Part shown: in pieces, positions 1 to 41,941 of the stretch
How positions within the stretch are numbered: position 1 is the first letter of the stretch
How the letters are laid out: each line of letters opens with the position of its first letter
Assembly: GCA_001599295.1 (NCBI GenBank)
Contig: BCGN01000004.1
Coordinates: 1,861,676-1,903,616 of the forward strand
Reading direction: 5' to 3'
Length of the DNA: 41,941 nucleotides
DNA from: Sporopachydermia quercuum
Taxonomy: Eukaryota
Notes under the pieces: generated by a model
The model's database searches: none
Seen by the model: only the letters and a program-made list of their open reading frames with translations
What the model was told of the DNA's origin: nothing
Translations under genes and position numbers: made by a program

Positions 1-1770
1 GAAAGCTGATACCAATGCTTTTAATTTGGGATCGCCGTTGGTGTTAACAGAATAGCCATCACTTTCCTCATCGCTTTCTAGCTTTTTGTTCAACTCTAAT
101 ATTGAAATAACAGCTTCAAGGTAGACATGAAATGGTGATAAAGAATTCTCTTCTATAGGTAAGTTTCCTACCGTTTGTACTTGTTGTTTAGATTTTATAT
201 AGCCATTGATTAGAATAACCAATGTGGAAAATGATCTTTGGCTTTTTCCATCAAGAAATGCAAATATTCTCTGTAGCTCCAGCAGAAACTGGCCGTTTAT
301 TCCAACAGATTTGTCCGTTGTTGCCGATGTGCCGTTCAGTATACATTCATCCTCGTCAAAGATAACCATATCTTCTTCGTAGCCTCTCCACCAGTAAGGA
401 TTGAATCCGTAGTTGTTGAAATGATGGATATCCAGAACAATGTCTCTTATCAATGGAATTGAATGTAAGATCATTAGAGAGCCAGCTAGTTGGGGAATTG
501 CTTTGTTCGGTAGTAGAATTGGAGGCCTAGAAAAGGAAGATGTTGTGTTAGATTGTGTCCTGACAAGAGTTAAGGAATACATATGTTAAAGAAGTAATGA
601 TGCTAACTGTTACAGGATCGAGTTAGGTGTCAATTAATAATGGCATCTTTAGTGCGAAGCGGCCAATTAGGCCATTGATCGCTATTCCAGATCCTTAAAT
701 GAAGACTTCAATCCCGCTCCGCTAGATAGCTCAAGAAGAACATTATTGCTATACTCAGATCGACTGATTTGAATTCGTTGAAATTTTATATTAAACTCCC
801 ATACGCTTTTCCCAATTCTCCTCTCTCTCTTAAACAGTTCTCTGCGTCAAATTCTACTTACTCCGATAATTTTCTAATCCAAGACTCACTACTTTCTAGA
901 ATTGAATGATTTTCTTCAGATTTCTTGAGAAAATGAAATAAACTCTCTGCTGTCACATATTCAACCATTTCCTCATTTCTTTCATCGTATTCGCTGGGTA
1001 CTGAGTGAGGCACATTTATCTCCAATGATATTTTATAATCACTACTATAATCATCATGACCAATATTGTAGTGACTGTGATTGTGATGAGTATCTGATGC
1101 TTTATGGTGATCATTGTTATGGATATGAATATCATAAGCACTATCTGATGGTATTGCATTTTCTCCTAAAGAAACTAGATTAGTAGTGCTTTGTTCTTCN
1201 GATGTAGCTTCTGACTGACCATTTTCATCACCAACCATTCGTTCTTTCACATTAATATAATTATTGGGATTTTGGCTGTATGCATTAGAATCACTGGGTT
1301 GATCTGATTGATTGTCGTTAGAATATGAATTGGGAATCAACAAAAACCTGTTGAGCAGCTTTGGAAGTAGATTGAATTTGCAAAAGTAGATTCAATTTCA
1401 TAATCATAGACATACCATACTGACGCTAAGAGACTGTTAGTTAATGCTAACTAGGATAAAGTGTACATTCAAATCCAGTCAAATATGTACAACAAGACAG
1501 TTAAGACATATACAATACAAGACAACATACATCTGGTTCGGGACCACTCAAAATGTACTCAATTGCTGCTGATACATCATTTTTACAGACCTGAATTGTT
1601 AGTATGAGACAATATTCATATTCATCAATAACTTACAAAAATTGAAACAAACAAGTTCCCCAGGGTGAGCCCTCCTCTCGTTTACTTACTTTCAATGCAA
1701 CTTCTGCTTGTTCTTTGGTAAACCCCATCGATAGTATCGCTTGGATTCTTGACTCCATGTGTTGTGACAT
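1..1770 (-). CDS. RUP1: Multi-exon UBA-domain protein, Rup1-like (Rsp5/Ubp2 adaptor); 3' end runs off the window
   Basis: Exon 1770-1690 (MSQHMESRIQAILSMGFTKEQAEVALK), intron 1689-1591 (GTAAGT..TACTAAC..CAG) and exon 1590-1531 (VCKNDVSAAIEYILSGPEPD) together form a UBA domain. The low-complexity ORF 858-1343 is an internal exon ending at a GTAAGT donor (861). Exon 526-1 has LHSIPLIRD..YGFNPYWWRG..FLLELQRIFAFLD..RSF, which I recognise as Rup1-family. Internal junctions at 1530-1347 and 861-527 are not fully resolved. Confidence 0.75.
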
Positions 1771-2628
1771 TATAGAATGGTTCAATTGTATCCAATAGAC
1801 ACCCACTATGTAGTTCGAGCTGCTGTATCTTTCACTGGTTCATCACCTGGTTGATCGCTTTCCTTTACGTTTCAGTAAATAAAGGAGATGGCTGATTGTT
1901 AGATTGGGTTGCTTATTGTCAGGCGAATTGATTAACATAAAATTCACATGTTTCGGGAAGTCTGATTGTTAGTTTCATTGTTAGGTTAGTCAGTAATGGT
2001 AAGAGTTGCCCCCTGGTATTGCCGTTAGGAAAATTGAGAAGCTTACTACTTTGGGTATTTTTGAANTGATAAGGATTTTTCTAAGAAATAATAGAAAAAA
2101 CTGAGAAAATATGAAGAATCGAATTGAATAACTGAATAACTATGAGAATTGTAAGATTATTAGCCATCCCAGTAGGTAAAAGCCATATCTTAGTTACAGG
2201 ATTCTTANTTTAGAAGTGTTTATAGTGTTGAGAAATTCCTCACTATGGTCTAGAAGAGTCTATTCATTGATTGCCGTAGCAAGTTTACTTTTATTCTACT
2301 TCAAATTGATATCTTGGTACTATATTATGACCATGGAATATGATATCAAATTATGCTGGGTAATTGCTTCATATATACATTTTGATAGAAAGTGTATTAC
2401 ATAATCAAATGAACCTTTCCATCAATATGCCTCGATGCTTATTGGATCTTTCTCTAACAAAGGAAAGTCATTAATAGTACTACAGCTGAATATATCCCCG
2501 CTTTGCCATAATCTATACATTATCCATTCACTGCCAATCCAAACTGTAGTAAAAACGTTTCCAGTGCCAATACGACCATTATTTGTGCCTTTCTCAGCTT
2601 TTAATTGTGCTTCTGTCCTANCATTACN

Positions 2629-3915
2629 CTAAACATCAAATTTGACAACTGGTTGATAATAGACTGGACACTTCCAATAACTCTGTTTCACACCATCCCA
2701 GACTTCATTTTCAACTTTCCAAACACTATCAGGAACATTATATAGTATAAACTCAGTCTTTAATCCATAATCTGCCAAATCTAGCTCCACAACTTTCTTG
2801 TAGACATCNTATGTAATTTGTCTATCAGCGCCAAGTCCATTGAAAAATGAAAATGTACCTTCAGGTTTCAATAGTCCAACAATCAAGTCAAATAAATCTA
2901 GCATATCTTCATACTTTTCACTGAAAGTGTCATAATAAATTCCATCGAAATATTCACCTTTCAGCAATAGTCCTGGTAATGTATCTTGCCATCTACCTTC
3001 CAATATTGTAACGTTCTCTTTTTCGTACCAACCATCTTCTTTCATCTTCTTCAAAACGTCAGGATGTGCTTCACAAATGATATGCGATTTCGGATTCATT
3101 TCCTGAATGAATGAATCAATTATCCCCAGTCCAAATCCAATGTTAATTATGCTAGCATTACTGGGGTCGTTGTCTTCTACTGACGAAAATAATGATTCTT
3201 CCCCCAATTTCATAATATCTGTCTCCCAATCCATCATCACACCATCTTTATGTTCTTTGGTAAGCAATCTACCATCCTCATACTGCAATTCTGTTTTTAA
3301 GTAAGTTTCCTGATTATGACTTGCATCAGACGTATTTCGAGCATTATCTTGTCCTTCCGATGATATGTTATCCACAATGAGGTTCTTTTCTTGTTCTGAT
3401 GCATCNTGAATCTCTTCTTTTGATATACTTATTAGTTCATTCTCATCCTTGTCTTCATCAGCTGTTCCAAGCTCTTCTATATCTTCTATGATCTCAATAG
3501 TATTATTTTCAACTTTTCTCAATAGCAGTTCTGCTCTAACTCCAGCAGCAACAAATTTCTCATAGATCAATCTATCAAGCTTCCTTCTATTACATATACA
3601 TCCCGGAGTTTCTAAATTTTTATCTAGTAATGCCCAACCTGCACCCCATTCAAATAAAACATCAATTAGCTTCAAAGCAACTTCCAATTCTTCCTTTTCT
3701 TGTTGTTCTCCATCCGCATCTTGTCGAGATGGGAATGTTTCCATTAAAATATGAAGACCTGTTGATCCATCATATCCTTCGTTTGATGTATCTTCAACAT
3801 CTTCAATTGTAGTGGTAGGAGATTCCCCTTTTTTCAGTAGCTGACGTAACTTATCGATTCTGTCACTTTTGAAGTTTCCTGTCTCATACTTGAATAAATC
3901 CAATAGTTCACTCAT
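2629..3915 (-). CDS. RMT2: Protein arginine N-methyltransferase 2 (Rmt2)
   Basis: GAGW..LD...ETPGC, GVRAELLL, DGVMMDWET, NIGFGLGIID, ICEAHP, GRWQD, FDGIYYDTFSE and FSFFNGLGAD motifs. First ATG at 3915; the ORF track starts at a TTG. Two ambiguous bases lie inside. Confidence 0.95.
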   Translation of the reverse strand: MSELLDLFKYETGNFKSDRIDKLRQLLKKGESPTTTIEDVEDTSNEGYDGSTGLHILMETFPSRQDADGEQQEKEELEVALKLIDVLFEWGAGWALLDKNLETPGCICNRRKLDRLIYEKFVAAGVRAELLLRKVENNTIEIIEDIEELGTADEDKDENELISISKEEIXDASEQEKNLIVDNISSEGQDNARNTSDASHNQETYLKTELQYEDGRLLTKEHKDGVMMDWETDIMKLGEESLFSSVEDNDPSNASIINIGFGLGIIDSFIQEMNPKSHIICEAHPDVLKKMKEDGWYEKENVTILEGRWQDTLPGLLLKGEYFDGIYYDTFSEKYEDMLDLFDLIVGLLKPEGTFSFFNGLGADRQITXDVYKKVVELDLADYGLKTEFILYNVPDSVWKVENEVWDGVKQSYWKCPVYYQPVVKFDV

Positions 3916-4165
3916 AATGGATGAAGATGGATAACTGAACACAACACTTGACGTATACCCAATGATCAAGTAGTACAAACCTTGAGAAAAAGAACAATCA
4001 ATAGGATCGGTTCAATGCCAAACTAAATGCTTTTTTAAAATAAAGAAAAGTATAAAGAAATCCATTGTATAATAGCATAAACTACTACAGAATGAATAAG
4101 AAAAAATAATCTTCAGAAGATAATGAAAAATAAAAAAATTATGAAAAAATCATATAAAAAAGTAA

Positions 4166-4237
4166 TTCCGATGCGGGGAGTCGAACCCCGGTTTGCCCGG
4201 TGAAAGCGGACCGTGCTAGCCGTTACACTACATCGGA
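4166..4237 (-). tRNA. tRNA-Glu, anticodon TTC, intronless
   Basis: Minus strand TCCGATGTAGTGTAACGGCTAGCACGGTCCGCTTTCACCGGGCAAACCGGGGTTCGACTCCCCGCATCGGAA has acceptor stem TCCGATG/CATCGGA, loop CT-TTC-AC and a GGTTCGACTCC T-arm. Confidence 0.96.
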
Positions 4238-4240
4238 TTC

Positions 4241-4749
4241 TGTAATAATGTGTTAGTGTCTGATCATACATCATTCAGTAAAATAAAATGAATTTTAAGA
4301 AAAATTGAAGAATTGTATTAGAATTCTTACTCTTTTTCCTTCTTCTCCTTCCTTTTCTTATTAATTAGAAAGAGAAGAATGAGAGTAAATAATCAGCGAA
4401 GTAAATAGTATATATATATAAAAGGTACAAATAGAAATATAGATAGATGTGAAATGCCAATGTGTCACGTGAAAGGTCACGTGGTTTAGTAATAAGTAAT
4501 GCATAGCTGGTTGTTACAAATAATTTTTTGCCTAATAGTATATAATGCAGTAAATAACAATGAAGAATTGTATTAAGATCCTTACCCCTTTTCATTCCTA
4601 TCCTATTTTTTATTATTAGAAAGAAAAGAGTAAAAATAATCNGCAATGTCAGTGTTCTAAATATGAAAGCTACAAAGAGGAATAATGAATAGTTGGAAGG
4701 TAATGTGTCACGTGGAAGGTCGCGTGGACTGAGTGATAAGTTTGTTACA
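4241..4749. repeat. Degenerate tandem duplication (~245-255 bp unit) directly upstream of the tRNA; possible solo-LTR relics
   Basis: Shared blocks are TGAAGAATTGTATTA (4307/4561), AATGTGTCACGTG.AAGGTC.CGTGG (4459/4702) and TTGTTACA (ending 4518/4749). The first unit starts TGTAATAA at 4241, a 7/8 inverted match to TTGTTACA. No target duplication found. Confidence 0.6.
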
Positions 4750-4832
4750 ACGGTCTAAAAAGTAGAACAGTGCTTAGACTTGAATTAATTAGCTTGATAA
4801 TGAATAGATGGGGATATCTTACTACGAAACAA

Positions 4833-4856
4833 TTTTTTTTTTTTTTTTTTTTTTTT
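4833..4856. repeat. Poly(T)24 tract
   Basis: Directly visible homopolymer. Confidence 0.9.
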
Positions 4857-5608
4857 GATAACGATTAATGATTCTATTTGAAACGCTCAGCCTGTACTAA
4901 GTTATCATTGACAATATTCNTGTGGTGGTAATTGATGGTAGGCAAAAAGATCCAAATTACCTGGCAACTGTAGACGAGAAAAGGATTCGCGATAAGGAAA
5001 CTCATAGATATGACGATACACGAGCGATAGTGTTATCGAATGGTTTATAGAGGTTAACATGAAATGCCTTTGGCAATTTCTCAATTTTGAATTTCTTTTC
5101 TTGTAAGCTTGAACACATTTTATACATACATATTGTTCATAATGCTGCTCTCCATTTCTTTAAGTATTTATGTATTATTGGGATATTACTATGCGTATCA
5201 AATTACTTCGGTATAATATTTAGGTTTTGCATCAAAACTAAACCTAAAGGCTGGTTGATAATTTAAATGACTTAAGCCCTCAACCTTAATTCTACTGGTA
5301 TGTTGTACGTAAAATTAAGATAACTGGGCAACAGCAAAAGAAATAGTATTGAGCTAGTCGTAGATCTTAGATAGGAGTTAATACTTGATTCTACCTTCAA
5401 CAAATGATTCTTATGCTAGATCGACATATTTTATGCTCTTCAATCTGTACACATGAGGAGTTCAAACAACCCGAGATCGTTCAAATTAGCAGCTAAGAAA
5501 ATCTCTAAGAGACCGTGTCGCTTTTTCTGTTGTATGACTTCCTTGCACCATTATCTACTTGTTGCGTTGCGTTGCTTGCGATGAACAANCTTCGAAGGTT
5601 TTACAACA

Positions 5609-7441
5609 ATGGTAGTTGCTACTGATAATATGAACATAATTCGGTTCAAGCTGGAGGGAGCTTGTAAGATTCACAAATCAAANAAATTTACAAGAAACCG
5701 AACAGGTTGTTTGAATTGTAAGAAAAAGAAGAGGAAGTGCGATGAAAGGAAACCAATCTGCAGTTCTTGCAAGAGGTCGAATAAAGAATGTTGCTATGAT
5801 ACTATTCTTAGTTTTAAATCAGAGAACATGATAACAAGAAGACATTGCGAGCCATTTGTTAGATTATCGAAGTATCAAATGGAGAACTGGCTGTTTCTTA
5901 ATTCAACTTGTGAAGACATCATGCTGTCACATTCAGTTAGTAGTGAATATGAGCATGATGATGAAACCTCCTGTCATTTTCGTTATAGTTTCAACACTGA
6001 GTTGCAACATAACAGGAAATTTACTATAGAGTACTTTGATACTCAAGTTGTCGAAACGTCAGGTAATCTTGATGATTCCGATGGAGCATTAGATTCTGAT
6101 GGAACAAATGAGAATGAAAATGTTGAAAGTACGACATGTGCTTTGCAAAAGCTAGTGCCAGCTGAGAATTTAGAGAAACAACTTTTCAATCACTATGTTT
6201 CGAATGTCAGTTGCAGAAAGGCTTTTGCTATAACCGAGCATAATGAATTCAAGTCACTCATCATACCAAATCTTGAAAAGTTTCCTGCTTTATTTGAAGC
6301 AGTTTTAGCCCTTTCAGCAAGTGATATGTTCCATAGAACAAGCGATACCACATTCAAAGAATTGGCCCTTAGATATAAAGAACAATCAATTAATAATCTC
6401 CATTCTGTTCTTGATCAACATGAGTCCAACGAAGTCTTTTTGAATAGTCGCGATGATAACGGAACCATCACAGGTCTCGTTTCCTGTATCTTAGTCTTAT
6501 GCACCTTAGAAATTGGGGATAAAAACAATTGTTCTTGGCATACTTACTTGAAAGAAGCTTCTTTGGTATTTTGCAATATTGAAGAAGCTGATATTCTCAA
6601 ATCTAATATTCTCAATTTTGCTTATCGCTATTTCACTCTACGATATATTCTTTTTCTTACAACAACCACTCAAGCAGAATTTGATATGTTTACTGAAACT
6701 TCTCCGTGGCCAATCTTAGACCGATTCTTTGATGATGATATTGTTGATCACGTTTTGGGCTGTTCACCTAGATTATTGCAGCAGATCTATTTAATCTCAA
6801 AACTGAGATTTAGTTTTCTTGATGAAACTATTACGTTAGCTGATTTCACTAATCAGTACGTTGATTTGTATGAAAAGTTGTCAAGTCTTGAACAGCAGAT
6901 CAGTGATTTCGCTAATAAAACTCAATCCGAGCAGTTATTACTTTGCTCAACAGCCTATCATTACAGCACTATGCTTTATTTTCATGTTTCTTTATCAAGG
7001 TTGGTAATAATGAAGAAAGCAAATGACGTTTCAACTATTAGTTTCCAATCCGAAATCAAGAAAAGATTCAAATCTGAATACTCTTATTATCCCAAACGAT
7101 TATTAAATCATTTGATCTCGTTACTAAGGAAAACAAGTATTCTATCTAAAGCTAATCAACAAGGCTGTCCTTTATTCCCAACTTGGTGTTTATTCATTTT
7201 ATCGGTATGCGATGGTTTCAGTTCTTCCCATGATATAGCAAAAGATCATGAATGTCAAAGAAGAACTGTTATGAAACTACTGAATTCTATTATTCAATTA
7301 TGGCCAAAATCATCTGTTCAAAAAATCAAAATTGCTATTGAAACAATTTGGAAAATTTTGGATTTAAATGCTGATTTGAAAGATTTAACTGATTGGAGAG
7401 AAGTTTTAGATAGAGCTGGTTTCAAACTTGCTTTGACATAG
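5609..7441 (+). CDS. Zn2Cys6 transcription factor of the Lys14/Uga3/Moc3 type (C-terminal Fungal_trans_2-like domain)
   Basis: KFTRNRTGCLNCKKKKRKCDERKPICSSCKRSNKECCY binuclear cluster. LFNHYVSNVS, ALFEAVLALSA, ILVLCTLEIGD..W and GCSPRLL motifs, with a C-terminal DWREVLDRAG. Confidence 0.9.
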   Translation: MVVATDNMNIIRFKLEGACKIHKSXKFTRNRTGCLNCKKKKRKCDERKPICSSCKRSNKECCYDTILSFKSENMITRRHCEPFVRLSKYQMENWLFLNSTCEDIMLSHSVSSEYEHDDETSCHFRYSFNTELQHNRKFTIEYFDTQVVETSGNLDDSDGALDSDGTNENENVESTTCALQKLVPAENLEKQLFNHYVSNVSCRKAFAITEHNEFKSLIIPNLEKFPALFEAVLALSASDMFHRTSDTTFKELALRYKEQSINNLHSVLDQHESNEVFLNSRDDNGTITGLVSCILVLCTLEIGDKNNCSWHTYLKEASLVFCNIEEADILKSNILNFAYRYFTLRYILFLTTTTQAEFDMFTETSPWPILDRFFDDDIVDHVLGCSPRLLQQIYLISKLRFSFLDETITLADFTNQYVDLYEKLSSLEQQISDFANKTQSEQLLLCSTAYHYSTMLYFHVSLSRLVIMKKANDVSTISFQSEIKKRFKSEYSYYPKRLLNHLISLLRKTSILSKANQQGCPLFPTWCLFILSVCDGFSSSHDIAKDHECQRRTVMKLLNSIIQLWPKSSVQKIKIAIETIWKILDLNADLKDLTDWREVLDRAGFKLALT

Positions 7442-8070
7442 TGTAACTTTACAGCTTTTATTTTATAGTTCAGTTTTGGTATTTGTTTCTTGTTATTACT
7501 GTTGTTTTAACTTAATGGTATTCTTGGTTTGATTTTAAGAATTGGTTTATAGGAATAATTAATAATGACATTTAATTGATTAAGTTATCTTTCTTATGTA
7601 GGTGATCACCAAAAAAAGGTTATGGATGATAAATTCTTTCTACAAATGATCAATTAAAAAGGGGCCAATACTCTTCTTCTAAATTCGAAGAACGAAAGGA
7701 AGTAACACTTTTCAGCAATCTTCCATTTCAACAAAGCTAGGAAGGCAGAAGAACTGAAACGGTTGATATTCCGTTTTGCATTACATTTACGGTCTTCCTC
7801 TTTCTCTCTTTACTTCTTAAATTGAATTTTTTTTTTTTTATTCAAGTATGGTTCTCATTGGCCACAACGATAATGGACAAGAGTCGAATGTACTGATACT
7901 ACTTTAATCCTACAATTTTGTTTCCAACTGCTATTATTGGGAAGAGAAGACTCATAATTGCTCATCATCCCTTCTGTATGAAAAGTCTAAAACAACGAAT
8001 AATTTGACGATTAATATGATGTTCTAGAAATGTTCTCAGAATCCCAATATCAAGAGTATAATACTTTCTG

Positions 8071-8088
8071 TCTCTCTCTCTCTCTCTC
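8071..8088. repeat. (TC)9 microsatellite
   Basis: Directly visible between the convergent TF and oxoprolinase-like genes. Confidence 0.85.
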
Positions 8089-8250
8089 AAGGATAAGTCT
8101 ACATTCTTTTATATTATCTACAAGTATTCAAAATATAAACAAACGAAAACAATTACCAATTACTTATTACCCTTATATAAAAAATTATAATCATATAAAT
8201 GAACCAACCAATATAAAATATCTACTGCAACAACAATTTTAGTAAGTTAA

Positions 8251-11200
8251 TTATTGTGAGGTCTTCATGGAATCATGGAAAGCAGAAACTGATCCATGAG
8301 CTCTTGGAATATTGACTTTTGTTTGTTGCTTACCATTTCCTTCACAATCACACTTTTCTTCAACAGGACCATAACCACCTCCACCTGGAGTTGAAATCTT
8401 AAGGATATCACCAGGATGAAACTCGATTTCTGCAGTAGGGCCCAAATGTTTCCAGAAGATCCTTTTACTCTTAGGATCAAATCTTCCTAATTGATTAAGG
8501 CCCCTACCACCATTTTCACCACCGGCCATACCGTAAGGAGGGAAAACTCTTCGCTGAGTTAAAACTGAACCGTGACAATCTTGAGTAAACTGCAGTTCTC
8601 TAATCAAACCATCACCGCCATTCCATTTGCCTCTACCACCAGATCCCTTTCTAACAGAGAATTGCTTCAACCAGCATGGATATCTTTGTTCCAAGACTTC
8701 AGGATCAGTCATAAGAGTATTGGTCATGTTACATTGAGTACCGCTAAAACCATTGAATCCATTACCAGCACCAGATCCACCCCCAATGGTTTCGCAAAAA
8801 CCGAAACCTCCGACGACTTCACCAGTCTTAGGATCAATACCACCTTGACCGAAACAAATACAATTCATGCAACCGTAAGATGCAGCAACAGTACCAAATG
8901 CCTTCAAGATAGTATCAGTGATCTTTTGAGAAGTAATACCATTCCCACCAGAAATAGCAGCAGTTGGGCCAGGATTGAGTAAACAGTTTTCAGGGATAAT
9001 AATGGTGATAGGATCCAGGACACCTTCATTCAAAGGTAAATCACCATCGGTGATATGACATCTCAAGCAGTAGGTAATACAAGCGCATACAACACACTTA
9101 GGAGCATTGAAACAATTGTAAGCTTCATCATCAGTACCCGTGAAATCAAATACTGCATCACCAGTTTCTTCATCAATATCAACGGAAACTTGGATTCTAG
9201 CGCCATCATCCATATAATCAACAGCAACTAGAGGTAATTGACCTCTCTTTTCAACAGCAACAGATTTCAAGAATCTTCGAACTGAATCAGATGAAGTGTC
9301 CTTGATAGCCTTCATATAGAATAACACGGTCTCAGTACCATACTCTCTAAAGACTTCTTGCAATAAAGAGATACCCTTACTATTAGCAGCAACCTGCGCC
9401 TTCAAGTCAGCAATATTATCTGCAACCTTTCTTGAGGGTGATGAGCCAGGTAACTTCATTGGTTCTTCAGTGAAATACTTATGAACACCATCATAATCAA
9501 ACTGACCATTTTGAACAACCTTCCAGGCAATAAATTTAGCACCTTCTTCGTCTAAGGAAGTAGCATTTGAATCCATACTACCAGCTTTAGTTCCACCGAT
9601 TTCAGCATGATGAGCTCTGTTACCAACATAGAATCTAATCTTACCATCAATAAAAACAGGAGAAATCAATGTTATATCAGGTAAATGAGAACCCATAGCA
9701 CTAGGATGATTGGTTGCTAAAATGTCACCGGGTTGAATATCACCATTCCAATGCTTAATTTGATATTTAACGGCAAACGACATAGAACTCAAATGAACTG
9801 GTACAGCTGGAGCATTAGCAACCAAGTTACCTTCATCATCAAATAAGGCACAAGAAAAATCCATTCTTTCCTTAATATTGGCACTGACTGATACCTTCTT
9901 CAAAGTAGAGCACATTGATTCAGCAATGGCCATAAACCTATGAGAGAAGATAGACAACTGAATATGATCAACAACGGTTGGCTTTTCAAGGTCGTTTCCC
10001 TTGGGTGATTGGTCCTTAACATCAATGATAACATGGTTAGTTAGCACAGTTAATTGAGAACCTGGTTCCAATAATAATGTTTGAGTAGCATCCAGAACTA
10101 ATGCTGGACCATTGATGATAGTTCCTTTCTCCAAATCTTCTAACTTATAAACTTTTGAAGATTGCAAGCCATTGTCAAAGTAAATATCAGTGGTCGTAGT
10201 TGCCTTGTCAGCAGAAACTTCCTTGGTTTGAATACTGTTCAATTCAGTGAAAGGAGCAGTATCTGAATTTGAGTTGTTGATATCAGCAAAAGCTCTAACA
10301 CGGATATCAGAAACAATAACATCTCTTGACTTATCATTAAATGAGAACTCTCGTTCATGTTCAATGTAGAATTGTTCAATAAAACTAAAGTTCTTTTTTT
10401 CTAAATCTTCTCTTATCATGATTTTAGAATCAGAGCCAGAATAACACATATTTAAGAAAATTTCGAATTGNATTAATTCTTCAGGAATATTTTGCTCAAG
10501 TAAAGATTTCTTGGACTTTTCTTTTAAAGCATCAATCTTTGGGACAATCTCATCATCAGCATTTTCTTTGTAAGGAATAGCAGTCGGTAGAATAGTTTCT
10601 TCGACAACATCAGCAAGAGCAATACCGTAAGCAGATAGNATAGAGGAGTACTTGTGAATTATAACTCTACTGATACCTAATTCTTTAGCTAGGGAATTAG
10701 CATGTTGGCCTCCAGCACCACCTAATGACACTAAGTTATGCTTAGAAATTTGGTAACCTTTATTTTCAGTCAACTGTCTCATTGGTTTAGCCATTGTAAC
10801 ATTGGCAACTTGTAAGAATCCATATGCAACTTCTAAAGGAGTCTTTGGCTTAGAGTTTGGATTATCAGCATTGATTTGATTCGCAAGTTTGGTAAATGCT
10901 TCAACAACTAGATCTTTATCTAGTGGTTCATCTTCGTTAGGACCGAAAATCTTAGGGAAGAACTCAGGTAAAATTCTTCCACACATTAGATTAGCATCAG
11001 TTATTGTTAAGAAGCCATTCTTCTTGTAACAAATTGGACCAGGATGGGCACCGGCAGATTCAGGGCCAACATTGTATAAATGATTCTTGTAGGTTAGAAT
11101 GGAACCACCACCAGCAGCAACAGTGTTGATATCTAACTGAGGAGCAGCGATCTTGATTCCTGCCACAGTGGTTTCAAAAATATGAGCATAATGTCCGTCA

Positions 11201-12210
11201 AATCTGGAGACATCACTAGAGGTACCACCCATATCAATGGCGATAGTTGGAGTACCATCATCCTTATCGTACGATGTTCGGGCAACACCAACAACACCAC
11301 CTGCAGGACCAGACAATAATGCCTTCAAACCGGTGAATTTATCATATTTACATAGACCACCATCAGACATCATGAATTCAAGTCTTGTATGCTTCGTGAA
11401 ATCTGATGAGAACCCTTTTAAAAGAGTTTTGATATAATCCTTGACGATCGGTGTCAAATAAGCATCCATACATGCTGAATGACCTCTATAAACAGCCTTT
11501 ATCATGGGTAAAAGTTCGTGGGATAGTGACACATTATCGAAACCAACTTCCTTTGCAATTTCCCCAATTTCCTTTTCATGCACNTGGAAGTTATAACCGT
11601 GAATCAAACAAACAGCTAAAGATTTAATAGATGGGTTCTTTTCCTTCAGCTCTAGTAATTGCTTCTTGGTTTTCTCTTTGTTCAATGGCTTTAATATTTG
11701 AACAACTTCATTAGTTGAACCAAGGACATATTCTTTGCCATCAACTAAATCTCTTGCATCATAACCAGTAGCATCTTCGGTAAATGCAGGTAGTGTAACT
11801 CTTTCTTCTACTTCAATTACTTCTTTATACAGGACACCAGGCTTAACGATTTCAAAGGCAAACAAATCAGGTCTTGCTTGATCACCAATGTGCAACATAT
11901 CCTTAAAACCTTCAGAAACGATCAAAGCAAAATCCGAACCCTTTCTCTCCAGTAAGGCATTTGTTGCGACGGTTGTACCAAGTCTAATGTTAGAAATTGG
12001 TGTAGTATCTAAGGGGACTCCTCTTGGGATCCTTTGATCAGTGATTTGTTCTAACACTCTTCTTATACCTTCAATGTTGGCATCTTCATAATTACTTGGA
12101 TCAACAGAAAGAAGTTTGAAATATATATCTGGTTGGCCAGGAACAATAGCTAGAACATCGGTGAATGTTCCACCTCTGTCTAAATTGACTGTGACACCTT
12201 CAATAGTCAT
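8251..12210 (-). CDS. 5-oxoprolinase family ATP-dependent lactamase (fused hydantoinase A+B), divergent OXP1-like paralog
   Basis: 1319 aa with DRGGTFTD, GTTVATNALLERKG, LSGPAGGVVG, DMGGTSSDVSR, INTVAAGGGS, VGPESAGAHPGP, DFSCALFD and TPGGGGYG. Several canonical B-domain residues are altered (see findings). Confidence 0.95.
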   Translation of the reverse strand: MTIEGVTVNLDRGGTFTDVLAIVPGQPDIYFKLLSVDPSNYEDANIEGIRRVLEQITDQRIPRGVPLDTTPISNIRLGTTVATNALLERKGSDFALIVSEGFKDMLHIGDQARPDLFAFEIVKPGVLYKEVIEVEERVTLPAFTEDATGYDARDLVDGKEYVLGSTNEVVQILKPLNKEKTKKQLLELKEKNPSIKSLAVCLIHGYNFXVHEKEIGEIAKEVGFDNVSLSHELLPMIKAVYRGHSACMDAYLTPIVKDYIKTLLKGFSSDFTKHTRLEFMMSDGGLCKYDKFTGLKALLSGPAGGVVGVARTSYDKDDGTPTIAIDMGGTSSDVSRFDGHYAHIFETTVAGIKIAAPQLDINTVAAGGGSILTYKNHLYNVGPESAGAHPGPICYKKNGFLTITDANLMCGRILPEFFPKIFGPNEDEPLDKDLVVEAFTKLANQINADNPNSKPKTPLEVAYGFLQVANVTMAKPMRQLTENKGYQISKHNLVSLGGAGGQHANSLAKELGISRVIIHKYSSXLSAYGIALADVVEETILPTAIPYKENADDEIVPKIDALKEKSKKSLLEQNIPEELXQFEIFLNMCYSGSDSKIMIREDLEKKNFSFIEQFYIEHEREFSFNDKSRDVIVSDIRVRAFADINNSNSDTAPFTELNSIQTKEVSADKATTTTDIYFDNGLQSSKVYKLEDLEKGTIINGPALVLDATQTLLLEPGSQLTVLTNHVIIDVKDQSPKGNDLEKPTVVDHIQLSIFSHRFMAIAESMCSTLKKVSVSANIKERMDFSCALFDDEGNLVANAPAVPVHLSSMSFAVKYQIKHWNGDIQPGDILATNHPSAMGSHLPDITLISPVFIDGKIRFYVGNRAHHAEIGGTKAGSMDSNATSLDEEGAKFIAWKVVQNGQFDYDGVHKYFTEEPMKLPGSSPSRKVADNIADLKAQVAANSKGISLLQEVFREYGTETVLFYMKAIKDTSSDSVRRFLKSVAVEKRGQLPLVAVDYMDDGARIQVSVDIDEETGDAVFDFTGTDDEAYNCFNAPKCVVCACITYCLRCHITDGDLPLNEGVLDPITIIIPENCLLNPGPTAAISGGNGITSQKITDTILKAFGTVAASYGCMNCICFGQGGIDPKTGEVVGGFGFCETIGGGSGAGNGFNGFSGTQCNMTNTLMTDPEVLEQRYPCWLKQFSVRKGSGGRGKWNGGDGLIRELQFTQDCHGSVLTQRRVFPPYGMAGGENGGRGLNQLGRFDPKSKRIFWKHLGPTAEIEFHPGDILKISTPGGGGYGPVEEKCDCEGNGKQQTKVNIPRAHGSVSAFHDSMKTSQ

Positions 12211-12720
12211 TTTCAGCGATTGATTTNGATTTGATTATAAAGATAGGGAATCGCAAAAGTTTGATTCAAGCAACTAACACAGCTTAGTAGACAATCGAAT
12301 AGAACCAGCTATCTTTATGGAAGAAAACAACAAATAAATGAATAGAAAAATAGAAGAGATTAAATCCTGTGAATGAGAAACAGGGTGTAGATAGGTATAA
12401 GTAATAATTTCTTTCTTGTAGTTGATAGGTTGGAATCAAAGGATGTGGAGAAGAAGAATCTGTGAGCGGGTCGAGTTACCCATGCGAAGTATGTTTGAAA
12501 AGAAAGCTAGTAAAACCTAGACTTCTAAAAAGTAACTCAATAGGTAATCCAAAATTCTAAGGATATTAGTTGCTTCTTACCATGGTAAGCTGGGTATTGC
12601 AGTGGTGGTTAACATTGTTGAGATTAAGTCAGAACCATGGACTAACTAACTCTCTAAGAGNTTTTCACTGAAAGGAAGTAATATCCACAATTCCCAAAAA
12701 GGGTTTAAGGTTGATAATTG

Positions 12721-13458
12721 CAAATTTAACAAATTTCTAAAACTAAGGTAAGGAGAAAGACTAAGTTGGAAATTTTAGATAAGTACTTAAAATGGATTTA
12801 TAAAGTTGACGCAGATTTCAAAACCAATAATATGTCTTGATGTNTTGAGGGAAAGAGGGAGTAGAAACGAACACCAATCTAGATTGCAGGAAATATAATC
12901 GTTTGCTCCGTACTAACTATCTACTTGTCTCAATATCCAGGTGACCTTACAATGAGAGTTTGTCAATAAATTCACAATCTAGAGCTTTTATATGAAACTT
13001 CTCCAATAAATTATTGAAGATGAAAGAACGGACTTTATGTTCCGTTGCAGAAATTAAGTTGAACATTTTGTAAACTTTATATTTGACCGTTAGGGTTTTC
13101 GTTTCCTATAGTTTGCCTATGCGTTTCTCATTTTCTTATCAAGCTACTGTTAGCAGATCATTCTCTAGAAAACGATGAGCTTTTCACAACATCTTTTAGT
13201 GTTTAAGATAATTCTTGTTTGTTTTCTCTAGCTAGTAAACTTTAACTTCTAATCTAGTCATCATTCAATATCTTTGACAGAAGTTCGCATACTCTATCCT
13301 TGAATTATTAGCTCCACCGTAGGACTATCTCTGTACTTGATTTTTTGATACCATTTACGTTTGTACTTAAGAACTACGTATAAACCTGAACTTTAATACT
13401 GACAACATAGATTAGGTAAGTCAACTTTAACCTTAGTTTTAGAAATTTGTTAAATTTG
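12721..13458. mobile_element. Non-autonomous MITE-like element, 738 bp, perfect 29-bp TIRs, 6-bp TSD (TAATTG)
   Basis: 12721-12749 CAAATTTAACAAATTTCTAAAACTAAGGT is the exact reverse complement of 13430-13458. TAATTG flanks both ends (12715-12720, 13459-13464). A further inverted 10-mer lies at 12801-12810 / 13420-13429. No ORF inside in the ORF track. Confidence 0.7.
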
Positions 13459-14141
13459 TAATTGTACCCGACGAACTATTTAAGGAAACTAACTGATAAG
13501 ATCACATAGAACAATGGTTTGAATGAAAGAGAGTATAAGAGAATAGATAGCATATGAATAGTATTATTTTCTATTTCTGAAACCCTGAAAATCATAATTA
13601 ATAATTTTATTTTTAATCCCTATCTTGTATTAGTAGCTTTAACTTAAAAGCGAAAATGCTCATTTAGGAACCATTGGTGTGTCTCAATCTAAGGAAGAAA
13701 CATAGAACCCGATTGCTATATTTGAAAGTTGAGATTGTCAACCTTGACGATTTGATCTACTTGTAATATTATTATAATATGTAGCGAAGATTTGTAATNT
13801 AATAACTATGATGATATTCATTTGGTAAACAAGCCACGAAAGTTGGGTCTGGATCTGCAATTCACAATAGGTCAGAATTTCACACACTCCGTGACATTAA
13901 GAGGTACCACTTATCAATACACGTAAGGTATATGCGACTGATATTATTCTTCTCTTAATAATTCTATGAATTAGATTACTATAGATTCATTAATGTAGTT
14001 GAATAAAACATCTGTAATAAATTATTTCTACATTACAAGTTGATACGAGCAATATAAACTAAGCAACATTTATCATTCTATACGCTTGGCAGAACATATA
14101 AAGCCAAAATATTAAAGCTGAAAGCTCCTGTTTTATCAGTT

Positions 14142-15440
14142 TCACAACTTGCTAAGTCTTTTGCTTACAACTTCTTCTTTGACCCAGCTCTTAATATCCT
14201 TGAAGTCAAGGTTTTCACTGACGACTCTCCATTCACATTCTTCTTGGCTGAATTCTTTAGTGTCTTCTCTCCATCTCCATTTCTTCGATAAGCTCTCAGA
14301 AAGCTCGTTATCTATTTTTTGAACTATGTATTTGCCAATGTTTGGAAGTAATTTGAAAGCATGTCCACTATCGCCTGTTGCAACTAATACATTCTTATAT
14401 GATGGTAGTTTATCGATGATGAAATGTGAATCAGAAGTATCAGCAATCCAACAACATTTACTATCAATTAAGTCATGATAAGCCAACTCAGGGACATACT
14501 TGCCCAAGATTTGTTTAACTTGGGCAACACATTCGCTTGGAATTGTATCTTCAGGGTGATTGTTTTTATATCTAGGTAACGATTTATCCTTAATATAGTT
14601 AGTTGTACCAGAACCTGGAAGAGCAATCTTCAGTAATCTTGTTTCTGGATCAGGAGGGAAAAAGTAACCCATTTCTGCATCGAAAAGAATAGGAACATCT
14701 TTAAACTTTTCATACTCGGCATCCGTCAATCTAATGTGAGATACAAATAATCCAACTGCACTTTGCTGCTGCTGTAAATCAACAATATATCCGGTACCAG
14801 CTCCTGATGCTACAATAATAAGTTCACCAGAAATTTTAGAACCATCAGCACATTCAACAGATTCCACACCAGTTTTAGAGTCTTTACTAATACCAACCGC
14901 TTTACCAGCATCACCGAAAACAAATTTGACGCCTAAACTTCTTGCCTTTTCATATGCAGCTCTCAGAGAGTTAGCAGCATGAGCTAGGCCACATTCTTGA
15001 TTGAACTTCCATTCAAGTTCCGGGCTACCACTATTATACTCAAAGAATGAAAATCTCTTGGCTAGAGCTTCACCACTCTTATGGAATTCAATTTTTTGTC
15101 CTTCGCCGGGAATCTTTCTCAGTGTCTCAATACTTTCTATTTCAAATTTTCTTCTTCCCTCATGATGCAACGGAGTGATTTGAACTCTGCCACATTCACT
15201 GAAGTGAGGTTTGTAGATTGGACTATGTTTCCATTCATGATAGGCTTCAACCGCCATATCACAATATTCAAGATCAGTGTACTCATTTCTAATAATTTTA
15301 TTAATATCATTAGCAGCTGACCAAGCTGATGGTACTGGATAAGCATCAATAGCTGTAATCCTATAATCAGGGTGCTTCTCAGCAAGGTGAACTGCCGTCG
15401 AAAGACCAAGGACACCGCATCCAACGATTACAACTTCCAT
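14142..15440 (-). CDS. FAD-dependent oxidase of the sarcosine/pipecolate/fructosyl-amino-acid oxidase family, most like S. pombe Fap2 L-saccharopine oxidase
   Basis: VIVGCGVLGLSTA dinucleotide fold, PVPS..SAANDINKI, ECGR, HI.LTD.E, FPP.P.T.L.K.A, CWIADT (flavinylation Cys region), GDSGHAFKLLPNIG and WRWRED..EWR. The C-terminal SKL suggests peroxisomal targeting (PTS1). Confidence 0.88.
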   Translation of the reverse strand: MEVVIVGCGVLGLSTAVHLAEKHPDYRITAIDAYPVPSAWSAANDINKIIRNEYTDLEYCDMAVEAYHEWKHSPIYKPHFSECGRVQITPLHHEGRRKFEIESIETLRKIPGEGQKIEFHKSGEALAKRFSFFEYNSGSPELEWKFNQECGLAHAANSLRAAYEKARSLGVKFVFGDAGKAVGISKDSKTGVESVECADGSKISGELIIVASGAGTGYIVDLQQQQSAVGLFVSHIRLTDAEYEKFKDVPILFDAEMGYFFPPDPETRLLKIALPGSGTTNYIKDKSLPRYKNNHPEDTIPSECVAQVKQILGKYVPELAYHDLIDSKCCWIADTSDSHFIIDKLPSYKNVLVATGDSGHAFKLLPNIGKYIVQKIDNELSESLSKKWRWREDTKEFSQEECEWRVVSENLDFKDIKSWVKEEVVSKRLSKL

Positions 15441-17457
15441 TATTAATGACGTTCTATCAATCTAATTAATTTTGTTTCACTCAGAAAAACCCTTTTCTTA
15501 GCTTTGTCAATTCTGTGTTCTATATGATCGCAAATTATAACTAAGATACTTGTGAACGATCAAGCTGAGTCAGAACCTTTTTCCAATATTGATTCAGAAA
15601 CTATTGCTTTATACTTTCCAATAATTAAGGCCAGTAATATCAATCTCAAAAGAAATGATTGAATCAACAGCTGATTGTAAAAATCGTGGAACGTATGAGG
15701 TTATAAATTGGAGTGAGAGCAATCAGATGCGATAGAAATATCATCATTTCTTTGAATTCTCCAAACACATCCTACTAAGTTTCTATGAGAGCAAAAAATC
15801 AATTCATCCCATCGGAAACACTAGCCACTCGTATTGCAGTTATCAATCAGATTTAGAAATATTATTCAAAGTTTCTTTCAATAGCGCAGGTGTCAGACGA
15901 TCAATTATTGTTGGAAGTCAGCTTGAAATGTAGAATTGCTTGGGTTCAGTGATACTGAATGTGGTAAAATCTTTCAACGGCACACGTATTACCAGAATAG
16001 GCATGATGTTCTTCTGTGTTTTAGATTGAAGCTTAAATTAAGTTAAGGTTTGAATCATTAAGTACCTCTCAATATAGAATCCGATAATCATTTCAATTCT
16101 CTTTTTTATGGTTGTTGGGCTGATCATTATAGCACAATAGTGGAATATGAATCCCACACCCTTGCATTGGGTAACTATGATGAACTCATTCTCGAGTGGT
16201 TATTATTTGCTATGGAGCGCGGAGTAGTTTCGATTGGAAATTATAAAGTTCAGCGCAGTAGGTAGCAGATCACAAGCAATAGATATATTTCTCTAGTATA
16301 AATTATTATTCTCACACTATTGAAAGTCTATGGTCTACATAGTATATTGAATAATACCACCGGCATGTGCCGTTAGTTGGGGTCCAAAGAATACATTTGT
16401 CGGTATGAATCCCCTCTTTAGTGTAGTAGATTGGACTGCATGCACTCTATTTGCTTCTCCCTTTAATTAGTATAAATTGCATGTATAAATCACTTTATTG
16501 TAGATTTGCGCTGAAATATCATTATTGTTCTTCTTCTTCGTGATAGGGAAATGTCAAGATAGGAGGACGGTAATGTCTCCTTCTTTGATGGATAAATGCT
16601 TAAGTATAAATAAGGTTGGTACTAAATATAAGCTTAACAGAATAAGGTTTAAAAGATTTGATAAAATTGTACTATCTATCCGACATACCTGATTCAAGCC
16701 TCGCTTGAATTGCATTTTTTATCACTTGCTCGATGATAATGATGACTTGACAAGTTTCCTTTAACTTAGAACTATTATTCGTTAAGAGTCTATAGATGGT
16801 AAGAGAAAGGCGCGTATTTTATAACAATTTTCTAGTTATTAATTTACTTGGCAGAGATATTATTCTTTCGTACATGAATTGGTAGCTGGTATCACTGTTT
16901 CTCTTCCAATACTAATTTAATGTTTAATTTGCTCCTGAAGTTCATCTGTCATAATAAAAAGTTGAAGAAGCATCAATCAAGTGAAATTCTAAAGGAAAAT
17001 TATTTTATACTGAAGAAAAGCTTGTTTATCTAGTTACTGAGCTTGGGCCATCTATTCTTTCGTTGATAATCATATTACTTGTCATCTAACTGAGCTTTCA
17101 ATAAGTAGTTTCAAACCCGATAAGAAGATTTGCAGATACGCTTGCTAAAAGAAGTTGATGGTTCATACTTCCCTTTCTCCACTTTCCTTTGATCTAGCCT
17201 ACTGATATCTGTTATAATACTGTTGTCTTCTGCATCTTGTTTCAGAAGTTTATAAATGCAAGTGAGAATCCCACTCTTTAAATTTATTTGATCATTTGAG
17301 TCTCTCTCTTTCTGCCAAATAAACATAATCAATCAACAAACGACTTGTAAATAACATCACTGGTTTGAGTTATTGAAAGTATAGTTAAAATAAACTATAC
17401 ATTGAAACAAGAATATCGTTTACACAACATTTATATTGTTCGTCTAATTGTTTTAAA

Positions 17458-19023
17458 ATGGATTCAAACACCGAATCAAACACTAGTATCGAGAAATCTC
17501 AACCAAAGGTTCAAGTTGGTGAACTCGAAACTCAATCTTCAGCACCTTCAAATAAGGATATTGAGAATTCTAAAGATCTTGATGCTGGTGCTCAATTTTT
17601 AATTTTGCACGCAGATAAATATGCTGATTACACTGAAGATGAAGCAAGAAAGGTTTTGAGAAAAATTGATTGGAATCTTATGCCAATTATGACACTTGCT
17701 ATAACATTTGCTGCAGCCGATAAGATTATCATTTCCAATGCTGCTCTTTATGGTATGAAAACTGATGCCAATCTTGTCGGTCAGCAATATTCTTGGATCG
17801 GATCTATCTTTTATTTTGGTTATTTGGCTATGGAATTACCTGCAAACATTATGCTACAAAGGTTTCCAATTGGCAAATGTTTATATGGTTCTTTCTTCTT
17901 TTGGGTTTCAATTTTACTTTTGATGGCCGCTGGCCATAATTTTGGCTCGCTAGCTGCTCTCAGGTTCTTATTGGGTATGGGTGAAACTTTTCTTTTCCCT
18001 GCATCAACTGTCATTACTTCTATGTTTTACAAAAAATCAGAACAACCTATTAGAAACGCTATCTGGTTTTCTGGGTTTTCTTCATTGATTACCGGTATTC
18101 TTTCTTACGCTATTGGTCATGCTGATTCTGCTATTGCCAACTGGAAACTACTTTTCATTGTTTTTGGCTGTATTACTTTTGCCATTACTTGTGCAATGGT
18201 CTATTTTATTCCTGATTCTCCAATGACTTGTCGTTGGTTGACTGAAAAGGAAAGATACATTGCAGTTGATAGAACTAAGGCAAATAGAACTGGTACTAAA
18301 AACTCAAAACTGAAGAGAGAACAAGTTATTGAAGCTTTAACTGATCCCAAATCGTGGCTAATGTGTATTTTTGTTTTATGTTTCAACATTCCTAATGGTG
18401 CCTTGGTTACCTTCGCTGCTCAAATTGTTAGCGGAATGGGTTACGGACTTCTCCAAACTACATTACTAGGTATGCCAACCGGTGTTTTCATGACATTTTC
18501 TTCATGGGTTATTGCTGGTGGTACTCATTTCACACCAAAGAAATACAAGTCTGTTGCTATTGCTTTAGTTGGTCTTGTCCCCTTAGTTTGTTGTGTTTTA
18601 ATTAAAGAGTTGAACCCAGATACTACCAACAAAAATGGTTTACTAGTTACTTATTATTTCTTCTACTTTTACTGGGGTCCTTATGTTGGTATGCTTTCTT
18701 TGTCTATGGCAAACACTTCTGGTCATACTAAGAAGACAATTGTGAACGCTATGAATTTCATTTCATACTGTGTTTCTAACATCATCGCACCACAATTCTT
18801 CAAAGCAAGTGAAGCCCCTCATTACAGAACTGGTTATAGTGCAATTTTAGGTTTTGTTTCCGCTGGTATTGTTACTATCATCTGTTACGGATTTTTATGT
18901 GTTTACGAGAATAAGAAGAGAGATGAGCTTTATGGCAAACCATCTTTGGACTATAATCCAGACGAGGATTCTTTGGATTTGACTGATAGGCAAAAGGCCA
19001 ACATATTTAGATATAGTTGGTAA
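17458..19023 (+). CDS. MFS transporter, allantoate permease (DAL5/ACS) family
   Basis: KVLRKIDWNLMP, QYSWIGSIFYFGYL, LRFLLGMGE, FYKKSEQPIR, IPDSP..CRWLTEKE, EALTDPKSW, NTSGHTKK, NIIAPQFF, ENKKRD, DLTDRQ..FRY; about 12 hydrophobic segments. Confidence 0.93.
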   Translation: MDSNTESNTSIEKSQPKVQVGELETQSSAPSNKDIENSKDLDAGAQFLILHADKYADYTEDEARKVLRKIDWNLMPIMTLAITFAAADKIIISNAALYGMKTDANLVGQQYSWIGSIFYFGYLAMELPANIMLQRFPIGKCLYGSFFFWVSILLLMAAGHNFGSLAALRFLLGMGETFLFPASTVITSMFYKKSEQPIRNAIWFSGFSSLITGILSYAIGHADSAIANWKLLFIVFGCITFAITCAMVYFIPDSPMTCRWLTEKERYIAVDRTKANRTGTKNSKLKREQVIEALTDPKSWLMCIFVLCFNIPNGALVTFAAQIVSGMGYGLLQTTLLGMPTGVFMTFSSWVIAGGTHFTPKKYKSVAIALVGLVPLVCCVLIKELNPDTTNKNGLLVTYYFFYFYWGPYVGMLSLSMANTSGHTKKTIVNAMNFISYCVSNIIAPQFFKASEAPHYRTGYSAILGFVSAGIVTIICYGFLCVYENKKRDELYGKPSLDYNPDEDSLDLTDRQKANIFRYSW

Positions 19024-21161
19024 TAGTGTTCGTTTATGTAGTAGCTTGATTTTTCTTTGCTGAGGGTGTTTATTATTCAATAAATAGAGGGTACAAATGT
19101 TTAAAATGGGTTGACGTAGGATATCTCTAAAAGAACAATAATTTTCCGAATTCTTAGAGCTGAAGATATTAAGAGATTGATAATACTCCGAGACAGAAAC
19201 TAAGGGAATTGTCAACCAATATTTAGAAGAATAAGGCTAAACAAAGAATAGGGGTAATAAAAGTTCTCTTTGTTTTCAAATAAGATTAACGTAATAGCGG
19301 AATGAATAATTCTGTACTCAAAACTGAAATTCAGTGCTATGTAATCGAGTAGTTACTTCTTTTGCTCCCAACTTTTAGGTAAATTGAAAATCTGTCCAGC
19401 TTTTACTTACTAAAGATCAATTAATATTTTGTAAGTACCAATAGCAATTTCCAAAGCTTTTCACTGATAAACAGGAGTTTCCGAACTAATAAGTGAGGAA
19501 ATGTTATGAGTGTGATTTTCAAGTTTTTTGATAAATTCTTTCGAGATATCTATATTGAAAGTTTGTCATTCGTATTTTTGGAGATCCAACATATCAAGCG
19601 ACGTTGTTTTGATGCGATTTCAGAAAAGAAATGAGTTTAAGCAGATTGAATGAACCAGTATACACATATATGTACAATATCTCTTAATTGGATGAAAGCC
19701 AATGTTGTGGTAACACCTTCACTTTCAAACATCAAATTGATAAATCAGCATAATAAGTACCCTTTTTGATAAGATTATCAGATGTGTGTCACCAAATTGT
19801 AAACGATAATACTAAATTTGATGTTACTGGAGTACTACAATTAACCATCCAGAGAGATTTCGAATCAAATAGAATCAAGTCAGTAGCAATTGTGATCTAA
19901 TATGCGCTTCTTCATTTAGAAGAGAAAACAGTTGTTGTCAAAAATGTTAATATCTAGTACAAACCATTGATTGAGAGTTCTAGATAGATTTTGTAAGGAA
20001 GAGGAAAGGTATGTGAGCTAAGAGTTGATCGGTTTAGATCGTCTAAACATGGTCCCATCTATTACTTTAACCAAACAATTAGGCCAACCAAGTGAGAACA
20101 TTTCACATTAAAATGAATACCTTGGTGTCAGAACACTATACGATAAAGCTGGAAGAGTGGAAGAAATGGTAAGGCAAGGTAAGAAATGTTCTAAGATGGA
20201 ATTGAGAACTAAAAACTGGGAAGAGAAGTGTGAAATGATAGAGTTTGAACTCGGTCTCGTAAATCTCGAATAGTATGAGAAGTTTTAAAGTTGTGCAAAC
20301 TTAAATTAAAAAGCTCTATGTTCTTGTAGTATTACTAGAAAAGATTGGGATTATTCTAGCAGCTATATGAATATGATAATATCAGCCTTGTCTTAGCAGT
20401 TTAATGATGCTTGATTTTTTGGTTTNATCTTATAAAGTAACATTGCTTGAAAAGTTAATCGAAAGAAGGTAATTTGAGATGGAGTGACTACAATCTAACT
20501 AACATGAAATCAACCATATTTAATGAACTCTATTTTGACTTTAATCGTAAGGGAACCAGTTAATTCGAATACTTTATAGGACGATGAAAGGGCCCAAGCC
20601 CTATACAAAATGTATAATACCTAAGCATGAATCAAAGAAGCTTCAAACGATACGAGATATAAATACTGTTTTGTTTATGAGCCAAGTATAAAGTGCGAGT
20701 ACTTATTATACGTTACTAGGACACTGTGTGCCTATACAATTTTGCGCCGGAAAAGCTAAGAAATAGATCACATCTGTAATTAGGTTACATTGAGCCTTAT
20801 GAGGATAACTAATGTCTTGAGCTATCATATAAGTAGCTGCAACTTCCATGTTATACATACCACTACAAGTTATTGTTACTATTCTTTTTTAATTACGGTA
20901 GGAAGGACATCACAACCACTATTGGTATGAGAAGTCGTTAGCCGAGGTTTTACTAACTTTAGTCATAGAAAACCAACAAACGATTCTATAGACTAACAGT
21001 CGTGAAAGAATTACTCACAAGTAGCCTCAAGAGAATGGACAGCAAGATTCACTTAAATATTTCTTGAAAACTCGAAAATAGACACTCTGTTAGTAACATA
21101 ATTTCCAAAAAAAATTATACATTTGAAGTATAAAGGTTATAAAATACTCCGGGGAAAAAAA

Positions 21162-22763
21162 TCAAGCTGTATTTATCAGCTCTCGAGCGTATGCTTCTTC
21201 AATACCCATATTGGTATCAGGGCCAGAGTAAGTATTTTTTCCCCTAATCATCCACCATATGGAAGACAATATAAACACCGCGCCGATAATCACGCAAGCA
21301 TAATTCATATTATCTGCCGCAACAGGCATGGTAGCAGGGAAATTGAAGAATATAATCATGAAAACAATCCAGCCAGCGGCAAGAGTGTTGATAATGGGGC
21401 CCTTCACTTTGCCTAATGGAAAAGTTGTTGGCTTCATGTATTTTCTTCGACCAGCGAGAAGTAATCCAATGGGAAACAAAAATGAGATGTTCGCAAGTAA
21501 TACATTACATCCTACAAGTGCATTAAATGCAGTACTGCTTCCAACGTAAATACAGCCTAGAACAGTCATGACAGCCCAAGTCAGCAAAGCAGCATTTCTA
21601 GGCACTTTCAGAGTAGGATGAATTATACTCAGCTTATCAGAGTAAGGTAATCCGCCATCTCTTGAAAAAGCCCAAATAAGTCTGTTGGCAGTTTGCATAG
21701 TATTGACCGTAGCACACATAGTGAGGAAAAACAAGATACTTAAAAGAAAAATCGCAGCACCTTTATTTTTGGTTGCTAGATAAAATACTTCAAGGATAGG
21801 TACTCCAGTTGTGGTGTTCAGAATTTTATCCAAATCAACCATACAGAAGCAAATACAAATAGCAGTAACAATCATGGTGAAGAAACCAATTGCCACAGTG
21901 CCAACCAAAATTTTCGGTAGAACTTTTCTAGCGTCTTTAATCTCCTCAGCGCAATGAACTGCTCCATCAAGGCCTCCAAAGGCAAATGCAGGATTTGTCA
22001 GTCCTACAATGAATGCAATACCGTTGGATTTCCATCCTGTATTATTAGTGAAAGTAGCAAAAACAAACCGAGCACTTTGCTTAGGGTATGCAGAACCCAC
22101 CATAGTAAAATTCACCAAGAAGAATGAAAACAAACAGATTCCAAAGCAGACTTTATTGAAATACGGCATGATCTTATGTCCATAGATATTCATCACAGTA
22201 AAAATAGCACAACAGCCTTCATAAACAAGAAATCCTTGCCAACGATGATATTCTACTGAAGGGTTGGCCAATATAATCATAGCAATAAGAAACTGACCCA
22301 AAATAATATTCACTGAAGCTCCTACCACGCACCAACCAACAGTATTGAACCATCCACAATACCAACTTAACAAAGGTCCCCATTTCTTGGAAGCTAACTC
22401 ATATGTCCAATGATATTGTCCTCCAGACGTAGGATAAGCCCCTGCGATCTCTCCTAAAGATAACGCTACACATAATGTGAAAAAAGAAACCCCTACAGAA
22501 CCATAAATTAACATGACAGTACCACCAGATCCGATACCTGTGGCCAATGATCCAATAATACCAGACCATGAGTCAACAATCATGAAGGAAAAGGATAAAA
22601 TAGCCAGCTTGGACATATTTCTTTCTAATACTGGTTTATAGCCAGTTTTCAGTAAATCTATATCATCTTCGTTAAGACCTTGGAATTTTTCATCCATTTG
22701 AGCAGATTCGGAGGAGCCCACTTCGCTCTTAACTGTTAATACTGTGTCAACTGTTTTACTCAT
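21162..22763 (-). CDS. APC-superfamily ACT-family permease (HNM1 choline / UGA4 GABA permease-like)
   Basis: SLGEIAGAYPTSGGQYHWT, NNTGW..GIAFIVGL, GLDGAVHCAEEI, RLIWAFSRDGGLP, GSSTAFNA and P...PV...NMNYA motifs. Confidence 0.92.
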   Translation of the reverse strand: MSKTVDTVLTVKSEVGSSESAQMDEKFQGLNEDDIDLLKTGYKPVLERNMSKLAILSFSFMIVDSWSGIIGSLATGIGSGGTVMLIYGSVGVSFFTLCVALSLGEIAGAYPTSGGQYHWTYELASKKWGPLLSWYCGWFNTVGWCVVGASVNIILGQFLIAMIILANPSVEYHRWQGFLVYEGCCAIFTVMNIYGHKIMPYFNKVCFGICLFSFFLVNFTMVGSAYPKQSARFVFATFTNNTGWKSNGIAFIVGLTNPAFAFGGLDGAVHCAEEIKDARKVLPKILVGTVAIGFFTMIVTAICICFCMVDLDKILNTTTGVPILEVFYLATKNKGAAIFLLSILFFLTMCATVNTMQTANRLIWAFSRDGGLPYSDKLSIIHPTLKVPRNAALLTWAVMTVLGCIYVGSSTAFNALVGCNVLLANISFLFPIGLLLAGRRKYMKPTTFPLGKVKGPIINTLAAGWIVFMIIFFNFPATMPVAADNMNYACVIIGAVFILSSIWWMIRGKNTYSGPDTNMGIEEAYARELINTA

Positions 22764-23653
22764 TTTAACGCGAGAACAAGAATGACCAATTAAATCCTGT
22801 ATCCTTTTACGTTTTGGCTGTAAGCTGATCAGGGTGAGATTTGATTTTTAAACTTCTTGCTTCTAGAGACATTTGAAAGGAATCCTTTCTTTATATATCA
22901 AATAGTTTTGTTTCCTCCTTTTTTATTCTTCTTGAATGAATCGATAACGGCAATAATGTGAATTAAGTGGAAGATAACAAACAAGATACATCTGCTGTTG
23001 TATATTAAGGTAATGGATTAGCAATTGATGGATGAGAAGACTTCATTGGCCAAATCTAGATATCATGTTCAGAGAATATGATAAGAGACATTAGAGAGAG
23101 AATTTGATAGAAAAGAATCAACTTTTGATACACCATGCTAAAACCATAGTTAAAATAACAAAATAAAGACAAGTATAAGCTTGAAGTTGAGTCCAAGATA
23201 CCATGTTTCTTGTGAAACTCTTCAGGCGGCGATTCTGCGGATGAAGTTTTGTTGATGTGGATTGCTTGAGTCTTAAGATATGTTCCAAGTAAGGTTTCAG
23301 ATAACCAGAAAGTGAACCGAGTGAGATATACCCGAAAGAGAAACTACTATCTACTATCAACAATATCAAAAGCGCGAACTTAAACTAGAGCTTAAACTAT
23401 ATTATTTAATACAAAACTGCACTATGAATATCTATTGCAAGGCTTTCGAATGGAAGAAATTAAATGACCTTTCATGATCGAAAGTGGTTTTCAATATTCC
23501 AGCCAATTATTATTTATTATAGAAGGGTGATTTTTTCATTGTAATTCAAGTTCAGATTTAGATTTCACTTTGAATTAGTGGATTGCCTAAATGGGAATAT
23601 CATCTCTTATCTTTTCCCAGTTGAAATTGTTCCTTGGAAACATTTTGTTCCTG

Positions 23654-23681
23654 GCGGAGATTTAGCGGAGATTTAGCGGAG
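23654..23681. promoter_or_regulatory. Three GCGGAG motifs at 11-bp period; candidate Zn2Cys6 binding array in the permease/dioxygenase divergent promoter
   Basis: GCGGAGATTTA-GCGGAGATTTA-GCGGAG, with CGG at 23655, 23666 and 23677. Zn2Cys6 proteins typically bind spaced CGG triplets. Confidence 0.55.
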
Positions 23682-24367
23682 CTTTGTCGCTGGAGCCAAG
23701 TTAGAGTGTTGAACTCTAAATGTTTAATTGTTTAATTTCTTGATTTTACCCCAGATTTTATTAGAGCTTAATCAATCTTCTGTTGGCTTATAATAATTTT
23801 AGTATTCTCTTCTTTCTCTGGTACGCATTGCCAAGCGAAAAATTACGAATAACTTCTTATTGAATGAATCTTGGTGCACCTCCGCAATAACACCGACATA
23901 TCTTCAATGTAAGTCCGTGTTAACAGAGCTTGATGAAATTTTTTGCTGCTGTTGTTGCTGTTGTTGCTGATAAACCCCTTACTTATCTGCTGGTAATAAA
24001 ATTTGAAGTTCATAGCAGGTATTTGTTGTTTCATTTCCTGAACAACGTCTCTGGATTTTGAAAGTCTATTCTATCCCCCATCTTCATATATTGTCAAAAA
24101 TGGATGCTGGAGCCATTCTATTCCAAAAAGGCAAAAGAAGAATATAGCATGACTTACAGTTTTCAATTCATATTTCCGTAACAATAAAAAAGGCTATTAA
24201 ATATAAATACTAACCATGTTCTTGCTAAATCAGCATGACTATTTGGTATACAGTTACCATTGAATTTTTTTGAGATTCTGAAAGATACTGAGGTTCCAAA
24301 GTAGGAATGTCTACAGAATAAAAAGGTTAAACTGCAGTATATCAGTGCTTATTGATTTTTTCACAAG

Positions 24368-25478
24368 ATGACTACTGATGCTGAATACCAGATTCCAAAC
24401 CAAGATTATAATGCCCGGAAAGATCAACTCTCAGTTCCTACGGTTAAACATCCTGACGCCCTTATACCATTTGAACGGATAGTTGAAGCGAGCTCAAAGG
24501 CATACCCTGCTCGGAAACAGATGGATGTTCCTGTGTTTGCGAAAGATGCAGATCCTGAAGAAGTTATTAAGGCGATGAAGACAACAGGGGGAGTGATTGT
24601 CCGTAATATTTGTTCAGTAGAAGATATGGAACAAATGGAAAGGGATATGAGACCTTTCATTGAAGCTGACGAACCTTGGCAAGCAGAGAATGACTTTTTC
24701 CCCAAATCCACTCGTAGAGCTTTTGGCCTGGCAGGCAAGTCTGAAACATTTGCATTAAAAATTTTAGGAAATGAGCTTTATCAAACAGTGTGTGACCATT
24801 TCCTTACCTCAAAGGCTTACACTTGGTATGGTGATAGAAATAACGTGAGTGTATCACACCCGCAGGTAAACAACACTATTGCGTTCTCTGTTAGGCCAGG
24901 AGGATTCTCACAACCTTTACATCGTGATGATGATATTCACTACTCTTCTCGTGAAAGAGTCGATGTATATCCCGAGCCTGCAAACTGGCGAGAGAATGGC
25001 ATTGGGTTCTTTGTAGCTGCTAAAAAAAGCCATAAAGCAAATGGAGCCACTAGGTTCATTCCTGGGAGTCACTTAGAAGCTACTGAACAACCGCCAGATG
25101 AAAATCACGCGCGTTACGCTGAGCTTGAAGTGGGTGATGGTTTAATTATGTTCTCTAGTTGTTATCATGGTGGTAGTGCCAATACAACTGAAAATGAAGA
25201 AAGGCTTTTGATGAGTTGCTTCATGACTAGAGGGACTTTAAGACAAGAAGAGTAAGTATTAAGATGGAAATTTTCGATCTTAGATTTTATGATAATTAAC
25301 TAACAAATTTATTAGAAATCAATATTTAGCTGTACCTATTGAGAAAGTAAAAAAGCTCCCTTTAAAGATTCAAAACATCCTGGGGTACGAATTCTCTCAA
25401 CCGATGCTTGGATGGGTTGATTTCAAAGAACCTAGAGTTGTGTTTGACCCTTCTGTCAAACAGGTGTCACAATATTAA
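24368..25478 (+). CDS. PhyH (phytanoyl-CoA dioxygenase) family Fe(II)/2-oxoglutarate dioxygenase, 2 exons, 348 aa
   Basis: QPLHRDD (HxD), NGATRFIPGSH, CYHGGSAN..ER. Intron 25252-25315 (GTAAGT..AACTAAC..TAG) restores LRQEENQYLAVP..ILGY..SQPMLGWVD; stop TAA at 25476-25478. Confidence 0.92.
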
Positions 25479-26155
25479 CTGTAAGTTGAAAAATTTTCTC
25501 TCAAGCTATTCATTTCTTTTCTGTTTCTTTGATCTGTATGATAATATTCAGATCTATGTTTACACATCTCATTGTAGGCTGCAATAAGCATTTTCGTGCG
25601 CTTTCACTTGGAGATATTATTTGCTACCTTCACCAGATCACCTTGCTTTCCACTCTAGTTTTATAAGGTCTTTCTGAATTTTGTTGGAATCCCTTTATAT
25701 ATGTTAATGCTCTTATATATCGTAAGACAGATCAATCAAAGGCGTTGATAGGTTTCCTTCCATTCTTAACAAAATAGACTTCACACTCTAAAATATACTT
25801 AAACTCGTAAATCGCACTTTCATTGACATGAATTTTGCTTTTCAAACTCTAAATTCTTTATCTTTTACCACCTTTACTTTAAGTTTTAAAACCTCTATCA
25901 TTCTAGAACTGATAATCATTTATCTTTTTGATTGAGTATCGGGGTTTATGCACTACTAGAAGCTTGTTATATTCTTCTTCACATAACAGACAATGATTTC
26001 TGGACTTTCTACTTTTCCGGAGCTTAGTATTTTTGTTAAGAATACTGTGACTATCATTCTCGGCTTCACGATAATTTACCGTCGAGACGCATTCGAAACA
26101 CTGCAACCTTTGCAATAGGCAACATAGAGCAGGCAATCAGATCAAAAGGTTAGAA

Positions 26156-28069
26156 ATGGTCACAGCTATAAAGAAAACATATCGTAAGTACATTGAATTG
26201 TTGAGACTACTAGAAAGCTTGTGTATTCAAGAAATTGTTATCCAAAACTAACAACACAATATTTAATCTTTAGACCGAGCATGCGTCAATTGTCATATTC
26301 GCAAAAGAGCATGCGATATGGCCAAACAAACACCATGTAGACGATGTGAAGAAGCTAAATTGTCGTGTCATCCTCATATTCCCAAAAGAAGGCGCATTAA
26401 AAGCATTCAAAGTGCCAGTGAAAAGAAAACAGAGCTTCTGAATAGCGGTCCGCAATCTTCCTTACCACAGATAGCTCCTGGCGATTACGCCCCAAGGCAG
26501 TATCAAACGGCCGAAGTCTACGATTTGACCAAAGACAATTGTATTCTAGTTGATTTTTTATCGCAAGATTTTTCCTCCGTGTCGATCAATAACTATCAAG
26601 TCACATTTGTTGATAAATATACAAGCATCACCAGACAACTCGCTAAAGAGTTTGGCCAAGGGTTCGAGAATATGGATAACGTGTACCATTTCCGAGATGC
26701 GCCGTTTCTGCAACGAGGATTTGGATCCATCCCTCGAACTATCAGTGATAAGGAAAGAGCTTTATTAGAATTGCAAGGAGCGTTCACATTACCTACTGAG
26801 TCAATAGCAAAAACGTTTATCGATGCCTTTTTCGATAGAATTCATCCATTTGTTCCGATTATCAGTAAAGACACATTTACAGCGTACAATGAAAACACCT
26901 CCGGTTCTCATCCTGTATCGATTTTGCTTCTCCAGTCTATCATTTTGGGAGGTTCCACTGTACTCGACCATCCTGAGTTAGAACTTCCCCAAGATGAAGT
27001 TAGCGCAAAGTTATATGAGCGGGCAAAATCTTTGGTAGATGTGAAATACGAACAAGATAGACTCACCCTTGTTCAGAGTCATTTAATATTTTCGGTCTTC
27101 AACGCTGATTCCTGTGACGATACTGTGGCCAGTATGTGGCTTTCTCTTGGTACTGCCATAAGGCTAGCACAAGGTTTGGGAATGCATAGGAAATTTGGTA
27201 ACGCAAACGCTGATATAGAAATGCGGAAGCAATGGCGAAGAACATGGTGGACATTGTTCCAGCATGATGTATTGTGTTCTTTCGAATGGGGAAGACCTAG
27301 AGCTATCAATCTAGACGATACCGATGTAGAAGAAATAAGTGAACTTGATTTCATTATTGATAAGAGTGATGGGGAGAAGGAGTATATATTAAGTGAAGAA
27401 AACATAATATTTTTTCTATTGAATCAGAAGCTGTGTCATATCATCAATGAATGGATGAAGCTGATTTCTCCCAAATATAATGGTAAAATTTTGGAGACAA
27501 TTGAGAAGAAAATCATGCTCGAGCATTTGAAACAAAAGATGCGTCGATGGTTTGAAAGCTTGCCTTATCAGTATCAAATGTCAGCGCTAAATGATAAAAT
27601 ATGTGAAAAATGGCCCTTGTGGGCTTACAGCCTTTTATGTGTATATAATGCCTTGATTATCCGAGTGTATTCTCATGAGGATTCTAAAGAGCTTGAAGCA
27701 AAGGAGAATGTGTCAATAGCTTCGAGAAGAATCTTGGAGTTGTTTCAACAGTTAGAAAGGAGAAATTTACAGGATTCGATATGGGTTTTTGGTATCCATG
27801 AGTTTGATTTGGCTTTGACATTTTTTGCTAAGATGGCAAATGATACCAATCGGGTGGTGGCGTATGCTGGTCTTCAAGCGTTAGATGTTGGTGTTCCGTT
27901 ACTGGGAAAGATGTGTGAACGATCTTCAGTTGCCCGACAAGGTTATGTATTTTATCAAACTCTACTCAACTCTAAAATTGAATTGTTCAATACAATTCAG
28001 TTTATAGATGTCGCATTTGCCGATGATTGCAATGAGAATCCAGATTTTGGAGAGCTCTTCGTCGTTTGA
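26156..28069 (+). CDS. Zn2Cys6 transcription factor with Fungal_trans domain (CTF1/AmdR-like), 2 exons, 607 aa
   Basis: Exon 26156-26183 plus intron 26184-26273 (GTAAGT..AACTAAC..TAG) gives MVTAIKKTYHRACVNCHIRKRACDMAKQTPCRRCEEAKLSC, a complete six-Cys cluster that the ORF track truncates. Also GAFTLP, FFDRIHPFVPI, AIRLAQGLGMHR, RRTWW and GRP..I motifs. Confidence 0.92.
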
Positions 28070-30520
28070 ACATTTTTGCAATCATTTTTTGATTTGACTG
28101 CATGCATCTAATTAAAACGATTAAACTGAAGTTTTAAGAAGCACTGATTTATAGATTCACTTATTAGATCACATGTTTAGATCTGTAGAGCTTGAGTAAT
28201 CAAGTTATTTATTTTTAAATGATATAATGAACTAAATCAGTAGGTACGAATATGTGATATTAATGGGTATTCTCAAGGCATATACAACAAGTATAGAAGG
28301 AACATAGACATTAGGGAATAAAATTTAATGGAAATTAGAAGGAATATGTATAAAGAATAGAAATTTTTTTTGGCAAACCCCGTTTGCTTCTATTCCGGTC
28401 CCAAAGCTTTGAGTTCTGTTCATCAATTTTACTATGTAGAGTATGTTGATCGACGTCTTATCCTTTTTCACAAGATGTATGTGTAAGGGAACATCAAAAT
28501 GTTTAAGAGGCAGCAACAGGTTCTTCTAGTGATTATGTAATCGCGTATTAACGTTATTTGCTCCAACACCATATTGACTTCTTTATCAATCTACGTTCTT
28601 ATCCTTTCGTTTTGCTGGGAAAACAGTTACTTTAAACCCAATCTCAGTTTTGTTAACATGTGGGATCAGTACAATTTAGCAAGCACAATATGAATTTTAT
28701 ATACTATTATTTTTAAATTTCTTATTTTTATTGATCGGGGAATGCTCTAATATCTTATCAGTATTCGTTCTAATAATAGATAATTAGATATTATAAATTT
28801 GTTGCGATATTATTTCAGAATAATAAATACAGATTACGTAAATAATAATTATTGTTTCCTCTTCACTTTCACCGGAATCTGAAAGCATATGTAACTGATA
28901 TATTCATCCACTACAAAAGTGTTTACTAATACAAAGATGTCGGAAAAATGAATGAAAGTAAGTTTAAAACACGGACTCTGTATTAAGGGTGCTGTATGAT
29001 TGATCATTTACTGTTATTTCTATATATATCCTCAACATCTATGTAATTATTACTATAGATAGGTAAATTATTAAATACAAGAACTAGCAAGTACATTCAG
29101 AGCTAACTTAAATAACTTAGATTTAATCTTTCTCATTCGTTAAATCCTAATCCACTTTCAATAATAGTTTTTGACGTACTTCATCTATACATGTTACCAG
29201 GAACTACACAGATAGGAGCGTGTTATTACCAGAAATTGATGTGACGTATAATAAATTAATATATATTAATGAATTTGACAGCTCATGTAATTATTTATGA
29301 AGCTGTAAAGATGAAAAAGTAATGGTGATAATAATATAGTAGTAAATCTTCAAACAAGCTACGCGTCTTATCAATATCCAATTTGCTTACCAACCAATAG
29401 ACCTATATAAACAGATGACTACAAATTGGGACGTATCAATGAATAAACTATTTGACTGTAAAACTCTCCTTGAAGGATCAAATGACACAGCGTCTGATGT
29501 ACAGAGACTTGTTCAAATAAGAAGTATAGTTGTTACAAAGCAATAATGAAACAAAGACTCTTATGAACAGTAGTCTATTACTTTGCAAATGTCACTTAAC
29601 TTGTTAACAAAATATTGTATGCATGTTGTGTAGGAATATATTTAAATAAAAAGCAAGTAAAGTGCAAAAAGTAATAATACAACAACTAACTATATCACAT
29701 TGTTAGTAACAATAACATGTGAATACTATTTAATTTTTTCTGTATCTTATTTAATATGTACTTACTTAAACACAGTCATAAGAATGGCTGCGTCTCAGAA
29801 TTCTTGATGTTCCTTTGTACTGCCTTATAAAAAAGGGTGTAAAGTGGATCAACAAAATCTATATAGTAGAGAGGTTGGCGAGAAAAATATAAATATCCAT
29901 AACTCACAACTGATAACCATCAATTAAAATAAAATAAAATACAATACATCTTTAGCACGCTACACTTCAGGAGATTGTAATATATATATAGACATTTTTC
30001 ACTTGGTTAAAACTATATACATACCACAGAAATGACTGAATAAATAAATGATCCATCGATTGTATCTATGTAAAAATTTGGGAGGCTCCCACTATGTAAA
30101 ATACAAAATCATCAGAATGAAGGATGAGGTGATACATGAAGTTGGTCAGGTCAATCGAGAATAAATTCAACAAATAGCTCATTAAGGCAAATTATTGACT
30201 AATATCTATAAAAAGAAACGAATAACTTATAAAGGTAAATTTATTGATTAATATATATAAAAAGAAACGAGAAACGTAAAAAATAAACCAATAACTAATA
30301 AGGGAAAAATATTTACTTTTGACTTATAAGAAGAAAACGTAAATAGAGTAACCAGGAAGATGAGGATTGCTATAGTGATGATGTAAATATTGATATAGTA
30401 CTTGGATAAAAGAGAAAAATAATAAAGCGATAAAAAAGAACAGGAGGCGGAAGGAGTAGCCTGAAGGAGGCGGTACGTAACATTCATGTGACAAAAAGAT
30501 ACTGGAAAGGGACAGATACT

Positions 30521-30536
30521 CTACCGCCCAACTACC
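30521..30536 (+). repeat. Internal telomere-like sequence (C-rich strand, ~1.5 repeat units, 1 mismatch)
   Basis: CTACCGCCCAACTACC matches CTACCTCCCAACTACC (reverse complement of the terminal repeat) at 15/16 positions. Confidence 0.5.
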
Positions 30537-30810
30537 AACCTACAGACTTGGTGAAGGCACAAATTTAAACCGTCTATGTGCTTTGAGTCTCATTAATTAC
30601 CAAGAATATAGTAGCAACCAAATCGTAGTGCTTTTGCAACAGAGTTTGTATTCAAAGGAGCTTATTTTTGAAAAAATAAATGGCTGAAAACAACTGAAAA
30701 TAGAGGGAATACTTAATCATTTAGTTAATTTGTTTCTTATTTGTAAACTTGAATTAATCTTTTATACCACCACGTTTCCGACAATTTTCCAACAATTGTC
30801 ATTCCACAAT

Positions 30811-31000
30811 GTCATGTGACTCATCACATGCCATTTTATTAAATGATATCATAAACCAAGATTACTTTTCCATAAGCTCACATGACGACTTACATCACAT
30901 GATATACCATATGAGTTGTCACATGAGTACATACTTATATTTTGAATATCACCTATCACATGTCATCTCACAATTGATATCACATGATACATCATATGAC
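30811..31000. repeat. Cluster of TCACATG(A) E-box-like motifs
   Basis: TCACATG at 30824, 30878, 30895, 30919, 30956 and 30980, an inverted copy (TCATGTGA) at 30812, and CATATG variants at 30908 and 30993. Confidence 0.7.
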
Positions 31001-31546
31001 TATAGCTTTTTCAGCAAGGTAAAATTGATTACGTGAGAATTATCAAAAATTTATTAATTTATTACGTATTCTATATTTTTAAGTGTAGAATAGTTTGCAT
31101 TTTTATGCATGAACATATACGTAATCTACATATAAGTACAAAAGATTTAACTTTAAGATTAGAACTGTTGATTTCTTTGAGACCCCCGAAATTAAACTTC
31201 CTTGTCAAAGTAGATCTCAGCGCCAATCAAAGTATAATTATGTGATTAGTTTTGTTGAATGGCAGTAGTACAGAACATTGAATTACCATTCTTGAACCTG
31301 TTCCTTAAGCCTTGTCTGTCTTATCATCATAAGGTTCAAACCGTAGAGCTTTATTTCGTTCCATTTTTTCCTTCTTCTTTCTCCTCTGTGCACAACTACA
31401 TTAATTGATCACAATAAGAAGTTTAGATTACTCTTCTAATGAAGTTAGAGTAAGTAGTACGTTCCGGTGCTGGAATATTTCTTCTTGGCAGTTATGTAAT
31501 TTTTTTGGCCAAGATTTTGAAATCCCACAAATTTAGTAGCTCGAAG

Positions 31547-32773
31547 ATGTTCACTTTAAATTTGTTAGCTTCACCTTGGAAGCAGAAAATCAAATCTTCT
31601 AGAGCCTATACTTGTTTTTTAGCTTTACTGTTGCTTGCAATTCCTATTATAACAATACTACAAAGTGATCTGAGGGACGTATTCAATTTGGTTGATACAA
31701 GCAGTTTCATAAACAGCAATCGTTCGAACGAAGACAGTAGAAATACAGTAGTTGTTGAAATAGAACTAGCGAAAACCTCAGAGATGTATTTTAACTCTAT
31801 CAACAATGCGACGCTAGGAGTAGAGAAAATCATTTACATTCACCTACCTCAAAATTTGAACAAGCTTGATATCATGACTATGCAATCGTCAGCTTCAGGT
31901 ATTGAATTTGAGGTTAGGGAGGGTGTTATACCTGATAGTTTATCAGATAAAGGCTTACCCCCTAATCTAAACACTTGGAAAGGAGGAAATGACATGAAGC
32001 TAGAGGAAAAGGCCTGTTGGAGGGCACATGCTAATATTTGGAGAGAAATGGTGGAAAATGGATGGAGTAGTGTTCTTGTACTAGAGTCTGATGCTACTTG
32101 GGAAATAGGTTTGAAGCAAGACATGCAAAGAGTTGCCAGAGCTCTGAACGATGTTACTATAGCATACCCTGGATACAAAAGAGACGTCGAACCACATGAT
32201 CAAGATCCTTGGAATACCAGGAAGTGGGATATGTTTTATCCAGGATCTTGCGGAGATAATGAAAAGGAATTGAGAAAAGATCAATTTTTGAAATATGAAA
32301 GTCCTGAATCTCCGGATAATTATGAATATTTTGGCGACAAACTTGTTAATGAAAGAGTCGTAAGGAGAAATGGTGCTCCACTATGCACTACAGGTTATAT
32401 TATCTCTCTAGAGGGAGCAAAAAAGCTACTACTGCGGACCAATGTAGATATGAGCTATCCTGTTGATCTAATTATTGGTGATTTGTCTCGTGATAACAGA
32501 TTGATTTCTTACAGTGTATATCCGCCTTTGATTCACTCATGGGGCTATATTCAAGGTATCGGTGCAGAAGATAAAGAGTCTGATATCCTTGACAGAAAGC
32601 CAGCAGATCAACACGTCGAAGCATGGAAACAGGCTTTTGATAGGTTTGACGCTTGGAGAATTAGAACAGAATATAGAGTAAAACACCCCATTCTAAGCTC
32701 CTTGAAGCAAGACTATTTTAATGGAGAAATAATTGAAAACGAGGTTGCAAAAATAGACTACGTACCGGAATGA
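31547..32773 (+). CDS. Glycosyltransferase family 25-like type II membrane protein
   Basis: N-terminal TM helix, NATLGVEKIIYIHLP, ACWRAHANIWREMV, VLESDATW, WDMFYPGSC, PLCTTGYIISLEGAKKLL, PVDL and VYPPL. First ATG at 31547. Confidence 0.82.
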   Translation: MFTLNLLASPWKQKIKSSRAYTCFLALLLLAIPIITILQSDLRDVFNLVDTSSFINSNRSNEDSRNTVVVEIELAKTSEMYFNSINNATLGVEKIIYIHLPQNLNKLDIMTMQSSASGIEFEVREGVIPDSLSDKGLPPNLNTWKGGNDMKLEEKACWRAHANIWREMVENGWSSVLVLESDATWEIGLKQDMQRVARALNDVTIAYPGYKRDVEPHDQDPWNTRKWDMFYPGSCGDNEKELRKDQFLKYESPESPDNYEYFGDKLVNERVVRRNGAPLCTTGYIISLEGAKKLLLRTNVDMSYPVDLIIGDLSRDNRLISYSVYPPLIHSWGYIQGIGAEDKESDILDRKPADQHVEAWKQAFDRFDAWRIRTEYRVKHPILSSLKQDYFNGEIIENEVAKIDYVPE

Positions 32774-33819
32774 TGGTAGAGCTAGTCCAAAAACCATGGC
32801 ATTATATGCGTTTCGTATATGATGGCGTCTGTCTTCTTGTTTCAGAGCAGTAATATCGATATTGCACTCCATATTGTTGAAATGACACATAGTTGCATTG
32901 GTATAAAGGGCACAGGTTGTTGGAAGTCTAAACTATGAGGAAAAGTGAAAAGCATTAATGCTAGATGAGAACAAACATAGTCCAAGGAAGCTCACTAATT
33001 AACATTTCAAGGAAGATACAGGACTAATCGACACGATATCCATAATGTCTCAAATGGCATCAGCTTTCTTGTCTTGGACATCAATTTCAGTCCAGGCAGT
33101 GAGTCAATTCGATGGGTATGTAATTGAGATTCTTGACTCAATTCAACTCAATAGTACTCTGCCAAGCACAATTTTGGAAAAGAGCAAACTTTATTTGCCC
33201 TACTTCGTTTATTTTCAAGTTTTGTTTTCACCTTTATGTAATGAGACACTATTTCTTTACTNGTTCAATTGTAAATGAAAGTGATGTGCTATCTTTAAAA
33301 CATTCATTTATTAATTTCTGTTAGAATCCAATTTCAAATTCCAAATAAACTATTTGACATGCACTTTACAAACGGCATAGTTTATAATTGTTTTTACTCA
33401 GATAGTGTTTTCTAGATTCTTGCATAACTATTGTATGATCTTAGTTGAATTCAACACAACATGCCAGATAGTTAAAGACCGAGTTACTAGCTAGAAATTG
33501 GATCTACAAGCTGATACGGTATAATAATGATTTTCATCCAATAAGCTCAAAGCTCAATTATTCAATAGCAAATATACATCATAACTGAAAGGGTATCCAA
33601 AATGAACCGAAATACCTAGATTTATTTGTGCTGCTGCCAATAAAAGTAGCCCTGATGGTAAGAACCAACCTCCAACAGGTTTTCATACATACAGATGAAA
33701 TAGTAATCGATAGGGAAAATAAATGCATAGTATACAAGAGTCTTGAAGTAATCGCCGAAAAGCTTAAGGTTAAGGAATCTTTGTTTTTCCCAATTAGTCA
33801 CTGTGCTCTTAGAGCATTC

Positions 33820-34023
33820 AAAATCATTTACATCATGCCTCACAATCATAACAAATTAGACATTATGCCAACGCAGACTTGGGTCTCAGGGATTGAGTTT
33901 GAGGTAAGGAAAGATGTAAATCAGAGAATTTTGCCGGAAAGAGAACTTTCACCTATTATCAATCCTATGACAGATTTTCCTGAGATGAGAGGAAGTGGGA
34001 AAGGGTGCTGGAGAACGCACGGA
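33820..34023 (+). pseudogene. Fragment of a second GT25 paralog, truncated at the junction with the SNT2 block
   Basis: KIIYIMPHNHNKLDIMPTQTWVSGIEFEVRKDV...KGCWRTHG aligns to KIIYIHLPQNLNKLDIMTMQSSASGIEFEVREGV...KACWRAHA of the upstream gene, then similarity stops abruptly. Confidence 0.85.
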
Positions 34024-36675
34024 GAGAGACAATAATAAGCAACTGGCATGTGATTTCCTCAGAAGAAATCGGAAGAGATCCCGAAGGAATCCCGCTTCCA
34101 TGGTATCAAGAAGTGCCTCGCCGATACGTTGAAAGAGGCGGCGAAGACACTGTGAGTTTGAGATGGAAACCAGCTGGAAGTTCCGAGATTATTTCCGATG
34201 TTGAGATAGCGGCATACTTAACGAAGGCCGGGATTTAAAATGAGAAATTGCTACTCCGGCCGGTTACCCCAAATTTTACAGATGCTTGTCTCCAAACCTT
34301 ACTGAACTGTAACTATAGTGTGTCAAAAGCATTGAAAATTGTTCCCACTTTCACCCGGCAAACCTTGAAAGAGCCGACTTTCTCCAATGCCGAAATCGGC
34401 CGCTTTGAAGAAGGAGTTTGTATGTATGGATCGGAACTGCATCCGGTTTATCAGCATGTGAAAACGCAGCCAAGTGCTATGATTGTCCGGTTTTACTACT
34501 TATGGAAGAAAACACCTTCCGGACACGCAATTTGAGACAATTTCGAAGGCCGGAAACATATGTGGAAGCCATAAGATGCTGGCAGTGGAACGGGAAGTGG
34601 CACTGCAGCCGGAAAACATATCGGCACCGAGATTGAAGACGGAAATTATGTGGACACTGTGGCCTCGTCAGAAGATGATTCGGGATACGATGTCCGAAAA
34701 GCTCGGATGCAGAAAAGAACGGTCAAATGTAAATTTTGTCGAACCACAAACTCAATTGTATGGAAACGAGCTCCTGGTCATGCTGTAGCTGAAGCCGGAA
34801 TGGAAGAAATAACGGCACTTTGCTTCCGATGCGCTCGGCTATGGAGATTATATGCTGTGTTTTGGGAGGAGCCACTGGAAGTACTTCGGAAGTTGAGCCA
34901 ACGAGGAGGAGGAGGATGGAAACGTCGAATGGAAGACGAGTTGATTTCGGATGCGGAGAAAATAATGGAAGGTCGGAACTCTGGTGTTGAAGGTACATCC
35001 CCTATTGCTAATTATAGTTATGACGAGTGTTTCGGTAACGGCCGAATTCAACGGAAAAGGTTACGGAAAAAGCGGAAGTTATCTGCCAAGTCTAAAAATG
35101 GTACAAATGGAATTCCGGAAAAAATCACAAACACATCGAAACCTGAAAAGATGCCGAAATCTCGGAATAAATCCACAATTTCTACTACTGTGAAACTCAA
35201 TGAAGCTGAAAAACGAAAACAAAAAGGACCGCAACCAGAGAGAACCTTAAATGCAACACTAATTCCGCGAAAACGCATCAAAATGGAAAAGTTAAAACAT
35301 CCCAATAGGGAAAACACTCAACCTAATTTTGGATCCGGTATTATTTCCGATATTACATCTCCAAAATCGGAAATCGTAGCCAACTCCGAGCTCAAACAGC
35401 AAAAAAAAGCGGCAAAAGCGATCTCTAGATGCTTCCGCGGTGGCTCCAGCCACGACTATTGCTGCTGCTGCGGCTGCTGCTGCCGTTGCCGCTTCCGGTG
35501 GTCGTCCGAAACATTCAAACGTCTCGGCTTCTCGGATCTTGCAATTAGAACAAGCTTCCGATATCTTTTCTTCCTGTCAGGACGTCGGGATACCTTTCAA
35601 AACTCCGTTCAGTACTAATGCCCGTGTTTGTTGCGTTTGCCATAGTCTGGCGCCTTCGCACAATATGGCTATATGTTGTTCATGTGGACTTAATGTCCAT
35701 AAGACATGGTACGGCATACCAGAGTTGGGAACAAATCTCGGGTCGGCTAGATGGCTCTGTGACGTTTGTAGTAATGACTCAAATCCAGGAGTCTCTACTA
35801 TTTATGATTGTGTGCTATGTCCAGTAAGAGAAACGGATCATGATGCTGCAATCCCAGGACTCGATTCTGCTGAGCCGGACGCTTTGAAACGGACTGTCAA
35901 TAACTGGTCACACGTGATGTGTTCTGTATTTCTAGGTAAGTGTAAATTCGGAGACGTTGTTCATCGGCAGCCAGTGGAAGGTATATCCGAGATTCCCATC
36001 TCAGCTTTAGAAACCACCTGCACTATCTGTCGGACAAATAATGGAGCTTGTACGCGATGTCGTCTTTGTGACATACCCATTCATGTTGGATGTGCATTTC
36101 GGAAACGATTCTTCTTTGGGTTTGAGATGAAGTCTCCGGAATTAGCAAATTCAGTTGAGAATAGTGGAAATAATGAAATAATAAAGTTTGGGCCAAATGC
36201 AAAAGGAATACCTAGACCAGTGATTGTGTGTGCTCGGCACGACGTTTTAAAACTTCCATTCTACTCCATAGCAGATAAAGTCATCGATTCGGAAGAAAAC
36301 GTATTGGATTTGTTCTGCTCGAAGTATAAGATGGCAAAGCCGGAGAACACAGGATTTATGTAAGGATACGAAGAATATCAACGGCTAAGAAGGAATATTT
36401 TGGAATCGGAGAAACTGAATTCCAGAAATCACGGCGGAAACTGCGAAAATCGCGGATTGAAAAAAGAGAAAATGGCTGGGGGAAAAATTGATCTGTTAGG
36501 GATAAAACCGGAGATTATAGCGGAAAAGGTGTTAAGACACATGGAAGCAGGAAATGAGGAAACGGCAACGGGAAATATACCGGAGCCCATTTTGGAAAAA
36601 GCTTCGGAAGAAAATTTACTGGAAATTGCAGTTGAAATGGAACCACAAATGGAGAAATCAATTCAGATTGGCTAA
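34024..36675 (+). pseudogene. SNT2: SNT2 (Lid2-complex component / PHD E3 ligase) pseudogene, 5'-truncated
   Basis: ELM2-like PWYQE.P..YVERG, SANT (FEEGV..YGSEL..V....IVRFYYLWKKT), DDSGYD, CKFC..WKRAP..ALCFRCARLWRLYAVFWE, PHD and extended PHD (CVLCP, ALKRT..NWSHVMC, HVGCA). In-frame stops at 34236, 34533 (TGA at a conserved Trp), 34572 and 36361, and a frameshift near the A8 run at 35401. BAH and first PHD domains are absent. Confidence 0.85.
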
Positions 36676-36982
36676 CCAGAACGGCAATGAACCTGGGAAA
36701 CGGAATAACATGATGGAAGAAATACTCTGAAAACTTCGATTATCCCTCAAATTCAAGAAGTGCTAGCATCTACACATTTTAAACTTTCTTGTTCTGCATA
36801 TAGATATACTAAATAAATAGTTAAAACTTCCTACGTAAAGTGGCGACTTTATACTTCACCCCCATTTGATACATCTTGCACAATCGTACCTGTGGACCGA
36901 AATTAGTACACTACGATGTATTAGCACTGCGTCTTCTGTAAATACCTTTAATATCTTATCAAAACATAAAAGCACTGTTCCT

Positions 36983-37941
36983 TCAGTGGCCCCGCAGTAA
37001 CCCCTCGATCCGAGAAATCTCTTCCAATGACGTTGCCGCATCTAACTCTTTCAACAATTGTTCCTTCTCCTTTTCGGAGAGATTCCGTGCCGAGACTTCG
37101 GAACCTGGTCCCGCTCCCGAGACTGTGGCATATTTACCAGCGTCAAACCGACTATACTTCACTCCTAACAGTTCTGCGGCAGCCGGGGTAGGTTCCGTTG
37201 TCGTTCCAAACAGTTCAAAAGCTTGCTTCCGTTCGGAATCAGAAACCCGATCAAAATCTAAAAACCTCAAACATGGTATAAGCCGCACGACCCATAATCG
37301 GTAATTTTCTTTATATGTTACAGGATTGTTTACCAAAGATAGAAAAGCAAGCGAACCGGATGTACGCATTTTCGGTAAAGCTTCTGATATTTCAGAAAAA
37401 TCGATTGTCGGCTCATCGGTGTCCGGCTGAGTTTCGGTATTAATACTGCTGAAGCTTCGAAGTGGATTCAAATCCCATAGATTCTCTATTCCGTTATTTG
37501 CCAAAACAAGCATGGTCAGATTAGGCAATGATTTTCTATTGAAAGACTTTTCTTCTATTGATTGTATCTGGTTTCGGGATAGTAGCAGAGTTCGTAGTTT
37601 TACCAGTTTAGGAAAGTTGCCTAAAATTCGGATGTTGTTATCGGATAAATCAATGGCCTCATTTATATCCTAATTAGGCAAGTTAGTAGCCAGAACAGAA
37701 ATAAACAGAGGTGTATAGAGATGAATGATTGATACTTAATACTTACTCGGCTAACGCCCAGATTTTCAATTTGGGGAATTTTTCGTCCTAGTGAGAGAGT
37801 TAAGGTTAGATCAAATTTCCTAAATCCGATTGTTAACATCATCCGAGTTCTAGAATACTCACCTCGAAGATCAATTTCCCGTTCTTCATTTGCATTCAAA
37901 TACGTTGGAGCATATTGTATAACGTCGGCTGTGAGTCTCAT
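36983..37941 (-). CDS. LEA1: U2 snRNP protein A' (Lea1), 3 exons, 268 aa, reading frame intact
   Basis: Exons 37941-37863, 37787-37747 and 37669-36983; introns GTGAGT..TAG and GTAAGT..TACTAAC..TAG. Spliced protein reads MRLTADVI..ERE IDLRGRKIPQIENLGV..IDLSDNNIRILGNFP.L..LRTLLLSRNQI..NPV....YRLWV...LRFLDF.RV..ER..ATSLEEISRIE. Confidence 0.93.
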
Positions 37942-39543
37942 TGTATAACACTTCGGCTTTTCCTCAGTTGTTAAGTTTACTTTTTTGGATAAGTTTCTAA
38001 GTTTTAGAGCAAATAAATCAGAATTGGTATTAGTTTTTAGTCCGAAGATCAGTCGAATTTTGAAAGCTTCCAATAACGTCCAACGCCCAATGTCTAATGC
38101 CCAATGTGGTTCGTGCATTGTGCATTGTGTTTCTGTCATCATACAACACAAAGCGCAAAGACTGAAAATTAAGCATCATGAAAGAGAAGGTACTTCCCAA
38201 TAGAAATTAGAAGTTTCAATATTTCGGAAAACATATTCGACTTATAGTTTCCGGAATTGTAACCTTATTATTCTCATATGTCCAGTTTGCCTTAGCATTG
38301 ATTGTCATTGTTATTTTTCTTACATTTCGTACCCACAGTTATCTGATCTGGAATACCGAAAGAAAGAAACTACCAAGCTAATTTCAGCTCATTTATTCAA
38401 AACAAAATGATTTTATTTTATTATCTGCTAAATCAGTCACATACCTGTTGACAAATATAATTGATATACAGAAGTTCGTGTATTTGGAAAGGTGTTGAGT
38501 ATCGTATCACAAGCTACTTAGGTCCCTTGCTTTTACTCAAAGTCTATCTGGTAAGAACTTTAATGTGAAACACGTGGCTTGTAATACAACTATGTAGCAA
38601 TGGTAGACATTTAGGTTGGGTTCTCGTAAGAAGAAACTAAACCAACTGCAAAGTTTATTTTACTGAGTACAAAAGGCTGTTGTATCAGTTGGTTAATATT
38701 GAATGTATGGTGATAACACTTAGATCTAATGTGAAAATAACTAGTTGATTGTTGGTCCCTCTGTATTTTGTAGATATATCATATGACAAATATGTGATAT
38801 TAACATAAGCTAACTTACAGGTGAACCTTGATTAAGTGAAAGTAATAGCGATTTTGGAATAATTAAGACGAAGATTGACGGACTAGCATTTGACTACTTA
38901 AACCATACTACATTAACTACTGAAATGATCTTGGAAAGTGTATTTATTCGAATTGAATTAGCGAGAAGATTAATATGGGAAGTAGTCGTGCAAAGAGAAG
39001 GACAAAGAGCTCATGATCATGTGACTACGTTGAGAAATATATATACGCTTTGATAGTATGCCAACTTGCAATTCGGCCAAGGATACCCTATGATAATATG
39101 AACAAATACTATTATTTACAGAAGTAAAGTATAGTATTTACCATTGCTTCTGCAATTTTCTATTATTTGGTGCTACAAAACTAAAAACGTGCTATTTACA
39201 TTTTAGTATTATGAATTATTAAGTTCTGATCACTTGAAACAGCGTTCGTAATTTTAGGTAGTAGATTACTTTCTTCTTCCACTGTTTCAGCTATTGGGTT
39301 CCAAACGCAATGCAGTAATGTGATGAGCTTTCACTCGAACATGAGATTTTAGACTTTCATTCCCTTAAGATATAAAAGTTCTTTCTTTCTCAATAATTCT
39401 TATATCTAAGGTGAATAGTCAAAAGTTAGACTATTGATTATTAGAAGTTTCTTAGATTTCTACTTTTCATTCAACCTCTATATTTTTCTCACAACTATCT
39501 ACCATTTTGAGCTTTTTTATCTGTAATTTGGAAGTTAAATAGA

Positions 39544-40680
39544 ATGATTTTGAAGTCGAAATTCGCTCGCATCATTATTGCTGCGTGTGTCACACTGATC
39601 ATCATAATATTGGAAGAAACTACTTTACAGCTTATCACAGGTAAAGCAGTTGAGTATAAATCATTTTCTTACTTCGATATTACCGGAGTAAACAGTAATG
39701 ACTATGCGAATAGTGAATGTATTCCCAATGATCTTCATATAGTTTATGTTCTAATCAAGGATCCTACAGAAGATCTTGTACTGCATTTCAAACACTTTCT
39801 ATCTGTCTATTCTGCTTACTATTTTTGGAAACCTCGTACTATTTACTTCCACACTAATATGCCAGATGGAAATCTCGAAAGGGCACTCAATGGTGAAATG
39901 GGGAAGTGGACTAAAAGTATATTAAAACTTCCAGGAGTGAAAGTAAACTACGTCGAGGCAGTTAAAACAACAAATACAGGGACTGAAATTTTGGGACCAG
40001 AACATGTTTCGGACTTTATCAGAGTGGCTGTGGTTAAAGAATTGGGAGGAATTTACATAGATTTGGACGCTTTTGCTCTTAGAGATATCAAAGATTATAG
40101 GTGTAGTGGTTTCAAAACAGTGTGTGGCAGAGAACCCGAAGGGTCCATCAATAGTGGTGTCTTCTTTTCTGTCAAAAATTCTGAGGCTTTGACCCTTTGG
40201 AAAGAAGAAATGTACAGAGTATATGATGGTGAATGGACTACTCACAGCAATCAGGCTTTCAAAAGAGTAGTTGAAAGATTGTCAAAGGAACAGAATGAAG
40301 TTTTAATAATGCAGGAGGCAACTTTTGCACCTGTCAGCTGGCAACATGATTCACAAGTAAGATTATTCGAAGTTCATGAGGATGTTATTAATAATCTAGA
40401 GCTTATTGATATTGAAAAGAAAGACCTTCCTGAATATATAGAAGAGTTTGATGGTAGTTGGAGCAACTCCAATGACGTTCCCTCGTGGGACGTTGACTTT
40501 TCACAGGTTGCAATATTACATTCTTTCGAATCAGGACCAGAGGGAATTCCGGGGTTTAAGGAAATATCCCCTTCATATATATTGGCAAGACAGAGTGTCT
40601 TTGCAAGAGCCCTATACCTTGTCGTCCGAGATATGGTTATAAATGATTGGATATCAACCACAGATATAGAGGAACCATAA
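39544..40680 (+). CDS. Glycosyltransferase family 32 (DXD sugar-binding) type II membrane protein
   Basis: N-terminal TM helix, IPN..HIVY, FLSVYSA..FWKP..IYFHT, EHVSDFIRV....ELGGIYIDLD, INSGVF and W..HS motifs. Confidence 0.85.
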   Translation: MILKSKFARIIIAACVTLIIIILEETTLQLITGKAVEYKSFSYFDITGVNSNDYANSECIPNDLHIVYVLIKDPTEDLVLHFKHFLSVYSAYYFWKPRTIYFHTNMPDGNLERALNGEMGKWTKSILKLPGVKVNYVEAVKTTNTGTEILGPEHVSDFIRVAVVKELGGIYIDLDAFALRDIKDYRCSGFKTVCGREPEGSINSGVFFSVKNSEALTLWKEEMYRVYDGEWTTHSNQAFKRVVERLSKEQNEVLIMQEATFAPVSWQHDSQVRLFEVHEDVINNLELIDIEKKDLPEYIEEFDGSWSNSNDVPSWDVDFSQVAILHSFESGPEGIPGFKEISPSYILARQSVFARALYLVVRDMVINDWISTTDIEEP

Positions 40681-41889
40681 AAGTGAGCGGGCAGCGGAAT
40701 ACTCTTAAAGATAGAGTATTGTCTGGGAGATATTGTGAAAGAGAAATTCATAAAGAGTTCCAAGACAGAGATAAGGAATTATTTTGATATTCATGAGCAC
40801 CAGATTGATTGGTTATCTTTCTTTTTTTCTCTTATCTATCAGCCAGGTGATCTAAATGAATAACCATTGAATGGATTAAGTAAGCAATTTTATACAAAAG
40901 CATAATTTTACCATGGTATTATGTAAACAAAAAGATTGAAAACTATTTGGCTAAGCATCAATTAACTTTTAACCATTTCGTTGATGATGATTTCTTCTGA
41001 TTGGAAAACGCCTAACAATTGTGATTACCTGATTTAGCTCAAAGCTTTGTAGGAGCAACTGACAATTACAGAATAAAGTTTATTCTCATTTTTCAGTTGC
41101 TTTTTCCTCTGCCAAGACCAGTCATACTTCGCATCTGGGAATACAGTTTCCTGTTTTTTATGTTTATCTCTGGTATATTATACAACTAAGAAAATGTATA
41201 TAGCACGTCTGCAAAATTATAAATTAATGTGCATGGGCTATAGGTAGACTTTTCCGACGAATGTAGCTGAAGGTAAAATCGCCACCCGCGATCAGTAGTC
41301 TGAAGACAGCATTTTCAATTGATAGATAGAAGTTAGAGCAGTATTTTTTTCTCTTTACGAGAAGACTTGTCATTCAATAAGCTCTATATAATATTTCAGA
41401 ATAATGCAGCTTTAATTCAATTAATTAGAGGAGATTTAAGGTTTCGCTTAGTTTCATCATACTAAACTGTAAATTAGTGTATCGGTATGGGAAACTGTAC
41501 CATTTGTAATAAAGTTTCTATCTCGAACTTTATTAACAATATTTTAAGTTCATATTTGTGCAGGATAAACAGGAAGCTACATGAAGTTACATTTAATTAG
41601 GATTATGTGATCAGTTATTAATCACAATATTAGGTTAAGGTTGAACCTACGTGCATGAAAGTTGTAGAGTCTATCTGATAATAACAAAGATATGGTTGCT
41701 ATGATACAACAAGAAAGAAGATAATAACACGAAAGTAGTATCTCTGGCCAGAGATATTTCATAGTATCCTATAGATTATGATAGCACAAAGAAGAAAATA
41801 TCTAAATAGGAGGCAATAGCTGTAAAGCGAATGGAAAGCACTCCTCTTCATTTTATATAGCTAGAAAAGACCAATATAGAAAATAAGGC

Positions 41890-41941
41890 TTGGGAGGTAG
41901 TTGGGAGGTAGTTGGGAGGTAGTTGGGAGGTAGTTGGGAGG
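41890..41941 (+). repeat. Terminal telomeric repeat array (TTGGGAGGTAG)n, 11-bp unit
   Basis: Four perfect copies plus TTGGGAGG run to the last base. The G-rich strand is oriented 5'->3' toward the end, after typical subtelomeric gene content. Confidence 0.85.

Follow-up and report, generated by a model that had tools for sequence, protein, structure and literature searches.

A conserved gene cluster of budding yeasts linking a 5-oxoprolinase paralogue to a Fap2-like amine oxidase, with a possible role in lactam catabolism

A 41,941-nucleotide stretch of Sporopachydermia quercuum DNA (the window) carries four adjacent genes, encoding a Zn2Cys6 transcription factor, a 5-oxoprolinase paralogue, a Fap2-like flavin oxidase and a DAL5-like permease, and we find that this four-gene linkage, new here, is conserved beyond the window. 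Conserved physical linkage, across species, of genes whose functions can combine is the mark by which fungal metabolic gene clusters are recognised, and the present cluster is real, conserved and apparently undescribed, no description of it having been found in the literature searched. We consider it possible, at not quite even chances, that this is a pathway-specific catabolic cluster of budding yeasts, dedicated to a cyclic-amide (lactam) nitrogen compound.

Gene content and reading frame

Exactly four open reading frames of at least 100 aa lie between positions 4000 and 21000 of the window when listed under the standard code, and their positions and Pfam domains confirm the four adjacent genes of the initial annotation. 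The long spacers between them, 1.9 and 2.0 kb, hold no further reading frame of at least 45 aa except short ones within or flanking the genes. Single N bases are scattered in the window, giving one X in the regulator and three in the oxoprolinase translation, and the frames are unbroken. Of the 729 homologue residues aligned to the ten CTG codons in three of the genes, 721 are L, I, V, M or F, one is Ala and none is Ser, so CTG encodes Leu in the window and the table 1 translations are right.

The regulator gene (5609..7441, + strand) encodes a 610-residue Zn2Cys6 transcription factor, a putative pathway regulator, with Zn_clus (Pfam E-value 4e-8) and Fungal_trans_2 (7e-32) domains. By its domains it appears to be a generic protein of this type, and its neighbours in the Atlas are likewise only generic Fungal_trans_2 clusters; the first description of it as Lys14/Uga3-type goes beyond what these domains show.

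The two enzymes and the permease

The oxoprolinase gene (8251..12210, - strand) encodes a single fused HyuA/HyuB-type chain of 1319 residues, comprising Hydant_A_N (4e-46), Hydantoinase_A (7e-99), Hydant_A_C (9e-7) and Hydantoinase_B (1e-182). The ASKHA ATP motifs, defined in the available part of PMC8453981 as DxGGTxTD, DxGGT and GxxPGP, occur in the translation as DRGGTFTD, DMGGT and GAHPGP, and D784, H842, D845 and H867 align with the CapB metal ligands Asp41, His99, Asp102 and His124. These domains and intact motifs place the protein, as a predicted enzyme, in the hydantoinase/oxoprolinase family of ATP-dependent lactamases. Its C-terminal domain is 45-52% identical to aphelid, insect, chytrid and trypanosome 5-oxoprolinase-type proteins, its top solved-structure match is 7hk5, deposited as N-methylhydantoinase (E 1e-100), and it ends in -TSQ, which is no PTS1.

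In the clade comparison, which left out S. cerevisiae OXP1 (absent both from the best 120 matches and from the family representatives), a yeast clade A splits off with support 100. Judged on sequence, the window enzyme is a distinct paralogue of this clade, not the widespread yeast type (clade C), which upholds its first description as a divergent 5-oxoprolinase paralogue. Clade A shows AGSMD in place of PGSMP, NAPA in place of NAPH and ASYGC in place of ASQGC, all adjoining residues that line the CapB pocket. Outgroup-invariant positions are retained at 86% in each of the three yeast clades, the unlinked clade C included, so clade A is not uniquely derived. Further paralogues accompany clade A in Priceomyces and C. 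jaroonii (A, B and C), Pachysolen (A and C) and Y. tenuis (A and B); among the matches listed, Millerozyma and Sungouiella have clade A only.

The oxidase gene (14142..15440, - strand; 432 residues) encodes a DAO-domain protein (Pfam E-value 5e-31) that is 41% identical to the S. pombe protein named L-saccharopine oxidase by NCBI (Fap2). Its closest solved structures are fructosyl amine and peptide oxidases of the amadoriase/FPOX group (1e-62 to 1e-48), and the covalent-FAD Cys330, Lys271 and the GDSGH motif are conserved. The fold, the FAD cysteine and the likeness to Fap2 place the protein, by sequence, in the Fap2 / L-saccharopine oxidase subfamily. The C-terminus, SKL, is a PTS1 by the pattern [SAC][KRH][LM], so that the initial call of a Fap2-like oxidase with PTS1 is borne out; of 28 proteins in the oxidase clade, 10 carry a canonical PTS1 and 21 a terminal [KR][LMFI].

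Fructosyl recognition in PnFPOX is ascribed, in the available part of PMC5459902, to Trp235, Glu278, Gly372 and a loop Arg. The window oxidase keeps the Gly, within GDSGH, and the alignment of the loop Arg lacks confidence; Leu231 stands at the Trp position, as in Fap2, and Pro275 at the Glu position, a type of replacement general in Fap2-like yeast proteins. The Leu and Pro led us to reject assignment as an amadoriase or fructosyl amino acid oxidase, and they disfavour the fructosyl- or Amadori-lactam substrate that had been offered as an alternative. Assignment as a monomeric sarcosine oxidase was also rejected, matches to MSOX chains reaching only about 1e-14 against 1e-62 for fructosyl amine oxidases.

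The permease gene (17458..19023, + strand; 521 residues) encodes an MFS_1 protein (1e-28, the sole Pfam assignment), putatively of the anion:cation symporter (DAL5-like) group. Homologues at 42-49% identity carry the name allantoate permease, one being 'MFS transporter, ACS family, allantoate permease' at JGI, and these names are in keeping with the earlier assignment to the DAL5 family. The protein belongs to a yeast clade of 23 rows (support 99), members of which lie on contigs that also bear the oxidase and oxoprolinase. As first reported, oxidase and permease diverge on opposite strands, across a spacer of 2017 bp (15441..17457).

Conservation of the linkage

Linkage in other species was the decisive check on the cluster, and it is found. 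A metagenome contig (L001), whose oxidase is nearly identical to that of Sungouiella intermedia, carries permease (-), oxidase (+), oxoprolinase (+) and regulator (-), the window order in mirror image, with identities to the window proteins of 64%, 55%, 66% and 31%, respectively. The regulator homologue aligns over 439 aa, has both domains, and matches the window in position and orientation beside the oxoprolinase. Oxidase and permease are again divergent there, across 330 bp, and a search for a shared CGG-Nx-CCG site found none. Oxoprolinase, oxidase and permease have consecutive locus tags twice in Priceomyces carsonii (PRCAT00004259001/4260001/4261001 and PRCAT00002159001/2160001/2161001, one copy being a second, rearranged trio) and once in Millerozyma farinosa (Piso0_001418/1419/1420). 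All three proteins lie on one 1,081,017-base scaffold in Pachysolen, and on an intron-bearing fungal contig (L042) a Fap-family oxidase lies with an oxoprolinase and a permease in a 9-kb span. Chance does not account for an adjacency that recurs in other species.

The linkage is clade-specific. Scored among the matches listed by equal size of the source contigs, a listed oxidase or permease is present on the contig of 10 of 15 oxoprolinases of clade A, 4 of 10 of clade B and 2 of 39 of clade C (A versus C, Fisher test p = 7e-6). The oxidases follow the same division: of those on clade-A contigs, the nine of sufficient length for the tree all group in a single clade of 29 rows (support 99), and of the four that partner clade-B oxoprolinases, three group in a separate clade of 14 rows (support 100). 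Oxidase clades therefore track oxoprolinase clades, and the two enzymes have co-diverged. In the second Priceomyces cluster the permease is closely sister to the type-A permeases, which limits this deep co-divergence to the two enzymes.

A possible pathway and its alternatives

Acting as one pathway, the DAL5-like permease would take up an anionic lactam, whose ring the cytosolic clade-A oxoprolinase paralogue would open with ATP to give a secondary amine, in the simplest case an N-substituted glutamate; the peroxisomal Fap2-like flavin oxidase would then cleave the C-N bond, releasing H2O2 and glutamate together with an aldehyde or ketone. The adjacent Zn2Cys6 factor would control the genes. 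This would have both enzymes act in sequence, and in that order, on a single compound. The scheme of import, ring opening, oxidative cleavage and product sensing is that of the initial annotation, an interpretation which taken whole is partly supported. We infer as substrate class the N-substituted 5-oxoprolines, such as the lactams that 2-oxoglutarate-derived secondary amines like saccharopine would form. The chemistry fits, since S. pombe Fap2, from its annotation as L-saccharopine oxidase, acts on an N-alkyl-glutamate and the oxoprolinase keeps all its ATP and metal motifs. No mention of "pyrosaccharopine", the lactam first suggested, was found in the literature searched. With a PTS1 on the oxidase and none on the oxoprolinase, the intermediate would need to pass into the peroxisome. 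The lactim tautomer is thought, according to the available parts of PMC8453981 and PMC11033972, to be the form on which ATP-dependent lactamases act; N-substituted pyroglutamates, as tertiary lactams, have no lactim, so their ring opening would need a different activation.

Plain 5-oxoproline keeps the N-H that lactim formation requires, and simple utilisation of this compound is the alternative that survives best, though we judge it unlikely. The permease would import it, the oxoprolinase convert it to glutamate and the regulator sense it, with the oxidase co-located but chemically independent, scavenging nitrogen from saccharopine, pipecolate or another secondary amine. The window enzyme does lie inside the eukaryotic 5-oxoprolinase family. 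An oxoprolinase and a DAL5-like permease share a contig or have consecutive tags, without a listed oxidase, in many filamentous fungi (Cirrosporium M1834_005011/5012, Talaromyces, Xylariales, Thozetella, Diplodia, Myriangium and A. karnatakaensis), and as such pairs are common the core module may handle plain 5-oxoproline. The available text of PMC12157680 places an OXP1 orthologue with a transporter and two regulators in a 17-kb Zygosaccharomyces-derived element, that of PMC7067042 has C. neoformans CNAG_06872/06873 (oxoprolinase) and CNAG_06875 (DAL5-like) jointly up-regulated, and a 2026 paper describes the transporter for 5-oxoproline in yeast as unknown (PMC13398684). What plain 5-oxoproline leaves unexplained is the oxidase, which is found adjacent in all type-A clusters visible in full and has co-diverged with the oxoprolinase, type A with clade a and type B with clade b; moreover one or two more oxoprolinase paralogues often stand beside clade A, and one simple substrate would not call for several enzymes.

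The 41% identity of the oxidase to an annotated L-saccharopine oxidase, its closest characterised relative, also raises scavenging from the lysine branch, which we regard as improbable. Here the oxidase would turn saccharopine or pipecolate into aminoadipate semialdehyde/P6C and the oxoprolinase would open 6-oxopipecolate to 2-aminoadipate. This lactam, which arises from aminoadipate or P6C, is secondary and able to form a lactim. Related ATP-dependent lactamases take the six- and seven-membered N-H lactams valerolactam and caprolactam, as the available parts of PMC11033972 and PMC8453981 describe, but nothing points to a preference of the present enzyme for six-membered rings. Neither the window nor L001 contains an aminoadipate-semialdehyde dehydrogenase or other lysine-pathway gene, and neither an oxoprolinase nor a permease lies within 10 kb of a fap2-like locus (L002; 39% identity, its S. 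pombe-like label being a guess).

A lower creatinine pathway, highly improbable in our estimate, would make the oxoprolinase paralogue an ATP-dependent N-methylhydantoinase and the oxidase a sarcosine demethylase, with the deiminase and carbamoylsarcosine amidase encoded elsewhere. The cluster's two enzyme families are the two signature families of the bacterial creatinine pathway, DAL5-type permeases transport N-carbamoyl amino acids, N-methylhydantoin retains an N-H at the cleaved bond and the best structural match of the lactamase was deposited under this activity. Against this, the lactamase is far closer to eukaryotic 5-oxoprolinases than to that deposited N-methylhydantoinase, the oxidase matches the amadoriase/Fap group far better than monomeric sarcosine oxidases, and neither the window nor L001 encodes an amidase or deaminase. 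Least probable of all is that four neighbours without a common function were kept together by descent, as the long spacers and the failure to find a common promoter motif might suggest, for the adjacency survives at 55-66% protein identity, spans the CTG=Leu window, Pachysolen and the CTG-clade yeasts Priceomyces, Millerozyma and Sungouiella (in which CTG encodes Ser), recurs in the rearranged Priceomyces trio and the intron-bearing contig, and is strongly clade-specific (p = 7e-6).

Comparison with known systems

The order of steps proposed for the lactam pathway, ring opening and then oxidative C-N cleavage, is that of Agrobacterium opine-lactam catabolism and of the nmp cluster for N-methylpyrrolidone. 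A fungal lactam cluster with a product-sensing regulator is likewise known in A. nidulans, where lamA and lamB are paired with AmdR, the lam genes belonging to a different enzyme family. The P. jessenii caprolactamase CapAB and P. putida OplAB share enzyme family and motifs with the window oxoprolinase, and their available descriptions indicate that oxoprolinase-annotated members can act on other lactams; they differ in having split subunits, 26-29% identity to eukaryotic oxoprolinases, unsubstituted N-H lactam substrates and, in those descriptions, no Fap-type oxidase partner (PMC8453981, PMC11033972).

The 17-kb element of S. cerevisiae strains also joins an oxoprolinase homologue to a transporter and regulators, its contents being given in the available text as an OXP1 orthologue, a transporter, two transcription-factor-like genes and a flocculin-like gene; that text reports no oxidase and treats it as a mobile element, and the likeness drawn here is one of description, not of sequence (PMC12157680). 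S. pombe Fap2 and the amadoriases are DAO-fold flavoproteins like the window oxidase, with the FAD Cys, Lys271 and GDSGH in common, but Fap2 lacks a PTS1 where the window protein ends in SKL, and the fructosyl-recognising Trp235/Glu278 of PnFPOX, as far as the available text of PMC5459902 goes, contrast with Leu231/Pro275 here. The eukaryotic 5-oxoprolinases, S. cerevisiae OXP1 and mammalian OPLAH, are fused HyuA-HyuB proteins of similar length with the same four Pfam domains, from which the window enzyme is set apart by its place in clade A, its three altered motifs and its linkage to an oxidase and a permease.

Gene content

The initial annotation had named four adjacent genes, and under the standard code exactly four ORFs are found in 5609-19023: a regulator with Pfam domains Zn_clus and Fungal_trans_2 (5609-7441, + strand, 610 aa), a hydantoinase/oxoprolinase with four Pfam domains (8251-12210, - strand, 1319 aa; Hydantoinase_B E 1e-182), here called the lactamase, an oxidase with a Pfam DAO domain and the C-terminus SKL (14142-15440, - strand, 432 aa), and a permease (17458-19023, + strand, 521 aa; Pfam MFS_1). 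The oxidase and permease lie on opposite strands across 2017 bp, bearing out the divergent pair described earlier, and the long spacers of the cluster contain no further ORF of note. Isolated N bases are scattered over the window, placing an X in two proteins but breaking no reading frame. The three larger genes hold 10 CTG codons; homologues have L, I, V, M or F at 721 of the 729 residues aligned to these, Ala at one and Ser at none, so on these alignments CTG is read as leucine in this organism. An exact look-up of seven window proteins, translated with codes 1 and 12, gave no match in the protein collection, and an Atlas search with the regulator returned generic Fungal_trans_2 clusters only.

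The lactamase and the oxidase

The lactamase has intact ATP motifs (DRGGTFTD, DMGGT and GAHPGP) and keeps four metal ligands (D784, H842, D845 and H867), both as defined for caprolactamase in PMC8453981. Its C-terminus, -TSQ as in all relatives, indicates that it carries no PTS1. Non-fungal proteins of the 5-oxoprolinase type share 45-52% identity with its C-terminal domain. The lactamase matches a solved "N-methylhydantoinase" much less well (341 bits across its full length). Three motifs have the canonical form PGSMP, NAPH and ASQGC in outgroups, Saitoella and filamentous fungi, the exceptions being group F2, in which the second is NAPN, and group F1, in which the third is ASHGC. They read AGSMD, NAPA and ASYGC in the yeast oxoprolinase clade that includes the window gene (clade A), PGSCA, NAPH and ASsGS in clade B, and PGSSS, NAPN and ATGGC in clade C. 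Position 802 falls in the alignment next to Ile60 and Ile62 of the caprolactamase subunit CapB, pocket residues according to the same paper, and M879 is aligned to CapB Tyr136. Each of the three yeast clades keeps 86% of the outgroup-invariant positions, so that clade A stands apart without being uniquely derived.

The solved structures nearest to the oxidase are fructosyl amine/peptide oxidases (E 1e-62), with monomeric sarcosine oxidase at about 1e-14. Its 41% identity to S. pombe Fap2, which bears the name L-saccharopine oxidase, together with the SKL terminus, agrees with the earlier reading as a Fap2-like enzyme with a PTS1; PTS1-like ends in the oxidase clade are canonical in 10/28 and of the form [KR][LMFI] in 21/28. 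The fructosyl peptide oxidase PnFPOX is reported to recognise the fructosyl moiety through Trp235 and Glu278 (PMC5459902). The corresponding residues are Leu231 and Pro275 in the window oxidase and are likewise neither Trp nor Glu in all 33 aligned relatives, which makes the enzyme a Fap2-type oxidase and not an amadoriase. Fructosyl-pyroglutamate and other Amadori lactams, offered at first as alternative substrates, were set aside on these two residues, although, going by search listings, 'fructosyl pyroglutamate' is reported in many plant and food metabolomics papers.

Linkage in other yeasts and fungi

Linkage in other species, which the first reading of the window had treated as decisive, is conserved both at L001, a 16-kb metagenome locus resembling Sungouiella intermedia, and in the locus tags of named yeasts. 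Among the best 120 matches of the oxoprolinase search, 15 proteins have 66-70% identity and the next at most 57%; the 15 include Pachysolen PACTADRAFT_71566, Priceomyces PRCAT00004259001 and Millerozyma Piso0_001420, and proteins of C. jaroonii, Sungouiella intermedia and Yamadazyma tenuis. PRCAT00004260001 and Piso0_001419 are among the oxidase matches, and PRCAT00004261001 and Piso0_001418 among those of the permease, so that the three tags are consecutive in both Priceomyces and Millerozyma and, taking tag order as gene order, the trio is adjacent there. The three Pachysolen proteins come from scaffolds identical in size. Priceomyces carsonii has a second trio in changed order, PRCAT00002159001 (oxidase), 2160001 (permease) and 2161001 (oxoprolinase), which joins clade-B/clade-b enzymes to a type-A-like permease (P0055, P0220, P0253).

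Scanning metagenome contigs with the oxidase alignment left 80 loci. In L001 the permease (4927-6468, - strand), oxidase (6799-8088, + strand), oxoprolinase (8622-12551, + strand) and a Zn_clus/Fungal_trans_2 regulator (12661-14244, - strand) are respectively 64%, 55%, 66% and 31% identical to their window counterparts and stand in the mirror image of the window order; the oxidase differs hardly at all from that of S. intermedia. The window spacers 12211-14141 and 15441-17457 are each about 2 kb long; in L001 their equivalents measure 0.33-0.53 kb. No CGG-Nx-CCG or related site is common to the spacers of the window and L001, a comparison of two species only, which says little. Among the 26 loci of 14 kb or longer an oxoprolinase is present only at L001 and L042. 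In other fungi the distant, amadoriase-like oxidases are not as a rule linked to one, and nor is the fap2-like locus L002, whose oxidase is 39% identical to that of the window. L042, an intron-bearing fungal contig, carries an oxoprolinase (- strand), a DAL5-like permease (+ strand) and an oxidase from another subgroup of the Fap family, with a KAWSVAH motif, all within 9 kb (2566-11416). Permease-oxidase adjacency like that of L042 also occurs on five short contigs (L024, L045, L046, L052 and L053).

Flanking genes

Upstream of the cluster regulator, a 1.7-kb spacer contains a tRNA-Glu gene (anticodon UUC; 4166-4237, - strand). Just downstream of the cluster are an APC-family amino-acid permease (21162-22763, - strand), a PhyH-family dioxygenase (24368-25255, + strand) and a second regulator with a Fungal_trans domain (26318-28069, + strand). 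Extension of the cluster into these genes was ruled out because the neighbours in L001 are not the same; these three genes (21162-28069) may form a small nutrient cluster of their own. Further on, a GT25-family glycosyltransferase gene (31547-32773, 408 aa) is followed by a 126-aa ORF (33655-34035) whose middle repeats part of the glycosyltransferase and which looks like a truncated duplicate of it. G+C content rises to 0.46 in 34001-36400, compared with about 0.33-0.36 in the rest of the window, and two adjoining Cys-rich ORFs within this segment (34707-35618 and 35665-36363) may represent a single gene interrupted by an intron or frameshift.

Paralogy and co-divergence

Oxoprolinase trees made with FastTree (n=84) and quick IQ-TREE (n=37) contain the same three yeast clades, each with support 100; the root of both is set by aphelid, chytrid and insect proteins, joined in the FastTree by a trypanosome protein. 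Clade A has 16 rows, the window included; clade B has 10, with Priceomyces 2161; and the 39 rows of clade C are widespread (Pichia, Ogataea, Kuraishia, Scheffersomyces, Cyberlindnera, Saccharomycopsis, Priceomyces 4980 and Pachysolen 85065), making up what is likely the OXP1 clade. Millerozyma and Sungouiella have clade A alone among the matches listed. The best 150 representatives of a C-terminal domain search, used only as outgroups, include no close relative of clades A-C; their nearest fungal row is almost always Saitoella, a Taphrinomycotina yeast, and the ten checked by name were either unnamed or from outside Dikarya.

Taking contigs of equal size as a proxy for the same contig, scored within the best-120 lists only, the oxoprolinase shares its contig with a listed oxidase/permease in 10/15 cases for clade A, 4/10 for B and 2/39 for C (A versus C, Fisher test p = 7e-6 on this proxy and these lists), and one of the two clade-C cases says little because its scaffold is 1.7 Mb. 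A single 29-row clade (support 99) holds all nine clade-A contig partners long enough for the oxidase tree, from which the short Y. tenuis fragment was omitted. Of the four clade-B partners, three group in another clade, of 14 rows (support 100), and that of C. arabinofermentans lies elsewhere. Permeases form a single 23-row yeast clade (support 99), and the Priceomyces type-B permease is a close sister of the type-A permeases. This matching of oxidase and oxoprolinase clades, with permeases not so split, indicates that the two enzymes co-diverged deeply and the permease did not.

Proposed function

In the pathway we propose as the most parsimonious, an anionic lactam would be imported and its ring opened in the cytosol at the expense of ATP, the secondary amine so produced would be cleaved oxidatively in the peroxisome, freeing glutamate, and the adjoining regulator would exert pathway-specific control. 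We give somewhat less than an even chance to the view that the lactamase and oxidase work in sequence on one imported compound class. N-substituted 5-oxoprolines would suit both enzymes because the Fap2 substrate is an N-alkyl-glutamate, but that they are that class is less likely than not. The conserved, co-diverging enzyme pairing favours the general form of the original N-substituted-lactam idea. The saccharopine lactam itself is an improbable substrate; the term "pyrosaccharopine" was not found in the literature searched. There are bacterial precedents for tertiary lactams. Enzymes of the lactamase family are held to act by phosphorylating or carboxylating the lactim tautomer (PMC8453981, PMC11033972), and because a tertiary lactam cannot form a lactim such a substrate is put forward with caution.

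The oxoprolinase-permease core may instead handle plain 5-oxoproline, the oxidase being independent, because oxidase-free pairs are widespread. They are present in filamentous fungi, one is carried by a Zygosaccharomyces-derived element (PMC12157680), and in C. neoformans CNAG_06872/3 and CNAG_06875, an oxidase-free pair, are co-up-regulated (PMC7067042). We consider this reading doubtful. Lysine-branch lactams are an unlikely substrate, and a lower creatinine pathway is distinctly improbable. Chance synteny, to be weighed against the linkage in other yeasts, is very improbable.

A wider possibility, which we advance without strong conviction, concerns N-substituted pyroglutamates. Budding yeasts could carry duplicated and co-diverging cassettes of types A and B, and possibly more, each combining a 5-oxoprolinase-derived ATP-dependent lactamase with a DAL5-like permease and a peroxisomal oxidase of the Fap2-like kind. 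With these they would scavenge such compounds, be they lactams from food and plants or those of opine-like secondary amines derived from 2-oxoglutarate, of which saccharopine is an example.

Relation to known systems

Searches by gene-family combinations, with most subscription journals and supplements outside their scope, found no description of this cluster. In the literature so searched there was no paper on an oxoprolinase together with saccharopine oxidase or on an oxoprolinase and sarcosine oxidase gene cluster in yeasts, only irrelevant papers on an oxoprolinase with fructosyl oxidase in yeast, and no described cluster of oxoprolinase, allantoate permease, FAD dependent oxidoreductase and transcription factor. 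Agropinic acid, looked for on account of the Agrobacterium parallel, is mentioned in none of the papers listed. The cluster may be entered in a large-scale cluster catalogue. As far as we can tell the part families are known and their combination, conservation and duplication are new.

Fap2-type oxidases have known activity in vitro, and we know of no physiological context for them. If the proposal is true, they would gain their first physiological role, both they and the extra yeast oxoprolinase paralogues, now annotated merely "5-oxoprolinase", would have a role open to testing, and the lactamase would be the first eukaryotic one for tertiary lactams. ATP-dependent lactamases attract interest as a mild means of hydrolysing lactams (PMC11033972), and an enzyme opening substituted lactams would widen their chemistry. 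The yeast 5-oxoproline transporter is unknown according to a 2026 paper (PMC13398684); the permease would be a candidate for this missing transporter of 5-oxoproline or derivatives, and the first in yeast for the compound class. The few conserved metabolic clusters listed for budding yeasts would thereby be joined by one for nitrogen catabolism.

What the first reader, a model, noticed from the sequence alone, without database searches (positions are those of the whole stretch)
8251..10000. Oxoprolinase paralog has a remodelled hydantoinase-B (lactam-binding) domain
The ATP-binding A half is canonical, but B-domain motifs differ from the eukaryotic OXP1/OPLAH consensus as I recall it. NAPAVPVHLSSM replaces NAPH(I/V)PVHLGSM, NRAHHAEIGG replaces SR.HHADIGG, and AGSMDSN replaces PGSMPP. 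GGNGITSQK replaces GGNVLTSQR, GFCETIGGG replaces GYYETI.GG, and TQCNMTNTLMTD replaces VHTHMTNTRITD. Several changes are to smaller residues (H>A, V>G, Y>C), consistent with a larger pocket and a new substrate. The 1319-aa frame is intact, which argues against decay.
Basis: partly seen in the sequence, partly recalled or inferred. Interest (0 to 1): 0.72.

Follow-up and report, generated by a model that had tools for sequence, protein, structure and literature searches.

The report
Yeast oxoprolinase paralog with altered pocket
This intact yeast gene is a diverged copy of the ATP-driven enzyme that opens the 5-oxoproline ring; its substrate pocket has been rebuilt and it travels with a neighbouring amine oxidase, so it probably breaks down a different, still unknown ring compound.

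Summary

The gene is not a one-off. It belongs to a conserved budding-yeast clade (15 of the 120 listed hits, 66-70% identity, support 1.0). That clade sits inside a fungus-specific radiation of oxoprolinase paralogs, each with its own pocket signature.

ATP motifs and the four metal ligands are intact. Twenty-five near-invariant canonical positions are switched in this clade. Nineteen lie in the B domain (p=0.008), and 8 of those 19 sit within one residue of caprolactamase pocket positions (p=0.006). They include H802A, V1091G, N1117C, Y1139C and R1166L.

The upstream gene, an FAD amine oxidase of the fructosyl-amine/saccharopine oxidase family, is adjacent or co-contig in other yeasts. Its tree mirrors the oxoprolinase clades.

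Best reading (about 0.55): an ATP-dependent lactam hydrolase for a substrate other than 5-oxoproline, working with the oxidase in a catabolic module. The substrate is unknown. No genome, RNA or 3D coordinates were available, and nothing is biochemically tested.

New variant of a known kind; moderate interest.

The parts
8251..12210 (-). Intact 1319-aa fused hydantoinase A/B (5-oxoprolinase-family) gene, a member of yeast paralog 'clade A'
   Evidence: ORF. Pfam Hydant_A_N 8-222, Hydantoinase_A 242-538, Hydant_A_C 656-733 and Hydantoinase_B 748-1282. 100% query coverage by 66-70% identical homologs. Clade support 1.0.
10597..12189 (-). ATP-binding A half (residues 8-538) with actin-like ATPase motifs DRGGTFTD (11), DMGGT (326) and GAHPGP (387)
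   Evidence: The motif definitions P1, P2 and A come from PMC8453981. 4 of 136 canon-conserved positions are switched in the clade.
8365..9969 (-). Hydantoinase_B domain (residues 748-1282). It holds 19 of the 25 clade-specific switch sites and the conserved metal ligands D784, H842, D845 and H867.
   Evidence: Metal ligands mapped from CapB D41/H99/D102/H124.
9781..9816 (-). Motif NAPAVPVHLSSM (799-810). H802A aligns with CapB Asp59 at the tunnel end. G808S is unique to this clade.
9565..9621 (-). Motif NRAHHAEIGGTKAGSMDSN (864-882). H867 is a metal ligand. P876A and P880D flank M879, which aligns with CapB pocket residue Tyr136.
8923..8949 (-). Motif GGNGITSQK (1088-1096). V1091G aligns with CapB pocket residue Thr336. 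R1096K is unique to this clade.
8776..8802 (-). Motif GFCETIGGG (1137-1145). Y1138F aligns with CapB pocket residue Val386; Y1139C is the next residue.
8704..8739 (-). Motif TQCNMTNTLMTD (1158-1169). V1158T aligns with CapB Pro408, C1160 and N1161 with the CapB Cys410-Cys411 positions, and R1166L with CapB Met416.
14142..15440 (-). Upstream tandem neighbour: FAD-dependent amine oxidase of the fructosyl-amine / saccharopine / sarcosine oxidase family. It is a syntenic partner of clade A genes in other yeasts.
   Evidence: Pfam DAO. PDB 6a6v E 1.6e-62. S. pombe L-saccharopine oxidase 41% identical. Adjacent locus tags in Priceomyces and Millerozyma and shared contig lengths. Tree.
5609..7441 (+). 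Zn2Cys6 fungal transcription factor, convergent with the oxoprolinase-like gene. Candidate pathway regulator; not shown.
   Evidence: Pfam Zn_clus plus Fungal_trans_2. Position only; no shared promoter motif found.
17458..19023 (+). MFS permease of the anion:cation symporter (DAL5/TNA1-type) family, divergent from the oxidase gene. Candidate substrate importer; inferred.
   Evidence: Pfam MFS_1. TIGR00893, E 1.9e-61, below the curated cut-off. The literature notes such permeases beside yeast oxoprolinase paralogs (PMC3284337 Table 3; bioRxiv 10.1101/2025.11.11.687820).

Best explanation
The gene encodes a working ATP-dependent cyclic-amide (lactam) hydrolase of the hydantoinase/oxoprolinase family. 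It is a specialised paralog, not the housekeeping 5-oxoprolinase.

Proposed mechanism, by analogy with caprolactamase and 5-oxoprolinase:
1. The unchanged A half binds ATP and phosphorylates the lactam carbonyl oxygen.
2. The activated lactim passes through the internal tunnel to the B domain.
3. There the conserved Asp-His-Asp-His metal site (D784, H842, D845, H867) hydrolyses the ring.

In this yeast clade the residues around that metal site have been replaced at positions that are near-invariant in true 5-oxoprolinases. The replacements are H802A, P880D, V1091G, N1117C, Y1138F, Y1139C, V1158T and R1166L, plus R1096K and G808S. Most are smaller or uncharged. The pocket should therefore accept a different, probably bulkier or N-substituted, lactam or hydantoin and bind a carboxylate differently.

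The ring-opened product is probably a secondary-amine amino acid. The adjacent, co-inherited FAD amine oxidase would then cleave it to a primary amino acid plus a carbonyl compound. With a DAL5/TNA1-type permease and a zinc-cluster regulator nearby, this would form a nitrogen-scavenging module.

Shown: intactness, family, clade membership, switched sites and their position relative to the CapB pocket, and oxidase synteny. Inferred: activity, substrate class, order of the two enzymes, and the roles of the permease and the regulator.
For: Architecture and integrity
- Intact ORF and full four-domain architecture.
- ATP motifs P1, P2 and A are present (definitions from PMC8453981).
- The four metal ligands are conserved in 16 of 16 clade members and in at least 220 of 221 canonical proteins.

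Phylogeny
- Clade A including the window has support 1.0. A+B+C has 1.0 and A-D has 1.0. These clades sit apart from the fungal canonical clade and from the animal and plant proteins.
- Named species carry several clades at once: Priceomyces carsonii P0004/P0031/P0055, Candida jaroonii P0010/P0038/P0052, Yamadazyma tenuis P0014/P0027, Pachysolen P0002/P0064. This indicates paralogy.

Switch sites
- 25 switch sites were found: 19 among 170 conserved B-domain positions against 4 among 136 in the A half (Fisher p=0.0078).
- 8 of the 19 lie within one residue of CapB pocket positions, against 29 of 170 in the background (hypergeometric p=0.0056).
- The pocket mapping was reproduced by a profile alignment (E 2.5e-57).
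- New residues are fixed within the clade: G1091, K1096, Y1112, F1138, L1166 and D880 in 15 of 15 other members. This argues for selection on a new function.
- Caprolactamase, which acts on a non-carboxylated lactam, also differs from the canonical residue at all ten mapped switch positions, including both Arg (R1096 aligns with T341, R1166 with M416).

Oxidase linkage
- The oxidase lies 1.9 kb upstream in the window.
- Locus tags are adjacent in Priceomyces (PRCAT00004259001/4260001) and Millerozyma (Piso0_001420/001419).
- 'Longest contig' values of 52 kb or less are identical for 4 more pairs: 26226, 51746, 22122 and 19174.
- The clade C oxoprolinase paralog is likewise linked to its own oxidase subclade: PRCAT00002161001/2159001 and contig 29536.
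- Oxidases linked to A, to C and to B/x form non-overlapping clades with support 0.90, 0.70 and 0.95.

Precedent
- A bacterial lactamase-plus-oxidase logic exists: nmpAB plus nmpC for N-methylpyrrolidone (PMC6987047 passages).
Against: - There is no biochemical, genetic or expression evidence. No RNA run was listed.
- No genome is held, so it is not shown that this yeast also has a canonical OXP1. If it has none, this gene may still have to serve as its 5-oxoprolinase.
- The pocket map rests on sequence alignment at low identity to a ligand-free, modest-resolution CapB structure whose pocket was itself inferred. No 3D coordinates of a model could be inspected.
- In this family the substrate first meets the A half, where few changes are seen. 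A very different substrate might be expected to leave more traces there.
- For 6 of the 15 clade A hits, no oxidase hit shares a contig length. For 3 more the shared contig is 0.86 Mb or longer and so uninformative.
- No shared CGG-dyad motif links the promoters of the oxoprolinase-like, oxidase and permease genes.
- The oxidase lacks, by pairwise alignment, the Trp and Glu that bind the fructosyl group in characterised relatives (PMC5459902). Its own substrate is therefore open too.
Confidence: 0.55

Rival explanations
1. It is still a 5-oxoprolinase, either an isozyme or the lineage's only OXP1. The motif changes tune kinetics or regulation, not substrate identity.
For: It is about 50% identical to canonical 5-oxoprolinases over the full length. 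All catalytic and ATP motifs are kept. Sources annotate clade members as '5-oxoprolinase'. The presence of a separate canonical copy in this genome could not be checked.
Against: Positions invariant in 199 to 221 of 221 family members from animals, plants, fungi, protists and bacteria are replaced, and the replacements are fixed within the clade. Several named yeasts hold two or three clades at once. The switched sites cluster at the mapped pocket. The clade is linked to an amine oxidase that has no role in the gamma-glutamyl cycle.
Confidence: 0.13
2. It is an N-methylhydantoin-type (hydantoin) amidohydrolase in a creatinine-like route. The ring would open to an N-carbamoyl-N-alkyl amino acid, which is decarbamoylated and then oxidised by the sarcosine-oxidase-like neighbour.
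For: The family includes ATP-dependent N-methylhydantoinases (PDB 7hk5, E 1.3e-100). The neighbour is related to monomeric sarcosine oxidase (E about 1e-14; NCBIfam soxA_mon below cut-off). Creatinine as a test nitrogen source for yeasts is my recollection, not from a call.
Against: The match to the solved N-methylhydantoinase is distant, and that protein lacks the residue aligned with H806 and the HH pair. No carbamoyl-amidase or deaminase family was found among the 14 window ORFs scanned. One literature search found no ascomycete-yeast N-methylhydantoin pathway among its 10 listed papers.
Confidence: 0.1
3. The order is reversed. The oxidase first oxidises a cyclic secondary amine, such as a pipecolate- or proline-like compound. 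A lactam formed from the product, such as 6-oxopipecolate, is then opened by this enzyme.
For: Oxidase relatives are named saccharopine, pipecolate or sarcosine oxidase by their sources. An amino-acid permease and a PhyH dioxygenase lie nearby. The dioxygenase's PDB relatives include enzymes acting on pipecolate-derived indolizidines.
Against: No enzyme that would convert an imine to a lactam was identified in the window. Linkage of the permease and the dioxygenase to the pair is not shown, and their promoter carries its own CGG-N8-CGG motif that is absent from the pair's promoters.
Confidence: 0.1
4. It is a decaying or non-functional duplicate, or an enzyme with carboxylase-type chemistry like acetone or acetophenone carboxylase.
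For: The superfamily includes carboxylases. Paralogs are sometimes on the way to loss.
Against: The 1319-codon frame is intact. Identity is 66-70% across 15 other members, with clade-specific residues fixed. The catalytic tetrad is kept. Carboxylase NCBIfam models score far below their cut-offs (139 against 1500), and similarity to oxoprolinases is much higher.
Confidence: 0.04

Closest known systems
Eukaryotic 5-oxoprolinase (yeast OXP1 / mammalian OPLAH, EC 3.5.2.9)
   Same: It has the same fused four-domain architecture and length. It is about 46-51% identical to named mammalian, plant and fungal proteins. It has the same ATP motifs and the same metal tetrad.
   Different: It falls outside the canonical clade. 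25 near-invariant positions are switched, 19 of them in the B domain, including H802A, N1117C, Y1139C and R1166L. It is linked to an amine oxidase. The S. cerevisiae OXP1 sequence itself was not obtained.
Caprolactamase CapAB of Pseudomonas jessenii (PDB 6yra)
   Same: It is an ATP-dependent lactam hydrolase of the same superfamily. Phosphorylation occurs in the A subunit, with a tunnel and a metal site in the B subunit. It is a family member that uses a lactam other than 5-oxoproline and differs from the oxoprolinase consensus at the same pocket positions.
   Different: It has two subunits rather than a fusion, is bacterial and is only distantly related (E 2e-29 for the B part). NCBIfam equivalog scores are 255 and 146 against cut-offs of 1000. 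The residues at the pocket positions differ from those here.
Bacterial N-methylpyrrolidone cluster nmpAB (N-methylhydantoin amidohydrolase A/B) plus nmpC (amino acid oxidase)
   Same: It uses the same two-step logic proposed here. A hydantoinase-family lactamase opens an N-alkyl lactam and an oxidase then removes the N-substituent (PMC6987047 passages).
   Different: It is bacterial, has split subunits and acts on a xenobiotic substrate. No sequence comparison was made here.
Other fungal oxoprolinase paralog clades (B-E here) and the multiple 'OXP1' copies noted in Millerozyma farinosa; Region B of S. cerevisiae
   Same: They have the same architecture. The same pocket columns (802, 880, 1091, 1112, 1117, 1139) are changed in every paralog clade. 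DAL5/TNA1-type permeases and zinc-cluster factors lie nearby (PMC3284337 Table 3; bioRxiv 10.1101/2025.11.11.687820 passages). Clade C has its own linked oxidase.
   Different: Each clade has a different residue set. G808S, P876A, A973S, R1096K and R1166L are specific to clade A. None of these paralogs has a demonstrated substrate in the papers seen.

Membership tests
Hydantoinase/oxoprolinase superfamily (Pfam PF05378, PF01968, PF19278, PF02538) | All four domains present in the fused order A_N, A, A_C, B | tested here: met
   E-values 2.5e-48, 6.9e-99, 2.8e-06 and 1.1e-183, all above the curated cut-offs.
Hydantoinase/oxoprolinase superfamily | Actin-like ATPase motifs DxGGTxTD, DxGGT and GxxPGP | tested here: met
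   DRGGTFTD at 11, DMGGT at 326 and GAHPGP at 387. Definitions from PMC8453981.
Hydantoinase/oxoprolinase superfamily | [quoted passage not shown] | tested here: met
   D784, H842, D845 and H867 align with CapB D41, H99, D102 and H124. They are conserved in 16 of 16 clade members.
Canonical 5-oxoprolinase orthogroup (OXP1/OPLAH) | Groups with animal, plant and fungal canonical proteins in a tree | tested here: not met
   It falls in clade A (support 1.0) inside a fungal paralog radiation (A-D support 1.0), separate from clade F and from the animal and plant proteins.
Canonical 5-oxoprolinase orthogroup (OXP1/OPLAH) | Near-invariant B-domain signature NAPH..HLG / PGSMP / GGNV.TSQR / YYET / .H.HMTNTR | tested here: not met
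   A802, S808, A876, D880, G1091, K1096, F1138, C1139, N1161 and L1166 replace residues held by 194 to 221 of 221 canonical-set proteins.
Canonical 5-oxoprolinase orthogroup (OXP1/OPLAH) | 5-oxoproline-dependent ATP hydrolysis yielding glutamate | not testable with these tools
   This needs an enzyme assay or oxp1 complementation.
Caprolactamase CapA/CapB (NCBIfam NF050156 / NF050157 equivalogs) | Score above the curated equivalog cut-off | tested here: not met
   254.6 and 145.7 bits against cut-offs of 1000.
Acetophenone/acetone carboxylases | Score above the NCBIfam equivalog cut-offs | tested here: not met
   138.7, 103.9 and 46.4 bits against cut-offs of 1250-1500. PDB matches have E-values of 1e-31 or weaker.
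N-methylhydantoinase (PDB 7hk5/9h03 type) | Close sequence relationship to the solved enzyme | tested here: inconclusive
   It is the best PDB match but distant (E 1.3e-100 over 1288 aa). The solved protein lacks the His aligned with H806 and the HH pair. No paper on that structure was found.
Fructosyl-amine oxidase (for the neighbouring gene 14142-15440) | Covalent-FAD Cys plus the Trp and Glu that bind the fructosyl group | tested here: inconclusive
   The Cys of the CW motif is kept. The aligned Trp is Leu and the aligned Glu is Gly in a pairwise alignment to 6a6v (residue roles from PMC5459902). My numbering match to that paper is approximate.

The most novel reading that the evidence does not exclude
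Budding yeasts carry a family of co-duplicated two-gene modules: an ATP-dependent lactamase derived from 5-oxoprolinase plus an FAD secondary-amine oxidase, often with a DAL5/TNA1-type permease and a zinc-cluster regulator. These modules would let yeasts assimilate N-substituted 5-oxoproline-type lactams. Examples are the spontaneous gamma-lactams of saccharopine/opine-like N-(dicarboxypropyl) amino acids or of Maillard products, analogous to pyronopaline. This nutrient or damaged-metabolite class is not known to be used by fungi. Clade A, clade C and probably clade B would each handle a different N-substituent.
Probability: 0.2. Interest if true: 0.75.

Novelty: new variant of a known kind. 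Interest (0 to 1): 0.5.

Why it matters
Genome annotation calls every one of these fungal genes '5-oxoprolinase' and files them under glutathione metabolism. The comparison here shows at least five fungal paralog clades whose pocket residues depart from a signature conserved from bacteria to mammals. At least two of these clades travel with their own amine oxidase.

If the reading is right, annotations for many yeast and mould genes are wrong. It would also reveal an unrecognised route by which yeasts take nitrogen from stable lactams.

ATP-driven hydrolases for stable 5- and 6-membered lactams are also sought as biocatalysts (abstract of PMC11033972). A set of natural pocket variants with conserved catalytic machinery would be a ready panel to screen.

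The prediction is cheap to test in tractable yeasts.

Tried and rejected
- Whole-genome search for a canonical OXP1 in the same organism: no genome is held.
Not repeated.
- Fetching S. cerevisiae OXP1. I guessed that the 1286-aa representative P0252 was it and spent an atlas call (34) and the last homolog search (35) on it. It is an unnamed eukaryote. The search did return named mammalian, plant, protist and bacterial 5-oxoprolinases, which I used instead.
- Earlier findings of this scan: nothing on this genome or on look-alike sequences.
- RNA evidence: no RNA holder was listed.
- Shared regulator motif. CGG/CCG dyads in the intergenic regions showed no motif common to the promoters of the oxoprolinase-like, oxidase and permease genes. 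A CGG-N8-CGG family occurs only in the permease-dioxygenase promoter.
- Hidden small gene in the 1.9-kb gap 12211-14141: no ATG ORF of 50 aa or more.
- Literature searches:
  - No listed paper joins 'oxoprolinase' with saccharopine, fructosyl-amino-acid or pipecolate oxidase or amadoriase (15 of 19 listed, all with 0 occurrences of oxoprolinase).
  - No paper was found on the 7hk5/9h03 structure.
  - My recollection that Agrobacterium agaF/agaG are hydantoinase-like lactamases for agropinic acid was not confirmed. The one paper read for it does not mention them; the pyronopaline paper, read for a related point, does not mention hydantoinase or oxoprolinase genes either.
  - No ascomycete N-methylhydantoin pathway was found.
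- Alternative CTG decoding was considered. All 6 CTG codons sit at Leu/Ile-conserved columns, so CTG is read as Leu and the translation stands.
- Structure prediction was not run, because model coordinates cannot be read back to measure distances.
Full report
**Observation**

The window is AT-rich (GC about 0.29-0.46). It carries fungal zinc-cluster factors and contains 20 single N bases.

ORF 8251..12210 on the minus strand is an unbroken 1319-codon frame. Its three X residues are single N bases. Pfam finds the complete fused architecture: Hydant_A_N 8-222, Hydantoinase_A 242-538, Hydant_A_C 656-733 and Hydantoinase_B 748-1282, the last with E 1.1e-183. The finding's span 8251-10000 is the B domain and the C-terminal tail.

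All five quoted motifs are present letter for letter. All 6 CTG codons fall in Leu/Ile-conserved columns, so the standard reading of CTG is appropriate.

**Is the recalled consensus real?**

Yes. One of the 13 has I for the first V of the last motif.

A search of 50%-identity representatives and a further search seeded with one of them added named mammalian (Callithrix, Mastomys, Capra), plant (Vigna, Senna, Selaginella), protist and Desulfobacter 5-oxoprolinases.

I aligned every hit of 1150-1420 aa. That is 327 of 388 ids plus the window; shorter and longer ones were dropped. The 'canonical set' is the 14 canonical-type fungal proteins plus all 207 aligned proteins, with no filtering by motif.

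| Position | Canonical residue | Count of 221 |
|---|---|---|
| 802 | H | 219 |
| 808 | G | 221 |
| 876 | P | 214 |
| 880 | P | 216 |
| 1091 | V | 207 (T in 13) |
| 1096 | R | 194 |
| 1112 | Q | 208 |
| 1117 | N | 220 |
| 1138 | Y | 207 |
| 1139 | Y | 220 |
| 1166 | R | 199 |

**It is a clade, not a singleton**

The 15 best hits (66-70% identity, 100% coverage) share the window's motif set almost exactly. They include Pachysolen tannophilus, Priceomyces carsonii, Millerozyma farinosa, Candida jaroonii, Sungouiella intermedia and Yamadazyma tenuis.

Further groups have their own signatures:
- Clade B, many yeasts: NAPN / SAPGSSSSY / AGNGMTSQR / GYTETIGQG / TQTNMTNTK.
- Clade C, yeasts: AANSATAQR / AMVETIGGG.
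- Clades D and E, filamentous ascomycetes.

A FastTree LG+gamma tree of 92 sequences rooted on Desulfobacter gives these supports:
- clade A including the window: 1.0 (the window is its deepest branch)
- A+B+C: 1.0
- A-D: 1.0
- the whole fungal set including canonical clade F: 0.99
- the join of clade E to A-D: 0.32 (weak)
- monophyly of clade F: 0.32 (weak)

The same named species appear in several clades, so these are paralogs. Six odd sequences (P0028, P0063, P0092, P0094, P0117, P0119) were left out of the clade definitions used for counting.

**What changed and where**

A 'switch site' is a position at least 85% conserved in the canonical set, at least 80% conserved in clade A (16 sequences), and carrying a different residue in the two. 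There are 25 such sites, distributed as follows:

| Region | Switch sites | Conserved positions |
|---|---|---|
| Residues 1-230 | 0 | 43 |
| Residues 231-545 | 4 | 93 |
| Linker | 2 | 7 |
| B domain | 19 | 170 |

B domain against A half gives Fisher p=0.0078. The window itself has the clade residue at 21 of the 25 sites. It keeps canonical G at 387 and 512 and has its own residue at 589 and 773.

Overall identity to canonical proteins is no lower in the B domain (50-51%) than in the A half (48-58%). 'Remodelled' therefore means targeted point changes, not general divergence.

**Relation to the active site**

The caprolactamase paper (PMC8453981; abstract and passages seen) gives three things:
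- the CapB metal ligands Asp41, His99, Asp102 and His124;
- a list of 15 pocket residues;
- a model in which the A subunit phosphorylates the lactam, the lactim travels through a tunnel, and the B-subunit metal site hydrolyses it.

A pairwise alignment and an independent profile alignment (E 2.5e-57) agree at every key position. The ligands are D784, H842, D845 and H867, conserved in 16 of 16 clade members.

Three switch sites coincide with pocket residues:
- V1091G aligns with Thr336
- Y1138F aligns with Val386
- V1158T aligns with Pro408

Five more are immediate neighbours of pocket residues:
- H802A aligns with Asp59 at the tunnel end, next to Ile60
- P880D is next to the Tyr136 position
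- N1117C is next to the Ile368 position
- Y1139C is next to the Val386 position
- R1166L is next to the Leu415 position

That is 8 of 19 switch sites, against 29 of the 170 conserved B positions (hypergeometric p=0.0056).

CapB, whose substrate has no carboxylate, differs from the canonical residue at all ten mapped switch positions and has Thr and Met where the canonical enzymes have R1096 and R1166. From this I infer that these arginines help hold the 5-oxoproline carboxylate. No structure with bound substrate supports this yet.

G808S, P876A, A973S, R1096K and R1166L are specific to clade A. Positions 802, 880, 1091, 1112, 1117 and 1139 are changed, each differently, in most or all paralog clades. 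They look like the family's specificity positions.

**Neighbourhood**

The neighbours are as follows:
- Upstream on the same strand, after a 1.9-kb stretch with no ATG ORF of 50 aa or more, lies a 432-aa FAD oxidoreductase at 14142-15440.
- Divergent from that gene is an MFS permease of the anion:cation symporter type (TIGR00893, E 1.9e-61, below cut-off).
- Then come an amino-acid/choline-type permease (TIGR00907), a PhyH dioxygenase and a second fungal transcription factor.
- On the other side of the oxoprolinase-like gene is a Zn2Cys6 factor.

The oxidoreductase matches fructosyl-amine and fructosyl-peptide oxidases best (6a6v, E 1.6e-62) and monomeric sarcosine oxidase weakly. S. pombe L-saccharopine oxidase is 41% identical. 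By pairwise alignment it keeps the flavinylated Cys but has Leu and Gly where characterised enzymes have the fructosyl-binding Trp and Glu (roles from PMC5459902 passages). It is probably a secondary-amine oxidase with another substrate.

**Synteny**

Genomic context could not be fetched, so I compared locus tags and 'longest contig' values between the two homolog searches.

For the 15 clade A hits:
- 2 have an oxidase with the adjacent locus tag: PRCAT00004259001/4260001 and Piso0_001420/001419.
- 3 share only a contig of 0.86 Mb or longer, which is uninformative.
- 6 have no match.

Clade C genes are linked to a different oxidase subgroup: PRCAT00002161001/2159001, contig 29536, and one large contig. 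One clade B gene (contig 73652) and the odd P0063 (contig 309628) also share contigs with oxidases.

I built a tree of the window oxidase plus 117 hits; three hits shorter than 380 aa were dropped. In it the oxidases linked to A, to C and to B/x fall in three non-overlapping clades, with support 0.90, 0.70 and 0.95. The two genes therefore appear to have diversified together.

The literature supports a wider pattern. The Millerozyma genome paper lists several 'OXP1' loci beside DAL5- and nicotinate-permease-like genes (PMC3284337, Table 3 passage). Region B of S. cerevisiae holds an OXP1-like gene, a TNA1-like permease and two transcription factors (bioRxiv 10.1101/2025.11.11.687820 passages; PMC12157680 passage). 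None of these papers assigns a substrate.

**Mechanism proposed**

Steps shown by homology are ATP binding, the tunnel architecture and the metal site. Steps inferred are:
1. The altered pocket takes a lactam or hydantoin other than 5-oxoproline, probably bulkier or N-substituted and with a differently placed or missing carboxylate.
2. The ring-opened secondary amine is cleaved by the neighbouring oxidase.
3. The permease imports the compound and the zinc-cluster factor regulates the module.

The same lactamase-then-oxidase logic is described for bacterial N-methylpyrrolidone degradation (PMC6987047). N-substituted 5-oxoprolines occur naturally, for example pyronopaline, the gamma-lactam of nopaline (PMC4192606 abstract and passages). 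A saccharopine-derived lactam as substrate is my speculation.

**Rivals**

The rivals are a true 5-oxoprolinase isozyme, a hydantoin or N-methylhydantoin route, an oxidase-first order, and decay or carboxylase chemistry. Each is weighed in its own section of this report.

**Limits**

- No genome is held, and no RNA holder was listed.
- No cluster names were available, and the S. cerevisiae OXP1 sequence was not obtained.
- No 3D coordinates were available, and no promoter motif is shared across the putative module.
- E-values and supports come from single FastTree and HMMER runs.

**Verdict**

The gene is one member of an already widespread, uncharacterised subfamily in a family known for substrate diversification. 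It is a new variant of a known kind, of moderate interest. The linked oxidase is the most useful new lead.

Noticed in passing
window 4166-4237 (-): A tRNA-Glu (anticodon TTC) gene lies in the GC-rich patch between the 428-aa ORF and the Zn2Cys6 factor. It explains the dense CGG/CCG dyads seen there.
   Followed up: yes
window 1200-13799, plus 20426 and 33262: There are 20 isolated N bases, 18 of them within the first 13.8 kb. They may be masked heterozygous or ambiguous calls. Three fall in the oxoprolinase-like ORF and give X residues at 209, 524 and 580.
   Followed up: partly
window 23227-23895: The divergent promoter between the amino-acid/choline-type permease (21162-22763, -) and the PhyH dioxygenase (24368-25255, +) holds three CGG-N8-CGG sites, two of them identical and tandem at 23655 and 23666, plus one CCG-N8-CCG. 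This looks like a zinc-cluster factor site for a separate two-gene unit, perhaps served by the factor at 26318-28069.
   Followed up: partly
window 24368-25255 (+): A PhyH-family Fe/2-oxoglutarate dioxygenase. Its closest solved relatives are fungal secondary-metabolite enzymes: nvfE (E 7e-36) and the swainsonine enzymes SwnH1 and SwnH2. This is unusual company for a budding yeast.
   Followed up: no
window 34707-35618 and 35665-36363 (+): Two same-strand ORFs only 46 bp apart lie in the most GC-rich part of the window (GC 0.46). The second carries PHD-like zinc fingers. They may be one gene split by an intron, a frameshift or a sequencing error.
   Followed up: no
window 2629-3915 (-) and 1-582 (-): A 428-aa ORF and an ORF that runs off the window's low-coordinate edge have no Pfam or NCBIfam match.
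   Followed up: no
proteins P0016-P0070: The other yeast paralog clades (B and C) and the mould clades (D and E) each replace the same canonical pocket residues with their own fixed set. Most fungal genes annotated '5-oxoprolinase' may therefore not act on 5-oxoproline.
   Followed up: partly
PDB 7hk5/9h03 chain, as aligned: The solved fused 'N-methylhydantoinase' lacks the His aligned with H806 and the HH pair of the oxoprolinase B domain. Its metal site may therefore differ from that of CapB and the oxoprolinases.
   Followed up: no
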